60,775 nucleotides of DNA from a virus (IMGVR_UViG_3300009702_000028:1-60775); one strand, 5' to 3'; positions 1 through 60,775 are shown, counted from the stretch's first letter. Numbers and translations: made by a program. The notes: generated from the letters alone by a model not told the origin.

Positions 1-300
1 AGGGACATCGCGCAAAAGCAGTTGGTAGCGACATACGAAATCGAGTACAGCGGCGCTGCTGGGGACAACATCGTGTCCGGTAATAAGCACCGGGTTCGAA
101 TCGGTAAGGAAGTCCAGACCACCGAAGTCACCGACATGATGAAATGCCGGACGCTTCTCGACAAGGTAGCTAAGGGGCTGTTCTTGAAATCAGTGAAGGT
201 GTCGATCACCGCGCTGCGAGAGCACCTGACCAAGGCCGAGATCGAAACCATCACTTCAACGTTTGGCACAGGGCGTAGGAACTGCAAAATTGTTAAGTGA
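1..300 (+). CDS. hypothetical protein, 5'-truncated
   Basis: Frame 1 is open from base 1 (RDIAQKQLVATYEIEY...) to the stop ending at 300. Confidence 0.6.
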   Translation, partial: RDIAQKQLVATYEIEYSGAAGDNIVSGNKHRVRIGKEVQTTEVTDMMKCRTLLDKVAKGLFLKSVKVSITALREHLTKAEIETITSTFGTGRRNCKIVK

Positions 301-587
301 GGTACACGGAGGAAGATATCTTGGGCATACGTCAGTCACAGGGGCTGACGTTTGTTCAGATGGATCGATTGCTGAAATGCACACCCGCAGCGGCTAGGTC
401 CATCTATCACGATATCGCCGACCGGTATGACGCTCAGGGTTTGGCGGAAGACTACCCCAAGGCAGTAGGGACAGTGCTTCGTCAGTATCGGGCGGATCTG
501 AAAAAGATCCGACAAACCAATCAACAGCTAAGAGTCGAGATTCAGCGGCTAAGGAGACAACTCAATGCCTACCGACGAGAAGAGTAG
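297..587 (+). CDS. hypothetical protein, possible HTH plus coiled coil
   Basis: Overlaps the upstream stop; GLTFVQMDRLLKCTPAAARSIY is HTH-like; heptad-like C-terminus. Confidence 0.55.
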   Translation: MRYTEEDILGIRQSQGLTFVQMDRLLKCTPAAARSIYHDIADRYDAQGLAEDYPKAVGTVLRQYRADLKKIRQTNQQLRVEIQRLRRQLNAYRREE

Positions 588-855
588 TCACTATGCGTTG
601 AACGTGCTTGGAGTGGCTTGTGAGGTGAAGGACGTATTGTTTGCAGCGTTGTCCCCGGATGAATATCGGGGATGGCTCAAGGGCAATATCCTGACAGGGG
701 TGATGCGACACGGTAAGAAGGACAAGAAGATCCGTGAATCCGAGAAGCATTGTGTATATAGCCAATGGCTAAGGGAGTTTGAAGAGATTGAAAGCTCCAG
801 GAATCCAACAACTGTTAAACGCGCTCGGCGCGGTAGGCCACCACTCAGGAAGTGA
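565..855 (+). CDS. DUF3310-like phage protein
   Basis: SHY...EVKDVL.A.LSPDEYRGWLKGNIL resembles the DUF3310 pattern. Confidence 0.6.
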   Translation: MPTDEKSSHYALNVLGVACEVKDVLFAALSPDEYRGWLKGNILTGVMRHGKKDKKIRESEKHCVYSQWLREFEEIESSRNPTTVKRARRGRPPLRK

Positions 856-1744
856 GTGGATACGGGGGCCATGTCCTCTTGCTCGTTGGACTCATGCTGG
901 AGGTCATGACATTAACCCGTCTTTCGGTGTTCGGATTTCCACGTCTGAGTCAATTGCTAAATGTTACTCATGTGAGTTCTTAGGTAATCTTGAAGATCTT
1001 GTTATTGAAGTTGCTCAATATAATCGTCGCCACAAGTACATTGAAGGCACACAGATTAAGTTAGCGAGGGAGATTGCTGAGTCTGATGGAGGATTATTCG
1101 ACTTCGTTGGGATCGATTATGACGTGCAGATAGCAAAGACGGTAAAGTTGCTTGAACCTATTCCAATGGACTGGTTTGAGTCGTTCCCCCGAGTGCATTT
1201 GTTTCCTTTAGCTGTGAAATATCTGAAGGGTCGAGGGGTAATGAAGTCACAGATGATTGACTTCAACATTCGTTGGGATCCAAACAAAGAGAGGGTGTGT
1301 TTTCCTGTATTCAATGCTAAGGGGGAACTCAAGGCGTTGCAGGGTAGGACGATATACCCGGACGTTGAGCCTCGGTTCTATATGTACCCTCACAAGAATA
1401 GAGATACTGACGTTTGGTTCAATGAGAACGAGATGGATTTGGATCGGTCTTTAGTCGTGACGGAAGGTGCATTTGATGCATTGAGCATTGCTAGGTGTTA
1501 TTCGAATGTTGTGGCTGGACTAATGGCGTCTGTGAGTCATGTGAAGATGAGGAAGCTTTGGGACGCTACGCATATCGTGACGTGGTATGACTCAGGGAAG
1601 GGTGGAAACGAAGCCCGTGAAAAGATGACCAACATGGGGGTCTATAAAGGGATCCCAGTTACGCATATCGTCCCTGATACAGATGCAGGGGATCAGTCTG
1701 AGGATGAAGTGCAAAGTGCGCTTGACAAAACTATATTATTGTAA
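779..1744 (+). CDS. DNA primase (Zn finger + TOPRIM)
   Basis: CPL...H...D.NPSF...CYSC zinc-binding domain; YLKGRG; FPVFN..GE...LQGR; VTEGAFDALS; YDSGKGG; D.GD. Confidence 0.9.
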   Translation: MKRLKAPGIQQLLNALGAVGHHSGSEWIRGPCPLARWTHAGGHDINPSFGVRISTSESIAKCYSCEFLGNLEDLVIEVAQYNRRHKYIEGTQIKLAREIAESDGGLFDFVGIDYDVQIAKTVKLLEPIPMDWFESFPRVHLFPLAVKYLKGRGVMKSQMIDFNIRWDPNKERVCFPVFNAKGELKALQGRTIYPDVEPRFYMYPHKNRDTDVWFNENEMDLDRSLVVTEGAFDALSIARCYSNVVAGLMASVSHVKMRKLWDATHIVTWYDSGKGGNEAREKMTNMGVYKGIPVTHIVPDTDAGDQSEDEVQSALDKTILL

Positions 1745-1750
1745 GAAGTT
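1722..1750 (+). promoter_or_regulatory. TTGACAAAACT promoter-like element upstream of SSB
   Basis: Perfect sigma70 -35 hexamer plus the conserved AAACT extension, near a gene boundary. Confidence 0.65.
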
Positions 1751-1798
1751 GAAGTTGCCCAAGGGGCCGTATCAAAACCAATAGACCAGGAGTATCAG

Positions 1799-2521
1799 AT
1801 GGCAATTACCGTGAAAGCTAAAGCATCCGTGTCTTCCACAAAGTTGAAATCCAAGACATCTTGGATGAAGAGGGGAAAGGAGGCTGCTGAGGTAGTAGCT
1901 CAAGAAGATGCGCGGGCCGCGCAACGTGGTTCAGGTGCATATTACTTTTACCTGAAGGCAGGTGAAGACCGAGAAGTCACGTTCCTAGATGGTGACCTTG
2001 TGCCCGAAGATGGGTCCTTGGATATTCCCATGTTTTGGGAGCATGGTATCAAGATTGCGGGTAAGTGGACCCGTATACCATGTTTGGAGCAGTTCGATGA
2101 ATCATGCCCTTTATGTGAGGGGGGTAATCACCCTTATTACATCGGGTTGCTCACCGTTATCGATCATACGTCCCACGAGGGGAAAGACGGTAAGATATAC
2201 AAGGACCAGCGCAAACTTTACGCTTGTAAACGCATCACTTACCGACAGCTTCAGAAGATTGCCGGTAAGAAAGAGGGTTTAGCCGGGTGTAGGTTTGAGA
2301 TTTCCCGCAGTAATGATCGTGTCGCAAGTGTTGGTGACATGTTCGACTTCGAGTCCAAAAACGATGTCAAAGCTGTGATGGAAAAGTACGAAGTTGAGCC
2401 CTTCGATTATGAAGAGTCCATCCAGAAGACGCCGGCAGAAACCCTTAGAAAGATGGGTTTTGGTATCGAGGCGGTGGGGTCAGAGAAGGGCGTAGAAGAA
2501 GCGGTGGAAGACGAATTATAG
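1799..2521 (+). CDS. single-stranded DNA-binding protein, T4 gp32-like
   Basis: FWEH...PCL...CPLC zinc motif, acidic C-terminal tail (EEAVEDEL), located between primase and helicase. Confidence 0.75.
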   Translation: MAITVKAKASVSSTKLKSKTSWMKRGKEAAEVVAQEDARAAQRGSGAYYFYLKAGEDREVTFLDGDLVPEDGSLDIPMFWEHGIKIAGKWTRIPCLEQFDESCPLCEGGNHPYYIGLLTVIDHTSHEGKDGKIYKDQRKLYACKRITYRQLQKIAGKKEGLAGCRFEISRSNDRVASVGDMFDFESKNDVKAVMEKYEVEPFDYEESIQKTPAETLRKMGFGIEAVGSEKGVEEAVEDEL

Positions 2522-2639
2522 TTTTCCCCGATAAGAGATAGGTCAAGGTCAGCTTAATGTCATGCGTGAAGGGTTAATATCCTCACGGCGTGTTTTCCAG
2601 TGCGTCGGCTGTTAACGGGGGGCTTTTCATGGAGGATTT

Positions 2640-3935
2640 ATGAAAGCGATTATGACTAAAGCTGGAACGTTGTTTCCGTACTCCGAAGGACTTAGGAAAA
2701 AGTACACGTACGCGCCTAAGTTTGATGATCAGGAGTTGATTCATAATTATTGGGTACCGGATGGGAAGAAGTTTATCTGGTTACCCCGTAATGTGAATCC
2801 TATTGCGGAGGATGACCAGCGGTCGTGGGGCCAGCAGGTTGAGTATCAAGACTTGTTCAAGCCCCGAAATAAAGAGCAGTTGGATGTCGTGGAGAAAGCC
2901 CATAACCTTTTGCTCAATGAAGAGTCGTTCATCATTCAAGCTCCAACAGGGTTTGGTAAGACGTACGTTGGGGCTACGCTCATAGCGAAGATGGGATTGA
3001 CGGCTCTCGTTGTGGTGACCAAGGAGGATATTAAGAATCAGTGGGTTCAGGCTCTCACGGACGTATTGGGGCTTGCTAAGAGTGACATCGCAATCATTCA
3101 AGGAGACAGGTTTAACATCTCTCACAAGCCTGTAGCCCTAGGTATGATTCAATCAATGAGCAAGTGGGATAGATATCCGAGTTGGGTCTATGCACATCAT
3201 GGCCTATTGATGGTTGATGAGGTTCACAGGATGGGAGCAGAGCACTTTGCGAACCTTGCCTGGCAGCATCGGGGGGCAGTACGCATAGGTCTGTCTGCAA
3301 CGCCTAAGAGAGTGGATGGAAGGGATATAGTATTCCGTCAGCACATTGGTCCTGTTCGCGTTGTAGCTGAGACGTTGCCTATGATTCCGAAGGTGTTGTA
3401 CATCAAGACTGGGTTCATGATTCCTGCGGTGGAGCATAGGCCAGGGCGTATCGGGCATATCGTGCGGATGATGGCTGGGAACAATGTAAGGAATGCGCGT
3501 ATTGCTTCTCTTGCTGCGTTGGTACGTAATAAGGGTCGTAACGTCGTAGTTTTTAGTGATCAACTCAAACATCTTGACAGAATATCAGCGATGCTCAAGA
3601 AAGAGTTTGATGTCCCTTCTGTTGACATAGGTAAGTACGTGGGGGGTATGACTGCTGCGGAGAGAGAGAAGGCTATATATCGTCCAATTGTTCTTGCTAC
3701 TTATGCAATGGCATCGGAAGCGACTGATGTTCCGTGGTGGGATACTTGTATCCTTGGTACTCCGAAAAGCAATGTACAACAGATTGTTGGGCGTATTCTC
3801 CGGCAGTACCCAGACAAGAAAGAGCCTGTTGTTTTTGATCTGGTAGATGGTGGCAGTAAGATCATTATGGGGTATCAACGCAAACGTGATAGGTGGTATA
3901 CGTCCATTGGAGCCAAGAGGCTAAAGATTGCTTGA
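2640..3935 (+). CDS. superfamily 2 (DExH) DNA helicase
   Basis: APTGFGKT Walker A, DEVH, GLSATP, QIVGRILR. Confidence 0.92.
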   Translation: MKAIMTKAGTLFPYSEGLRKKYTYAPKFDDQELIHNYWVPDGKKFIWLPRNVNPIAEDDQRSWGQQVEYQDLFKPRNKEQLDVVEKAHNLLLNEESFIIQAPTGFGKTYVGATLIAKMGLTALVVVTKEDIKNQWVQALTDVLGLAKSDIAIIQGDRFNISHKPVALGMIQSMSKWDRYPSWVYAHHGLLMVDEVHRMGAEHFANLAWQHRGAVRIGLSATPKRVDGRDIVFRQHIGPVRVVAETLPMIPKVLYIKTGFMIPAVEHRPGRIGHIVRMMAGNNVRNARIASLAALVRNKGRNVVVFSDQLKHLDRISAMLKKEFDVPSVDIGKYVGGMTAAEREKAIYRPIVLATYAMASEATDVPWWDTCILGTPKSNVQQIVGRILRQYPDKKEPVVFDLVDGGSKIIMGYQRKRDRWYTSIGAKRLKIA

Positions 3936-3960
3936 CAAAACTTATTAAATAAGTGAAGAT
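3932..3960 (+). promoter_or_regulatory. TTGACAAAACT promoter-like element
   Basis: Motif overlaps the helicase stop codon and precedes the 3996 ORF. Confidence 0.65.
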
Positions 3961-3995
3961 GTCTACCCATGGTGGTCTCCATGGAAATGATTTGA

Positions 3996-4187
3996 ATGGC
4001 TATAGATAAAGACAAAAAGAGGTTAACTTTTACTAGGTGGTATGCAAACCATCGAGAGGAGTATAACGAACAGCGTAGGCGTCGGTATCAAGACGATCAT
4101 GATTACCGTGAGAAGCAACGTAAGAATGCTCGTGAGTACAAGAGAAAGCAGAGAGCGAAACAAAATGGCGGTGACGATAAAAGGTAA
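3996..4187 (+). CDS. small basic hypothetical protein
   Basis: R/K-rich helical ORF downstream of a promoter motif. Confidence 0.6.
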   Translation: MAIDKDKKRLTFTRWYANHREEYNEQRRRRYQDDHDYREKQRKNAREYKRKQRAKQNGGDDKR

Positions 4188-4485
4188 GCCAGCGACTAAG
4201 GCTGAAAAAGTAACTGTTAAGGACAATCACAGTGGGGTCGAAAAGACCCTATATGAAATGTCTATTAATGGGTCCCCAGAAGTGGCTAATGCACCTATGG
4301 CCACTGTTGGATTTTCGGCAGGGCTCACTAAAAACCTGGGTAACTATTCGTCTGCTCGGGTTGATGTTTCTCTTACTATCCCATGCACCACTGGGACTAT
4401 TGACAATACGTTTCAAGAGGTAGTTGAGTGGGTTAATGCACGTATGGAAGAGATAATTGAAGACCAGTTGGGTAGTGAGGAATGA
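4165..4485 (+). CDS. hypothetical phage protein
   Basis: ATG 4165 (MAVTIKGK) preferred over 4042; TKNLGNYSSARVDV motif; coupled to recA. Confidence 0.65.
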   Translation: MAVTIKGKPATKAEKVTVKDNHSGVEKTLYEMSINGSPEVANAPMATVGFSAGLTKNLGNYSSARVDVSLTIPCTTGTIDNTFQEVVEWVNARMEEIIEDQLGSEE

Positions 4486-5519
4486 GTGGTCTTCGTGATG
4501 TAGTTGAAGTTCTTCAGAAGAGTTATGGAGACGATCTTGTAACGGTTGGTGTTAAACATGACATAGTTCCTCGTTTACCAACTGGAGTTTTTCCTTTCGA
4601 TTTGGCTACTGGTGGTGGGTTTCCTATGGGGAAGCTCAGCATTGTTTATGGGCCTGAGTCTAGTGGTAAGACCAATATGTGTCTTAAGACTATTGCTATG
4701 GCTCAACAACTCTACCCTGATCATGTCTGTGCGTTTATGGACATTGAGAACAGTTTTGATAAGAACTGGGCTGCTGCGCTTGGGGTTGATGTAGAGAAAT
4801 TGGTGTATGTCCGCCCTAATTGGGGGGAGCAAGCTGTAGACATGGCGCACAAGATCATGCAGGCAGGGGATCTGTCTCTTTTAGTGATCGATTCTTTGGC
4901 GTCTCTCATTCCCATCAAGACTGTTGAAGATCAGGCTGACAAAGCTATTGTTGGTGGTAATGCGCAACTCATTCAGAAGTTGATGTATCGTGTGTTGCAT
5001 GACATGTCCACGGCAATGAATGACGGTCGAACTCCAACCGTTATTGCTATTAATCAGGTTCGAATGAAGATTGGCGTGATATATGGGGACCCGGAGAAAA
5101 TGCCAGGGGGTAAGGCTATGGAGCATGCTTCTGGGCTGACTGTACGTATCTGGGGTAAAAACATCATACAAAAAGAAATCCACGATACTGTACCGGCTAA
5201 GAAGCTCACTAAAGTCATCATAAAAAAGCACAAGGTTCCGATTTGTAATCTTGCTGCTGAGTTTGAAATGTTCATGATTCCGCATGATGGTTTTGGGGTT
5301 GGGGAGATATCGGATTGGAATACTTTATCGGCGTACCTCAAGAGCTTGGGTTGGTTAGGTAAAGAGGGGCAGAAGTGGAAGTTGTTGGATACTGAGTTTT
5401 CTACCATTAAAGGGATACGTCAGTATTTGTTTGAACATCCCAATGTGGATCATAACTTGCGTCAGCGGGTAATCACGGAGGAACTAGAGAAGATCTATAA
5501 AGGGAAGATTGCTAAGTGA
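4482..5519 (+). CDS. recA: RecA recombinase
   Basis: YGPESSGKT, LLVIDSLASL, INQVRMKIGVIYGDPEKMPGGKA. Confidence 0.95.
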   Translation: MSGLRDVVEVLQKSYGDDLVTVGVKHDIVPRLPTGVFPFDLATGGGFPMGKLSIVYGPESSGKTNMCLKTIAMAQQLYPDHVCAFMDIENSFDKNWAAALGVDVEKLVYVRPNWGEQAVDMAHKIMQAGDLSLLVIDSLASLIPIKTVEDQADKAIVGGNAQLIQKLMYRVLHDMSTAMNDGRTPTVIAINQVRMKIGVIYGDPEKMPGGKAMEHASGLTVRIWGKNIIQKEIHDTVPAKKLTKVIIKKHKVPICNLAAEFEMFMIPHDGFGVGEISDWNTLSAYLKSLGWLGKEGQKWKLLDTEFSTIKGIRQYLFEHPNVDHNLRQRVITEELEKIYKGKIAK

Positions 5520-5848
5520 AGAGTCCAGGCCAGCTCGCTGAATTACGTACTGCTGCACGTATTGGGGCTCAACTTACTCCTGCGTCTGGGGCGCTTGCAG
5601 GGGCGAAGGGTGATATGCATATTGATCGTCTCAAGGTTGAGAACAAGTCAACCGTTGGTAAGGCGATTAATATCAAGGCTGAGTGGTTGGTTAAGATTGA
5701 AGGAGAGGCTAGAGAGGTTGGAATGGTTCCAGCCTTGGCGTTTCAGTTTACTCATGCAGACGGGCGACCACGTATGACGCCTTATGTTTGTATTCCTGAG
5801 TGGCTGTTCGTGGAGTTAGTAGATGTCTACAGAAAAACCCAAGACTAA
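5516..5848 (+). CDS. PD-(D/E)XK nuclease, Holliday-junction resolvase-like
   Basis: E...A...G...TPASGA....KGD......VENKST pattern. Confidence 0.65.
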   Translation: MKSPGQLAELRTAARIGAQLTPASGALAGAKGDMHIDRLKVENKSTVGKAINIKAEWLVKIEGEAREVGMVPALAFQFTHADGRPRMTPYVCIPEWLFVELVDVYRKTQD

Positions 5849-6752
5849 ACTGACTTGGATGAAGAAGGCTAAGGATGCAGTAGGTGTTGTGTCTTTGGTT
5901 TCTGAACTCCATGATAGATTGGGTATGTTCGAAGAAGCTAGGTCTCATGAGTATGTTCATATTTCCGATATGACCAATGATGAACAGGAGTTCTGTCCCC
6001 GTGAGTTCTGTCTTGCACAACACACAGATACCAAACGTAAGGGTAGATTTGTTAATCCGTCTTTACGTGTGACGTTTGATGTGGGTAATGCTATGCATGA
6101 CCTCGCTCGCGAGGTGTGGTTTAGAGACTTAGCGGTGGGTGATTGGGAATGCCCAAGATGTGGATACATTTATAAATTTTCACGTTATCCCAAGGCGTTG
6201 TGTAAAGGGTGTGGGGGTTTTGTTGATCGATATTCCTATGAAGAGATTCAGTTGAAAGATCCTTTCACTGGGGTGAGTGGTTCCTTGGATTTATTGATTC
6301 AATTTCAGACTGTGAAGAAGTTGGTTTTGGTTGAAGTCAAATCAATAGACAAGGATTATTTCAAGGCGTTGAAGGGGCCGAAGGCTGAGCATAGAGCACG
6401 GGTAGTGAGCTATTTGCAACTGGTTGCACGCGCAGAAGATGAGCGGGCTGATCAAATTAATCAGGACTACGGGTATGTCCTGTATGTCAGTAAAAGCTAT
6501 GGGTTTAAGGATGAGACGTTAGCGAAACAGGGGTTGCGGGACCGTACTACACCGTTCAGAGAATATAGGGTTGAGGCAGATGATTCAGAGCATTATCAAA
6601 AGCTCTGGTCGAGAGCCGCTAAGGTCAAGCAATATAAGAAATCAGGGACCATACCATTAGGTATTTGCAAAGCTTTGACAGATGCTCGTGCGAATCAGTG
6701 TGGTTTGGTCCAAGCGTGCTTCTCGGAGAAATATGGTGGCCCTAAGAATTGA
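5823..6752 (+). CDS. PD-(D/E)XK exonuclease (Cas4/RecB-like)
   Basis: CPR...GNAMHD...GSLDLLI...LVEVKS, with Cys clusters. Confidence 0.75.
   Translation: MSTEKPKTKLTWMKKAKDAVGVVSLVSELHDRLGMFEEARSHEYVHISDMTNDEQEFCPREFCLAQHTDTKRKGRFVNPSLRVTFDVGNAMHDLAREVWFRDLAVGDWECPRCGYIYKFSRYPKALCKGCGGFVDRYSYEEIQLKDPFTGVSGSLDLLIQFQTVKKLVLVEVKSIDKDYFKALKGPKAEHRARVVSYLQLVARAEDERADQINQDYGYVLYVSKSYGFKDETLAKQGLRDRTTPFREYRVEADDSEHYQKLWSRAAKVKQYKKSGTIPLGICKALTDARANQCGLVQACFSEKYGGPKN
6415..6428. repeat. palindrome copy TGCAACTGGTTGCA (1 mismatch)
   Basis: Read directly; lies inside the exonuclease CDS. Confidence 0.8.
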
Positions 6753-7611
6753 TCAGAAAATAGTTAGTGTGGTTATTAAGAAAGAGGAAGAGACCCCGGA
6801 ACCTGAACCGGTGGTTGAGGAGTTTGTACCAATGAAGAGACCCCAGAGCGTAGAGGGTAGAACGTACAAGGTAGCTGCCCCTGAGGCGTATGAAGAAGCT
6901 ATTTACGTGACCATCAATGATATAGAAACCAAATATGGTGTTCGTCCTTTTGAGATGTTCATCATGTCAAGGGTGATGGAGTCGTATCAGTGGATCACGT
7001 TATGCACGAGACTCGTTTCTGCCATCTTCCGCCAGCAGTGCGAAGCGCAGAACTACAATCCGTTCATAGTCGCTGAGTTTTTGCAGACATTTGATCCAGG
7101 TAAGCAGTATTGGTCGCCTACCTATAAAGGTCAGCACATGAAATCGGTGGTGCAAGAAATCGGTTTTATTCTGCGTGAGCACTTTGAAGACTTGGAGTTG
7201 ATTGAGCGCCGTAAGCGGGTACAGAAACAAGAAGATCCACCAGTTGTTGAAGTTGTAGACGAGCCTATCGATGAGCAGGTCAGGAAGGTGGCGCATGATC
7301 CTGAGTCTCAGGTTCAGGGGGGGGTTGCATCAGAGGAAGATTTGACCGGCACTGAGGAGCTTGTTCAAGGTATGAATGCATCAAAGGCAACGGGTGATAA
7401 TGACCTAAGTCACTTAGATGAGCAGGAAGGCTACGTAGTCAGGGAGCCTCATCCTATAATGTTCGACATTGAGGGAGGGAGAGCCGCAATCGATGCAGGT
7501 ATGGATATTCTAGATAGTACCAAGGCATGTCCAGATTGTCAGGGGACCAAGTGGATGATGATGGGTGGTTGTCCAGTGTGTATTGACTGTGGGTATAGCC
7601 GTTGTGGTTAG
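6733..7611 (+). CDS. nrdJb: class II ribonucleotide reductase C-terminal subunit (NrdJb/TSCPD-like)
   Basis: GRTYKV...AIYVTIND...RPFEMFI.S...ESYQWI..TRLVSAIFR and C-terminal CPDC...GGCPVCIDCGYSRCG. Confidence 0.85.
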   Translation: MVALRIDQKIVSVVIKKEEETPEPEPVVEEFVPMKRPQSVEGRTYKVAAPEAYEEAIYVTINDIETKYGVRPFEMFIMSRVMESYQWITLCTRLVSAIFRQQCEAQNYNPFIVAEFLQTFDPGKQYWSPTYKGQHMKSVVQEIGFILREHFEDLELIERRKRVQKQEDPPVVEVVDEPIDEQVRKVAHDPESQVQGGVASEEDLTGTEELVQGMNASKATGDNDLSHLDEQEGYVVREPHPIMFDIEGGRAAIDAGMDILDSTKACPDCQGTKWMMMGGCPVCIDCGYSRCG

Positions 7612-7631
7612 GTGTAATTGCGGGGATAGAG

Positions 7632-7994
7632 ATGAACTTAAATGAGTATGCGGCCCTATGCCATCAAACGGCAGTGGACGGAGGTTGGTGGAACGACTTA
7701 CAGACCGGTGAATCTTTGGTGGGTGTGCGTAATCGTTCAGAAATGATGATGCTCATGGTCTCTGAGATTGCTGAAGCGATGGAAGGGTTGCGTAAAGACA
7801 AGATGGATGACCACCTTCCATATCGTAAAATGGAAGAGGTTGAGTTGGTGGATCTGCTCATCCGAGTATTCGATTACGCGGGTGCATATGGACTCGATCT
7901 AGAAGGAGCCTTTCGCGAGAAGCTGGTCTACAACATGCAGCGTGCAGATCATAAACCCGCTAATCGGCGTAAGAGTGGGGGAAAGGCATTCTGA
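7632..7994 (+). CDS. MazG-like nucleotide pyrophosphohydrolase
   Basis: LMVSEIAEAMEGLRK...EVELVDLLIRVFD. Confidence 0.85.
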   Translation: MNLNEYAALCHQTAVDGGWWNDLQTGESLVGVRNRSEMMMLMVSEIAEAMEGLRKDKMDDHLPYRKMEEVELVDLLIRVFDYAGAYGLDLEGAFREKLVYNMQRADHKPANRRKSGGKAF

Positions 7995-8536
7995 TGTATA
8001 CATCACTAGGGATCGATGTATCGACTAAGACTGGGATTGTGGTTGCGGTTCCGGGTAGTTCTAAGGTCCCTGAGGTTTTGCATAAGGATGAAGCCAATTA
8101 CCCCAAGAAGAAGGGGATGGAGCGCGCAGGATTAATTGCTTCTCGGGTGATGCATGCGGTGAACCAGTATGACCCGAACCAGATTTTCATAGAGGGCTAT
8201 TCTTTTGCTTCCAAGGGGTCTAGCCTAACTACCCTTGTAGAGATTGGGACTGTTATTAGGTACTTCCTTTGGCAGTATCAAAAAGGCTATATTGAGGTTG
8301 CCCCTACAAGTTTGAAGAAGTTTGTTACGGGCCGTGGGAACGTCAAGAAAGATATCATGGCGTTAGAGACGTACAAGCGTTGGGGGCTGGAGTTTGCAAC
8401 TGATAATATCACTGATGCGTTCGGTCTTGCAGCCTTCGGTCTGGCCATGGAGGGATACTTAGAAATGCCTAAGGTCAACATGTCCCCAGTGCAACTAGTT
8501 GCAAAAACACTTGACAAAACTATTACAAGCAATTAG
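7994..8536 (+). CDS. RuvC-like Holliday junction resolvase
   Basis: LGIDVS..TG; FIEGYS; VAPTSLKKFVTGRGNVKK; DNITDAFGLA. Confidence 0.85.
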   Translation: MYTSLGIDVSTKTGIVVAVPGSSKVPEVLHKDEANYPKKKGMERAGLIASRVMHAVNQYDPNQIFIEGYSFASKGSSLTTLVEIGTVIRYFLWQYQKGYIEVAPTSLKKFVTGRGNVKKDIMALETYKRWGLEFATDNITDAFGLAAFGLAMEGYLEMPKVNMSPVQLVAKTLDKTITSN

Positions 8537-8540
8537 GATT
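8490..8540 (+). promoter_or_regulatory. palindrome TGCAACTAGTTGCA (8490-8503) plus promoter TTGACAAAACT (8511) and TAGGAT (8534)
   Basis: Operator-like palindrome 7 bp upstream of the -35 box; 17-bp -35/-10 spacer. Confidence 0.75.
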
Positions 8541-8581
8541 AGATCGCTAGTAATGATCTGATCTGGATAGGAGATAAAGCA

Positions 8582-9550
8582 ATGAGTGCAGTTAGCCCTA
8601 CCATGCAAATGCTGGATGAAGCGACCCCCGAGGAGGTTATGGAAGCTACGTTGGATGCTGATAATCCTAATGAGGAGACCATGCAGGAGGCCCCACCCCC
8701 CATAGAGGAAGGCGCAAAAGAAGAGCCCTCACCTCCGAAGGCAACTAAGAAGAAAGTGGCCAAGAAGAAGTCTACAGGGGCCCCTAAAGGCCACAACACT
8801 GGGGATTTGATTTCTTTAACCTCGAATGAGGTTGAGAACTTGGACGCCCTCCATGCTCGAACTCTCGCGGTTGAGTTGAACGATCAGGAGGGTTTCACTG
8901 ACTTTAAGTTGGGGGGTGTTCTCACGGTTATCAATGAAAATCATTGGTATGCCGACTATGGGTACGAAACGTTCAAGGATTACGTCGAGAACGAGCATGG
9001 ACTCAAGTACCGTAAGGCCATGTATATGGTTGGTATCTATACCAATCTCGTGGAGGCCCAGGTCGAATGGGAGAACGTCAAGGACGTGGGTTGGTCAAAG
9101 CTCAAAGAAATCGCTCCGCTCCTGACCCAGGACAACGTGGACGAGTGGACTAAGCGTGCAAATGAGATGAGCAAGCTTCAGCTCATCCAGTACATTTCAG
9201 ACATGAAGAAAGGTGAGGCTAACGAGGAAGAAGCGTCCTCGATGACTACCTTGACGTTCAAGTTGCATGCCGATCAGAAGGAAGACATTAAGGAAGGTCT
9301 GGAACAGGCAAAGGCTCAGTGGGGTACTGAATATGATGCCGTTGCATTGCACCATCTGGTCATGGCCTACGTGTCTGGTGGTCTAGGCAAGCAGAAAGTC
9401 GATGTGAAGGAAGTGCTTAAACAGGCAGGACCAAAGAAGATTCTGGACCTTTTCGATAAGGTCTTCCCAGATATCGTGATTGATGTATCTATTGATACGG
9501 AGACTGCACAGAAATACGGTATTGAGTTGGATCTAGAAATAGAAGCATAA
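8582..9550 (+). CDS. putative DNA-binding protein (DUF3102-like helical domain, possible C-terminal RHH)
   Basis: Acidic/Lys-rich low-complexity N-terminus; FKLGGVL...YETFKDYVENEHGLKYRKAMYMV; TLTFKLHADQKE..KEGL...ALHHLVMAY. Confidence 0.5.
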   Translation: MSAVSPTMQMLDEATPEEVMEATLDADNPNEETMQEAPPPIEEGAKEEPSPPKATKKKVAKKKSTGAPKGHNTGDLISLTSNEVENLDALHARTLAVELNDQEGFTDFKLGGVLTVINENHWYADYGYETFKDYVENEHGLKYRKAMYMVGIYTNLVEAQVEWENVKDVGWSKLKEIAPLLTQDNVDEWTKRANEMSKLQLIQYISDMKKGEANEEEASSMTTLTFKLHADQKEDIKEGLEQAKAQWGTEYDAVALHHLVMAYVSGGLGKQKVDVKEVLKQAGPKKILDLFDKVFPDIVIDVSIDTETAQKYGIELDLEIEA

Positions 9551-9588
9551 CTACGGTTGTTCTTCGTTTGGACTGATTCAATACCTAC

Positions 9589-9612
9589 GGGGGGATAATG
9601 GTGTCCCCCCTT
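9589..9612 (+). terminator. GC-rich hairpin, possible terminator
   Basis: GGGGGGA-N8-TCCCCCC with only a short T tail. Confidence 0.4.
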
Positions 9613-9628
9613 ACATGGAGGGAAGAGG

Positions 9629-9856
9629 ATGTCTGGCCCTCGCAAGTTTGTGCATTCGCATAAAGGGGTTGATCATTGGAGCTGCAAGCTCACTGAAGAG
9701 GATGTCAGGTTAATTAGGGCACTCTATTTAGAGCGTAAAAAGCGGTTGGCTTATGCAGATGAGCTAACGATGGGAAAGATTGCAGTGAAGTTCGGGGTCG
9801 CAGAAGGCACTGTTCGAGATGTAATTCTGTATGAGACTTGGAAGCATGTTGAATGA
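9629..9856 (+). CDS. stand-alone HTH protein similar to HNH endonuclease C-terminal domains
   Basis: KLTEEDVRLIR...IAVKFGVAEGTVRDVI..ETWKHV. Confidence 0.65.
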   Translation: MSGPRKFVHSHKGVDHWSCKLTEEDVRLIRALYLERKKRLAYADELTMGKIAVKFGVAEGTVRDVILYETWKHVE

Positions 9857-10467
9857 ATACTGCCGCTGATCTGATTTCCTTTATGGGGGATAACGTAAGC
9901 TTTGAAGGGTCCAGCATTAAGGTGGTGGAAGATTCTGAAAAACTTCCACCGAAGGCATATCACACCAGTAAGAGGCAGGATTACGAAACCCCACCCGAGT
10001 TGATTGCGTTTATTCATAAGGTGATGGGGTATGAAATTGTCGTAGATGTATGTGCGACAAAAGAGACTCGGAAGGTGTTGGAGTACCTGGGTCCAGATCA
10101 TGAGAATCTAGAGTTGCGCGATGCTCTGGTTCTTCCGTGGCATAAGGCATGTTTTTTTGGTGCCAATGCTTGGCTTTGGATGAATCCACCCTACAAGCAG
10201 ATTGATAAGTGGGTACATAAGGCGGTGATTGAATTGGAGATGGGTGCGAGGATTATTATGCTCTTGCCTGCTAGGACTGATCGTCCTTGGTTTCATGCAT
10301 TGTGTTCCCTCAATCCCACTATCTATTTTTTCAGGCATCGTTTGACCTTCGAAGGCGAGAAGAATCAAGCTCCGTTCCCAAGCATCCTTGTGGTTATGCA
10401 CCCTGAAGAGGGGGTAGGTAAGTTTGGTTTCATTAGTTTGAAGGGCCAATCTTACGGAGAGTTTTGA
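9853..10467 (+). CDS. phage DNA N6-adenine methyltransferase (Dam-like)
   Basis: YETPPE; VDVCA; WMNPPY; LLPARTDRPWF; RLTFEG...APFPS. Confidence 0.9.
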   Translation: MNTAADLISFMGDNVSFEGSSIKVVEDSEKLPPKAYHTSKRQDYETPPELIAFIHKVMGYEIVVDVCATKETRKVLEYLGPDHENLELRDALVLPWHKACFFGANAWLWMNPPYKQIDKWVHKAVIELEMGARIIMLLPARTDRPWFHALCSLNPTIYFFRHRLTFEGEKNQAPFPSILVVMHPEEGVGKFGFISLKGQSYGEF

Positions 10468-10541
10468 TGTTCTCGATCATGTCTCCAGTGATATGAAGGC
10501 TGAAAGAGTAGGTTTGATTCATATGTTTAAGGAGATATGGA

Positions 10542-10760
10542 GTGAACGAGAAAGATGAAGATGTTAAGAAGGTAATCGGTGCGTTCGTCGAGGCAGTAGG
10601 ACATAATCCAGAGACGTTCATTAAAGCTATGAAAGCTGATGGTGACATAGAGGTTTTAAGGGATATCTTTGAGCGTAAGCATTCAGATTGGGAAGAGCTG
10701 GATACTTTCAAGACAGAGAATTGGGAGTATTCCCTGATGAGGAGACACCGTGGAGACTAA
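10542..10760 (+). CDS. hypothetical protein
   Basis: GGAG RBS and operon-like packing. Confidence 0.55.
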   Translation: MNEKDEDVKKVIGAFVEAVGHNPETFIKAMKADGDIEVLRDIFERKHSDWEELDTFKTENWEYSLMRRHRGD

Positions 10761-11346
10761 GCAGGTATCGACAGATCAGATAAAGCCTTACCCACATAAT
10801 CCACGTATTATTACGGAGGAGGCCATTACTCAGGTAGCAAATAGCATCCGAGAGTTTGGTTGGCGTCAGCCCATCGTAAAAGATAAGAATATGGTGGTGA
10901 TTGCAGGACATACTAGGTTAGAGGCAGCTAAAGTATTGGGACTAGCAACAGTACCTGTTCATGTTGCAGATCTTTCAGAGCATAGAGTCCGGGCATATCG
11001 CTTAGCAGATAACAAAACTGCTGAAACTACTGATTGGGAAGAGGATCTTTTGGTTCAAGAGATTGAGGCGTTGATGGATGCGCAGGAGATTGATCTGGCC
11101 GGATTAGGTTTTGTTGAGGATGAGATCAATAGTTTAGTTGAGGATATTTATACTCCTTCTATACCAGCTACTATGACTATCTCAAATTCTGCTACTGGGA
11201 CGTCTGATGTAAATAGTTCTGATATAGAAAAGACTAAGGAAAAATTGGAGACTCAGTATGCAGAAGGATCTAAACAAGATCTCATCGACTTTACCTGCCC
11301 ACATTGTGGGGAAACGTACTCTGTTAACAAAACGATACTCTCTTAG
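10750..11346 (+). CDS. ParB/Srx-domain protein
   Basis: IKPYPHNPR...SIREFGWRQPIV...VIAGHTRLEAA...YRLADNK; C-terminal CPHC. Confidence 0.88.
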   Translation: METKQVSTDQIKPYPHNPRIITEEAITQVANSIREFGWRQPIVKDKNMVVIAGHTRLEAAKVLGLATVPVHVADLSEHRVRAYRLADNKTAETTDWEEDLLVQEIEALMDAQEIDLAGLGFVEDEINSLVEDIYTPSIPATMTISNSATGTSDVNSSDIEKTKEKLETQYAEGSKQDLIDFTCPHCGETYSVNKTILS

Positions 11347-12139
11347 TGAACTAGCGGACTCTATCAAGGCTAATACTTGGACGTTCGCCAAAACGATGCC
11401 ACACATCCCTCATGAATATGCGGTGAGGAAAAAGTGGATTGAGGTCCATGGTATTACCTTCACCAAGTTTGTAAAGCATATCCGTCAGTATGGAAATCTG
11501 TTGAAGTGGGGGAAGCATCCCCCCAAGCCTTATTGGAATCTTAATGGCTATAAATATTGGTGTCTGTTTGCTAGTGATGAAGAGACTACGATTATCAACC
11601 GGGCTGAGGTTGAAGACGAGCATCCATATGACTTCGTAGCAGACGATTACGATACCTTTTTTAATACTCCGGAAGCTCAGGTTGAGAATGATCGAGTAAT
11701 GAAAGCCATTGGCTATAAGGATGGGGAAGTTCTAGATATAGGGTGCGGGACTGGGCTATTCCTTGATTACAATCCTATCAATACTTATTTGGGGATTGAT
11801 CCTAGCCGAAGGATGTTGGAGAAATTAAAAGAACATCACAATTATGCAGAGTTTATCTGCACTCCTTTTGAATCATTCGGTACTAGTAAGAAGTTCGATA
11901 TCATCGTGTGCCTATTTGGGTCTCTGAACTATATTGACTTAGGATATATTCAGAGGATACCTAGACTTTTAGTCCCAGGTGGGCAATACCATGTAATGGT
12001 GGCATCAGAGGACTATATACCTATTACTCATAAAAAATTTGGTATAGAAGTTGAGTTCTATCATCATCCTGTGGATGTCTTACCGGGGACAATAGAGCAG
12101 GTAACGGAGTATTACTATCTCATTAGTGGAAAATCATGA
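11258..12139 (+). CDS. class I SAM-dependent methyltransferase with an extra N-terminal domain (start uncertain)
   Basis: VLDIGCGTG, GIDPS..ML, FDIIVCLFG; N-terminal WTFAKTMPHIPHEY...YKYW...IINRA domain. Confidence 0.8.
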   Translation: MQKDLNKISSTLPAHIVGKRTLLTKRYSLSELADSIKANTWTFAKTMPHIPHEYAVRKKWIEVHGITFTKFVKHIRQYGNLLKWGKHPPKPYWNLNGYKYWCLFASDEETTIINRAEVEDEHPYDFVADDYDTFFNTPEAQVENDRVMKAIGYKDGEVLDIGCGTGLFLDYNPINTYLGIDPSRRMLEKLKEHHNYAEFICTPFESFGTSKKFDIIVCLFGSLNYIDLGYIQRIPRLLVPGGQYHVMVASEDYIPITHKKFGIEVEFYHHPVDVLPGTIEQVTEYYYLISGKS

Positions 12140-12681
12140 GCACGACTATGCAGGTATGCGACATCATGAAGCTACCTAATGATGCAGCGGTAGGATGTGA
12201 TATGACGTTCACCGATCCTCCGTGGGAACAGGGTTTAGTTAAGATGTTCGAGACCCTAATGTTCAAGGCAGGTTATGAGCGTCCAGGAAATAATATAGAT
12301 GATCTGTTACATCGTCTATTCATCCTGGCTCCAGATGGGTATCCATGTTTCGTAGACTATTCGGTGAAGGGAGCACAGCGAGTAGCTAGAATTGGGAGAG
12401 AGCACGGTTTTGAGCTTTCTGGTGTGGTTCTGTTGGAGCAGGCTAATAGTAAACCTTATGCTTCGATCCAGTTTAATACCGATTTTTCTAATGAGGGAGA
12501 TCTGTCGGGATGGGGCCTGATTCGTGCTGTGCTTAGGTATCACAAGCCCAATAAGGTATTCGAACCGTTCGCTGGACTTGGTGTATTAGCAAGGCAGTGC
12601 ATAGCTCTGGGAATAGATGTCGTTGCGTCGGAGATGAATCCGAAGCGAGCAGAGAGAGCCTTTAAGGCGTTGAAGCTATGA
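12136..12681 (+). CDS. compact DNA-methyltransferase-like protein (motif IV before motif I)
   Basis: FTDPPW near the N-terminus and VFEPFAGLG...ASEMNP.R near the C-terminus. Confidence 0.7.
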   Translation: MSTTMQVCDIMKLPNDAAVGCDMTFTDPPWEQGLVKMFETLMFKAGYERPGNNIDDLLHRLFILAPDGYPCFVDYSVKGAQRVARIGREHGFELSGVVLLEQANSKPYASIQFNTDFSNEGDLSGWGLIRAVLRYHKPNKVFEPFAGLGVLARQCIALGIDVVASEMNPKRAERAFKALKL

Positions 12682-13799
12682 AGTTCTATCTCAAAGAGAA
12701 TGTATTGGAAGCTGCTCTAAGACGTATTCGATGGTTATTTGATGAGTTCGAACATATTGTAGTGGATTTTTCAGGAGGGAAGTATTCCACTGTAGTGATG
12801 AACCTTGCTTTACAGGTGGCGGAAGAGAAAAACCGGTTACCCCTATCGGTAATGTTCTTAGATCAAGAGGCCGAATGGCAGTCTGTTATTGATTATGTGC
12901 GGAGGGCCATGAAGGACCCACGAATTGATTCAATGTGGCATCAGTGTCCACTACGTATCTCCAATGGTACCTCTAAGGAAGACCCATGGTTATATTGCTG
13001 GAAGGATGGCGATGAATGGATGAGAGAGAAGGAGCCCGACACAATTCACGAGAACCCTTATGGTACGCTTACTTTAGGCGATATTTTCGGGGGTCATCTC
13101 AAATACCACTGGCCTACGGAGCCTGCTATTAGGCTTGCTGGAGTGCGTTGTGACGAATCTCCTGCTCGGTACAATGGATTAACGGCATACGAGACTTACA
13201 AGGGTGAGACGTGGGGGAAGGTAAGGAATAAAAAGATAGGGCATTACGATATGTACCCTCTGTATGACTGGTCAACCTCAGACATTTGGAAGGCAATACA
13301 TTCTTACGGATGGCCTTACTGTAGTATCTATGATTCGATGTATCAATATGGGGTACCGTTATTACACATGCGGGTATCGAATCTACATCATGAAACTGCT
13401 ATTCATTCTTTGCACTATCTTCAGGAAATAGAATCCGAGACTTGGGAGAGGTTAACACAGAGGTTGAAGGGTATTAATACGGCGAAGCATCTAGAAGGAA
13501 CTATTAATAAGCTTCCGCCATTACCTCCGATGTTTAAGGATTGGCAGGAATATAGAGATTTCCTACTAGACAAGTTGATTACGGACTCGAAACAGATAGA
13601 ATATTTTAAGAGAAAGTTCGCTTATCAGGATGATACTTATTACCCTGAAATACATGAACAGCTATGGAAGATGCATGTTTCTAGCTTACTAGTAAATGAT
13701 TATCATGGAGTAAAGATGTCTAGTTTTTCTGCATCGCATGGGCGATATAGTAAGAACAAGGGATCAAAAGGAGGATATGTTGGCGCAGCAACCTCATGA
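12678..13799 (+). CDS. PAPS-reductase-family (IbrA/YbdN-like) PP-loop protein
   Basis: FSGGK(Y)ST, FLDQEAEW, GVRCDES..R, YPLYDWSTSDIW, MRVSNLHHE. Confidence 0.88.
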   Translation: MKFYLKENVLEAALRRIRWLFDEFEHIVVDFSGGKYSTVVMNLALQVAEEKNRLPLSVMFLDQEAEWQSVIDYVRRAMKDPRIDSMWHQCPLRISNGTSKEDPWLYCWKDGDEWMREKEPDTIHENPYGTLTLGDIFGGHLKYHWPTEPAIRLAGVRCDESPARYNGLTAYETYKGETWGKVRNKKIGHYDMYPLYDWSTSDIWKAIHSYGWPYCSIYDSMYQYGVPLLHMRVSNLHHETAIHSLHYLQEIESETWERLTQRLKGINTAKHLEGTINKLPPLPPMFKDWQEYRDFLLDKLITDSKQIEYFKRKFAYQDDTYYPEIHEQLWKMHVSSLLVNDYHGVKMSSFSASHGRYSKNKGSKGGYVGAATS

Positions 13800-14349
13800 G
13801 AATCATCCCGTTAGTCATATGAAGTGGGTATCAGTAGATGAAGTTAAGGCAAACTACTATAACCCTAATGCAGTAGCTAAACAGGAGATGAAACTCCTGT
13901 ATCACTCCATTAAACATGACGGATATACCCAGCCCATTGTGACAGTATGGGATCCTACGGAGAAGAAATACATTATCGTAGACGGATTTCATCGGTACTT
14001 CACTTGTAAGTCTAATTCAGATATCTATGAGAGTACGGGAGGAAAAGTACCAATAGTAGTGATTGATAAGGATATCAATGACAGAATGGCTTCAACCATA
14101 AGACACAATCGAGCCCGAGGAAAACATTCGATTAAAGGTATGTCGAATATGGTATTAGAGATGCTAGAGAATGGGTGGGAGGATGAATCGATTTGCAATG
14201 AGCTAGGGATGGAGCCAGAAGAATTACTAAGGCTCAAACATATTACCGGATTCAGTAAGCTATTCGAAGATGTTGAATACAAGAAGTCATGGATGGCACG
14301 GCGTCAGATTCGAATAAAAAAAGCTTATGAAAAGTCTCAAATGTCTTGA
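13777..14349 (+). CDS. IbrB/YbdM-like ParB-domain protein
   Basis: YNPNAVA..EMKLLYHSIKHDGYTQPIV...IVDGFHRY...RMASTIRHNRARGKH; GGAGG RBS before ATG 13777. Confidence 0.88.
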   Translation: MLAQQPHENHPVSHMKWVSVDEVKANYYNPNAVAKQEMKLLYHSIKHDGYTQPIVTVWDPTEKKYIIVDGFHRYFTCKSNSDIYESTGGKVPIVVIDKDINDRMASTIRHNRARGKHSIKGMSNMVLEMLENGWEDESICNELGMEPEELLRLKHITGFSKLFEDVEYKKSWMARRQIRIKKAYEKSQMS

Positions 14350-14375
14350 CAAAACTATGAATATCGATGTAGGTT
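14346..14375 (+). promoter_or_regulatory. TTGACAAAACT promoter-like element upstream of the terminase genes
   Basis: Motif overlaps the ibrB-like stop codon. Confidence 0.6.
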
Positions 14376-14381
14376 TTTTAT

Positions 14382-15056
14382 ATGGGCGTTAAGATTCATA
14401 AGAAGAAACCTGAGCGTAAGCAGCCTAATGAAAAAGAGCTGGGGTACCCAATTAAACGTGATTGGAGAGCCCTTAAGCATGAATTCATTGACCGCAATTT
14501 AGATGGTGAGGTGATGACCTTACAGGACTTTGCGTCTGAGAAGGGGTTAAGACTTGGGACTTTAAGGAATCATTCGGCTCAGGAGAATTGGATACCAGAG
14601 CTTGAAGAGAAACTAGATAGAAAGAATACGAATGAACTCGTGGAGGTCAAGGAAGCTCATAAGAGGGCTATAACTAGACTGCGAGCGATGGCTATCAATG
14701 AGGAAGTATCTGTTCGTGCCCGTCATGCATCCTTTGGAAGAAAGCTTCAGACTCAGGCATATAGCAAGTTTAATAGTCTGACTGAGAAAGATATTGGGAA
14801 GATGCACATTCGAGACGTATTAGCGATGATGCGTCTTGGGATTGATATGGAGAAGAACGCTTTGGGGCTACTTGATAGGATTGCTCAAGGGCACCCCTTA
14901 ACCAACCCGCAGGAAGAGATGGCGCGCCAGACAGGGATCATCCAGGTCGATCAAGTCGATCATATTCTAGCAGATGTTCTAGATACCCTATGGCGAGGAG
15001 ATGTAGTTGAGACGACCCACCACGTCATTGAGGCTGAATCCGAAACAGTTAGCTGA
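14382..15056 (+). CDS. probable terminase small subunit
   Basis: DW..LK.EF...TLQDFASEKGL..GTLRNHSAQENW HTH, directly upstream of the large subunit. Confidence 0.65.
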   Translation: MGVKIHKKKPERKQPNEKELGYPIKRDWRALKHEFIDRNLDGEVMTLQDFASEKGLRLGTLRNHSAQENWIPELEEKLDRKNTNELVEVKEAHKRAITRLRAMAINEEVSVRARHASFGRKLQTQAYSKFNSLTEKDIGKMHIRDVLAMMRLGIDMEKNALGLLDRIAQGHPLTNPQEEMARQTGIIQVDQVDHILADVLDTLWRGDVVETTHHVIEAESETVS

Positions 15057-17751
15057 GCTTACAGCGGCCAAGCTATCCCAGTGGGACGTAAGCGAATTTC
15101 AAAAGCCATTCGTGTTAGAACGAATGCGGGAAAAGGTCGTAGGACGGCCTCACAAGTTAAGAGAGATTCCCGTAGAGATCGATGTTTTTATCGAGTCCAA
15201 GCAATATATGGATCGAAAGGAGACGATCTATCCCACTGTAATGCCTTATCTGAAAGAGATAAATACAGACGGAAAGTATGATGAGGCTGTTCTCACTGGA
15301 GGGATAGGAGCAGCTAAAGCACTTGCACTTGATACTCCAGTACCTACACCGTTTGGTTGGACAACTCTAGGAGAGGTTCGTGACGGTGATTGGATTTATG
15401 GTGAAACCGGGAAACCTGTTCGTGTCTTAAAGGCTCATCCAGTTTTATTCGGTGAATCTTGTTATCTAGTAGAAATGAATACTGGAGAGACGTTTACAGC
15501 TTCTGGGGACCATCTTTGGTATGTGCATACTAAAGGGGACAGAGCTAATTATGGTGGGCGTCATGGACGGGTTAGGGCAACGACAGATCTAAACGTAAAA
15601 GATGCCAACGCAATACGTATAGCAGGGCCGTTGCAAGGCCAGTATGTAAGCAGTCTAGGTATCGATCCCTATACATTAGGGGTCTGGTTAGGGGACGGCA
15701 GTAATGATTCAGCAAGAGTTTGTATCAGTGATGGGGTGTCTAAAACGTTACGTAAGTTGGGGTTGTTAGATAACAAGCATATTCCCAGAATATTGTTTAG
15801 GGCATCTATAACACAGAGAATAGCCTTATTACAGGGGCTTATGGATTCTGATGGGGCATGTGATTACCGCACAGGTCGATGTTCGTTTACTAACGTCAAT
15901 AAACAGTTGGCTGAGGACGTTTTAGAATTAGTGAGGGGGCTAGGGTGGCGACCTTCGATTAAGAAATTAGACGCTAGACTAAATACTCAATTTATATGTA
16001 ACGGGTGGAAGATCTCGTGGATTACTCGTTATGAATTTCCTGTATTCCGGTTATTTCATAAGTTATCACGTCAAGGGATTAGGGCTAAGAGGAGAAAAAC
16101 TAGTCACTCTATGTGGCACATAATCAAGCGGATTACTCCTGTAATATCAGTTCCGGTGAGGTGTTTGACGGTAGATAATCCCACATCGTTATATTTGGTG
16201 GGGGAGACTCTTGTACCGACTCACAATACAACTATTGCGCTCTATTCGACTGCTTATCAGCTTTATCGTCTAAGCCTCTATAACAACCCTCACGCAGAGT
16301 TCAACCTTGATCAAGCTTCGGAGATTGTCTTCATATTTCAATCCCTCAATGCAACTGCGGCGAAGCAAGTAGATTTCACTCGATTTCGGGAGATGATAGA
16401 ACAATCTCCATATTTCAAAAACAGGTTTCCTCCGGATAAGAACATCATGAGCAAGCTTGTATTTTCTAATCGAATTGAGGTTCAACCTGTTAGTGGATCT
16501 GAAACTGCTGCTATTGGTCAGAACGTTATTGGAGGAGTAATTGACGAGCTGAACTATATGGCAGTAATCGAGAACAGTTCAAAATCTATGGATAAGGGGA
16601 TCTATGACCAAGCGGTTGAGCTGTATAACTCCATTGCACGTCGGCGTAAATCTCGATTTATGATGCGGGGAAATCTACCAGGACTACTTTGTTTGGTGTC
16701 GTCTAAAAGGTATCCAGGACAGTTTACTGATATGAAGGAGGAGGAGGCGAGAACAGATCCCAAGATATTTATCTATGACAAGCGTACTTGGGATATCAGG
16801 CCAGAAGCATATGGGGGGCAGACGTTTCCAGTATTTATTGGGGATGATGCTAGACGACCCAGACTACTTCAGCAGGGTGAAAGGATTCACGCTAAAGATC
16901 GTGAACTGGTAATGCAGATCCCGATTGAACATAAGATTGAGTTTGAGAAGGATATTATTAATGCGTTACGTGAAGTGGCGGGGGTTTCAACATTGGCGAA
17001 GTCTCCCTATATCGTAATGACAGATAAGATCGGGGAGGGGATGCGAGGGGGGAATGTATTCACGGCCGAGTTTGCAGATTTTGAACGGTATAAATTGGGG
17101 ATCTCAAAGGGATGGGCTAATCCTGATGCTCTTAGGTTTGCTCATGTGGACCTTGGAGTCACTTCTGATAATGCGGGTATAGCTATTGGACATGTGAGTG
17201 GTTTTAAGAAGATTCAGAGGACTGAGGGGCATTATGAGGTAATGCCGGAGATTACTATTGACGGGTGCTTGGCAGTACCTCCACCTCCGAGTGGAGAGAT
17301 CAATTTCGAGAAGGTACGTGATATTTTTTATATCATTCGAGACCAGCTTGAGATCCCACTGAAATGGATTACGTATGACTCTTTTCAGTCGGTAGATTCT
17401 CTTCAATTGTTACGAAGTAGAGGGTTTGTAACAGGTACTCAATCTATGGATAAAACTCGCTATGCTTATGATTTGATGAAGGGAGCACTCTATCAAGATA
17501 GACTAATACTGCCTTATCATGAGAAACTGCGACGTGAATTAGCTAGCTTAGAGGATGACCCTGAAACTGGAAAAGTAGATCATCCACCCCATGGATCGAA
17601 GGATATAGCTGATGCTATTGCTGGGGTAGTATACGGGCTCACTATGAGAAGAGAGATTTGGACTGCTTGGGGAGTGAGCCCAGAATTGATACCTTCGTGG
17701 TTACGGGATTTAGGGCAGGCTGATAAGAGACTAGATGAGGTGACAGCGTGA
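15007..17751 (+). CDS. terL: terminase large subunit containing an intein
   Basis: Walker A LTGGIGAAK|TT split by the intein; Walker B GVIDE; nuclease HVDLG...TYDSFQS...DHPPHGSKDIADA. Confidence 0.9.
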   Translation: MRRPTTSLRLNPKQLAELTAAKLSQWDVSEFQKPFVLERMREKVVGRPHKLREIPVEIDVFIESKQYMDRKETIYPTVMPYLKEINTDGKYDEAVLTGGIGAAKALALDTPVPTPFGWTTLGEVRDGDWIYGETGKPVRVLKAHPVLFGESCYLVEMNTGETFTASGDHLWYVHTKGDRANYGGRHGRVRATTDLNVKDANAIRIAGPLQGQYVSSLGIDPYTLGVWLGDGSNDSARVCISDGVSKTLRKLGLLDNKHIPRILFRASITQRIALLQGLMDSDGACDYRTGRCSFTNVNKQLAEDVLELVRGLGWRPSIKKLDARLNTQFICNGWKISWITRYEFPVFRLFHKLSRQGIRAKRRKTSHSMWHIIKRITPVISVPVRCLTVDNPTSLYLVGETLVPTHNTTIALYSTAYQLYRLSLYNNPHAEFNLDQASEIVFIFQSLNATAAKQVDFTRFREMIEQSPYFKNRFPPDKNIMSKLVFSNRIEVQPVSGSETAAIGQNVIGGVIDELNYMAVIENSSKSMDKGIYDQAVELYNSIARRRKSRFMMRGNLPGLLCLVSSKRYPGQFTDMKEEEARTDPKIFIYDKRTWDIRPEAYGGQTFPVFIGDDARRPRLLQQGERIHAKDRELVMQIPIEHKIEFEKDIINALREVAGVSTLAKSPYIVMTDKIGEGMRGGNVFTAEFADFERYKLGISKGWANPDALRFAHVDLGVTSDNAGIAIGHVSGFKKIQRTEGHYEVMPEITIDGCLAVPPPPSGEINFEKVRDIFYIIRDQLEIPLKWITYDSFQSVDSLQLLRSRGFVTGTQSMDKTRYAYDLMKGALYQDRLILPYHEKLRRELASLEDDPETGKVDHPPHGSKDIADAIAGVVYGLTMRREIWTAWGVSPELIPSWLRDLGQADKRLDEVTA
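15319..16227 (+). mobile_element. class 3 (Ala1, WCT) intein with LAGLIDADG endonuclease, 303 aa
   Basis: Starts ALALDTPVPTP; block B ASGDHLW; block F VRCLTVD; ends PTHN followed by Thr; LAGLIDADG motifs LGVWLGDG and LQGLMDSDG. Confidence 0.92.
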
Positions 17752-17763
17752 ACGGAGTGCCGC

Positions 17764-18252
17764 ATGTTGGATTTGTCCACTACGCATCGGACGATCTCAA
17801 CTGTCAGGGCGTTGTCTAAGCCCAAAATAGGGGATGTCTTCAAATATGGGACTCGACACCTGGTTATCATTCAGGTTGTCAATGATGTGGTTACTATTGC
17901 ATTCTTCGATAAGACCATCATTTCGTCTCCGTATGAGGCTAGTAGCTTCAAGACAATGAGCTTGCACGCTTTGGAATCCAAGTTTATGGATCCCGATGGT
18001 AGCGGTAAGTCGATGCTTAATCTGATTTCTAGAGGTTTCGTCGATATAGACGAAGATTGGCTATGTGCCGGGTGTCCTGTGGGGCAGATGAAAGTGCGAC
18101 GGATGGTGGAGGAAACTCAAACCAAAACATCAGGTTGGTTAAAGAAGAATCTCCCTGTGCCGATCTTGAATAGGCCCGCTAGTGATCGAGAAGAGATCTC
18201 TACTCTAGATGATCTTAATTCGATGATTTTTGGTGACGTGGACGATAAATAA
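17764..18252 (+). CDS. hypothetical protein
   Basis: ORF with GGAG RBS. Confidence 0.6.
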   Translation: MLDLSTTHRTISTVRALSKPKIGDVFKYGTRHLVIIQVVNDVVTIAFFDKTIISSPYEASSFKTMSLHALESKFMDPDGSGKSMLNLISRGFVDIDEDWLCAGCPVGQMKVRRMVEETQTKTSGWLKKNLPVPILNRPASDREEISTLDDLNSMIFGDVDDK

Positions 18253-18488
18253 TGTACAAGGTACTTATCTATGATCGAGAGACAGGGGAGATCAAGAAGT
18301 CAGTCCAGGGTGACGGTACGCTTCAAGATGCGTGGGATTACGTGGATATATGGCACTTCAAGTATGACGGTATAGTCTATGATCATAACTTCATCGAGCA
18401 GTCACGCCCGAATGTGGTAGCTCCAGTGGAGGATGAGGCTGTGGATTTGGACGATTGGTTGAGTGCTATCTTGCACACTGTGTGCTAA
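18252..18488 (+). CDS. hypothetical protein
   Basis: TAATG coupling to the upstream ORF. Confidence 0.6.
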   Translation: MYKVLIYDRETGEIKKSVQGDGTLQDAWDYVDIWHFKYDGIVYDHNFIEQSRPNVVAPVEDEAVDLDDWLSAILHTVC

Positions 18489-18499
18489 TTCACATTCAG

Positions 18500-18549
18500 T
18501 GCAACTAGTTGCAAAAAGACTTTACAAAACTAGTGTAGTGGCCGATACT
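18500..18549 (+). promoter_or_regulatory. palindrome (18500-18513) plus promoter TTTACAAAACT (18521) and GATACT
   Basis: Same geometry as the 8490 element. Confidence 0.7.
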
Positions 18550-18581
18550 TACTATATTGAAGCAGCACATCAAACGGAGTG

Positions 18582-18719
18582 ATGAAGATGAAACGCAACG
18601 TAAGCAATCCTGACACGCTCATCAACGATTTTACGGATACGATGGAGTCTCTTGGATTCTCTATCCGTCGAGTTCGGTGCCCCAAGGGAAATATCAAAGC
18701 CACATACATCACGCTGTAA
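18582..18719 (+). CDS. small hypothetical protein (45 aa, not in the ORF track)
   Basis: MKMKRNVSNPDTLINDFTDTMESLGF...; GGAG RBS right after the promoter. Confidence 0.5.
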   Translation: MKMKRNVSNPDTLINDFTDTMESLGFSIRRVRCPKGNIKATYITL

Positions 18720-18733
18720 ATGGAGTGAGCAGA

Positions 18734-19024
18734 ATGATTGATTACGAACGGGCAGAGTTGTTTTTAGTCCTTAGTCGTATTCTGGGTGAAATCGGGTACG
18801 TAGGCTCAGAGTGGGTGAGTGCAATCTGTGATTCTTATAAATTGGAGTCAGGGATTCAATGGTTTTATATTCCAGAGTACGGTTACGTCGGTATGGATGC
18901 GGAGGGTAATCTTCGGCTTCCAAATGATCATGTTGAAATGGAAGAGTTCGATGATTACATGGCGAAGCGTACTGCTCACGCTGGAGATCAGCTCAGGAGG
19001 ACTAAGCGTGATTCAGTGGTTTAA
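18734..19024 (+). CDS. hypothetical protein
   Basis: GGAG RBS before ATG 18734. Confidence 0.55.
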   Translation: MIDYERAELFLVLSRILGEIGYVGSEWVSAICDSYKLESGIQWFYIPEYGYVGMDAEGNLRLPNDHVEMEEFDDYMAKRTAHAGDQLRRTKRDSVV

Positions 19025-19277
19025 AAACATATTGTTGTTATTGGTGGTTATTGTCACGTTGTTCGCGATTATGTGGCAGCCGTCTGATGCTCGGGAGCCG
19101 CCGAGGAAGGTCTACAAAAGAGAGCTGACACAGACCGCCGATGACAGGAAGTTGCTGTGTTTGGTTGGGAAAAATAGGATACAGCTACAGAGAGGAAATC
19201 TACGTTCTGTGAGGGGTAGAGTTGAGACCATACGGAGAATTCAAGATGCAAGACGTATGATTCGAGATAACTGTTAG
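19008..19277 (+). CDS. membrane-anchored or secreted small protein
   Basis: AGGAGG RBS, GTG start, hydrophobic ILLLLVVIVTLFAIMW. Confidence 0.55.
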   Translation: MIQWFKNILLLLVVIVTLFAIMWQPSDAREPPRKVYKRELTQTADDRKLLCLVGKNRIQLQRGNLRSVRGRVETIRRIQDARRMIRDNC

Positions 19278-19286
19278 GGGGTTATC

Positions 19287-19457
19287 ATGGATCTTTTCAT
19301 TTTAGTTGTGTTAGGTGGAGTGCTGTTGGTTCTTGGGGTAAGTGGTCGGATAGCTAGCTTGAATAGGTGGGCTGAGGATGTCCGTAAGGAAGCTTACCAG
19401 GCATACATGGATCAACATGATCGGCCTTGTGAACAGTCTTTTAGGAGAACTCCATAA
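19287..19457 (+). CDS. 56-aa single-TM protein, possible lysis accessory
   Basis: MDLFILVVLGGVLLVLGVS...; stop overlaps the endolysin ATG. Confidence 0.5.
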   Translation: MDLFILVVLGGVLLVLGVSGRIASLNRWAEDVRKEAYQAYMDQHDRPCEQSFRRTP

Positions 19458-20032
19458 TGACTGCGTTTGATCTCGCGTACGAGCATACGATGGGTCATGA
19501 GGGGGGTTACACGGATGATCCTATAGATGCTGGCGGGGAGACGTACAAAGGTATCTCCCGAAAGTATCATCCACATTGGGATGGCTGGGTGATTGTTGAT
19601 ACCTTTAAACTCCCAGGATGGCGGGTGAGTAAGATGGCTGAGCACGAGGAGTTGCAGCGATTGGTGCGGTTGTTTTACAAGCAAACCTTTTGGAATCCAT
19701 GGCTCGGTGATTTCGTGGCTAACATCTCTCAAGAAGTTGCAGAAGAGATGTTCGACACAGGTGTGAACATGGGCGTCCATCGTTGTCAGAAGTTTCTTCA
19801 AGAAGGTCTGAACAAACTTAATCGGGCTGAGAAGTTGTATCCTAACCTGGTTGAAGATGGGAAGGTGGGGTCAAGGACGTTGAGTGCTTTGAAGAAGTTG
19901 CCTGCTAAGGATCATGAGGTCTTGCTGAAGATGTTGAATGTAATGCAGGGTCGTCATTACTTGGCTTACATGAGTAAATCAGAGGATCAAGAGAGATTTG
20001 CTCGGGGCTGGTTCTCCAGGGTATCGCTATGA
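19457..20032 (+). CDS. endolysin, glycoside hydrolase family 108 with peptidoglycan-binding C-terminus
   Basis: HEGGYTDDPIDAGGETYKGIS; FDTGVNMG; DGKVGSRT; FARGWFSRV. Confidence 0.92.
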   Translation: MTAFDLAYEHTMGHEGGYTDDPIDAGGETYKGISRKYHPHWDGWVIVDTFKLPGWRVSKMAEHEELQRLVRLFYKQTFWNPWLGDFVANISQEVAEEMFDTGVNMGVHRCQKFLQEGLNKLNRAEKLYPNLVEDGKVGSRTLSALKKLPAKDHEVLLKMLNVMQGRHYLAYMSKSEDQERFARGWFSRVSL

Positions 20033-20223
20033 GGGATTGGACCGGATGGCAATGGTTGACGTTGTTACTGGTGTCCGTGGGTATCATTTTCGTTTTTCGC
20101 TGTGCATATGTTGGATACATTCATCCAGATTGGTCCATAACTCAGTCTTGCGTGTATGTCCTTACCCAGAGTATCGAGTTCGTTCGGGAAGCCTGGGGTA
20201 TGACAGGAGAGTGGCATGGGTAA
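20029..20223 (+). CDS. small membrane protein, possible holin
   Basis: One hydrophobic helix, coupled to the endolysin. Confidence 0.4.
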   Translation: MRDWTGWQWLTLLLVSVGIIFVFRCAYVGYIHPDWSITQSCVYVLTQSIEFVREAWGMTGEWHG

Positions 20224-20494
20224 AAACAAGAGCCCTAAATCACCTAAAACGTTGCTGTGCCTGGGGGGTCCCTATGAGGGTAAGGTAGTGAAGGTAGTGG
20301 CTGAAACTCAGCAGTTGGAGATCCAGGGGAATGCTACCGATGAGGCTGGGGAGACAATCATAGACCCGGCCACGGGTATGCCCTCACCCAATGGGAAGGT
20401 TATGGGTCAGTACAAGAAATACCCACCAAAGGGAGTACCTACCGTGGGGGTATTTTATTGGCACGACGCTGAGAAGTTGGAAATAGTGCATTAA
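20216..20494 (+). CDS. hypothetical protein
   Basis: GGPYEG motif; GGAG RBS. Confidence 0.6.
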   Translation: MGKNKSPKSPKTLLCLGGPYEGKVVKVVAETQQLEIQGNATDEAGETIIDPATGMPSPNGKVMGQYKKYPPKGVPTVGVFYWHDAEKLEIVH

Positions 20495-20507
20495 TTAAAA
20501 AAAAGAT

Positions 20508-20560
20508 TTGACAAAACTCAGGGTTAGTCCTAAAGTTAGAAGCATCACAACACGGAGGGA
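20508..20560 (+). promoter_or_regulatory. promoter TTGACAAAACT-TAAAGT with an A-tract UP element and ACACGGAGGGA leader
   Basis: 17-bp spacer; poly-A tract upstream. Confidence 0.75.
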
Positions 20561-20565
20561 TTGAG

Positions 20566-22362
20566 ATGACACAGCAAATTTATATTTTCGGCAGCGGCTC
20601 AGCAGAGGGCAACGCCACGATGACCGAGCTTCTAGGCGGCAAGGGTGCGAACCTAGCCGAGATGTCCAGCTTGAGTCTGCCCGTCCCTTATGGACTGACG
20701 ATTACCACCGAGGTTTGTAATCATTACCTCGGCGGGAAGATCGACATGGCGTGCTTCTACGAGGATCTGGTGAAGCCCGAGCTGGACGCGATTCGCGCCA
20801 AGTTTGACCACCCGATCATCTTCAGCGTGCGCAGCGGTGCCAGAGTCTCGATGCCTGGCATGATGGATACCATCTTAAACGTCGGTATTCCAAGCGCAGG
20901 CTGGGATGCCCTTAATGAGCATCTTGGATTTGATGTGGCGCAAGATTGCTACACGCGGGGTCGTGAGATGTTCAAGGGCATCGTGGGCTCTGAGATGCCT
21001 GCTGATCCGGATGACCAGTTCATTGCTTGCATCGCGGCAGTGTTCGAGTCCTGGAACAGTGACCGTGCGATGCACTACCGCAAGATGAATGGATACCCCG
21101 AAACGTGGGGCACGGCGGTCACAATTCAAATGATGGTCTTCGGTAATGCGAGTGACCAGTCTGCAACAGGCGTCCTCTTCACTCGGGACCCGGCCACGGG
21201 TGAAAATCGAGTAACTGGTGAGTATCTCATCAATGCACAAGGTGAGGATGTGGTAGCAGGGACCGCTACCCCAATGCCTCTGGATGAAGCCGAGGGTCAG
21301 GGATGGCACACTGAGCTGATGAACATTTGCCAGACGCTTGAGTACGAGTATCACGACATGATGGACATCGAGTTTACTGTTGAGAACGGTAAGCTCTGGA
21401 TCCTCCAATGCCGTAAAGGGAAGCGGTCAGCGAAGGCAGCATTCCAGATTGCAGCAGACATGCTAGAAGAGAAGCTGATCACCAAGAGTGAAGTTCGGGA
21501 GCGTCTATCAGGACAACAATACGAAGCTTTGACCGTCTCCAAGGTTGATGAAAAACATTCTCCAGCTCCAGTTACTTCCGGTATAGCGGGGGGTGGTTCA
21601 GCGGTTCAGGGTGTAGCCGTATTATCCAGTGAGGCAGCGGTTGCTTCTAAAGTACCCTGCATCCTGGTAACGGCAGAGACGACGCCGAACGATATCAAAG
21701 GTATGGAAGCTGCCGAAGGTATCTTGACACAAACCGGTGGCCTGACTTGCCATGCGGCAGTCGTCGCACGAGGTATGGATAGGACATGTGTGGTGGGATG
21801 TAAAGATTTGTTCACAGTAGGGATCATTGAGGGAGTTACTCTAGTCACGATTGATGGTGCTACAGGTAATGTTTGGATTGGGGATGAGGTAGTCATTGAG
21901 GAAGGAGCACGTACAAAGGTGGCTGACAAGTTGATGCAGATGGTCAGTGATAAGGGGTCAAAATGCACGGTTGAGAATTTCAGACTCATCTCTTGGACCT
22001 ATAGGTTCGTTCGAGGAACCTTGCCCAAAAAGTTACGGGCAAATTGGTATCAGGTTTTGGACTGCACTCGATTCCCATTTGAGGATCAGATGGATGATGC
22101 AGAGTTTGAATCCATGATTGGACTGACTAAGGTACCGACTTGGGCGGACATGCTTCAGGGTATCGTCGATATGAAAGCTCAAACTCCGAAGGCTAAACTC
22201 ATAGTCCGAGTTGAGCCTAACAGGGTTGATAAGGCTCAGGCTATTCTCCAAGATGCTGCTCAGGTAATCTCTTCTGAGATTACCGAGCGTACCTGGGACT
22301 ATTATCCCAATACCAACATCCTGCCGAAGGCTCAGGCGGCATACAAACTATTCGAGGCATAG
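20566..22362 (+). CDS. PPDK-derived dikinase-like protein: ATP-grasp and phospho-His swivel domains, no pyruvate-binding barrel
   Basis: LLGGKGANLAEM, SVRSGARVSMPGMMDTILN, QMMVFGN, NAQGEDVVAG, DIEFTVENGKLWILQCR, GGLTCHAAVVARG; then ~150 aa unlike the PPDK barrel. Confidence 0.88.
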   Translation: MTQQIYIFGSGSAEGNATMTELLGGKGANLAEMSSLSLPVPYGLTITTEVCNHYLGGKIDMACFYEDLVKPELDAIRAKFDHPIIFSVRSGARVSMPGMMDTILNVGIPSAGWDALNEHLGFDVAQDCYTRGREMFKGIVGSEMPADPDDQFIACIAAVFESWNSDRAMHYRKMNGYPETWGTAVTIQMMVFGNASDQSATGVLFTRDPATGENRVTGEYLINAQGEDVVAGTATPMPLDEAEGQGWHTELMNICQTLEYEYHDMMDIEFTVENGKLWILQCRKGKRSAKAAFQIAADMLEEKLITKSEVRERLSGQQYEALTVSKVDEKHSPAPVTSGIAGGGSAVQGVAVLSSEAAVASKVPCILVTAETTPNDIKGMEAAEGILTQTGGLTCHAAVVARGMDRTCVVGCKDLFTVGIIEGVTLVTIDGATGNVWIGDEVVIEEGARTKVADKLMQMVSDKGSKCTVENFRLISWTYRFVRGTLPKKLRANWYQVLDCTRFPFEDQMDDAEFESMIGLTKVPTWADMLQGIVDMKAQTPKAKLIVRVEPNRVDKAQAILQDAAQVISSEITERTWDYYPNTNILPKAQAAYKLFEA

Positions 22363-22364
22363 CC

Positions 22365-22733
22365 GTGCGTAGATGTGATAAGTGTGGTTTGGGTAATTCA
22401 ATACCATTGATTAAAGGTACAGCTATCTATCTAGTGTGTCAGCACTGTGGATATACAGAGAATGCGATTCAAGGTGGACGGCATCGACGTTGCCAACCTT
22501 TAGTTCAAGAGCTTTCGACGATGCCCGAGCAAGCCCATAGTGTGCTCATGAGATTGAGTTCAGAGCCTCAATCAGTTAGAACCCTAGGGATAGTAGCTAA
22601 GTTTAGCGAAAGGACTACACAGCTCGAATTGAAGTACCTGTATGTAGCAGGTTGGGCGGAATACAGTGAGACAGATGGGATTGAATTTTGGGTATTGAGT
22701 CATCGGGCTCAAGAACTTAGGGGTATACGATAA
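22365..22733 (+). CDS. Zn-ribbon plus winged-HTH protein
   Basis: CDKC...CQHC; PQSVRTLGIVAKFSERTTQLELKYLYVAGW. Confidence 0.6.
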   Translation: MRRCDKCGLGNSIPLIKGTAIYLVCQHCGYTENAIQGGRHRRCQPLVQELSTMPEQAHSVLMRLSSEPQSVRTLGIVAKFSERTTQLELKYLYVAGWAEYSETDGIEFWVLSHRAQELRGIR

Positions 22734-23020
22734 TGGGATTGGTATTAGCGAGAGAGCCAGGTCAGGATGTGTATGTTGATGATACACGCGTCATTGTTAC
22801 AAGGATTCTTGGTCCTTATAAATACGAGGTTGAGGTGAGGGGACAAAATTTGAATTCACGTTACATCATCACTGATCGTGAGAGTACAGAGATACTCAAG
22901 AATGTGATGTTGTCTGCGGGGTTGGACGGTAGTCCTGAGTTAGCTAAGCTACACTTCGAATGCAGTCGGAGTATTATTATCAAGAGAGGTGAGATCCATG
23001 AAACTTACTACAATGGCTAG
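22733..23020 (+). CDS. CsrA/RsmA-like RNA-binding protein with an internal insertion
   Basis: N-terminal LVLAREPGQDVYV and C-terminal AKLHFECSRSIIIKRGEI resemble CsrA LILTRRVGETLMI and VRIGVNAPKEVSVHREEI. Confidence 0.6.
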   Translation: MGLVLAREPGQDVYVDDTRVIVTRILGPYKYEVEVRGQNLNSRYIITDRESTEILKNVMLSAGLDGSPELAKLHFECSRSIIIKRGEIHETYYNG

Positions 23021-23294
23021 GGACGAAGCTGCGGATCTAATGCCAGAGATGAGTGAGGCAGATATTTTGCAACTAGTTGCACGTTCATGTCGAGTCACTC
23101 ACCCAATGGGTAACAGGAGATACCATGAATGGGTTTTTGATATAGATGAAGGATTGATTGCAGGGATTGCTAAGTTCGAACTAAGTGAGGCTGCGCAGCA
23201 CCAGGCTGCTTATGATGCAAGTACAGCCCAACCAGTGCTCATTGAAAAAAACGGAGTGATACAGTGGAATTCAGGAAACTATTCAGCAGCCTAA
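22998..23294 (+). CDS. hypothetical protein
   Basis: GAGGT RBS; contains a palindrome copy. Confidence 0.55.
   Translation: MKLTTMARDEAADLMPEMSEADILQLVARSCRVTHPMGNRRYHEWVFDIDEGLIAGIAKFELSEAAQHQAAYDASTAQPVLIEKNGVIQWNSGNYSAA
23068..23081. repeat. palindrome TGCAACTAGTTGCA
   Basis: Exact copy inside a CDS. Confidence 0.85.
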
Positions 23295-23778
23295 CTAGCG
23301 CGTTCAGGTTTACGACTTCAGATGTACCACCCAGTGAAATCGGAGGCGTAGATGAGAAATCAATCGGTAAGGGATTTATTGATTTCAAGTTCAATGGGCA
23401 TAACCTTCGGTTGTATGGGGGTCTTTATCGAGACAAGCCAGAAGACATCCCAGGGATTAAGATGGCGGTGGAGATCGATGCTCCTTATGTCATACGATGT
23501 GACATCGCGGACTTTTCCACGCCTCATCCGGATAGCATGCGGCTGGCATTGCATCAATTACTACATGGTACCAGGGAGACATATTACGTAGGTTGCATGG
23601 GGGTATAGGGCGTACAGGCTTGTTCTTAGCTTGCTGGACTAAGTTGGTCAACGAGGCAAATAGGAGACCCGATATTGATCCTATAGCTTATGTCCGCAAG
23701 GCGTACTATAACCATGCAGTTGAGACAGAAGAACAACGTAATTTTGTTGCTGGTCTGGAAGTGCGTGATCTTTTGTGA
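23264..23778 (+). pseudogene. CX5R (dual-specificity/tyrosine) phosphatase split by a frameshift in a G5 run
   Basis: IADFSTP...YYVGCMG then, in the -1 frame, GIGRTGLFLAC...DPIAYVRKAY...AVETEEQ; one extra G at 23599-23603 restores CMGGIGR. Confidence 0.8.
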
Positions 23779-23806
23779 CTCATTGAAAAAAAGATGTTTG
23801 ATAGAC

Positions 23807-23869
23807 TTGACAAAACTAATTCAATGACTATAATCACAATCAGTTAGAGAAAAGATCCACACGGAGGGA
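23807..23869 (+). promoter_or_regulatory. promoter TTGACAAAACT-TATAAT plus ACACGGAGGGA leader
   Basis: Consensus -35 and -10 boxes, 16-bp spacer. Confidence 0.8.
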
Positions 23870-23875
23870 TTAAGG

Positions 23876-24940
23876 ATGAACACACTTAGATACCATCTAG
23901 ATCGTGCAGTCTTCCAGAAGAGGGATATGGGGCACGTCCCAGTCGGGACAGTTGCTAAGAGCCTGTGTGCTGAGGTAATTACAGGGATGGTAGCGCCTGA
24001 GCGGGAGGCCATTAGGTTCTATCTTCTGAATCATGCTCTGGCTGATATTCGCTTGAAGTATGCGTTGGATGAGCCTTTGGATCAACAGCCCAATGAGGTT
24101 GTTCGGCATATTGTTCGCTCGATGAATGAGATTTCCATCCGGTTGTTCTACTACTTAATACTCATCTGTGTGCGGGAGTCCCGACATATTAAGATGACTC
24201 AGAAGTACAAGAACGCGGTGAAGAAGTTTGGCCCCTATCGGGAGTGGAATCACTCGTTCAATGATTACGGTGAGGGGGGTGGTGCTAAAAAGGCTGTCGA
24301 TGCGGTGAAGTACCACGCGCCTGACATGAACATGCGTGACTTTACTCAGGCCCTGGTCACAACCTTCTACAAAGGGGTGTTCAACGTGAGTTACGGTGGG
24401 AGGGCATGGGGAGCAGTTGCCGATGTCTTACGAGACTTCGTACACGGTACTATCAGTGCTGAGGCCATGGTAGATACTGGATGGACGCTATGCCACAACA
24501 ACGGCCCAATTTTTAACAAGGGCATGTATTACACGCAGTATACCAAGAGCATCTACATGATTTTGGATGTACAGCGGGGGGGTCAGATTCCACATTTAGT
24601 GTCCGAGTACGTGAACTACGGGGTTGCTCATACAGGATTTGAGTCCGGGGTTGAGGAAGATTTTTACTTTCTATCTTCTGTTGCAGGGTGGCTTGATAAC
24701 AGGTATGTCGATTGGTACGAAGTTGAGGCCCTGGGCGCGTTGCATAGTTACAATGTTAAGAAAAAGGAACAGATCAAGAAGTATGGGGATGAGTCTGAAT
24801 CAGCCAAGAAAGCTGCTGAAGCTTATACTCTCAAGAAGCTTCAGGATGAAGCAGCGGCAATAAAGTACAAAAAGGAATGGTTTGAAGTAGGGCCTAACAA
24901 TAATGTCAAGAAAATTCATCCGGTGCGGGAAGCAGGTTAA
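23876..24940 (+). CDS. uncharacterised 354-aa protein
   Basis: Own promoter; motif-like segments ICVRESRH, SYGGRAWG and LCHNNGPIFNKG. Confidence 0.75.
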   Translation: MNTLRYHLDRAVFQKRDMGHVPVGTVAKSLCAEVITGMVAPEREAIRFYLLNHALADIRLKYALDEPLDQQPNEVVRHIVRSMNEISIRLFYYLILICVRESRHIKMTQKYKNAVKKFGPYREWNHSFNDYGEGGGAKKAVDAVKYHAPDMNMRDFTQALVTTFYKGVFNVSYGGRAWGAVADVLRDFVHGTISAEAMVDTGWTLCHNNGPIFNKGMYYTQYTKSIYMILDVQRGGQIPHLVSEYVNYGVAHTGFESGVEEDFYFLSSVAGWLDNRYVDWYEVEALGALHSYNVKKKEQIKKYGDESESAKKAAEAYTLKKLQDEAAAIKYKKEWFEVGPNNNVKKIHPVREAG

Positions 24941-25638
24941 TGGCTAAACAACATAAGCAAACTAAGAAGTACAAGAGGTGTTGGGAATCCCATCAACACC
25001 TGAAGTTTGAAGCTTATGGGAAGTCTATCGAGATTGCGGGGGGTACTTGTTATAGCGGCGGTCACGGAGAGAGCTACGATATTGAGGTGGCTTTGGACAG
25101 GGGTGCCGCAGTAGACATTAGAGCATTTCCATGGAATCATAAAATGGGATTGTTCATTGAATTCCCAATCACTGATGGTAGAGCCCCAGCTGATGTCGAG
25201 GAGTTTCATAAGATGGTCGTGTGGCTCACTTCTCGTCTAAGAAAGGGTAAGACATTGCATATAGGATGCATTGGCGGACATGGGCGTACAGGAACTCTTC
25301 TGGCAGCACTTTATGCGCACATGACTAAGGACTCTAAGGCGATCACTTATGTACGGGAGAACTATTGCCCTAAGTCAGTAGAAAGTGCTGAGCAGGTTGA
25401 CTTTCTAGCGAAGCATTACGGCTGTGACATGGTGAAAGGTAGTACGACCTACACGAAGTCTAAGGTGACTAGTGGGTGGCAGAAGTACTGTATTCAAAGG
25501 TCAATATATGACAGTTACACTTCACCGTGGGAACAATCTCAATGGTTAGGGAAAACGAATGATGGATTCTATCTGATCACACCAGTTGAGATAGAGGGCT
25601 GTATTCTTGGATCGAATACAGTAACAAAACTAACTTGA
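24940..25638 (+). CDS. CX5R dual-specificity/tyrosine phosphatase
   Basis: FPITDGRAP; LHIGCIGGHGRTGT; AITYVRENY...SVESAEQ. Confidence 0.88.
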   Translation: MAKQHKQTKKYKRCWESHQHLKFEAYGKSIEIAGGTCYSGGHGESYDIEVALDRGAAVDIRAFPWNHKMGLFIEFPITDGRAPADVEEFHKMVVWLTSRLRKGKTLHIGCIGGHGRTGTLLAALYAHMTKDSKAITYVRENYCPKSVESAEQVDFLAKHYGCDMVKGSTTYTKSKVTSGWQKYCIQRSIYDSYTSPWEQSQWLGKTNDGFYLITPVEIEGCILGSNTVTKLT

Positions 25639-25681
25639 CAAAACTTTCTTAGCTTCTATAATCAGCTTATACATGGAGGGA
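25635..25681 (+). promoter_or_regulatory. promoter TTGACAAAACT-TATAAT plus ACATGGAGGGA leader
   Basis: Consensus boxes, 16-bp spacer. Confidence 0.8.
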
Positions 25682-25686
25682 ATGAA

Positions 25687-26091
25687 ATGAGTGAACTTAG
25701 TGAAATGAAGACCAAGCAGCCAGTGGCTCCGACGATTCCTGAGACGGCTCCGGTACCCCTAGCTAAAGCTACCCAGCTTTATCAGAAGGTGAAGGGCACC
25801 AGTATTAGTTCGGTGTATCACTGTATTGGTATAGGTCCGAAGTTGAAGGCTGCATGTCGAATCAATGGCAATGGGGTGAGTGTCAGAGTCGAAGGGGATG
25901 TGATAGCTCTAAAGCCAGTACTCGAAGAGGTTGGCTTTGATATCAAGAATGAATCTTACGCATCGTTCCATGCTTCAGCGGACACAGTGCTACTGCAGCG
26001 TAAAGTGGTGGGGGCAGCCTTGATGCCGTTGGCAGGGTTGTTCGAAACACCTTTGCCTGACCTTAGTGTGATCGAGGGGAAAGGCGAGTGA
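25687..26091 (+). CDS. hypothetical protein
   Basis: Strong promoter and RBS. Confidence 0.7.
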   Translation: MSELSEMKTKQPVAPTIPETAPVPLAKATQLYQKVKGTSISSVYHCIGIGPKLKAACRINGNGVSVRVEGDVIALKPVLEEVGFDIKNESYASFHASADTVLLQRKVVGAALMPLAGLFETPLPDLSVIEGKGE

Positions 26092-26291
26092 TTAACCCTA
26101 AAGGACTCAACGTAGGGGACGTGATAGAGCACGGCAAGCTATTCCCTGGGATTGATCAAGAGGACATCGTATGGGAACTCATAGATCAGACGAGGGATCT
26201 CAATAAGTTCATAATCTCTTGGTTTGGAATACCCCTAGGAAGGGTTGAGATAGACACCTCAAATAACGGAGTTAAGGTGCGACAGATATGA
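26088..26291 (+). CDS. hypothetical protein
   Basis: GTGA coupling. Confidence 0.55.
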   Translation: MINPKGLNVGDVIEHGKLFPGIDQEDIVWELIDQTRDLNKFIISWFGIPLGRVEIDTSNNGVKVRQI

Positions 26292-26800
26292 TTACAGATC
26301 TAGGATTGGTTACCGTAGCGGACCTTATGGAGTTCCCGTTGGAAATTAAGGTGGGTAAGGAAGGGAAGGTCACTACTGTTCGTGGGGCTCAGCGGATGAA
26401 GGTTAAGGGTACGTTGTTAAGTTTTAAGGTGGAGGCAGTCGATTGTTTCCATACGATTGAGCCAGGGAATATTGTGGGAATAACTCGGAATTTTGGGGTA
26501 ATTTTTCGAATTGCACCACGGTGTGGGTTAGCAGTTATCGTGACTCCCAATTTTGAATACGCCATGCTGTTGGATCTAGGTAGTATAAAACATGGGTATT
26601 GTCGGGAAGGGCTTCATAAGACGGTACAACGATGGAAAGATCTTAAGATTATAAAGAGAGTATGGCGTAAGGATCGAGATGACGACATTTGGTCAGTAGT
26701 CACTGATTGGAACATCACGATACTTAAGGAGAATTCAGATGGGAGCAATCAAGCTGTGGACGGGCGCGAAGGACAGCACTCTTCAGGAATCAGTGCTTAA
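26288..26800 (+). CDS. hypothetical protein
   Basis: ATGA coupling. Confidence 0.6.
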   Translation: MITDLGLVTVADLMEFPLEIKVGKEGKVTTVRGAQRMKVKGTLLSFKVEAVDCFHTIEPGNIVGITRNFGVIFRIAPRCGLAVIVTPNFEYAMLLDLGSIKHGYCREGLHKTVQRWKDLKIIKRVWRKDRDDDIWSVVTDWNITILKENSDGSNQAVDGREGQHSSGISA

Positions 26801-29072
26801 GGTCATCGACCCTGAGTTTATTACTGGGAAATTGGGAGATACTGATGTACTCCCAGACTTCGGTAATGATGTAGTTGTTCTCGCCATGGGGGTTGAACCA
26901 GTCAAGGTACTTCAGAAGCATGGGCTGATTCCGAAGAACAGGACGATTACCAGCTTACGACAGAAACCAATAAAGGTGAATGGGGCTCAGATCCTTATCA
27001 GTTATCACCCTAGCATTATTTATAATGATGTATCGAAGGCTCCAGAGATAGCATGGGATGCGGCTCTCACGAAACGTTTGGCGTTAACAGGGAGCATGGA
27101 TCCAGAGACAGGAGACTATCTATTTGTTGATAGTTTTGAGGCCCTTGAAGATTATCTCAATCTTCAGACTACCCCTGTACCGCTAGCAGCAGACCTCGAA
27201 ACTCTTGGCTTAGATCCTTATGCAGAAGATGCCTGGATCGTTAGTATTCAGTTCACCCATGCCAAAGGTGAGGCGATGGTCATGAGGTTTGCTGGTAAGG
27301 AGGATCCTAAATATCCCGCAATTAATATAGAGAGAAGAGATCAGATTGATCGGATTCTTAATCATCCAATGGCTAAAGTTCGCGGGGCTAACTTCAAATT
27401 TGATCTACTTTGGTTATGGGAGCACTGGAATATAGAGTGCTCTAATTTCACTATGGATACTACTCTGGTGGGATCACTTCTTAATGAGAATAGATCAAAT
27501 AGTTTAGAGACTCACGCTAAGTTATTTACAGAGATGGGAGGGTATGACTCATATCTCAATTCTCACTATGACAAAGGTCGGATGGACTTAGTTCCAGATG
27601 ATGACTTTCTTACTTATTCAGGTGGGGATACCGATGCCTGTTATCAGGTCAGCAATAGGATGGTGGCTGAACTGGCTAGTATTCCCAAGTTGGGGAAATT
27701 CTATTTACGTTTACTTCATCCAGCTATGTTAGCGTTTCATGGCATGGAGAAGGTGGGAATCTGTATTGATACCGATGAGATGAATAACCTGGGGAAGGAA
27801 CTTACCCGGCACATGAAGGAAATCACCGAGAGGGCACGTAGAATATTGCCCCGCAGGCTTTATAACAAGCACAAGGACGCGTTTGTGCTTACTCGCAGTA
27901 GTATCACAAAGGATTATCTTTTCAGTCCTTTGGGGCTCAAGCTGAAGCCAGAGATAGTCACACCTAAGTCTGGACAACCGAGTACAGCCAATAGCCACCT
28001 TCAGATGTTTTTAGGGCATCCAAAAGCGGGGGAGTGGGTTCAATTACTCAATGATTATAATTCGACTAGGAAGACTTACGGTACTTACGTGAAAGGATTC
28101 ATTAAGCATCTGCGTACTGACGGTAGGTTTCATCCCACAGCGATGTTATTCAAGGGATTGTATGAACAGGGGGAGAGCGAATCGGGGACAGTAACAGGGC
28201 GTACAGCATTTCGTGATCCTGCAATACAGACTTTACCTAAGCATACCAAGTGGGCGAAGGCATTGAGGAAAGCCTATATAGCTCCACCTGGTTACAAAAT
28301 TGTTAGTTTGGACTATTCCCAAGGGGAATTACGTATTGCTGCTTGTCTAGCGAATGAAGATTCCATGATCTCAGCATATAAGGAGGGAATAGATCTCCAT
28401 ATGCTTACTGGAGCAGCTTTGGCAGGGTGGAAGCAAGAAGAGATATTGAAACTCAAGGCTAGCGAGGATGAAAGTGATCAGGATCTTTATGAGGATATTC
28501 GGCAGAAAGGAAAGTCAGCCAACTTTGGATTAATTTATGGGATGTCAGGTACCGGGTATGAGAACTATGCATTCGCGGTATATGGAGTGCAACTAGTTGC
28601 AGGTGAAGGTCAGATACAGAAGGATTTATTTTTTAAAAAGTATCCAAAGCTAATATCCTGGCATTCTCGTTATATCAATTATGCACACGAGCATAAATAT
28701 GTGACTTCTCCGTTAGGTAGATTGCGCAGACTTCCAATGATTGATTCATATGATTCTGCTCTGTCTAGCCAGGCTGAACGTCAGGCCATTAATTCTCCAG
28801 TTCAATCTACCCTTTCGGATCTAGCACTGCTGGCGTTGGGGGAGTTTAGGAAGCGGTATGGACAACCTATTGACTGTCAGCCTTCGATGATGGTTCATGA
28901 CCAGCTTATGTTTTATGTGAAGGAAGACCAATTAGATGTTTGGATCATCAGATTAAAGGAAGTGATGGAGGATCTATCCTTAGATCAATTTGGGTGGGAG
29001 CCCCAATTACCATTTCCAGTGGACTATGAGATAGGACCAAACCTCGCTGAGATGAAGAAGGTGAAATCATGA
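26739..29072 (+). CDS. polA: family A DNA polymerase with 3'-5' exonuclease and a partial UDG-like N-terminal domain
   Basis: Exo I DLET; GTVTGR; motif A DYSQGELR; motif B RQKGKSANFGLIYG; RQAINSPVQS; motif C VHDQ. Confidence 0.93.
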   Translation: MGAIKLWTGAKDSTLQESVLKVIDPEFITGKLGDTDVLPDFGNDVVVLAMGVEPVKVLQKHGLIPKNRTITSLRQKPIKVNGAQILISYHPSIIYNDVSKAPEIAWDAALTKRLALTGSMDPETGDYLFVDSFEALEDYLNLQTTPVPLAADLETLGLDPYAEDAWIVSIQFTHAKGEAMVMRFAGKEDPKYPAINIERRDQIDRILNHPMAKVRGANFKFDLLWLWEHWNIECSNFTMDTTLVGSLLNENRSNSLETHAKLFTEMGGYDSYLNSHYDKGRMDLVPDDDFLTYSGGDTDACYQVSNRMVAELASIPKLGKFYLRLLHPAMLAFHGMEKVGICIDTDEMNNLGKELTRHMKEITERARRILPRRLYNKHKDAFVLTRSSITKDYLFSPLGLKLKPEIVTPKSGQPSTANSHLQMFLGHPKAGEWVQLLNDYNSTRKTYGTYVKGFIKHLRTDGRFHPTAMLFKGLYEQGESESGTVTGRTAFRDPAIQTLPKHTKWAKALRKAYIAPPGYKIVSLDYSQGELRIAACLANEDSMISAYKEGIDLHMLTGAALAGWKQEEILKLKASEDESDQDLYEDIRQKGKSANFGLIYGMSGTGYENYAFAVYGVQLVAGEGQIQKDLFFKKYPKLISWHSRYINYAHEHKYVTSPLGRLRRLPMIDSYDSALSSQAERQAINSPVQSTLSDLALLALGEFRKRYGQPIDCQPSMMVHDQLMFYVKEDQLDVWIIRLKEVMEDLSLDQFGWEPQLPFPVDYEIGPNLAEMKKVKS
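28588..28601. repeat. palindrome TGCAACTAGTTGCA
   Basis: Exact copy inside the polymerase gene. Confidence 0.85.
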
Positions 29073-29142
29073 TTAGGTACTTATAGCGCTGTACAGGCTG
29101 GAGGGCCTAAAGTAAAGTACGGGGTGTATACGTCTAACTCAT

Positions 29143-29156
29143 TGCAACTGGTTGCA
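29143..29156. repeat. palindrome TGCAACTGGTTGCA
   Basis: One-mismatch copy 5 bp before the portal ATG. Confidence 0.8.
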
Positions 29157-29161
29157 CTTAT

Positions 29162-31045
29162 ATGGCAGCGGCTGAAAACCATTTCAAAAGTGATTTGGAT
29201 ATTGATCGTCAGCTTGACGGCAATATCTTAGGGGTTAATACGACCGTTATTCGTTCTGCAAAGGCAGATGCGGTTAGTCCCAATACTCTCCAGCGCCAGG
29301 CTATGGAGCTGGAGGATGAATTTGCTGGGATGTATTTCAATCCCACTACTGAACAAGGGTCGGTACTCCAACCTCCTTATAATTTCAGACGGTTGCGCAA
29401 ATTCACCCAAGAAAATAATAGCCTGCTCCAGGCGATTACTGCTATGGAGGTCAATATCGATGGTACCGGGTGGTCCATCAATAGGATGGAGGGGCATAAC
29501 CTACGAACACCAGACAAAACTGACGTTATTGCCAATACGCTTGATAACTTTTTCTCTGAACCTTGGCCTATGGTTTCGTTTACTTCTATACGACGGCAGT
29601 TACGTCGTGACATGGAAGAAACAGGCAACGCCTATCTTGAAATTCTCCGTAATCCTTCAGATGAGGTTGTCTTCATCAATCGGATAGATCCGGTGACACT
29701 CAGGATGGTGCAGCTTGATGCTGCAACAGAAGTTGAGAAGGAGGTGATGCGTGGGGGTGTTAAGCGGAGAATGAGAGTCGCTGAGCGTCAACGCCGGTAC
29801 GTTCAGGTAGTGGGTACCCATACGGTCTACTTTAAGAAGTATGGTGTTATTCGGGATTTGAATAAGAAAACAGGTAAATGGCAGGCACAAGGTGCTCGTC
29901 TTCCTGCTGAAGACCGAGCTACGGAAGTAATCCATTTTACTGTTGTCAAAGATACGGATACTCCCTATGGAGTTCCTCGTTGGATCAACAACTTACCTTC
30001 GGTTTTAGGCTCTCGTAGAGCTGAAGAATTAAATTTGAATTACTTCGATGCGGGTGGTATTCCTCCTGTTGTGGTTTTTATTGAAGGTGGGACAATTCGG
30101 GAAGACGTGCGCAGGCAATTAGAGACTATATTTAGTAAGGGAGCTAGTGAGTCACTTCGCGCTGCAATCGTCGAAGTATACTCATCAGAAGGAAAGCTAG
30201 ATGGGGGTGGTTCGCCTGTTAACGTCAATGTTGAGCGTTTTGGATCGGGAGATGCGGCTGATTCCGATGCTCAGTTCCAGCGGTACGATGAACGTACTGC
30301 AATGCGTATTCGTACGTCTTTTCGTCTTCCGCCTTTGTTTCTTGGCATGACGGAAGATTATTCCTTTGCCACAGCATTTGCGTCGTATACGGTTGCTGAA
30401 GCTCAAGTTTTTGGACCGGAGAGACATGAGTTTGATGAGATCATCAATGTAACGTTGGTACGTGCATTGGTGGGGGATGCGGCAGAGGAATATAAGTTTA
30501 GGTCTTTGCCCCTTCAAGTGACTGATGCTGCTACACAGCTTCGAGCTGTGGAGATAGCTTCAAATAAGAATGTTATCTCTGGGGAAGATCTCGTTGAGGC
30601 ATTGAATGAAATCACTAATACCTCTCTCAAGTTCACTGAGATGGAGTTGGTTGTGGGACCATCTTCGGATACAGGTGTTGGTGTGGCAGGGCCACTCCAG
30701 GATCCGACGCCTAATGCGAACCCAGGGGGAACACCAGGGCGTAACCAAGTCCAACAGGGAGCACGCTATTGGCGTAAGAAGGGCGTTGTTGGCGCAGAAG
30801 AGCTTACCGGGTTGGCTTTGAAATATCTGAATGCAGCCCAAGAGCGTCAGAAGGGGGATAACCCTGATTGGGCCGTTACTGTGTATGCTGACATTGATTC
30901 ACTAGGGCCGACTCAAAAGGACCAGTTCAACGCCATGGTAAGGTTATTAACTGTTCCTGACGCGCCTGAAAATGATCCGGATTTTGACGCTTTGATAACC
31001 GAGGCAGTCGGTTGCGTTGGCGCAGATCATGTCGATCCGTCTTGA
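29162..31045 (+). CDS. portal protein (PBSX/HK97-like)
   Basis: DMEETGNAYLEILR; EVIHF...PYGVPRW; NYFDAGGIP; SFRLPPLFLG...YSFATA. Confidence 0.88.
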   Translation: MAAAENHFKSDLDIDRQLDGNILGVNTTVIRSAKADAVSPNTLQRQAMELEDEFAGMYFNPTTEQGSVLQPPYNFRRLRKFTQENNSLLQAITAMEVNIDGTGWSINRMEGHNLRTPDKTDVIANTLDNFFSEPWPMVSFTSIRRQLRRDMEETGNAYLEILRNPSDEVVFINRIDPVTLRMVQLDAATEVEKEVMRGGVKRRMRVAERQRRYVQVVGTHTVYFKKYGVIRDLNKKTGKWQAQGARLPAEDRATEVIHFTVVKDTDTPYGVPRWINNLPSVLGSRRAEELNLNYFDAGGIPPVVVFIEGGTIREDVRRQLETIFSKGASESLRAAIVEVYSSEGKLDGGGSPVNVNVERFGSGDAADSDAQFQRYDERTAMRIRTSFRLPPLFLGMTEDYSFATAFASYTVAEAQVFGPERHEFDEIINVTLVRALVGDAAEEYKFRSLPLQVTDAATQLRAVEIASNKNVISGEDLVEALNEITNTSLKFTEMELVVGPSSDTGVGVAGPLQDPTPNANPGGTPGRNQVQQGARYWRKKGVVGAEELTGLALKYLNAAQERQKGDNPDWAVTVYADIDSLGPTQKDQFNAMVRLLTVPDAPENDPDFDALITEAVGCVGADHVDPS

Positions 31046-32108
31046 AACGTTCATTACTCTCGATGAGACCCTGACTCAACGTTTACTTCCTGCTTGGCGT
31101 AAACATGCTCTCCCTATTGCTCAGAAGGTGGGAGAAGCTGTAGAACGGGATGACATTGAGGAAGCCAATCGTCTGATAGCTACTTTGGACCTTTCCGTAG
31201 TGTTGCGGAAGGGTAAGAAGGATCTCCGTTTATTCGGGATGATGGCTCTTATCTTTGGGGCAACCCGTTTAAGTGATGAGAAGGACACTGTATTCCGGGG
31301 TAAAAAGAACCCTAAAATACTTCAAGAGTCTGACCGTCATTTTGGGTTAACCATTGAGTCTCTTACCAAGGAAGTTCAGAAGGGGCTTCGTGTTGGCATT
31401 AGGCAATGGCAAGAGCAGCAGATTAAAGAGCGCGACAGAGCTTTCAAGGCTCCCAGAATACGTTCTTTTGTATCGTTTTCTAAGCAGACCGTGGGTAGAC
31501 GGGGAAAAACCTCTTTACAATTAGCTTCCTCCCTGCACATGAGTCGTCTGAGCGCGTGGGGTTATACCGAGGAAGCTAAGGCCAAGGGGTTCACTCATTA
31601 CCGTGTGACTGAACAGCTAGATAACCGGACATGTCCTGTATGTCAGGTGATGGATGGTAAAGTGTTCCCGGTGCAACCGGCGCGTAACAGGTTAGATACT
31701 GTCCTGCGTATTGATGATCCGGCTTCTCTTTCATCCATTAACCCATGGCCCAAACAGGATGTGAATTCTGTAGCTCGTCTACGTCGCATGGGAGCACAGG
31801 ACATCATTAATAGTGGTTGGGATACACCACCCTACCACCCTAACTGTCGCGGGCTGCTGACGGGGATTACACGAGGGGACAAAGTACCTAATCTCGTGGA
31901 CACCAGGCCGGATACTCCCGATTTCATTTCTATTTCAGGTGTCACGCCTAATACCGTGGAAAACGTGGGGCAGGCTATTGTTACTGGCATGCCTGAGGCA
32001 GAGATTGTTAGGAATTTTGGAGTACCTCTAGCTGTAGTTGATCAAGTGCGTCAGCAGTTAGAGGCCAAGGGAGTAGAGATCAATGCAATTCCAATCCCAC
32101 AGATCTAA
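31029..32108 (+). CDS. minor head / head morphogenesis protein (SPP1 gp7 / Mu gpF-like)
   Basis: LDNRTCPVCQVMDGKVF...PPYHPNCRG, immediately after the portal. Confidence 0.8.
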   Translation: MSIRLETFITLDETLTQRLLPAWRKHALPIAQKVGEAVERDDIEEANRLIATLDLSVVLRKGKKDLRLFGMMALIFGATRLSDEKDTVFRGKKNPKILQESDRHFGLTIESLTKEVQKGLRVGIRQWQEQQIKERDRAFKAPRIRSFVSFSKQTVGRRGKTSLQLASSLHMSRLSAWGYTEEAKAKGFTHYRVTEQLDNRTCPVCQVMDGKVFPVQPARNRLDTVLRIDDPASLSSINPWPKQDVNSVARLRRMGAQDIINSGWDTPPYHPNCRGLLTGITRGDKVPNLVDTRPDTPDFISISGVTPNTVENVGQAIVTGMPEAEIVRNFGVPLAVVDQVRQQLEAKGVEINAIPIPQI

Positions 32109-32224
32109 GGCATATAGCCAAGAAGGTACCTAGGATAAGAAGAGGCGAGGTCGTAGGCGTCGAGATGAGGGAATGTTGGAAGTCCGACAAGCAGTAGTTC
32201 AAATCATGATCCTGGAGGAGCCCT

Positions 32225-32425
32225 ATGGCCTTGAAGCGGGAAGTCCATCTGATGAGTGGGCCGAAACAGATCAAAGCAACCATTAAGGTCTTTGATAGTG
32301 GAGAACTAAAAGCGTCTGCTATCTTGAAAACTTGGGATAATGATTCCAAAGGGAAAGTTTCAGCGAAGAAATATATCGCTCAGATAGTTGAAGTGACTAA
32401 CTACAAGGTGGTAGGAAAAGTCTGA
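32225..32425 (+). CDS. hypothetical protein
   Basis: GGAGG RBS. Confidence 0.5.
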   Translation: MALKREVHLMSGPKQIKATIKVFDSGELKASAILKTWDNDSKGKVSAKKYIAQIVEVTNYKVVGKV

Positions 32426-32490
32426 AGAAATACTGTGTATATGTGTAGAGGAAGTGTAGGAGTTTGAGGGTGTGATAATGAGAAATACAC

Positions 32491-33096
32491 ATGCGCAAAT
32501 TCATGTTGGGGTTGCATGGTTTCAACGTTAATGACAATGGGTTGGCCACCATTGATAAGTTGAGGCCATTTGCCGAATGGGCTGGATATACGTGGGTGGA
32601 TGGGGATTATGGGTGGAAAGGATTGGTGGGGGTAAACATCGCTAATGAGCCTATTGCAGGTATCATTTCCCAGTGTTGTAACCATTTCCTGGGACCCGAA
32701 GATTACGTAGTTCTGGCAGGTCATTCTAATGGGTGCGCTATTAGTGCTCTGGTAGACCATACTTGGACACCTAATATTAAACAGCTTTTGCTTATCAACC
32801 CCGCTTTGGATCGAGACTGGGTATTCTCTGAACGCCTAGATGGGGTCCATATATTTGGTACCCCTGGAGATGTGTGGACAGGGCTATCCCGGTGGTTACC
32901 CGGAATGGAGTGGGGGGCTATGTCGAATGGTTATGAGGGGGACCAAGAGTTCGTCTTATATCACGATATGTCAAAGGATAAAGACCATCCTATCAATAGT
33001 CATAGTGCGGTGTTCGAGGATGAGAATGACGACTACTGGCTGCGCAAAATGATAAATTGTGTTCAGGCTTGTGAGGGTATGAATAGTGGCGACTAA
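32491..33096 (+). CDS. alpha/beta hydrolase-fold protein
   Basis: LHGFN; nucleophile elbow GHSNG; LINPALD; C-terminal SHS. Confidence 0.75.
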   Translation: MRKFMLGLHGFNVNDNGLATIDKLRPFAEWAGYTWVDGDYGWKGLVGVNIANEPIAGIISQCCNHFLGPEDYVVLAGHSNGCAISALVDHTWTPNIKQLLLINPALDRDWVFSERLDGVHIFGTPGDVWTGLSRWLPGMEWGAMSNGYEGDQEFVLYHDMSKDKDHPINSHSAVFEDENDDYWLRKMINCVQACEGMNSGD

Positions 33097-33295
33097 CTAC
33101 ACATTGAGGTGGTTTGGATTTGTAGTCGATGAGAGCGGCGTCCGTTGCGGGTACGTCTTTCCTGAGGATACAACTGTAGATTGGACAGCGAACAATGGTA
33201 CGTTCAAGGCCCGATCAAAGAATGGAATAGAGTCTACGGGGCATGCTACTAAAGAAGCTGCGGGGGCTCAGATAGTTGTAGATATGGGGATCTAA
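33086..33295 (+). CDS. hypothetical protein
   Basis: GAGG RBS, GTG start. Confidence 0.55.
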   Translation: MATNYTLRWFGFVVDESGVRCGYVFPEDTTVDWTANNGTFKARSKNGIESTGHATKEAAGAQIVVDMGI

Positions 33296-33329
33296 GGCCC
33301 AAGAGTTCAAAAGTGTTAGTATGCAGGAT

Positions 33330-33360
33330 TTGACAAAACTTTCTGTTTGTTTTTAACTAC
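33330..33360 (+). promoter_or_regulatory. TTGACAAAACT promoter-like element upstream of the pilin gene
   Basis: Exact motif; -10 box unclear. Confidence 0.6.
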
Positions 33361-33384
33361 CTTCATCAATCATGGGGTTTAGTT

Positions 33385-34035
33385 ATGAAACAGCGTGGGT
33401 TTACTCTTACTGAACTACTAATAGTAACTACTATTTCGGGGATCATTGCTGCAATAGCGACCCCGAATTTCAATCGCTTCATTCGAACAGAGTCTCTAGT
33501 GTCTGATACGAACGCCTTAGTCTCTGCGTTCTTTCTGGCCCGAACTGAAGCAATCAAAAGAAATACCCGAGTCACGATCTGTGCGTCCTCAGATGGGGTA
33601 ACGTGTGGGGATAGTGCTCAGTGGAATCACGGGTATATCGTTTTCACTGATGGTGCTGCGGGGGTGGGGGGTGTCTTGGCAGATGGTATCGTCAATGGCG
33701 CTGACACTATCTTGCATATAGAGCGAGCCACAGGTACCACAATCGTTCCCAGGGCTCGTACTCTTCCAAGTAATAGCGCAGACAACCTCGTCAGTTACGT
33801 AAGCTTCAAAGGTACACGAGGGGCGATGCGTACGTTACCCGATCCAATAACTAAGCAATCAATCCCGTTGCGAGGAGCGTTGAAGATCTGTGATCCCGAG
33901 TTGGGAGTGGAGGCTATACGTGTTCTAAGTATCGATCCTTTGGGGAGAGCCAGCGCTAGTGCTAGGGATGCAGCACGTAGAGCAGCGGATGAGACGATTC
34001 AATACGATGGGCAGTCCGGGGTGTCGTGCAACTAG
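33385..34035 (+). CDS. fimT: GspH/FimT-family type IV minor pilin
   Basis: Prepilin site MKQRG/FTLTELLI, hydrophobic helix, ARTEAIKRNTRVTICAS.DG.TC...W..GYIVF.D, C-terminal Cys pair. Confidence 0.9.
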   Translation: MKQRGFTLTELLIVTTISGIIAAIATPNFNRFIRTESLVSDTNALVSAFFLARTEAIKRNTRVTICASSDGVTCGDSAQWNHGYIVFTDGAAGVGGVLADGIVNGADTILHIERATGTTIVPRARTLPSNSADNLVSYVSFKGTRGAMRTLPDPITKQSIPLRGALKICDPELGVEAIRVLSIDPLGRASASARDAARRAADETIQYDGQSGVSCN

Positions 34036-34090
34036 TTGCAAAATAATTTCAAAAAACGTTTGACAAAACTTTTAGTTAGTTCTTTAGTAC
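34027..34090 (+). promoter_or_regulatory. palindrome (34027-34040) plus TTGACAAAACT (34060)
   Basis: The palindrome's TAG is the pilin stop codon. Confidence 0.7.
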
Positions 34091-34144
34091 AGTTTATGTG
34101 ACTGTTACGCATAGTCGCATTTCAAGTGAATAGGAGAAGTAAAG

Positions 34145-34297
34145 ATGTTTGACTCAATTTCGTCTGACGTTCTAGGGTATGCCATTTCTATAATGTGCAT
34201 AGTCGTTGTATGGGGTATGGGGTTTTTGCAAGGGAGACGGCAGCGACGACATGAAACGAATACCTACAGGGCTCACAAAGAAGGTCGCGCATTCTGA
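34145..34297 (+). CDS. 50-aa single-TM protein (not in the ORF track)
   Basis: AGGAG RBS; VLGYAISIMCIVVVWGMGFL. Confidence 0.5.
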   Translation: MFDSISSDVLGYAISIMCIVVVWGMGFLQGRRQRRHETNTYRAHKEGRAF

Positions 34298-34682
34298 CGG
34301 TAATGTTCCTTGTGGGACGTGCACTCGGTGTTGTTACCTGAAGACCATCAGTCTGCACCCAGATCGTGGGGACAAGGTAGAAGAGCTAAACGCTAGCTTG
34401 CATCGTATTGATGACGGTACTGGTTTTCGTATTGTATGGACTATGCCGAGAAAGAGTGGGCATTGTGCGTATTTGGTAAATGAGCGGTGTACGATCTATG
34501 AGGATCGACCGTCTACGTGCAGAGAGTTTGACTGTAGAGCAGCATTGCTCACGTTGAACAAGAAACAGAAAGCGATACTCCGTAAGGAGGATGGTACGTG
34601 GAAACGCGTATTCAGAGCTGCCGAGGTATTGCAGTCTCATGAATCAACAAGTTTACATTCTGGTGGGGGGTGTTCAGGTTAA
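34251..34682 (+). CDS. YkgJ-family cysteine-cluster (Fe-S/Zn) protein
   Basis: CGTCTRCC...CAYL...CTIYEDRPSTCREFDC. Confidence 0.85.
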   Translation: MKRIPTGLTKKVAHSDGNVPCGTCTRCCYLKTISLHPDRGDKVEELNASLHRIDDGTGFRIVWTMPRKSGHCAYLVNERCTIYEDRPSTCREFDCRAALLTLNKKQKAILRKEDGTWKRVFRAAEVLQSHESTSLHSGGGCSG

Positions 34683-34869
34683 ACGTAATGGAGTGACTAT
34701 GATTGTTGATGCTCCTGCACCCGGAGAAGCCTTTAGAGTTATTCAACACGATGGGTCTTTTGCCTATGGTGGTCGTTGGGTAATACGTATGGGGTCAACC
34801 CAGAAAGAGTACGTGAACGGAGAAGAGCGACAAGCTACCCAGCTCAAGTTTGTTCCTGAGCCCATCTAA
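34639..34869 (+). CDS. hypothetical protein
   Basis: Operon-like packing. Confidence 0.5.
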   Translation: MNQQVYILVGGVQVKRNGVTMIVDAPAPGEAFRVIQHDGSFAYGGRWVIRMGSTQKEYVNGEERQATQLKFVPEPI

Positions 34870-35156
34870 TGAAAGTGTTTATAGAACACTTCACAGATAG
34901 TAGTGGCAAGATGGGTGTAGGGGTCCACATGACTACTTCTAAAGGTACGATGTGGCTAACAAGAAGATCTTTCACCTTAGACAACATAGATAAATGCATA
35001 CGTTATGCTGAGGTCTTTGTGAGTAAGGTAGAAGGGTTCAAGATAGTGGTAGCTGATTCTTTAGTGCTCCAGGCTATATTCCCTGATGACAAAGTAGAAG
35101 AAGAACGGATCGGGGAGAAAACTCGTAAGAAGCTGTTTGGTAACCCAGAGAAGTGA
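34869..35156 (+). CDS. hypothetical protein
   Basis: TAATG coupling. Confidence 0.55.
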   Translation: MKVFIEHFTDSSGKMGVGVHMTTSKGTMWLTRRSFTLDNIDKCIRYAEVFVSKVEGFKIVVADSLVLQAIFPDDKVEEERIGEKTRKKLFGNPEK

Positions 35157-35174
35157 GAGGTAGAGGGAGACTGT

Positions 35175-35678
35175 ATGCACATTGAAGCATATGCAGCATG
35201 TGAGCGGTTTTATGACACGTACCTGAAAGATCTTGTAGGTGGGGTAGTCAAGAATTCAGTGTTGGATGTTGGAAGCTATAACGTAAATGGAACGTTAAAA
35301 CCATTATTCTTTGAAGAGTTGTGGGATTACGTGGGGATGGACAATGAAGCAGGGACGAACGTGGATGTTGTACGTCACACTATCGATTTTCCTTTTGCCG
35401 ATAATCGCTTTGACGTGGCCGTCACGACTTCTGCACTCGAACACGATTCTACTTTTTGGTTGTCGATCTTTGAGATGGCACGAGTGGTTAAACCTGGAGG
35501 TTGGGTTTATCTGTGTGCACCATCACAGGGTGCGTACAATGCGTACCCTATTGATTGTTATCGGTTTTTTGAGGACGCGTGGAGAGCCTTTGATGGCGTT
35601 AATGGCTTGAGCCTTATAGAAACTTGGCAGGCTGGTGGTTATTACAATGATTCCATTGGAGTATTTCATAAAGTGTAA
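35175..35678 (+). CDS. class I SAM-dependent methyltransferase (type 11-like)
   Basis: VLDVGS.NVNG; YVGMD...G.NVDVV; FPF.DN.FDV...LEHD; EMARVVKPGG. Confidence 0.88.
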   Translation: MHIEAYAACERFYDTYLKDLVGGVVKNSVLDVGSYNVNGTLKPLFFEELWDYVGMDNEAGTNVDVVRHTIDFPFADNRFDVAVTTSALEHDSTFWLSIFEMARVVKPGGWVYLCAPSQGAYNAYPIDCYRFFEDAWRAFDGVNGLSLIETWQAGGYYNDSIGVFHKV

Positions 35679-35681
35679 CTT

Positions 35682-35695
35682 TGCAACCAGTTGCA
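35682..35695. repeat. palindrome TGCAACCAGTTGCA
   Basis: One-mismatch copy 3 bp after a stop codon. Confidence 0.8.
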
Positions 35696-35739
35696 CTTAT
35701 CTGCTAAGTTAAAAACTCCTCCTTCTCTTACTGTTATTG

Positions 35740-35768
35740 GCCCCCAATATTCTTGGGGGCTTTTTTTT
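35740..35768 (+). terminator. intrinsic terminator
   Basis: GCCCCCAA-TATTC-TTGGGGGC followed by T8. Confidence 0.9.
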
Positions 35769-35785
35769 GAGTTTTACAAACTGAT

Positions 35786-35799
35786 TGCAACTAGTTGCA
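35786..35799. repeat. palindrome TGCAACTAGTTGCA
   Basis: Exact copy upstream of the protease gene. Confidence 0.85.
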
Positions 35800-35831
35800 C
35801 ACCTACTTGTGATGAGTTACTTTTCGTTTCT

Positions 35832-36470
35832 ATGCAGATCAAGAAATTCGATGACGAGCTTCGGATCGTGTATGGCGAGGTCTACGCACCTAACGTGCCT
35901 GATTCTCAAGGTGATTACATGACTGCGGAAACTATCCGTAAAATGGCTCACCGATTCCTTTCAAAGGGCCGTACCAAGGCTGTCGATACGAATCACGATA
36001 ATGAACTTAATGGGTCAATTATTGTTGAGTCGTTCGTGGCACGTAAAGGAGATCCAGAGTTCATCGAAGATAGTTGGGTCTGTGGAGTCCACATCCCATC
36101 TGCTGAGTTGTGGAAGAAAGTGAAATCTGGAGAGATTAACGGTTTTTCATTGGAAGGAACGGTGGCAAGTCGACCTCGGCGTGTCGCTCTGTACGTACCT
36201 GATACTGTGATGGGAGAGACGGAGGAAGCTAAAGGGCATACGCATAACTATAAGGTTGCGTTTAGCCAAGATGACCTCCTGATCGAAGGGTTCACTATTG
36301 AGGACCGTACAGGGCATATTCACGAGATCCGTAATGGCACCATTACTGAAGAATCCGCTGGACACCGACATCGTTATAGGCTCATCGATGCGCTTGATCA
36401 TATTGAGGTCCTGGATGAAGCCATCACAGGTCCCGATGGAATACTGCCTGGTAAGGGGTTGAATCCATGA
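35832..36470 (+). CDS. XkdF-like prohead protease
   Basis: RIVYGEVYAP.VPDSQGD.M..E.I.KMAH.F...D.NH...IVESF...W.KVKSGEINGFS.EG; C-terminal GHxH repeats. Confidence 0.85.
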   Translation: MQIKKFDDELRIVYGEVYAPNVPDSQGDYMTAETIRKMAHRFLSKGRTKAVDTNHDNELNGSIIVESFVARKGDPEFIEDSWVCGVHIPSAELWKKVKSGEINGFSLEGTVASRPRRVALYVPDTVMGETEEAKGHTHNYKVAFSQDDLLIEGFTIEDRTGHIHEIRNGTITEESAGHRHRYRLIDALDHIEVLDEAITGPDGILPGKGLNP

Positions 36471-37663
36471 AACTTCTATCAAGTAAGGGTAGTGTTGAGG
36501 CGCGAGGTGGGCTTCGTCGAATTGAAGCAGAACTCGACGAGCTTGACGACGTTGATGTTGATTACATCTCTCTCGTAAAGAGGGGGGCTAACCGGGCACC
36601 CTTCAAGATCATCAAACGAGAGGACGAATCCATGCTCGATTTCAGTAAGGCAATGCTGTTCCGGAAGTCCAAAAAGCAGGTTACTCCGGCAGTTGCCGCC
36701 GTTCTGGTCAATAAAACTGACCACACCGATTCCATCATTGCTCAGATTGCTGAAGCCGGATTTTCCCCGGTGGAGACGATTGAACAGGATGAGATCATGC
36801 TTCTGAAGCTAGCGAGCTTCGATGAAGACGATGCAATTATCGTTCAGTTGAACGACGACATCGCTGTTGTTGTAGCGAACGCCAAGAAGCAGTTCATGTC
36901 TTTCCCTGACTCTACGTCTTTCCGAGAAAACATGTCTTCCGCTGGGTTTGTGCCTGGATTTCACATGTCGCTAGATACGTTGGCGATGACGGTGAGTAAC
37001 ATTATGTCTGAGGCTACTACCAAGAGCGATGGGCGTAGCATGATTTCAGACGCCATCGGCGACTTCCAGACTCACGTACTTCAGTTGATGGATTCTGTCC
37101 CTGAGACCGCGTTCAAGCTGGAAAGTATCATTCCGGGTGACGTTCCTTCTAAGAAGGAGGATGCATCAAAAGAAGATGTCGTCGAAAAGGATGCCGTCGA
37201 AAAGGATGACAAGAAGGAAGAGTCCATTAAGGACGCTTCTGAGGCCAAAGCCAAAGAAGGGGATGTAGAAACTCCCGATCCTAAGGATGAGGCTGAGATC
37301 AATGAGGACATGAAAGAGCTGGCGCAAAATCTCATGGCTGGGGTTGAGCAGCAGTTTTCGAGTCTTCGTGATGAAGTGCTTCAAGGTCTGACCAAGACTG
37401 AAGAGGCTACCCAGAGTGCCGTTGAGGCATTGAGAGCTGAAGTCGCTGATCAGAGCGAGAAGCTAGAGGCTGCAAAGCAGGAGATGAACGAAGCCGTCAA
37501 TGGGACGGTACATCGCGGGGCGTTGACCGACGACAACCTATCCTCGGGTGGGCCTACTCGGAAGTCGCAAGATGGTGAAGATGGAGATGTGGACTGGAGC
37601 AGCGCGTTCCGGTTCCCTGGGTTTGAAAGCCCGAACATCGAGATCGCCATCGAGGACCGATAA
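36467..37663 (+). CDS. probable capsid scaffolding protein
   Basis: ISLVKRGANRAPF N-terminus and acidic coiled coil; lies between protease and capsid genes. Confidence 0.65.
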   Translation: MKLLSSKGSVEARGGLRRIEAELDELDDVDVDYISLVKRGANRAPFKIIKREDESMLDFSKAMLFRKSKKQVTPAVAAVLVNKTDHTDSIIAQIAEAGFSPVETIEQDEIMLLKLASFDEDDAIIVQLNDDIAVVVANAKKQFMSFPDSTSFRENMSSAGFVPGFHMSLDTLAMTVSNIMSEATTKSDGRSMISDAIGDFQTHVLQLMDSVPETAFKLESIIPGDVPSKKEDASKEDVVEKDAVEKDDKKEESIKDASEAKAKEGDVETPDPKDEAEINEDMKELAQNLMAGVEQQFSSLRDEVLQGLTKTEEATQSAVEALRAEVADQSEKLEAAKQEMNEAVNGTVHRGALTDDNLSSGGPTRKSQDGEDGDVDWSSAFRFPGFESPNIEIAIEDR

Positions 37664-37700
37664 GTCCCAGCCCCCCTCTGGTCCACTTAGGAGCCACTTC

Positions 37701-38660
37701 ATGTCCATGTCCAATCGCAGACTGATTCAGCTTGCGGATACGGTCGTTTCGGATTTTGCTTCCGGTGGTCTGCTCAACCCAGAACAGGCCAACGCCTTCA
37801 TCCGCAAATTGATCGTGCAGCCGACGATTCTCCGTGACGCCCGAACGGTCGTTATGGGAGCGCCGCAACGCAAGATTGAAAAGATTCATTTCGCAAGCCG
37901 TATCCTCCGTCCGGGGGTTGAGAACACCGCTTTGATTGCGGCCGACCGTGCGGTACCAACGACTGAAACGGTAACCTTGACTACGTTCGAGGTCATTGCC
38001 GAAGTTCGTATCTCGTATGATGCACTGGAAGATCAGATCGAACGGGCGAACATCAACGCCAACAACCCCAACGGACCCCAGACGGGTGCTGTAGCTGGTG
38101 GGTTGAAAGACACTATCATTACTTTGATGGCCGAACGGGCGGCTACTGACTTGGAAGAGCTGTTGATTAACGGCGACACTGCGTCTGGTGATGCTTATTT
38201 GGCTCTCGTTGATGGTCTCTTGGTGCAGTCCACGTCGAATGTATTCGACCAGGCATCAGCAGCTATTGATCGAACCATGTTCGCCAATGGGCTTATTACG
38301 ATGCCTGACCAGTATCTCCGTGATCGCAGTAACATGCGGAATTACGTGAGCTGGGATCGGGAAATTCAGTACCAAGACAGCTTGGCTGGACGTGAGACAG
38401 CGCTGGGCGATGCTCGTATTACCACTACGGGTCCTGTTTTCGGTCATGGTGTTCCGGTGATCCCGGTCGCTTTGATGCCGAATACCAGTGGTCTTCTTGT
38501 GAATCCGCGCAACATTATTTGGGGTATTCAGCGTCAGATCTCCGTTGAGATCGACAAGGACATCTCGGCACGGAACTTCAAGATGGTCCTCACCATGCGG
38601 TGTGACTTCAAGTACGAGGAAGAGCTGGCCGTCGTCAAGTACATCAACGTCGGAGTCTGA
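37701..38660 (+). CDS. major capsid protein (HK97 fold, XkdG-like)
   Basis: GGLLNPEQANAFI; ISYDALEDQIE; DLEELLINGD; NIIWGIQRQISVE; AGGAG RBS. Confidence 0.88.
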   Translation: MSMSNRRLIQLADTVVSDFASGGLLNPEQANAFIRKLIVQPTILRDARTVVMGAPQRKIEKIHFASRILRPGVENTALIAADRAVPTTETVTLTTFEVIAEVRISYDALEDQIERANINANNPNGPQTGAVAGGLKDTIITLMAERAATDLEELLINGDTASGDAYLALVDGLLVQSTSNVFDQASAAIDRTMFANGLITMPDQYLRDRSNMRNYVSWDREIQYQDSLAGRETALGDARITTTGPVFGHGVPVIPVALMPNTSGLLVNPRNIIWGIQRQISVEIDKDISARNFKMVLTMRCDFKYEEELAVVKYINVGV

Positions 38661-38691
38661 TGCTTAGTGCGGCGTTTGTGTCTGTGGTTGT

Positions 38692-38715
38692 GGGGGTCAG
38701 ACATCACTGGCCCCC
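38692..38715 (+). terminator. GC-rich hairpin after the capsid gene
   Basis: GGGGGTCAG-ACATCA-CTGGCCCCC, no T tract. Confidence 0.4.
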
Positions 38716-38848
38716 TCAAACTAGGAAAGATAGAGTAGGGTTTAGGTAGCAGTTTGTTAGGCATCTTCAAAGGTGCATAAAGGGGCATGAGCCCTAATTG
38801 CAAAAGCTAGGTAAAGTCCTGCCTCTTTCTAAAAGCTAGGAGAATTCC

Positions 38849-39085
38849 ATGCCACATCCTTTTACCTCTCGTTTCAAGAGTGCTGTAGCAGCTGGTGCGG
38901 CTGCGGCCACGCCCATTGCACTACCGGGCATGAAACCAACTTCTACCCTTATGTCCGCCATCATGTACACCGCTGGGGTACCTTCTGATGTATCAAGCGA
39001 CGTTGTTCAAGGGCAGGAGACCTTCCAATTGGCGACCGTAAACAGTACGGGCAATCAACTAGTGCTCCAATGGATGAACGAGTAA
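38849..39085 (+). CDS. small virion protein, possible decoration protein
   Basis: Position after the capsid gene; AGGAG RBS. Confidence 0.55.
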   Translation: MPHPFTSRFKSAVAAGAAAATPIALPGMKPTSTLMSAIMYTAGVPSDVSSDVVQGQETFQLATVNSTGNQLVLQWMNE

Positions 39086-39138
39086 GTTAAGGGATACTTC
39101 ATTTAATTGAAGACCCATCAAGCTTAGGAGATAGAGAG

Positions 39139-39459
39139 ATGAAGAAGCTTCAACTCACTGGTGCTGTTAACTATAACTGCCGTAATCCGGATCTTCAGAA
39201 GACTAATGGTTTGACGTTCAAGTCTGTGGGAAACAACGGCTTGCCGATAACCTATGAGCTGGAGGACCCGTTGGGGGCTTGGCTACTTCAACAGAGTGGT
39301 CCAAAGGGTGTGCCTTATTTCAGTGAGGTCATTGGAGAAAAACCTGGAGCAGTTGAGCCAGTAGAGGTAGAGTTTCCTGTTGAGAAGGCACCTGATATGA
39401 ATCCTGTTGCTCCGGTCGGAACTATTGAGTCCGATAGTGGGGGAGCCGTTGAGGTTTGA
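39139..39459 (+). CDS. hypothetical protein
   Basis: AGGAG RBS. Confidence 0.6.
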   Translation: MKKLQLTGAVNYNCRNPDLQKTNGLTFKSVGNNGLPITYELEDPLGAWLLQQSGPKGVPYFSEVIGEKPGAVEPVEVEFPVEKAPDMNPVAPVGTIESDSGGAVEV

Positions 39460-39462
39460 TGA

Positions 39463-40149
39463 ATGCTACCCAAGCTGACAGGGCTGGAGAAAGTACGTGA
39501 ACGGGGGCAACTAGGCGGTGGCGCTGAGGTTGCTCTGTTAACTCAAATCTCTTTAGAGCATGTAACTCAACAGCTTGAAGAGCTTCTTGAAACTCCTTTT
39601 GATAGGGCTACGGTCGAGGATACGTACTTTTTCGATCTTGGAGGTTACAAACCTCATCTCCCTAACATCCTAGAACTTACCCTGTCTCACGGGTTTGTGT
39701 TCGAGGATCCTGCGGCAATTCCAGATCCAATCGTTACAGAAGTTCGTATAGCGGGCACTGTTAATGATTTGGATACTGCTTCTCTTTTAGACACCACATC
39801 GTTCATGACTGACTTAGAGAAGGGTCATGTCATTGTTACGAATACGGCTGACACGAGTGCGTATAACACTTTCTCCCCCCTTATAGTCGGGCGGGGGTGG
39901 GTACGTGTGTCTTACACGGCTGGGTTCGAGACACAGAACACGTTAAACGAGCCGCATGGAGACTATTACACTAATGTTCCTGCTTGGTTGCAGGATATTG
40001 CTGCTAGTTTGGCGTTCAACCGTTATGGAGAGATGAACGCTGAGGCGCAGCTTCCGACTATAGGGCCTGAATATCTTCGAGCTACCTTAGAGCGACACTT
40101 CAGAAAGAGAGGGACGGCGCTTCCGCCGTTACGCAGTCTTGTTGCTTGA
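39463..40149 (+). CDS. probable head-tail adaptor
   Basis: VRVSYTAGF...VPAWLQD motif and position. Confidence 0.6.
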   Translation: MLPKLTGLEKVRERGQLGGGAEVALLTQISLEHVTQQLEELLETPFDRATVEDTYFFDLGGYKPHLPNILELTLSHGFVFEDPAAIPDPIVTEVRIAGTVNDLDTASLLDTTSFMTDLEKGHVIVTNTADTSAYNTFSPLIVGRGWVRVSYTAGFETQNTLNEPHGDYYTNVPAWLQDIAASLAFNRYGEMNAEAQLPTIGPEYLRATLERHFRKRGTALPPLRSLVA

Positions 40150-40570
40150 TATTGAAGTCACGGGAGTAAATGATCTTGAATTTAAGATTAACTCCCTTGA
40201 ACACGTTGATTTCAATGAAGCCTTGGAGGATGCGGCTGCTGTCCTTCTCAACCGAATTCGTACACGGTTCCTTGACCAAACCGACCCTGATGGGCGTAAG
40301 TGGCCGGAGTCTGCTGCTGCTCGTCTTCGTCGTGCTAGTGGCCGTGATGGCGGTACTTTGTTTGATACTGGTAACTTGTTTCACTCTATACAATTGTTCG
40401 ACCGTGGTTCGAATGAGGTCGGTATTGGCACAGATGTGGAGTATGGTCTTCAGCACCAGGAAGGGTTGAATGGGTTACCTAAGCGTACGTTTATAGGGTT
40501 TAGTGGTGATGATGTAGAGATTGCTTCCCTCGTATTTAAGAATAAGATCGAGGCGTTGCTAGGTGGGTAA
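40139..40570 (+). CDS. virion morphogenesis / tail completion protein (gpS-like)
   Basis: RFLDQTDPDGRKW...TLFDTGNL..SI...GTDVEYG..HQ.G...LPKR.FIG. Confidence 0.82.
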   Translation: MLLDIEVTGVNDLEFKINSLEHVDFNEALEDAAAVLLNRIRTRFLDQTDPDGRKWPESAAARLRRASGRDGGTLFDTGNLFHSIQLFDRGSNEVGIGTDVEYGLQHQEGLNGLPKRTFIGFSGDDVEIASLVFKNKIEALLGG

Positions 40571-41072
40571 ACCTTTACTAGATGTCATCAGTGAGACGTT
40601 AGCCTTTCTCATGAATGTGCTTCAGACTGAAGTGGAGCCCATTGAGAATAAGGTGGTGGGGGTTTACAAGCAGGATGATCTGTTTCAAGCCATAGGGCGT
40701 GAAGGTAGACCTTTAATCGGTGTTGCGTACTTAGGTATGCGAGCGCTGGAGGCAACTAGACAGGGAAATATTAAGGAGTCTATTAATCAGTTGTCGGACT
40801 TGTACTTTGATATCTATGTTATCAATCACCAGGAAGCTAGAGGGGAAGATGGTGAACAGTGGCTAGATACAACGTATCTTCTCGATTTAACCCGTAGAGC
40901 ACTTTTGTTAAAGTGTCCTGGCTTTACTCCGAGACCATTCAGGTTTGTGTCCGAGCTGCCTACTGAGCTGACTTTTTCCGGAGGACCGGGGGGCAGGAAT
41001 GCTAGCCAACAGTTCAGGTCACAGATTGTGTATGTCCAAAGATGGGCGCTGAGGGTTCCATTGCTAGGTTAG
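40563..41072 (+). CDS. probable tail terminator
   Basis: Position and size only. Confidence 0.5.
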   Translation: MGKPLLDVISETLAFLMNVLQTEVEPIENKVVGVYKQDDLFQAIGREGRPLIGVAYLGMRALEATRQGNIKESINQLSDLYFDIYVINHQEARGEDGEQWLDTTYLLDLTRRALLLKCPGFTPRPFRFVSELPTELTFSGGPGGRNASQQFRSQIVYVQRWALRVPLLG

Positions 41073-41081
41073 GAGTTGGAT

Positions 41082-41303
41082 ATGGCCGATACTGTGAAGA
41101 TGAAGCTAATCAAGCCTCACACCAGAGGGAGACTGGCTTTACCAACAGGTTCGGAGATTCAGGTCCCACGATCTAAGAGGGATTGGTACTTGAGAACCGG
41201 AACTGCTATTGAGGTGACAGGAGCGGTTCGTGAGGTAGATAATGTGGATCGTAAGACCGCGTTGTTCAAGCCACGTATACGACTCCGCGACGGATGCACT
41301 TAG
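41082..41303 (+). CDS. small hypothetical protein
   Basis: AGGAG RBS; KMKLIKPHT. Confidence 0.55.
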   Translation: MADTVKMKLIKPHTRGRLALPTGSEIQVPRSKRDWYLRTGTAIEVTGAVREVDNVDRKTALFKPRIRLRDGCT

Positions 41304-41382
41304 TAAAGACCCGGAAGAGTCAGGTGCTGGCGCAGTCGAGTCCACGTTCTAATCTGATACTGCCGACAAGGAGTAATGCCAG

Positions 41383-42231
41383 ATGGCAACTACACTTACT
41401 GGCTTCCGCGAAAGCCAATACTTGAGCGGCCAAGGAGTTTTCTTCTTGTCCGACAGAAACGCCGTTACCGGACTTCCGGATGGCGGATTCAAGCCAGTGG
41501 GCAATATATGTATTGCGTCCATTGGACTTGAAACCACTGACTTTGATCACAAAGAGTGTCAGACTGGCGCACGCTCGATTGACCTCACCATTGTGCAGGA
41601 GTTGAATGCAACCCTTACGGTTACGTTTGAGTCTATTGACCGGGATAATCTCGCTCTTGCGCTGTTGGGCCAAGGATCTGAAGTCGTAGGTGCATCCGTC
41701 GCGGATGAGCAGCACTTAGCTTCGGTTCCCACGTCGGGGCATGGGAGCTGGATTCGGTTGGACAACATTAATGTCACTGCTCTCACGATTGTTGTTGGTG
41801 ATGATGCAATTCCAACGATTACTTATGAACTCGGCAAGAATTATGAAGTAGATGAAGAGCACGGTATGGTGTTCATCTATTCTGATGCCGATCAAACTGC
41901 TAATGCGGCTGCGAATAACATTGCTGATGCCCAGAACCTTTTTTTCGATTACGATCATGGGGGTCACACCTCGGTGAATGCGTTCACGGCTTCGTCTGGC
42001 TCACTTAAATGGGCAGAGTTTGCAGGGCTCAATACTGTGGACTCCAACAACCCGGTGCAGTTGAGCGCTTTCAAGGTGCAGGCTAACCCGCTTGCAGAAT
42101 TGGCGATTATCACTGATGAGATCACCCAGATGGAAGTTTCGTTGTCCGTACAGCAAGACAGCTTGCGCGCGGCTGGGAATCAGTTCTTCGAGATAAGGCA
42201 ACTGCAAGGGCGCTTCACGAACCCGCTCTAA
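41383..42231 (+). CDS. major tail (tube) protein
   Basis: YLSGQG.FF...VGN...E.IDRDNLALAL.G; followed by a terminator, chaperones and tape measure. Confidence 0.8.
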   Translation: MATTLTGFRESQYLSGQGVFFLSDRNAVTGLPDGGFKPVGNICIASIGLETTDFDHKECQTGARSIDLTIVQELNATLTVTFESIDRDNLALALLGQGSEVVGASVADEQHLASVPTSGHGSWIRLDNINVTALTIVVGDDAIPTITYELGKNYEVDEEHGMVFIYSDADQTANAAANNIADAQNLFFDYDHGGHTSVNAFTASSGSLKWAEFAGLNTVDSNNPVQLSAFKVQANPLAELAIITDEITQMEVSLSVQQDSLRAAGNQFFEIRQLQGRFTNPL

Positions 42232-42246
42232 GCAACTTGACGAGTT

Positions 42247-42264
42247 AGTGCAACTAGTTGCACT
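42247..42264. repeat. extended palindrome AGTGCAACTAGTTGCACT
   Basis: Exact core at 42249-42262, intergenic. Confidence 0.85.
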
Positions 42265-42267
42265 CTT

Positions 42268-42293
42268 GGGGGGCTTCATGCCCCCCTTGTTTT
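42268..42293 (+). terminator. intrinsic terminator
   Basis: GGGGGGC-TTCAT-GCCCCCC-TTGTTTT. Confidence 0.8.
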
Positions 42294-42309
42294 ATGTGGA
42301 GAAAGAGAG

Positions 42310-42831
42310 ATGGCCTTAGCCGATCTAGTGGTTGAGAGAGAGACGGTCGAACATGAGGGCAAAGAGTTGTTCGATGTTCGAGGTTTGAGTTTGGCTGACG
42401 TGGTTGAGATGCTTAAAGAGCATGAGGAGGAGGTGAAGGCTACGTTTTCAGGATCGGAGGTGAACTTTGTGGAGTTAGTAACAAAGGCACCTGAATTCGT
42501 TGCTGCGATGATCTGTTCAGCAGCGGATGAGAGAGATCAACTAGAGAAGGTGCGTATTCTCCCGATGGGTGTTCAGCTCAATGCTCTAATGAAAATTTGG
42601 ACTTTGACGGCTGTATCTGGGGACGACTTGGGAAACGTAATCGCCGCCCTAACACAAGGGGCGGAATCACTGGCAAATCAGTTAACTGGGCAGAGTTCGA
42701 ACGAATCACCGGAAGAGCGTGCCAATCGCTTGTCAGCAGAGGGCATGCTAGCGATGCCGTCATCAGGTATCCCCTCCGTAAGCTCTACGCCTACGCTAGA
42801 CTCATCCAGGAGGAGCACCAAAATGAGTTGA
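42310..42831 (+). CDS. tail assembly chaperone (gpG-like)
   Basis: FDVRGLSLADV; lies between tail tube and tape measure genes. Confidence 0.75.
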   Translation: MALADLVVERETVEHEGKELFDVRGLSLADVVEMLKEHEEEVKATFSGSEVNFVELVTKAPEFVAAMICSAADERDQLEKVRILPMGVQLNALMKIWTLTAVSGDDLGNVIAALTQGAESLANQLTGQSSNESPEERANRLSAEGMLAMPSSGIPSVSSTPTLDSSRRSTKMS

Positions 42832-43001
42832 TGAATCTCGCTTCGGCTGTGAGAGCGGGGTACCATGCAGATAAGAATGAGTTCAAGAAGTTTTTGAATG
42901 CGTTGGATCCAGATAGAGGGCATAGAGGTCATAGAGCCCATGACCGCCCTGATGTACCTACAATTGACGAAATTGATGTTCTAACAGGACGCAGAAAGTA
43001 A
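42630..43001 (+). CDS. tail assembly chaperone gpGT extension via -1 frameshift at G GGA AAC (42630-42636)
   Basis: Correctly phased XXXYYYZ heptamer; the -1 frame is open to 43001 (LVSRGH..DAV.RYPL). Confidence 0.75.
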   Translation, partial: GKRNRRPNTRGGITGKSVNWAEFERITGRACQSLVSRGHASDAVIRYPLRKLYAYARLIQEEHQNELMNLASAVRAGYHADKNEFKKFLNALDPDRGHRGHRAHDRPDVPTIDEIDVLTGRRK

Positions 43002-46000
43002 GTGGCTGAAAGCGTAATTGAGGTAATCCTACGTGCGCGCAATGCGAGTCGTCAGGCGTTTACTCAGCTCAAACGTGATATTGGAGGAGTCCAACAAGAG
43101 ACTACAGATGCTGCTGCTTCGGCTAAGGAATTAGAATCCAATCTGAATGTAGCGGGTCGTGCTAATATCTCCCGAGCAGGGAGAGGAGTTGGGAATCTTG
43201 CAGACCAACTTCAAAGAGCCCAACGTCAGTCTCGTGAACTTGAATCCAGGCTCAATCGCATAGCTGAGGTAGGAGGACGCGTAGGACGCGCTCTTACGGG
43301 GATCGGGGCCGCAGGTAGTGCCTTGTTTGGTACGTCTGTAGTTCAGGCTTCAAATCTTTCTACGGCGCTTTCTCAAGTACAAGCGGTATCAGGGGCAACA
43401 GCTACTGACCTTACTACGTTAGAAGCCACTACACGTAATTTGGGGGCCACTACTAGGTTTACTGCGGTAGAGGCAGCCCAAGGTTTGGTGTTTCTTGCCC
43501 AGGCTGGGTTATCAGTTTCTGAAGCTAATCAGGCGTTGGCGGGTACGTTACAACTCGCATCGGCAGGGGGCCTTTCTCTGGCCCAAGCGTCTGATATAGC
43601 CACCAATGTACTTGCTGCATTTCAACTAAAGGTATCAGACTTAGGTAAGGTTAACGATACCCTGGCGTTCACAGCTTCAAATGCGAACACTAATGTTAGT
43701 CAGCTTGCAGAAGCATTCAAAGCTGTAGGTCCTATTGCTAACTCTATTGGATTAAATATCCAACAAGTCAGTGGTACGTTGGCAGTTCTAGCTGATGCAG
43801 GTATTAGAGGGGGTGAGGCAGGGACAGCATTACGTAATATCTTTTTAAGGCTACAGAACCCACCGAAAGCAGCAGCAGATGCTCTTGAACGGTTAGGGGT
43901 AGCTGTTATTGATATAGAGGGGAATACAAGACCTACGCTAGATGTTCTTAATGATCTGGGTAAGGCTCAGATCAGTGCGGCTGATGCAGCAGATATCTTC
44001 GGTTTAAGAGCGGCTGCGGCAGGCACCGTTCTTGTATCCAACTTTGATAAAGCCAAGGCTTCCGTCGAGGAGTTGGGTATTTCCTCTGAAGGAGCAGCAG
44101 CCCGAATAGCCACGTTACGTGAGAACAACTTAGAGGGGGATTTCAGAAAACTTACGTCAGCGATAAATGATCTATTTATCGAAATTGGACAGTCATTAGC
44201 GCCGTCCTTACGTAATCTAGTCCAGAAGCTAACTCAGGTTGCTGCGGGGATATCTGATTTTTTCAAATCACTGAGTGAAGGTGGACAACAGTTCATTGTC
44301 ATTTCGGCAGCGGCAGCGGCACTTGTCACGGTGCTTGGAATAGTTGTTATTGCTTTTAGTGGTCTTGCATCCTTAATTGCTCCGTTTGCAGCAAGTCTCT
44401 TAGGAGTAGGGGCAGCAGGCTCAGCAGCGGCAGCAGGAGCAACGGCAGCAGGAGCAGGGGCGACAGCAGCGGCTACAGGGGCTACGGCGGCCACAGGGGC
44501 ATTTGGGGCTCTTAGGGCAGCGTTGATTGCGGTAAGAAGTGCATTTCTCCCGCTTGCAGCTTTTAGTGTGGGAGCAGCTCTTGGAGGGCCAGCTCTTGAG
44601 TTGCTTCTAACTAGGTTAGATCAGCTACATAACATCTTTACCATTCTTGGTAGTGATATTGAGGACGCAATTGGGATCAATCCATTCTCAATTATCAATG
44701 AGGGGCTAGGGTCACTGCTCAAATTATTTGGGCAACTGATTCCTACTGTGGCTGAGTCTAGGACAAAACTAGGGGCATTGGGTGATGCTGCCATTGTGTC
44801 TAATTTGGCACGCATTGATCAGTCTTTAGATGCTGTATTCAAAAAGGCACAAGAAACTGATCTGATCAATGTTGATACTATACGTGAGCAATCGAGGCAA
44901 GCGCGTACAGAGATAGCCTTATTTCGTAATGATTTACGACAAGGCGTAATTGATCAAGAAGACTCTGCTCGGTTATTGAATACCATCATTCAGGGGATTC
45001 AAGATCAGGGTAAGTTGGGGATCTTAGATCCAGCAGCGGTAAAGAGTCAGGTAGATGAGGCTATTTCTGAGGTAGAGAGGTTACAACGAGGATTACGTGA
45101 AGGTACGGTTGATGTAGGGGACGTTCAGGCAGTGTCATCTCGTTTACGTGATGCTTTCACTGTTCCACTACAACAGGCGTTTCAAGCACGAGAGACTATC
45201 CAGAACGAAGCTAATCGTAAGCTACAGCAGTTCATCAATGAAGAGAACGCCATACAAAAGGCAGGTCTTGAAGAGCGGTTAGCCAATTTACAAGCATTAC
45301 AAGCACAAAATGAAGCGCTAGTTGAGGCAAGTACCAAGCGTATTGCTGATATTAGGAAACGTAATGCTGCCCTACAAACTGAAGGTTCCGCGTTACGAGT
45401 ACAGATTGCTGCTGAAAATGCTCAGCGCATTATCGCTATTGAGAATGACATTCGTAATGCTGTTCTAGGCAGTACCCAAGAGCAGCAGAGTGTATTTGCT
45501 CAGATAGCTAGCGTCAGGGCCTCTATTGCGATTGCTGATAAGGCTGCGGCTAATGCGACTACGGAGGCAGAGAGGAAGAAAGCTCAGGCTGCTCTTGACT
45601 CGGCTAGAGAGATTGCTAATCAGATAACTGATAGAGATCAGCAAATCACCCAGCTACGTTTGATACAGAGAGCTGAAGAAAATGTTGCGAAGCAGTCTCT
45701 TAATAAAGCTGAGTCTGAGCGTAAGGCCACTGAAGAAATCAAGAAGACTAAAGATCAGCGGGTCAAAGAACAGGCTGCGGTAGATATAACGAAAAAGAAG
45801 ATTGAAGAGCTTCAGGCCAAAATCAAGACTTTAAGTACGGCTAAGATTAATGTTGATGCACAGACCTCAGCAGCAGAGCGTAAGCTCAATACTGTTTCCG
45901 AGATCATTAATAGGCGTATTCCTGATTCAAAGTCGGTGGATATTGTTGTTAATGTTAGGCGTGGGGCTCAGGAAGGTGGAATTGTTCTACCTAATGACTT

Positions 46001-46835
46001 GTTTCTCAGTGGTGGGGGATCTGTCCCAGGTATAGATGGAAATCTACTACAGAGGATTGCGTTCAAGTATGGCGGAGCTGTTAAGTCCCTCCCTGGTCTA
46101 ACGCAGCGTGTTAAATACCAAGCGGGGGGTAAAGTTAAGCATCTCGATGAAGAACTGAAGCGGGTGCACGAGTCAGCTAAGAGGCATTTTACTCAGAACA
46201 GATTGAAGTTTCGTGTTGGTGGGACTGTTCCCGCATTAGTGGAAGATGGTGAGTTCATCATTCCAGCGGATAAAGCACGTAATTTCATGCCGTTGCTCAA
46301 TGCTATTAACTCAGGTACCCAGAATCAGATCCTTCCTATCATCAATCGTATGAAAGAGATTAAGGGTGCTTTACCTAAAGGAAGACGTAGGGGGTTTGGA
46401 AAGATACCAGGGTATGGTGGGGGTGATCGTCGTCCTATGACTTTACCTTCTGGGTCGTTTGTTGTTAGGAAGGAACGAACAAAAGCTTTCCTACCTATGT
46501 TGAATGCCATGATGGCAGGGAATCAAAACAAGGTATCTGCTCTTCTTAATATCGGAAATGCTCAGAGACGGCTTGGTGGCGCTGTGGGATCCATAAATAA
46601 CAACTACGTGCGTATGCAGGATGGTGGACAGCTCATATCTAACCTACCTAATAAACCTGCAAGTGAACGTCCAGCAAGTGTGCGTCAACAGGAGAGGATT
46701 ACGGAAAAGGTGGCGTTGGACTTAACCATTCAAGGGCAGAATATTGGTACTTTGACGGGTGATCGTAAGACTGTTGATTCTGTAGTTCGGTCTCTCAATG
46801 ACCTTTCCAAGACTCTTGGTGGGGGTGGAGTATGA
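43002..46835 (+). CDS. tail tape measure protein (TP901-like)
   Basis: LGATTRFTAVEAAQGL..LAQAG; AGIRGGEAGTALRN; Ala-rich helices; C-terminal GG.VP motifs. Confidence 0.93.
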   Translation: MAESVIEVILRARNASRQAFTQLKRDIGGVQQETTDAAASAKELESNLNVAGRANISRAGRGVGNLADQLQRAQRQSRELESRLNRIAEVGGRVGRALTGIGAAGSALFGTSVVQASNLSTALSQVQAVSGATATDLTTLEATTRNLGATTRFTAVEAAQGLVFLAQAGLSVSEANQALAGTLQLASAGGLSLAQASDIATNVLAAFQLKVSDLGKVNDTLAFTASNANTNVSQLAEAFKAVGPIANSIGLNIQQVSGTLAVLADAGIRGGEAGTALRNIFLRLQNPPKAAADALERLGVAVIDIEGNTRPTLDVLNDLGKAQISAADAADIFGLRAAAAGTVLVSNFDKAKASVEELGISSEGAAARIATLRENNLEGDFRKLTSAINDLFIEIGQSLAPSLRNLVQKLTQVAAGISDFFKSLSEGGQQFIVISAAAAALVTVLGIVVIAFSGLASLIAPFAASLLGVGAAGSAAAAGATAAGAGATAAATGATAATGAFGALRAALIAVRSAFLPLAAFSVGAALGGPALELLLTRLDQLHNIFTILGSDIEDAIGINPFSIINEGLGSLLKLFGQLIPTVAESRTKLGALGDAAIVSNLARIDQSLDAVFKKAQETDLINVDTIREQSRQARTEIALFRNDLRQGVIDQEDSARLLNTIIQGIQDQGKLGILDPAAVKSQVDEAISEVERLQRGLREGTVDVGDVQAVSSRLRDAFTVPLQQAFQARETIQNEANRKLQQFINEENAIQKAGLEERLANLQALQAQNEALVEASTKRIADIRKRNAALQTEGSALRVQIAAENAQRIIAIENDIRNAVLGSTQEQQSVFAQIASVRASIAIADKAAANATTEAERKKAQAALDSAREIANQITDRDQQITQLRLIQRAEENVAKQSLNKAESERKATEEIKKTKDQRVKEQAAVDITKKKIEELQAKIKTLSTAKINVDAQTSAAERKLNTVSEIINRRIPDSKSVDIVVNVRRGAQEGGIVLPNDLFLSGGGSVPGIDGNLLQRIAFKYGGAVKSLPGLTQRVKYQAGGKVKHLDEELKRVHESAKRHFTQNRLKFRVGGTVPALVEDGEFIIPADKARNFMPLLNAINSGTQNQILPIINRMKEIKGALPKGRRRGFGKIPGYGGGDRRPMTLPSGSFVVRKERTKAFLPMLNAMMAGNQNKVSALLNIGNAQRRLGGAVGSINNNYVRMQDGGQLISNLPNKPASERPASVRQQERITEKVALDLTIQGQNIGTLTGDRKTVDSVVRSLNDLSKTLGGGGV

Positions 46836-47590
46836 GTATTCTTACTCTTAATGGGATCACGCTGAATAATAATTTGTTTTGGGAAGATAGATGGTCTTTT
46901 CAGACAGCGGATAAGACGGTCACGCGTACGCTAGGGGGTAATGTTGTAACCTTCAATGCGTCTCTTATCAAAGGGCGTCCTATTACGTTGGTTGCGACTG
47001 AAGACCAGGGATGGTTGACCTTGACTCAAGTCGAACAGATGGCAGCATTAGCTGACGTGGCAGGAGCTATTTATTCTCTAGTGATCCCACGTCTGGGTAC
47101 TCAGTTACTTGATCAACCTACATTTGATCAGGTTGGTACGTGGGTTGTGGTAGCCCCATGGAGTATCGCAAATGGTTACGCGACAATAGATGGGAGCCAA
47201 GTGGGTGCGGTTTCCATTTCACAAGCAGGTATTAGCAATAGAGACAATTCTAAGTATGAAGTTAAGTATCGTGTCTCTGGTTATACTGCGGGAACAGTAA
47301 CCCCAGGGTTTATTACAGTTGCAGGCACCCCGGTGTCTAGTGATGGGGTATTCACTGAGGTGATTCAAGAAGACAATGTGGGGGGTGTTGGGACGTTTTC
47401 TATGTCTGCTGATTCTGCGTTCATAGGGCAAATAGATTATGTTGAACTGCGGTTACTGACTGAAATAACCGAGAATGTGCAGTTTAGACATGATGAAGCC
47501 CCTGCGTTCAATGCAGTACCATTGATTCCTCGACAGATGGCCCAGTCTGCTGACTACTTTACGGCTACTATCAAATTGATGACGGTTTAG
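46832..47590 (+). CDS. distal tail (Dit)-like protein with an inserted beta-rich domain
   Basis: L.WEDRW...RTLGG...GRPITL after the tape measure gene. Confidence 0.55.
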   Translation: MSILTLNGITLNNNLFWEDRWSFQTADKTVTRTLGGNVVTFNASLIKGRPITLVATEDQGWLTLTQVEQMAALADVAGAIYSLVIPRLGTQLLDQPTFDQVGTWVVVAPWSIANGYATIDGSQVGAVSISQAGISNRDNSKYEVKYRVSGYTAGTVTPGFITVAGTPVSSDGVFTEVIQEDNVGGVGTFSMSADSAFIGQIDYVELRLLTEITENVQFRHDEAPAFNAVPLIPRQMAQSADYFTATIKLMTV

Positions 47591-47599
47591 GAGTAACCC

Positions 47600-48655
47600 A
47601 TGCCAATCGTACGAGCTGATCTCAAGGTGTATGCACCAGAGTTCATCAATGACACCAGTAGTAACGGTGGTAGGATGACTTCCAATCAACTCGTCTCTGG
47701 TGTAGTTGGTAATGTATTCCCTAATGCGGCGGAAGCAGAGCGTCTCGCTGGGTCACAGAAGTTCAGAAAGCTGTACTTCAAAAATGCTGAAGCAACGACT
47801 CCTCAGGGGCTCCCTTTGTTGAACTCCGTGATTTATCAGGAGAATTACACGCAAGGCGACGATGACGTATATTTCTGGTTAGGGGATCAGATAGACGTTC
47901 AGTCTGCGTGGGAGCCTATTACTGGGGATCTTCCAGTCAACACCCCTAATTCTAGGTTTTATGCATCAGGTCAATTGAATGCAGATATTCTCGCTGGGGC
48001 AACCACTCTTGCCGTCACTGTTCACAGCCATACGGGAGGCAATCAACCAACTGTATTCGCTGATGGGGATAGTATCCGTATCTCTGATCGTACTGATGTT
48101 GATGATGTTGCTAACAACGAAGTCTTCGCCACTATTGCAGTTGGCGGCGTCTCAGGACCAGTTGGTAATGTGTGGACGCTCACCGTTACCGCCCCCATTG
48201 GACCCGCCTTCCTTGCGGCGAGTACACGGGTGGCTTCTGTTCTCCCGGTGGGGACTTTGGTCGGTACATTTTCCAACTTTGTAGTCACTTCTGGGGCAGG
48301 CACTTTTGATGAGGTGACCAATCCGCTTGAGATGGACAATGAGGGTACAGTCAATGACGGTTGGACAATCACGTTTTCTGATGCAACGAACTTCACATGT
48401 GTCGGTGCCATCGAGGGAAGTGTCGGTGCTGGCACAATCGGTAGCAACTTCGCCCCCGTTAACAGCAATTTCGGGAAACCCTTCTTCACCCTTCCAGCCG
48501 CTGGTTTCGGAGGAACGTTCTCAGGAGGTGACACTATTACCTTCGACACTGCTCCAGCCGCAGCAGCAGTCTGGTGTTTCAGAGACATCCCAGCCGGAAT
48601 AGCATCAGTCACTGGTAACAGGGCAATTCAGGTGCTTCAGGGTGAGTCACCGTAA
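47600..48655 (+). CDS. tail/baseplate structural protein
   Basis: NGGRM...NVFP...ERLAG..KFRKLYFKN...AVW.FR.IPAG. Confidence 0.6.
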   Translation: MPIVRADLKVYAPEFINDTSSNGGRMTSNQLVSGVVGNVFPNAAEAERLAGSQKFRKLYFKNAEATTPQGLPLLNSVIYQENYTQGDDDVYFWLGDQIDVQSAWEPITGDLPVNTPNSRFYASGQLNADILAGATTLAVTVHSHTGGNQPTVFADGDSIRISDRTDVDDVANNEVFATIAVGGVSGPVGNVWTLTVTAPIGPAFLAASTRVASVLPVGTLVGTFSNFVVTSGAGTFDEVTNPLEMDNEGTVNDGWTITFSDATNFTCVGAIEGSVGAGTIGSNFAPVNSNFGKPFFTLPAAGFGGTFSGGDTITFDTAPAAAAVWCFRDIPAGIASVTGNRAIQVLQGESP

Positions 48656-48657
48656 TT

Positions 48658-48671
48658 TGCAACTAGGTGCA
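48658..48671. repeat. palindrome TGCAACTAGGTGCA
   Basis: One-mismatch copy that fills almost the whole 18-bp intergenic gap. Confidence 0.75.
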
Positions 48672-48673
48672 CA

Positions 48674-49654
48674 ATGGCGCGACTCACGACTACCGTACAG
48701 GTACCGTTCTCTGAAGAGATTGGCTTTGGTGGAGGACGGTTACTGTGGGAGACACAAGCTGGTTTTTCGTTAGGTAATAACGATGACGTACGCCTATATC
48801 CCGCTACTGGACTTCAGGGTCTCAGAGTACGGGCGAACATAGGTAACGTTCTACGGGGGGCCTTCGGGTCCTTTAGTTGTACTGAGGCAGTTCAATTTTC
48901 AGGGGGCACTACTGCTACCACTAAGTACCCTATTACTGGGGGATTCGGTTTTCAGTCCTTCGGTATGTTGTTTGATTCTGACGGTAACTTGGTTGGGGGT
49001 GGGGTAGGCTTAGATGTACCCACTCCAGGTTCTGGAGGTAGCGGGACGACTCGGCTTCAACTTAGGGGCACTCGCAACGGGGTAGAGTCGAACATCGCTA
49101 TCTATGGCCACATGGAGGTGAACTACACCACTAACTATTACGTTTATCACTATGAGCCACTGATTGAGATTATTACTGGGGCTCGTGGTGTAATCGGTAC
49201 CCGTGTTACAAAAGGATTCATTGGTGCGTTTGAGAACGGTAACGTTGCGTTATATGAAGTCCCACTGACCACGTTTGAGGTAGAGGATGACAAGGAGGTC
49301 TATCGAGTCATCTCAAAAGCTGTCGTGAATTCTGAAGATACTTATGAATTTCCGCCTGATTGGACAGGTCAGGCTGGCAGTCCCACGTTTTCTGACGGTA
49401 AGCCTGATCCTGCTCTACCCAGTATTACGCATGAGCGCATTCATGAGCAGGGGCTATTGACTGCGGGGGGGTCGTTTTACCATCGACGGTTCAATGTGCG
49501 CAAAGAGACTCCTTTCTTTGGATCTGGGAGTTACAGACCAGAGTTTGAAATCCGTATTGCTACCCCAGGTAGTGGGGGTGTCACGGTAGAAGACTTAGCA
49601 CAACCTAGTGTTCAGTCTGGTATAACGGATGCTCAACAAAGGTTCGGTATCTGA
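48674..49654 (+). CDS. putative tail protein
   Basis: Long Gly/Thr-rich ORF in the tail module. Confidence 0.55.
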   Translation: MARLTTTVQVPFSEEIGFGGGRLLWETQAGFSLGNNDDVRLYPATGLQGLRVRANIGNVLRGAFGSFSCTEAVQFSGGTTATTKYPITGGFGFQSFGMLFDSDGNLVGGGVGLDVPTPGSGGSGTTRLQLRGTRNGVESNIAIYGHMEVNYTTNYYVYHYEPLIEIITGARGVIGTRVTKGFIGAFENGNVALYEVPLTTFEVEDDKEVYRVISKAVVNSEDTYEFPPDWTGQAGSPTFSDGKPDPALPSITHERIHEQGLLTAGGSFYHRRFNVRKETPFFGSGSYRPEFEIRIATPGSGGVTVEDLAQPSVQSGITDAQQRFGI

Positions 49655-51540
49655 TGCCTGCGGTTGTTCACAGTATGGTTCAAGATGTGCCTGAAGGTCG
49701 CATCATTCAGTTCGTTTTGGGGGGAAATAGAGGAGTTATCCTTCGGGCTATATCGGATCAATCTCCTAATGGGTATGGTGCCCCTTTCAGGGACTCCCAA
49801 GGGGCTTTGAATAATCCACCCTTGGGGGTACAGAACGGCAACCCCTATCAGATACTTATGGAGAACCCAGATGGTGCACCTCCCGCTACGTTTAAGTATG
49901 GGATAGATACGAACATTGGGGTTGTATTGTGGCGGTCTGGAAGAAATTCTAACGATGTAGTGTGTATCGTGGGGACTGGAGGTCCTTTTCGAGGGGATAT
50001 CCCTGGTCCTGTAGCGACTTCGTATACGCCGGATTTTGCGAATGTTAACCCGTTAGCGGGAATCGATTATTCGATGTACACATTCAATATCACAGGGCAG
50101 CTTCGTAAGGATGGAAGGGATTGGATAAATCTGAATCTTGTAGATTGGGTTTCGTCTTCATTACCTATATCAAATGCTCCTGTTATCTGTGGTGTGGGGT
50201 TGAAGACGATTGACCAGATTGATTACTTATACATGGCGTATCTGTATGAGAGTCCCACTACTAAAGATGAGTTCGTTTTTGGGGTAGCGCGAATCAATTC
50301 TAGTGTGATCAATCAAAGCACTATGATGTATGACCCCGAGATATTTTCAGGAGCGCAGAATACAGGGCCAAACATGGCTGTGCTTGCTGCACAGTGGGTG
50401 AAGTTTAATTCGGATTGTACTGAGCTGTGTTTCATTGGGATGACCCCCCAACCTTCAGGCGTAGATCCTCTTCCTGCGTTACCTGCTGGGCAGAACTTTC
50501 AAGCTTATGGATCTGTAGGTAAGGCGAATATTACGGGTACTACTTTGGATACCATCACCTTGCATCGTAAGGGGTATGCACGTCGGACATTTCATACGTT
50601 GTTAAGTACGGACACCGAGATAGACATTCCGATTGCATGTGATTACAACGACAGTGATCAGATTGAGTATGTTTCAATTGGGGGGACTCGTGCTCAGGTA
50701 TTTGAAATAACTGAAGTATTAGGGCCTGGAGATCCATTAGGTCCTGAAGGTGATGTGAGTCTTGGTGTCGTAAGTGACATAGGGTCAACTGTATTGAAAT
50801 GGAGTTCTGGTGAGGCTCTTACATTAAGGGATCAGATTTTTACTGGTCCTGATGTAGGGTCTACTTCGAATTTTGATACAGATCAACTATTTCATATTCA
50901 GTGGTTAGAAGTGATCTCTGGGTATTGGAGTGGGGCTTATGAGAATCGTGTACGTACAGAAGAACTCATTAACCTAGTAGATCGTCAGGTCACTATCAGT
51001 TATACCGGAGGGTATAGGGTAGGGAAAAAGAACTCTATTCTTAGCACTTTTAATACGTTGGAAACCAGGTTATTAAGTTTTCAACTTGGCCCTGGGGCTA
51101 TTCAAGATCCTGTATTTATAGATCCCAGTGCGTTTCAATCGAGAACGGACAACTTTTTTACCACCATGGAAAATACCATGGATGGAGTAAGGCTCTTAAC
51201 TCGTGTTTCTGTTTTTGGGGTACTCACACCTACCGGGTATCGTATGCAAGGGTCTCCTCATAATGTCGTAGACATTCCAGAAGAAAGCTTTGTAGTCGAT
51301 ATGGAAGTTATTAGACCAGAGGAGTGGGTAGACACGTTTGTCTCAACAGGGATCTCTCCGAATGACACGCCGTTGGTCAATAATCAAGGGGATCTATATG
51401 ACGATGAGGATCACGTCACAGGTAGATTGCAAGCGTTAGGTTTAGAGAATTATTGGACTGATGGAGATATCCAACTTGCTGTTGGGTTGGGGGTTGTTAG
51501 TGACACGGGAAGGCATGTCGACGTACTAGGTATGGCATAG
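49654..51540 (+). CDS. putative tail protein
   Basis: 628-aa coupled ORF in the tail module. Confidence 0.55.
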   Translation: MPAVVHSMVQDVPEGRIIQFVLGGNRGVILRAISDQSPNGYGAPFRDSQGALNNPPLGVQNGNPYQILMENPDGAPPATFKYGIDTNIGVVLWRSGRNSNDVVCIVGTGGPFRGDIPGPVATSYTPDFANVNPLAGIDYSMYTFNITGQLRKDGRDWINLNLVDWVSSSLPISNAPVICGVGLKTIDQIDYLYMAYLYESPTTKDEFVFGVARINSSVINQSTMMYDPEIFSGAQNTGPNMAVLAAQWVKFNSDCTELCFIGMTPQPSGVDPLPALPAGQNFQAYGSVGKANITGTTLDTITLHRKGYARRTFHTLLSTDTEIDIPIACDYNDSDQIEYVSIGGTRAQVFEITEVLGPGDPLGPEGDVSLGVVSDIGSTVLKWSSGEALTLRDQIFTGPDVGSTSNFDTDQLFHIQWLEVISGYWSGAYENRVRTEELINLVDRQVTISYTGGYRVGKKNSILSTFNTLETRLLSFQLGPGAIQDPVFIDPSAFQSRTDNFFTTMENTMDGVRLLTRVSVFGVLTPTGYRMQGSPHNVVDIPEESFVVDMEVIRPEEWVDTFVSTGISPNDTPLVNNQGDLYDDEDHVTGRLQALGLENYWTDGDIQLAVGLGVVSDTGRHVDVLGMA

Positions 51541-52433
51541 TGGCACTTCAAGCATATGATTTAGAGTGGAGGTATTCTGGGGGTGCAGGGAACATTAACC
51601 CAGAGCTATCCGTTGGTGGTGCAATGGGGGGCAGGATTGATCCTGCTATAGCCACTGGGGGTACTGATATTGCTGGAGTCACCATCTTCAAAGTGTGTGG
51701 TGTGCGGGGAGATAACTACGACGTTAACAATGTTCCTCAACAATTGGTCTATACGTTCTCGGGCACCACGTTAGCGTGGAAGAATATTGTGACTGGGGTT
51801 GTAGGGGCTGCGGTTGATGTATCTGCTGGAGGACGTTTCGTTTTAGAGGCAGACAGTTTTACTACTGGAGGAATGATAGTAGTAGTTGATGTCAATGAAT
51901 CTATTCTTCCTACCGTTGATACCACTAGTGATGTGGTTATTACAGTCAATGATGAGAATCTTTGGGATGATACTCAATCAAGTGAGTTATCTATTGGGGC
52001 AACTGATTACCGATGTATTTACATCTATAACCCCAGCTTGCTTGATACGGCTATTGGAGTGCAGGTACTCAGTGGGGCTAATCCACCTTATGAACCCCGC
52101 AGTGGTTTTCCTGATTTTGCTGCGTTGGCTACAGAGATATCTTTAGATCTTGATACAACGGCTGGAGTTGGGGATGGCATCACAACTGGAGTAGCTCAAG
52201 GGCCGTTGTTATCGTTAGGTGGGATTCCTGCAATGTTAGATCCACAGACGCAAATTCCAGGGTTTGGACTTACGTTTAGTCATGCTGTTAATGCGACTAG
52301 GGTTGCATTCAATTTAGCTTCTTTGGAGGCTCAACCTATTTGGTTACGCAGAGTGATAAGCCCTCAAACTGCTGCTTTGTATGAGGACGTGTACAGTATT
52401 ATCAGAGTTCAGACGTTAGCCCCGGCATTGTGA
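51540..52433 (+). CDS. putative tail protein, paralog A
   Basis: Similar to the next ORF. Confidence 0.6.
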   Translation: MALQAYDLEWRYSGGAGNINPELSVGGAMGGRIDPAIATGGTDIAGVTIFKVCGVRGDNYDVNNVPQQLVYTFSGTTLAWKNIVTGVVGAAVDVSAGGRFVLEADSFTTGGMIVVVDVNESILPTVDTTSDVVITVNDENLWDDTQSSELSIGATDYRCIYIYNPSLLDTAIGVQVLSGANPPYEPRSGFPDFAALATEISLDLDTTAGVGDGITTGVAQGPLLSLGGIPAMLDPQTQIPGFGLTFSHAVNATRVAFNLASLEAQPIWLRRVISPQTAALYEDVYSIIRVQTLAPAL

Positions 52434-52434
52434 C

Positions 52435-53328
52435 ATGGCAGCAGATCCCCGTGATTTAGTCCTGTTCAAATCTACTGATGGTCTTGGATCAGGCGGACCG
52501 GTAGTAACTGATCAGGGTGGTGCTATTGTTATTACTCAGGTAGCGCAACAGGTGATCAATGGTTTAACTTTCATTACTGGTGTGTCGGCTGTAGAAGGTC
52601 GTGGGTTAACACGAGATGAGACTGATGTAGGTGCTGGGGTTAAGGTTTTACGTTATACCGCTGCAACAACTTCGTTGGCTTATAGAGGAATGCGAGGAGC
52701 AAATATAGGGTCATCAACTTTTGGAAGTGAGGTTAATGTTTCTGCTGGAGGTCGATTTGAGATCCCAGAAAATAACCCACAGTCGTTTGATGAAGGGCGG
52801 CGTTTAATTGTTGATGTAGTAGCCGGGTCTCTACCGGGAGTAGATACTCTGGATACGACTATTACTATTATTCCGTCATCTTTGATTGTCTTTCGTAACC
52901 CCACTTCAGTTGATGAAACATTCAATGGGTACGAGATCTATAAATGCTATTACCTAGGTAACATTAATGGAGTGGACACCATTAATAATATTCAGTTGTG
53001 GTTCTCTGATCAGCCGTTCAATACGCTTTATCCTTCCATTGGAGACCAGGTAGCTATGGGGCTGGATCCTGCGGGGATTGGGGATGGGTCAGTTACAGGG
53101 GTGGCCATTGGACCCCTTGCTAATGATAGCGATACAACGACACAGCTATCAGGGGTGACGTTCAGTCAACCTACTACTTCAGCTAAATTAGCTTTAGGCA
53201 ATCTTGCACCAAATGAACGTCAGGCCATATGGTTTCGGGCCACTGTACCCGCCAATACTCCGATTGAGGAGATCGGCAATTTTGATGATGTACAGGGCTG
53301 CATCTCTGTTTGTATGGAGCTACCGTAA
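52435..53328 (+). CDS. putative tail protein, paralog B
   Basis: Similar to the previous ORF. Confidence 0.6.
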   Translation: MAADPRDLVLFKSTDGLGSGGPVVTDQGGAIVITQVAQQVINGLTFITGVSAVEGRGLTRDETDVGAGVKVLRYTAATTSLAYRGMRGANIGSSTFGSEVNVSAGGRFEIPENNPQSFDEGRRLIVDVVAGSLPGVDTLDTTITIIPSSLIVFRNPTSVDETFNGYEIYKCYYLGNINGVDTINNIQLWFSDQPFNTLYPSIGDQVAMGLDPAGIGDGSVTGVAIGPLANDSDTTTQLSGVTFSQPTTSAKLALGNLAPNERQAIWFRATVPANTPIEEIGNFDDVQGCISVCMELP

Positions 53329-54647
53329 TGCAACTTTTTACGAATAACGCCACTGGTTTACTTGCGTCAGGAATTACCGCAGTAGCTACTACGTTCTCTG
53401 TGGGTGCGGGTGAAGGTGCATTCTTTCCTGCTATTACGGCTAATAGCACTGATTATTGTTTCATTACGTTGGACGATGGATCAGGGAACATTGAGATCGT
53501 TAAGGTTACTGAACATACGGCAGCGAGTGATACGTTTCAGGCCGTAGTTCGGGCTCAGGAAAGTACGACTGCGTTTGCGTTCCCTTTGGGTTCAGCGGTA
53601 GAGATGCGTTTAACCGTTGGAGGTATCAACGACTTCATTAAGACTAACCTGAACACTGTAGTGGGGACTGAACATAATGCTTTGGGTTCCAATGCCATTG
53701 ATATCCAGCTTTCCAGAGCTGCTGTTACTGAAGTGGCGTCTGGATCAGATTCAATTGCAATAGGTCGGGACAATACGGTAGCGGGTGCAGATAATATCGG
53801 CATCGGTAGAGGTATCAGTACCGGATCTAATCTAGATAACATTATGATTGGAAATGTTGTCCAAGCTAGTACCGCAGCAAGTGCCAATTCTTTGAGTATT
53901 GGAGCTGCAACTTCTGTTTCAGGACTTAACAATGTGGTGTTAGGTCCTGGGTCTCAGGCAGGGGCAGCTTCTTATGCTTCTAATAATAACAACATAGCTA
54001 TTGGTAATAGCACTGTTGTAGGGGTTACGTCTCAAGCTGGGGCCAATGTAGCTATTGGGTACTATGCTGGGGTTGGTGGGGGCAATAGAAGCATTGTAAT
54101 AGGTAACAATGTGTTTTCTCCTTTTGGTTGGACAGGAGATCAAGGTGTAGCAATTATTGCAGCAACTCAAGCTGTTCATGTTGGTGATTCAAATCTTGTT
54201 GGAGGTAACAATGACAGGATTGATCATAGTGCTGCACAGTCCATCATTATGTCCCCCATTGTAGATCTCACTGCTATAGGGTCCTTCGATATCACTCCTG
54301 TATTTCAAACGCCTGGAGCGGGCGTCGGGGGTATGTCATTTTATGTAGATGAGATTGGGATTGTTCTCTCCAACGCCCCAGGCGCACCAGGACCCCCTAA
54401 GACACAACCATCGGTATCAACTCTACCTACCATCACCTTCGGCTTTGGGAGCGCGGGAGCGCAGCTTCTAGGGGCTACAGCAGTAACTGGATTGGCCTCC
54501 CTCTTGGACCGTCAGGTGTTTACCCCGCTTACTCCTAATGGAACGCGTAGCCTCGGGTTTGATATCACCATAGCGGGGACTGCGGGAGGTACTGGGGCCT
54601 TGCACGGGCGATTCTACTTCAAAGGTTTTGCTGCCTTAGATAACTGA
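53328..54647 (+). CDS. tail fibre/adhesin with YadA-head-like repeats
   Basis: FTNNA...LASGI...EIVKVT...RAQE.T N-terminus; repeated SIAIG/NIGIG/NIAIG. Confidence 0.65.
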   Translation: MQLFTNNATGLLASGITAVATTFSVGAGEGAFFPAITANSTDYCFITLDDGSGNIEIVKVTEHTAASDTFQAVVRAQESTTAFAFPLGSAVEMRLTVGGINDFIKTNLNTVVGTEHNALGSNAIDIQLSRAAVTEVASGSDSIAIGRDNTVAGADNIGIGRGISTGSNLDNIMIGNVVQASTAASANSLSIGAATSVSGLNNVVLGPGSQAGAASYASNNNNIAIGNSTVVGVTSQAGANVAIGYYAGVGGGNRSIVIGNNVFSPFGWTGDQGVAIIAATQAVHVGDSNLVGGNNDRIDHSAAQSIIMSPIVDLTAIGSFDITPVFQTPGAGVGGMSFYVDEIGIVLSNAPGAPGPPKTQPSVSTLPTITFGFGSAGAQLLGATAVTGLASLLDRQVFTPLTPNGTRSLGFDITIAGTAGGTGALHGRFYFKGFAALDN

Positions 54648-54660
54648 TGAAGATTATCTA

Positions 54661-55455
54661 TTGAGCACGCTTTTCTTAACAGGTCTTCCCCGCTCAGGGT
54701 CTACGCTGCTGGCTAATATGCTGCGTCAGAATCCTATGTTTAGTGGAGGAGAGACCAGTCCTCTCTTGGAGATGGTGAATGGGGCTAGAAGTGCAGCGCT
54801 GAAGAGTGAGATGTATCGGGCGAGACTCGATGAAACTACTCCAGTGGTTTTAGGGTTAGGTCTTCGAGGATTGATAGATGGTTGGGGAGGGCCGGAGTGG
54901 TACATAGATAAGAATCGTGCTTGGTTGTCTGAATGGGATTTGCTGTCTGGGCTGTTTGATCCTCCTAAAGTCGTCATCATGGTTAGAGATCCTAGAGGTA
55001 TTTGTGCGTCTCTGGAAAAGAGGATGAGGCGACATGGGGTGGAGATGGATCCTGTGATGCAACCAACCATAGATGAAAGGGTATTGAATTGGATGACTCA
55101 AGGGGTTGTCGGGATCAGTTTGAAGCTTGTTTTTGAGTCCGTTAAGAGAGGATTTATAACATCTTGTCATGTCGTGCGAGCAGAGGATTTGACTCAGAGT
55201 CCAGGTGAAGTGATACAGGGCATATACAGGTATATCGAGAAGCCTTTATATGATCATGATATGGAGTTCGTGGACCAAGTGATCTATGAGCATGACATTG
55301 CTTACGGTATGCGTGGATTGCATGACATTAAAAATACCATTTGTCCCATAGCTGAGGATTTTGTGGAAGTGCTGGGGGAGGATGTCTGTGCTAGGCTCCG
55401 AGCCAATAATTCTTGGTTCTATGATTTGTTTTACCCGGATCGACAATGGCAATAA
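54661..55455 (+). CDS. sulfotransferase family protein
   Basis: 5'-PSB loop TGLPRSGSTLL; IDKNR; 3'-PB VRDPRGICAS. Confidence 0.88.
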   Translation: MSTLFLTGLPRSGSTLLANMLRQNPMFSGGETSPLLEMVNGARSAALKSEMYRARLDETTPVVLGLGLRGLIDGWGGPEWYIDKNRAWLSEWDLLSGLFDPPKVVIMVRDPRGICASLEKRMRRHGVEMDPVMQPTIDERVLNWMTQGVVGISLKLVFESVKRGFITSCHVVRAEDLTQSPGEVIQGIYRYIEKPLYDHDMEFVDQVIYEHDIAYGMRGLHDIKNTICPIAEDFVEVLGEDVCARLRANNSWFYDLFYPDRQWQ

Positions 55456-57143
55456 ACGACGGTGTAGTTAACGGCAATGCGATTAACGCACCCGTTGGGG
55501 CAGTCAGTCCTCCGACTCCTGTAGAGTCCACCTCGTTTGAATTTGGGTATCTGCGTAATCAGACTACTCCTAACCTTTCAGCAAATATCCATAGATACTC
55601 TCACGGGGTATCGCTCACCTTCCCATATGAGATTCCTACAAGACTTCCAGTAGATGTAGGGTCTGGGGAAGGGTTTGTCTTACAGAACGGTCTTGTAGTT
55701 GATACCGGGTTCACCATTTCATTAGGGGATTTGGTTACTGGAGCACAGACCATTTCCGTGCCTTTGGGCGTTGTAGTTAATACTCCATTCGAGGTTATCT
55801 ACAGCTATGTAAATGACGTAGTGAACACGCCGTTTGAGATATTGCAACCAGTTGCACTGAATAGCGCGTTTGAGATCACCTACAACATGACTCAACGGGT
55901 GACTGGACCACATGAGATTCCTGCACCGCTTGTTACAACTGCGAACAGTGCGTTTGATATTGTTTACAGTATTTTGAATTTCAATCCCGTGGTTGGTCCT
56001 TTTGGGGGAACTGGACAACCACCAGGATTCAAGATCATTTACAACTTAGAAGATAACACCACGCTTGATGTAACGAACGCTATTATCATGACTCATGAAG
56101 GTGAGCAGATAGGTCTTCAGCAGGGGTCAGTAGAAATAGATGAGGGTGGATTCAACTGGAGGGGTCGTATCCTCTTAGCAGATGTTACTGATTATGGGCG
56201 ATTCCAGTTTAATGAGGACGTTCAATTAGACATCTATGGAGAAACTTACAACATGATTGTTCAGTCGAAGTCGCTGGACAGGAATTCTCCTGCTGGAGCT
56301 AGTGCACAGCTCGAATTATTGGGAGTTGCTGCACGGTTTGACGTACCCATAGCAAGCCCCATCAATCAGACTTTTGGAGTTATTGGGGCAAATGCGGCTG
56401 TTGACCAGATTCTAGGGACTACGGTTCAATGGGATATCGTTGACTGGGTTATTCCTGCAAATCGGTTAGCAGGAGACAACGCTAGTCCAGTTGAGTTGGC
56501 ATCCAAGATTGTAGAGGCTGCGGGTGGAAGACTTGAAGCCAATCCGGATGGGACTATCAGAGTACGACATTTGTACCCTGTATCACTTGTTGACTACTCA
56601 ACAGCTACGCCAGCTCACGTCTACACTGAAAACGATTCCATCCTTGCAGTTGCTGAGGGTATCAGGAACCAAGAGATTGTTAATCGAATTAGAATTCGTG
56701 ACACCTCGGACTCGGCTTTCCGTGATCGAATTGTCTTTGAAGCAGATGACGATTCTGGCCTCAGAGGTGACTTGTTCGTCTACCCATCACCATATCGTTC
56801 TATTGTTCTGGAACATACTGGGCCGACCAATATCATCCTTAACCCCCAGGTTCCGTTTGACATTTTACAGGTTAAAACGGAAATCATCGAAATTAGAGAA
56901 GGAACAGGATCCGTTCAGTTTGGAATAGCTCAGATCACCAATATCGATTGGATGGAGGTGAATCTTGGGGGGCTGTCTTTCGAACCAGATTCAACTACAG
57001 TGACGGCTACCAGTATAGGGACCACCCCGCTTACAACTCATAGTTTGGTGGAGGTAACTTATACTACTAGAGCTAAACATTGGAGGACTGAGAGTCTGAC
57101 ACCGATACAGGTGCAGTATCTTGTAATAGACGAGAATGCGTAG
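55446..57143 (+). CDS. putative tail hub/baseplate protein
   Basis: IVEAAGG.LEA.PDGTIRVR hub-like segment; short internal F.I.Y repeats. Confidence 0.55.
   Translation: MAINDGVVNGNAINAPVGAVSPPTPVESTSFEFGYLRNQTTPNLSANIHRYSHGVSLTFPYEIPTRLPVDVGSGEGFVLQNGLVVDTGFTISLGDLVTGAQTISVPLGVVVNTPFEVIYSYVNDVVNTPFEILQPVALNSAFEITYNMTQRVTGPHEIPAPLVTTANSAFDIVYSILNFNPVVGPFGGTGQPPGFKIIYNLEDNTTLDVTNAIIMTHEGEQIGLQQGSVEIDEGGFNWRGRILLADVTDYGRFQFNEDVQLDIYGETYNMIVQSKSLDRNSPAGASAQLELLGVAARFDVPIASPINQTFGVIGANAAVDQILGTTVQWDIVDWVIPANRLAGDNASPVELASKIVEAAGGRLEANPDGTIRVRHLYPVSLVDYSTATPAHVYTENDSILAVAEGIRNQEIVNRIRIRDTSDSAFRDRIVFEADDDSGLRGDLFVYPSPYRSIVLEHTGPTNIILNPQVPFDILQVKTEIIEIREGTGSVQFGIAQITNIDWMEVNLGGLSFEPDSTTVTATSIGTTPLTTHSLVEVTYTTRAKHWRTESLTPIQVQYLVIDENA
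55843..55856. repeat. palindrome TGCAACCAGTTGCA
   Basis: One-mismatch copy inside a CDS. Confidence 0.75.
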
Positions 57144-57171
57144 ATTTTCTCTCAGTGTGAGCACATCCTAA

Positions 57172-57693
57172 ATGGCTGAAGTCACCACTACTCTAGTAGT
57201 CAATTTCCAGGTCGGTGGATCTGGATCTGGTTCTGTATTAACTGCTGAGGTCGATGGTCGTAGTGATGGTTTTAACGGGGGTAAGACGACTTTTGGTCCA
57301 GGGGATTCACCCGTCTTTCTGATATTCAAAACGACTAATGTGACTATAACGTCTGTTACTGTTTCGGCAGGGGTAGTTACCCCTTTAGGGCAGGGCAACT
57401 TCTTCGTAGAGCAGGACTTACAGTTTTCAAATCAAGACAATGTATCCCTGACTAAGCCTATAAATGGATCGTTTCAAACTCAGAAGTGGTTAGGTAATGA
57501 TCTTGGGGCTCTAACGTTGATTGGAGAAACAAGCGTGAAGGCTGCTGATGCTGGGGGGAATAACCCAGGTGTTAACAGAGTGACGTATAACAGTTTTTAT
57601 AGAGCCTATAGGATATCGAATGTGCCATTCCCATTGAACGGTGAGACGGAGTTTCCCGTGCTTGCTTATATTCAAGGAACGACTCCAGGCTAA
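57172..57693 (+). CDS. putative tail protein
   Basis: Context. Confidence 0.55.
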   Translation: MAEVTTTLVVNFQVGGSGSGSVLTAEVDGRSDGFNGGKTTFGPGDSPVFLIFKTTNVTITSVTVSAGVVTPLGQGNFFVEQDLQFSNQDNVSLTKPINGSFQTQKWLGNDLGALTLIGETSVKAADAGGNNPGVNRVTYNSFYRAYRISNVPFPLNGETEFPVLAYIQGTTPG

Positions 57694-58001
57694 TGGTTGA
57701 TATCGTTGTTTTTAGAGATTTAGGGGATAGGCAGGGAGACGATATCGTTGACCCGCTGGTTACTGAGATCTTTGTAGGTCTTTCAAGAGGTCGGGCGGAA
57801 TTAGATCAACGAGCTTCTAACAAGTCTGACATTCGCTATCAGACGGTATATCGATCAAATGTGAGACTAGGGGATCTCATTGAGATATCTGATGCACTAC
57901 AAGGTTTGACGTATCGAGCTAAGGTTGTTGGGATAAACCATGAGATCTCGCCAACTGGAGCGATAACGAACCTAGTAATAGAGCGTGAGGTTGACTTCTA
58001 A
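57693..58001 (+). CDS. putative tail protein
   Basis: RGRAELD...LGDLIEISD...AKVVGINH; coupled. Confidence 0.55.
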   Translation: MVDIVVFRDLGDRQGDDIVDPLVTEIFVGLSRGRAELDQRASNKSDIRYQTVYRSNVRLGDLIEISDALQGLTYRAKVVGINHEISPTGAITNLVIEREVDF

Positions 58002-58237
58002 TGACACATCCTGTGGTTGAGTTAAAGAAGAGATTTGAAAGGGGTCGTTCAACCTCAGGTACCGTTATAGAACTTGTGGGGGAGTCCACGGCTATTGTGT
58101 CTACACGTTATGGTGTTAAATCTCTCGATATACCTGTTGGATTGCAACTAGTTGCAGGAGATAGGGTTAGGGTAGAGAGTGAGAACATTACGGGAAAACT
58201 CAAGTCTGAAGCACAGATTCCTGTATTTCGAATTTAA
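58001..58237 (+). CDS. small OB-fold-like tail protein
   Basis: GTVIE...LVAGDRVRV. Confidence 0.5.
   Translation: MTHPVVELKKRFERGRSTSGTVIELVGESTAIVSTRYGVKSLDIPVGLQLVAGDRVRVESENITGKLKSEAQIPVFRI
58143..58156. repeat. palindrome TGCAACTAGTTGCA
   Basis: Exact copy inside a CDS. Confidence 0.85.
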
Positions 58238-58303
58238 GTACATGTACACTCGGACTCGTTGAGCGAGCCCTCGCTGGTTCTTGTGTATGAGATGGAGTGT
58301 GAG

Positions 58304-58498
58304 ATGGCTTTACAAACGCGCAAACTCGGGCTCGCGGCCTACATTAAAATCAAGGGGATACAATTTCTCGGGTTCATAGAAGGCAAGTTTCGCTTCGAAA
58401 GTGACCGCTCTGAGGATGAGTGGGAAGCTGAATATATGAACACCGATGCATATCGTCATGACGTAGAGCTGATGAACCTGAGAAAGCTGATGCGGTGA
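58304..58498 (+). CDS. small phage protein (DUF5659-like)
   Basis: TRKLGLAAYI...G..F......F.F; GGAG RBS. Confidence 0.5.
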   Translation: MALQTRKLGLAAYIKIKGIQFLGFIEGKFRFESDRSEDEWEAEYMNTDAYRHDVELMNLRKLMR

Positions 58499-58502
58499 AA
58501 AC

Positions 58503-58868
58503 GTGGCAACAGCAGCAGGTGTACGTGACCTCCTAATAGAGCGAGGTACTTCAAACGTACTTACGTTTCGCTGGCTTGACGCTAATCGAGTCCCCCGAGA
58601 TATAACGGGATGGACGGCCCGGATGATGATCAGAGATCATCGTGAGGCTGAAGATCCGCCCCTTCAAGAATACTCAACTACCCTTGGAACTATCACTATT
58701 CAGCCCAGTGGTTCTACTGGGGTGGTATCCGTTGACGATGACACTAGCCTTTATGAATGGCGTAAGGGTTGGTATGACATTGAACTTTATCCCCCCGATG
58801 GTGGTGCCATCTATGCTGTGCGACTTCTGCAAGGACAGGTCGTGCTTGATTGGGATGTGACTAGGTAA
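58503..58868 (+). CDS. fibre-attachment/adaptor-like protein
   Basis: LLIERG...[12 protein letters not shown]...YDIEL...RLLQGQV...VTR, upstream of the collagen-like fibre. Confidence 0.6.
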
Positions 58869-58873
58869 CAAAC

Positions 58874-60775
58874 ATGGCAATTCGTAGACTCGTTCTCGGT
58901 GGTGAGATTGTTGATGTTGTTGAGATAGGATTGCCTGGTCCTCAAGGCCCGCAAGGAGCTGGTGGTGGAGGTGGCGGTGGGGGTAGTAGTGCCGCAGGTA
59001 TTGCTTATAACTTTGATCCTACTTCCCAAGTTGATTCTGATCCTGGTTCTTCGTTTATGCGGTATAACCAGGCCGCTGGAGTGGGTACCGTTACTCAGAT
59101 GTACCTCGATGATAAGGCTGTTGGGGGTACAGATGTACAAGCGTGGTTGAGAACTTTTGACGACTCAAACTCACTGGTTGGCGGTATTGTTCAGATTCAA
59201 GAGGCTTTGAATTTACAGAACTTTGCCCTTTTTGAAGTTACTGGTGTAACCGAGAACGTCGGGTGGTTTACCCTCGATGTTACTTATCTTTCAGGTAATT
59301 CTATCCCCGCTGCTGTGGAGGTGGGCGTTGCCTTTTTTCGTACTGGTGATGCCGGAACTTCAGGTGCGCAGGGTGCACAAGGTCCTCAAGGCAATATTGG
59401 AGCACAGGGGCCACAAGGGTCTAACGGTGCGCAAGGTTCAACTGGATCACAGGGTAATGATGGCGCACAAGGGAGTCAGGGGGCTCAAGGAACTCAAGGC
59501 GCTGTAGGGACTACTGGGTCTCAAGGAACTCAGGGCGCTCAAGGAGCGCAAGGCGCGCAGGGCGCTCAAGGAGCACAAGGTGTAGTTGGTGCTCAAGGCG
59601 CTACTGGATCCCAAGGGGCTACTGGCTCTCAAGGAGCCCAGGGTAATGTAGGTGCTCAAGGCGCACAGGGGGTTACAGGAGCACAGGGAGCTACCGGATC
59701 TCAAGGTGCCCAAGGGGTTACGGGGGCTCAGGGGACTACAGGATCTCAAGGACCTACTGGTGCTCAAGGCGCTCAGGGTTTTCAAGGAAACCAAGGGTTT
59801 CAAGGTACTGCCGGAGGTTCAGCTTCATGGTTAGGTCAATGGGTTACCACAGGGGGTAACTATTCAATTGACGATATGGTGCAGAACAACGGAAGTACTT
59901 ATATCGCAATTACTAATCACATCCCTGTTGCGTCAAATGAGCCAGGGGTAGGGGCTAGTTGGACAACGGATTGGAATCTCGTTGCTCAGCGAGGAGGTAG
60001 TCCAGGGTTAACGTTGCATTATGATTTTGATACTGCAACAGTCGCAGCAGATCCAGGCCCTGGGTTGTTACGGTTGAATAATGCTGTCCTCGCATCTGTA
60101 ACTGAAATTTATGTTGATGATGTAGATTCCCATGGTGTGAATGTTGAGACCGTCCTCTTAACCTTTGATGATTCTACAAGTACGGTTAAAGGGCAGGTAC
60201 AACTTACAACTCCACATATACCAGGAAATCTAGCTCTATTTAACGTGACCGCCCTGGTTGATGAAGTGGGTTATGTCAAATTAACAGTTTCTCATCTTGC
60301 TAGTGCTGGATCGTTTTCTGCAAATGACTTTACGTCGTTTGGTTTTTCTCGCACGGGTGATTTGGGTACTACTGGAGCACAAGGGGCTCAAGGATCTACC
60401 GGGGCTCAAGGATCTACCGGAGCACAAGGGAGCACTGGGGCTCAGGGGGCTACAGGAAGCCAGGGAACACAAGGTAATGATGGAGCACAAGGGGCTACAG
60501 GTGCTCAAGGTTCACAGGGGACTCAAGGAGTTACTGGAGCACAGGGAGCTACAGGTGCCCAAGGGGCCACTGGGGCACAAGGTGCACAGGGAACACAGGG
60601 AGCTACAGGGGCTCAAGGAGCTACAGGGGCTCAGGGTGCAGTTGGGGCGCAAGGAAGTACCGGTGTGCAGGGTGCGCAGGGTACGCAAGGCGCAACTGGT
60701 GCTCAAGGCTCAACTGGTGCTCAAGGAGCTACGGGAGCGCAGGGGGCTCAAGGTGCAGCAGGTACTACTGGACCT
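58874..60775 (+). CDS. collagen-like tail fibre, 3'-truncated (missing from the ORF track)
   Basis: ATG 58874 is open to the window end; Gly-X-Y runs (GAQ, GST, GAT) at ~59345-59815 and ~60355-60775. Confidence 0.88.

What the first reader, a model, noticed from the sequence alone, without database searches (positions are those of the whole stretch)
20508..25638. Candidate new phage phospho-transfer system: repurposed PPDK plus two CX5R phosphatases
Seen: ORF 20566-22362 keeps the PPDK ATP-grasp domain and the swivel domain with its catalytic His (GGLTCHAAVVARG; canonical TSH). It lacks the ~340-aa PEP/pyruvate TIM barrel (no GIGLCRTEHMF-type motif) and ends in ~150 unrelated residues. Two CX5R phosphatases, a Zn-wHTH protein, a CsrA-like protein and a 354-aa unknown follow within 3.3 kb, behind strong sigma70-type promoters. 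Known: ATP-grasp plus His-swivel modules are reused with new acceptor domains (rifampin phosphotransferase, glucan-water dikinase). Inference: this is not a metabolic PPDK but a writer/eraser set acting on an unknown acceptor, such as a host protein, a signalling nucleotide or a nucleic-acid end. It may serve early host takeover or counter-defence.
Basis: partly seen in the sequence, partly recalled or inferred. Interest (0 to 1): 0.86.

Follow-up and report, generated by a model that had tools for sequence, protein, structure and literature searches.

The report
Split phage dikinase with new acceptor domain
A gene widely labelled as a metabolic "pyruvate phosphate dikinase" in phages has lost its pyruvate-binding part and instead appears to work with a neighbouring protein of unknown fold and two phosphatases, as a conserved phosphate-transfer module next to the phage DNA polymerase whose target is still unknown.

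Summary
The observation largely holds. ORF 20566-22362 is a PPDK-derived ATP-grasp plus phospho-His swivel protein (His396) with no PEP/pyruvate barrel. Its 150-residue tail is unconserved and predicted helical. No barrel is encoded elsewhere in this contig or in 5 of 5 complete relatives. One CX5R phosphatase is intact (24940-25638); the other is split by a frameshift at a G5 run. The CsrA-like call is right, and the window's only two perfect sigma70 promoters lie in this module.

New here: the 354-aa unknown (23876-24940) is probably the missing third domain of the dikinase. It is phage-restricted, with 23 invariant residues (over half of them charged or polar) and a confident all-alpha model that matches no known fold. 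In 20 of 20 proteins retrieved with a fused form, this domain sits directly behind the swivel domain. Complex prediction docks the His396 loop onto its invariant patch (ipSAE 0.62, best control 0.01).

The order dikinase, phosphatase, u354, phosphatase, then PolA recurs in 61 of 64 informative viral loci and 10 of 10 bacterial-genome loci.

The published "PPDK auxiliary metabolic gene" reading is not supported. The acceptor is unknown. A nucleotide or DNA-linked acceptor is my leading guess, from gene context alone.

The parts
20508..20536 (+). sigma70-like promoter (TTGACA-17-TAAAGT, 10 of 12) upstream of the dikinase gene
20566..21570 (+). Dikinase, ATP-grasp nucleotide-binding domain (residues ~1-335). 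It lacks a ~48-residue helical insert that other phage homologues have.
   Evidence: Pfam PPDK_N E 3.2e-50; PDB PPDK alignment; deletion seen in alignment A1; ATP-grasp residues invariant in 59 sequences
21571..21900 (+). Dikinase, phospho-histidine swivel domain (residues ~336-445). The catalytic His396 codon is at 21751-21753, in the motif GGLTCHAAVVARG.
   Evidence: Pfam PEP-utilizers E 1.3e-21; T394 and H396 invariant; loop 390-396 lies in the predicted interface with u354
21901..22362 (+). Dikinase tail (residues 446-598). It is not a TIM barrel, is unconserved and predicted helical, and may be a docking element for u354.
   Evidence: No PF02896; 60-sequence alignment with mean identity 17% and no invariant column; AF2 model shows helices only, pLDDT 63.5; unrelated to u354 by hhalign; residues 507-520 touch u354 in the predicted complex
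22365..22733 (+). 122-aa protein with a CxxC...CxxC zinc-ribbon pattern. It is specific to this lineage and not part of the conserved core.
   Evidence: Sequence; only sub-threshold Zn-finger Pfam hits; no homologue in 90 loci
22733..23020 (+). CsrA-like RNA-binding protein carrying an insert (95 aa)
   Evidence: Window protein E 0.049; 19 of 25 family members hit Pfam CsrA; family profile hits PDB CsrA at E 0.002; 28 distinct homologous ORFs of 135 aa or fewer in the viral loci
22989..23294 (+). 101-aa ORF of unknown function, conserved only patchily
23264..23778 (+). Cys-phosphatase PTP1, split by a frameshift at a G5 run (~23592-23596) into ORFs 23264-23608 and 23593-23778. A -1 shift would give CMGGIGR.
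   Evidence: Both pieces hit phrog_17568 at consecutive profile positions, 11-95 and 95-144; DNA read directly; a contig of the probable source run agrees with the window
23807..23834 (+). Perfect sigma70 consensus promoter (TTGACA-16-TATAAT) upstream of u354
   Evidence: 2 in the window, 0.04 expected
23876..24940 (+). u354: phage-restricted all-alpha protein, proposed to be the acceptor-site domain of the split dikinase. Invariant residues include R100, E101, R103, H104, G174, G175, W178, E196, D200, H207, N208, N214, K215, D231 and Q233.
   Evidence: phrog_20946; 818 representative clusters; invariant columns; AF2 pLDDT 91.9; no fold match; fused forms; predicted docking
24940..25638 (+). 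Cys-phosphatase PTP2 (232 aa; D79, C110-X5-R116). Its start codon overlaps the u354 stop codon.
   Evidence: Pfam Tc-R-P 6.9e-6 and PTP-SAK 2.7e-5; PDB archaeal PTPs 2.9e-8; phrog_17568 1.1e-26; PTP2-type ORF follows the fused dikinases
25635..25662 (+). Second perfect sigma70 consensus promoter
25687..26091 (+). 134-aa ORF. Its homologues in other loci are 147-561 aa (mostly 240-330 aa) and lie between PTP2 and PolA. Function unknown.
   Evidence: no Pfam, NCBIfam or PADLOC match
26739..29072 (+). Family A DNA polymerase, the conserved downstream neighbour (context only)
   Evidence: ORF; annotated as DNA polymerase I in syntenic phages; present in 55 of 64 informative loci

Best explanation
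The region encodes a conserved phage phosphotransfer module built around a split, barrel-less dikinase.

Shown:
- Gene 20566-22362 keeps the two PPDK domains that take phosphate from ATP: the ATP-grasp domain and the swivelling phospho-histidine domain (His396).
- The PEP/pyruvate TIM barrel is gone. An unconserved helical tail takes its place.

Inferred, step 1: the 354-aa protein (u354, 23876-24940) supplies the missing second active site in trans. ATP would load His396 with its beta-phosphate, giving AMP plus Pi or PPi. The swivel domain would then dock on the invariant polar patch of u354 and pass the phosphate to an acceptor bound there.

Inferred, step 2: the two flanking CX5R cysteine phosphatases remove phosphate from that product or from a later intermediate. 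PTP2 overlaps the u354 stop codon. PTP1 is frameshifted in this genome.

Inferred from context only: the acceptor is most likely a nucleotide or a DNA/RNA-linked group, so the module would serve replication-linked nucleotide or nucleic-acid chemistry rather than carbon metabolism. A CsrA-like RNA-binding protein and strong sigma70 promoters probably control expression.
For: 1. Dikinase core intact. Pfam PPDK_N and swivel domain. PDB PPDK E 8e-102 over chain residues 9-513. T394, H396 and the ATP-grasp residues are invariant in 59 phage homologues.
2. Barrel absent. No PF02896 in the protein, the contig, or 5 of 5 complete relatives, with 14 of 14 control genomes positive. The tail has 17% mean identity and no invariant column, and its model shows helices only.
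3. u354 looks like an enzyme domain. It has 818 representative clusters and 23 invariant columns, 13 of them charged or polar (R, E, R, H, E, D, H, N, N, K, D, Q among them). The AF2 model has pLDDT 91.9 and pTM 0.87.
4. Fusion evidence. In viral loci L062, L073 and L076 the part behind the swivel domain is a u354-like domain (HMM E 1e-23, 6e-20, 1e-18). A database search with the L062 domain gave 20 proteins of 593-1109 aa. Of these, 19 of 20 carry PF01326 plus PF00391. All 20 match the u354 HMM (E 1e-27 to 7e-15) and all 20 keep GG-x-x-W and H-N-[NG]-G. In the 14 where my pattern found the T-[SC]-H-A-A motif, the domain lies C-terminal to it. E-x-R-H was found in 14 of 20.
5. Complex prediction of swivel plus tail (residues 335-598) with u354. 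ipSAE 0.74, 0.62 and 0.42 (median 0.62) against a best control of 0.01. This mark was reached by 58 of 80 solved complexes and 2 of 110 mismatched pairs. Runs agree in at least 61% of contacts, and partner pLDDT is at least 76. The lowest-error contacts join the His loop 390-396 to u354 N52, H53, D200, T204 and R234-G236. No similar complex can have been memorised, because u354 has no PDB relative.
6. Co-occurrence.
   - 39 of 40 phage records with u354 also hold the dikinase.
   - 61 of 64 viral loci with at least 4.5 kb downstream hold u354 (60 by blastp plus L073 by HMM), 60 of 64 hold a PTP and 55 of 64 hold PolA.
   - Starting instead from u354, 10 of 10 bacterial-genome loci hold the dikinase and PTPs, and 7 of 10 hold PolA.
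   - The fused forms are each followed by a PTP-family ORF: PTP2-type in L062 and L073, with top matches of the L076 ORF being the shorter PTP1-type.
7. Nucleic-acid context.
   - PolA lies downstream.
   - A DNA ligase lies within 7 kb in 15 of 80 loci, and RtcB in 2 of 80.
   - DnaB and primase lie beside L076.
   - DNA of relative DLP3 resisted 15 of 15 restriction enzymes (PMC7326821, passages read).
   - Median pI of the u354 family is 8.45.
Against: - No biochemical data exist. Everything about u354 is prediction.
- One of the three complex runs scored only 0.42. My own alignments were used, so the calibration holds only roughly.
- Locus L069 holds a full PPDK with its barrel (PF02896, E 7e-23) and also a separate u354-like gene (HMM E 6e-14). 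So u354 does not always replace a barrel.
- u354 could be a protein substrate or a regulator of the His/Thr loop rather than a catalytic domain. T394 is among the best-supported contacts.
- The link between kinase and phosphatases is adjacency only.
- PTP1 is broken in this genome.
- The nucleotide or DNA acceptor is not shown. No thymidylate-synthase-like or other base-modifying gene was found next to the module. A dCTP-deaminase-like gene occurs in only 6 of 90 loci.
- These phages carry other candidate DNA modifiers that could explain DLP3's resistance: Dam, a second methyltransferase, and PAPS-reductase plus ParB in the window; a glycosyltransferase in DLP3 and Summit.
- The 80 viral loci are not all independent. 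There are 59 distinct dikinase sequences.
Confidence: 0.6

Rival explanations
1. Phosphorelay to a protein. u354 is not an enzyme domain but the phospho-acceptor protein or an adaptor, as HPr is for PTS enzyme I. Alternatively it regulates the Thr394/His396 loop, as PDRP does for PPDK. The CX5R phosphatases would then reset protein phosphorylation, perhaps on host targets.
For: The predicted interface centres on T394 and H396 and on u354 residues that include the near-invariant H53. u354 has invariant histidines H104 and H207. The nearest solved relatives of PTP2 are protein tyrosine phosphatases. The enzyme I and PDRP analogies are recalled knowledge, not tested here.
Against: In 20 of 20 fused proteins u354 sits in the position of the catalytic barrel, and 12 of these, at 800 aa or fewer, have little room for a further domain. 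A fused substrate or regulator would leave those enzymes with no acceptor site. The many invariant charged residues outside the predicted interface (R100, E101, R103, K215, D231) fit a ligand pocket better than a docking surface.
Confidence: 0.15
2. Nucleic-acid end healing. The dikinase plus u354 phosphorylates a 5'-OH or 3'-OH end and the Cys-phosphatases remove 3' or 2',3'-cyclic phosphates. Together with a nearby ligase this would work like T4 Pnkp plus ligase, repairing tRNA or DNA cut by host defences. This is a special case of the nucleic-acid acceptor in the best explanation.
For: A DNA ligase lies within 7 kb in 15 of 80 loci. RtcB lies directly upstream in L083 and 4.7 kb downstream in L062. 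PTP2 matches the PTP-SAK family (E 2.7e-5), which I recall was described in predicted RNA-repair proteins. The relative Summit carries tRNA genes.
Against: The window itself has no ligase or RtcB match, although the contig is only 67% complete. Most loci show no ligase in the flank (63 of 80). Known polynucleotide kinases are P-loop enzymes (recalled), and no end-binding domain was identified.
Confidence: 0.1
3. Metabolic PPDK auxiliary gene, as published for Vibrio phage J26 and others. The protein would interconvert pyruvate and PEP to boost host energy metabolism, and the neighbouring genes would be unrelated.
Against: - The TIGR01828 score of 462.9 is far below the 843.45 cut-off.
- No PF02896 is found in the protein or in 6 of 6 genomes searched.
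- The tail is 150 residues here, against ~340 for the barrel. It has no invariant residue in 60 sequences and no predicted strand.
- The J26 paper's own alignment covers 489 of 691 positions.
- The strict linkage to u354, the PTPs and PolA is unexplained by this reading.
Confidence: 0.04
4. Polymer (glucan or other polysaccharide) dikinase with matching phosphatases, like plant glucan-water dikinase with SEX4 and LSF2. It would be tied to carbon-storage control through the CsrA-like protein.
For: The combination matches: a PPDK-family dikinase plus two dual-specificity-type Cys phosphatases. A CsrA homologue lies in the module. The GWD/SEX4 cycle is recalled knowledge; for PMC13553574 on GWD I saw only the search listing.
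Against: No carbohydrate-binding module or glycoside hydrolase was found in the module. The module sits in the replication block beside PolA.
Confidence: 0.04
5. Counter-defence enzyme acting on a host immune signal or a depleted cofactor, for example phosphorylating or rebuilding a nucleotide-derived messenger or an NAD-related molecule.
For: Strong host-type promoters suggest early expression. There are weak PTP-NADK matches (E 0.004). The relative J26 encodes an NMNAT (PMC12038007, section 21 read).
Against: The module is a syntenic core block across very divergent phages (dikinase 33-44% identical), not a variable accessory gene. It matches no PADLOC family, and I found no paper linking it to defence.
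Confidence: 0.07

Closest known systems
Pyruvate phosphate dikinase (PPDK, e.g. Clostridium symbiosum 1KBL/1DIK, Flaveria 5JVL)
   Same: ATP-grasp nucleotide domain and swivelling phospho-His domain with the T-x-H motif. E 8e-102 over chain residues 9-513.
   Different: No PEP/pyruvate TIM barrel. Below the TIGR01828 cut-off (462.9 against 843.45). A ~48-residue deletion in the ATP-grasp domain. The acceptor site is apparently supplied by a separate protein of another fold.
Short 'PPDK' of the NCBIfam model PRK05878 (534 positions). I recall these as barrel-less actinobacterial proteins such as M. tuberculosis Rv1127c, of unknown function.
   Same: Barrel-less PPDK-like architecture. E 5.7e-119 over model positions 21-458.
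   Different: Score 398.1 is below the 456 cut-off. Whether those bacterial proteins have a u354 or PTP partner was not tested.
Other dikinases that reuse ATP-grasp plus His-swivel with a new acceptor part: rifampin phosphotransferase, prodigiosin ligase PigC/RedH, PEP synthase, and phenylphosphate synthase (multi-subunit; recalled)
   Same: The same two-step chemistry can be expected: ATP beta-phosphate to His, then to an acceptor. Weak matches to RPH, PigC and RedH models at E 1e-14 to 1e-16.
   Different: Those acceptor domains are unrelated to u354. The domain order differs in RPH, where the swivel is at the C-terminus (rows 5fbs and 5hv1). Here the acceptor domain is a separate gene in most phages.
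Plant glucan-water dikinase with the glucan phosphatases SEX4 and LSF2 (recalled)
   Same: A PPDK-family dikinase paired with two CX5R dual-specificity-type phosphatases, forming a phosphorylation and dephosphorylation cycle on one substrate.
   Different: No carbohydrate-binding module. Phage replication context. Acceptor unknown.
T4 polynucleotide kinase-phosphatase with ligase (recalled)
   Same: A kinase and a phosphatase encoded together near ligases in a phage.
   Different: T4 Pnkp is a P-loop kinase fused to a HAD phosphatase. No homology with anything here.

Membership tests
Pyruvate phosphate dikinase (EC 2.7.9.1; TIGR01828) | ATP-grasp nucleotide-binding domain (PF01326) | tested here: met
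   E 3.2e-50; invariant core residues
Pyruvate phosphate dikinase (EC 2.7.9.1; TIGR01828) | Swivel domain with catalytic His (PF00391) | tested here: met
   E 1.3e-21, H396
Pyruvate phosphate dikinase (EC 2.7.9.1; TIGR01828) | C-terminal PEP/pyruvate TIM barrel (PF02896) | tested here: not met
   No hit in the protein, the contig or 5 of 5 complete relatives. PDB alignment ends at residue 445. Tail model is helical.
Pyruvate phosphate dikinase (EC 2.7.9.1; TIGR01828) | Score above the curated equivalog cut-off | tested here: not met
   462.9 bits against 843.45
PEP-utilising / His-swivel dikinase superfamily | ATP-grasp plus phospho-His swivel module in one chain | tested here: met
PEP-utilising / His-swivel dikinase superfamily | Autophosphorylation on His from the beta-phosphate of ATP | not testable with these tools
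   Needs labelled-ATP assays
Cys-based PTP / dual-specificity phosphatase superfamily (PTP2, 24940-25638) | CX5R P-loop with an upstream general-acid Asp | tested here: met
   C110-IGGHG-R116 and D79 read from the translation. The role of D79 is inferred.
Cys-based PTP / dual-specificity phosphatase superfamily (PTP2, 24940-25638) | Significant match to PTP-fold families or structures | tested here: met
   Tc-R-P 27.0 bits at the cut-off of 27, PTP-SAK 2.7e-5; archaeal PTPs 2.9e-8
Cys-based PTP superfamily (PTP1, 23264-23778) | Intact reading frame through the CX5R motif | tested here: not met
   Frame broken at a G5 run; same sequence in a contig of the probable source run
CsrA/RsmA family (22733-23020) | Match to PF02599 and to solved CsrA, including the C-terminal RNA-binding strand region | tested here: inconclusive
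   Window protein E 0.049, below the cut-off. 19 of 25 relatives match, best 4.4e-7. The profile hits CsrA chains at E 0.002 over profile positions 65-89. RNA binding not testable.
Glucan-water dikinase / SEX4-type system | Carbohydrate-binding module on the kinase or phosphatase | tested here: inconclusive
   No such Pfam match at the thresholds used
Known 5-hmdU/5-hmdC hypermodification pathways (TS-like hydroxymethylase, P-loop 5-HMUDK, aGPT-Pplase; recalled) | Presence of these families in or beside the module | tested here: inconclusive
   No such Pfam match among the 30 window ORFs scanned, nor in 64 u354 relatives. The contig is 67% complete.

The most novel reading that the evidence does not exclude
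The module is a new kind of nucleic-acid or nucleotide dikinase. ATP-grasp plus His-swivel would hand phosphate to a previously unseen all-alpha catalytic domain that acts on DNA, a DNA base or a deoxynucleotide, with two Cys-phosphatases completing the pathway. It would make a so-far-undescribed, replication-coupled DNA modification, or a precursor for one, in a widespread lineage of 80-100 kb siphophages. That would explain why DLP3 DNA resists all 15 restriction enzymes tried.
Probability: 0.2. Interest if true: 0.92.

Novelty: new variant of a known kind. Interest (0 to 1): 0.72.

Why it matters
First, it corrects an annotation. Dozens of phage genomes and several papers label this gene a PPDK "auxiliary metabolic gene". 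The protein cannot bind pyruvate or PEP the known way, so ecological claims about phage-driven glycolysis that rest on it are unsafe.

Second, it defines a testable three-part enzyme system:
- a phosphate loader;
- a new-fold acceptor domain with 818 representative clusters and no relative of known structure;
- Cys-phosphatases.

This system is a conserved core of a large phage lineage infecting Vibrio, Stenotrophomonas, Rhizobium and Rhodobacter (isolates). It also appears in contigs assigned to Azospirillum, Roseococcus, Burkholderiaceae, Helicobacteraceae and Acidobacteriaceae.

Third, it sits beside the replicative polymerase, and at least one member has heavily protected DNA of unknown chemistry. 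The module is therefore a concrete candidate for a new nucleotide or DNA modification route. At the least it gives a new substrate class for the His-swivel dikinase mechanism.

Tried and rejected
- Fold of the tail. The AF2 model is low confidence (pLDDT 63.5), so I did not run a fold search on it. hhalign of tail against u354 showed no relation.
- Homologues of the tail by word search: only the protein itself.
- Fused forms among proteins of 780 aa or more, using the A2 profile: none found. The tool itself calls this weak evidence. The reverse search from a fused protein succeeded.
- u134-family protein: no Pfam, NCBIfam or PADLOC match, and no usable Atlas hit.
- dCTP deaminase as a regular partner: rejected, at 6 of 90 loci and not in the window.
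- A different phage also called DLP3 in PMC13326640 (5-hydroxycytosine arabinosylation; passages read) has other gene numbers and never mentions Stenotrophomonas. I did not use it.
- Literature. Six searches (and the reading that followed) found no paper that links phage PPDK-like genes to u354, to a split dikinase or to DNA modification. Supplements were not opened, so Table S2 of PMC12038007 was not seen. V-YDF132 and LV6 papers (passages read) report no restriction digests.
- Programmed frameshifting at the PTP1 break was considered. The site is not a standard X XXY YYZ slippery heptamer by my reading. Not tested further.
- The extra C-terminal parts of the longer fused proteins (P0162, P0164, P0166, P0167) show a GSGKS-like motif. 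These four and P0168 also show a [IV]D[PV]Q[NH]DF motif. Pfam gave only a weak DUF87 hit, E 0.0019. Left unexplained.

Full report
WHAT THE WINDOW IS. The window is a single IMG/VR viral contig of 60,775 bp, estimated 67% complete. GC skew is positive throughout, and every gene I assigned a function lies on the + strand. It belongs to a lineage of 80-100 kb siphophages. This lineage includes Stenotrophomonas phages DLP3, DLP5 and Summit, Vibrio phages VHS1, SIO-2 and J26, Rhizobium phage TM16 and Rhodobacter phage RcZahn.

THE DIKINASE.
- ORF 20566-22362 (598 aa) matches Pfam PPDK_N (E 3.2e-50) and the PEP-utilizers swivel domain (E 1.3e-21, residues 364-434). It does not match PEP-utilizers_C.
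- Against solved structures it aligns to PPDK chains over their residues 9-513 (E 8e-102), and the alignment stops at query residue 445.
- In an alignment of 59 distinct phage homologues, T394, H396 and the ATP-grasp core are invariant. The loading half of the enzyme is therefore under strong selection.
- The window protein lacks a ~48-residue helical insert that other phage homologues have.
- NCBIfam places it below both PPDK cut-offs: TIGR01828 at 462.9 against 843.45, and the 534-position short-PPDK model PRK05878 at 398.1 against 456.

THE TAIL IS NOT A BARREL.
- Residues 446-598 found no relative by word search.
- Sixty tails (129-232 residues in the split forms) align with 17% mean identity and no invariant column.
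- The AF2 model of residues 436-598 has helices only and low confidence, pLDDT 63.5.
- PF02896 is absent from the contig and from 5 of 5 complete relatives (DLP3, R30Z, Summit and two UViGs rated 100% complete). It was found in 14 of 14 control genomes.
- The J26 paper's description of a four-stranded TIM barrel (PMC12038007, passages read) finds no support in this phage's shorter tail (no strand predicted, no PF02896 match).

THE 354-AA PROTEIN (u354).
- It belongs to phrog_20946, of unknown function, and has no Pfam, NCBIfam, PADLOC or PDB sequence match.
- An exhaustive search found 818 representative clusters at E 0.001 or better. The 150 best are 298-445 aa long.
- A 64-sequence alignment has 23 invariant columns, 13 of them charged or polar. 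They include R100, E101, R103, H104, G174, G175, W178, E196, D200, H207, N208, N214, K215, D231 and Q233.
- AF2 gives a confident all-alpha model, pLDDT 91.9 and pTM 0.87.
- A scan of 185,579 species genomes gave only 10 loci. All 10 have the phage gene order. The family looks phage or prophage restricted.

u354 AS THE MISSING DOMAIN. Three lines of evidence point the same way.
1. Fusions.
   - In viral loci L062, L073 and L076 the dikinase is 780-865 aa. The part behind the swivel domain matches the u354 HMM at E 1e-23, 6e-20 and 1e-18 and keeps E-x-R-H, GYGG-x-x-W and D..F.L.HNNG..F.K.
   - Searching the protein database with the L062 domain gave 20 proteins. Of these, 19 of 20 carry PF01326 plus PF00391.
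   - All 20 match the u354 HMM (E 1e-27 to 7e-15) and keep GG-x-x-W and H-N-[NG]-G. In the 14 where my pattern found the T-[SC]-H-A-A motif, the domain lies behind it.
   - In these proteins u354 occupies the place the barrel has in PPDK.
2. Predicted complex.
   - Residues 335-598 of the dikinase were folded with u354. ipSAE was 0.74, 0.62 and 0.42 (median 0.62), against a best control of 0.01. That mark was reached by 58 of 80 solved complexes and 2 of 110 mismatched pairs. Runs agree in at least 61% of contacts, and partner pLDDT is at least 76.
   - The lowest-error contacts join the His loop (390-396) to u354 N52, H53, D200, T204 and R234-G236, which are the invariant patch. Tail residues 507-520 also touch u354.
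   - This supports binding but does not show it. My own alignments were used, so the calibration is only approximate.
3. Co-occurrence.
   - 39 of 40 phage records with u354 also hold the dikinase. The exception is a 5.8-kb fragment.
   - Of the 58 records with a dikinase match, the 19 without u354 are 16 short or unannotated records, Bacillus phage G (2 records) and a weak match in phage J14.
   - Of 80 viral loci, 64 have at least 4.5 kb downstream. Of those 64, 61 hold u354 (60 by blastp plus the fused L073 by HMM), 60 hold a PTP and 55 hold PolA. The three exceptions are L071, L075 (phage G) and the fragment L081.
   - The loci are not all independent: there are 59 distinct dikinase sequences.

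THE PHOSPHATASES.
- PTP2 (24940-25638) starts on the u354 stop codon. It has D79 and C110-X5-R116, matches the DSP-PTPase families Tc-R-P and PTP-SAK, and matches solved archaeal PTPs at E 2.9e-8.
- A PTP-family ORF directly follows each fused dikinase: PTP2-type in L062 and L073, while the top matches of the L076 ORF are the shorter PTP1-type. The minimal set is therefore dikinase plus u354 plus one PTP.
- PTP1 is split in this genome at a G5 run. A contig assembled independently from the probable source run agrees with the window at depth ~9.6. The break may be real, and PTP1 may be dispensable here.
- That the phosphatases act on the dikinase product is inference from gene adjacency.

OTHER MODULE PARTS.
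- The CsrA-like call is right at family level.
- The zinc-ribbon protein is specific to this lineage.
- The only two perfect sigma70 consensus promoters in the window lie before u354 and before ORF 25687 (0.04 expected by chance).

WHAT THE ACCEPTOR MIGHT BE. This is the weak point.
- For a nucleotide or nucleic-acid acceptor:
  - the module's fixed place just upstream of PolA;
  - ligases, RtcB, DnaB and primase nearby in some loci;
  - the basic pI of the family;
  - the report that DLP3 DNA resisted 15 of 15 restriction enzymes, with the modification undetermined (PMC7326821).
- Against:
  - no base-modifying enzyme is consistently adjacent;
  - these phages have other candidate modifiers;
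  - L069 combines a full PPDK, barrel included, with a separate u354-like gene.
- My rough odds for the acceptor class:
  - nucleotide or nucleic acid: about 45-55%;
  - a protein: 15%;
  - a defence-related small molecule: 10-15%;
  - pyruvate/PEP or a glycan: under 10% together.

COMPARISON WITH KNOWN SYSTEMS.
- The module works like the His-swivel dikinases that carry a swapped acceptor domain (rifampin phosphotransferase, PigC, PEP synthase). In its kinase-plus-two-DSP layout it resembles plant GWD with SEX4 and LSF2 (recalled).
- It is not a member of the PPDK equivalog, because the barrel and the score cut-off both fail.
- It is a new variant: a split, and sometimes fused, dikinase whose acceptor domain has no known relative.
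- Six literature searches found no description of this. The papers I read treat the gene as a metabolic PPDK.

Noticed in passing
window 15007-17751: The 914-aa ORF is a large terminase. It matches Summit TerL in two pieces, 15109-15318 and 16195-17697, interrupted by a ~290-residue insert with a LAGLIDADG domain. This is probably an intein or a homing-endonuclease insertion.
   Followed up: partly
window 12678-14349: A PAPS-reductase plus DUF3440 protein is followed by a ParB-N protein. This pair could itself be a DNA-modification system, and it competes with the dikinase module as an explanation for restriction resistance in relatives.
   Followed up: no
window 33385-34035: A phage ORF with a type IV pilin N-methylation motif and a GspH pseudopilin domain (E 4.5e-8 and 2e-10).
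   Followed up: no
window 9853-10467 and 11258-12139: A Dam-type adenine methyltransferase and a second SAM-dependent methyltransferase lie in the early region.
   Followed up: no
L069 3693-9553: A viral contig (44 kb) holds a full-length PPDK with its PEP-utilizers_C barrel (866 aa). A separate u354-like gene lies 2.3 kb upstream, with two unknown ORFs (292 and 471 aa) between them. This may be an ancestral or alternative arrangement.
   Followed up: partly
L083 5574-6695; L062 13989-15173: RtcB RNA ligase genes lie directly upstream of the dikinase in L083 and 4.7 kb downstream of it in L062.
   Followed up: partly
proteins P0162, P0164, P0166, P0167, P0168: The longer fused dikinase-u354 proteins (867-1109 aa) carry an extra C-terminal part with a [IV]D[PV]Q[NH]DF motif. 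All but P0168 also have a Walker-A-like GSGKS motif. Some lie on contigs of 650 kb and 6.7 Mb, so they may be cellular.
   Followed up: partly
window 23807-23817 and 25635-25645: The two perfect promoters share the extended -35 region TTGACAAAACT, which suggests one promoter class for this module.
   Followed up: no
PHROG phrog_17568; GenBank DLP3 gp141: The PTP family is annotated 'thymidylate synthase' in PHROGs and in the DLP3 record. The equivalent gene position in J26 is called 'pyruvate decarboxylase' in the paper. All of these look like mis-annotations of a Cys-phosphatase.
   Followed up: partly
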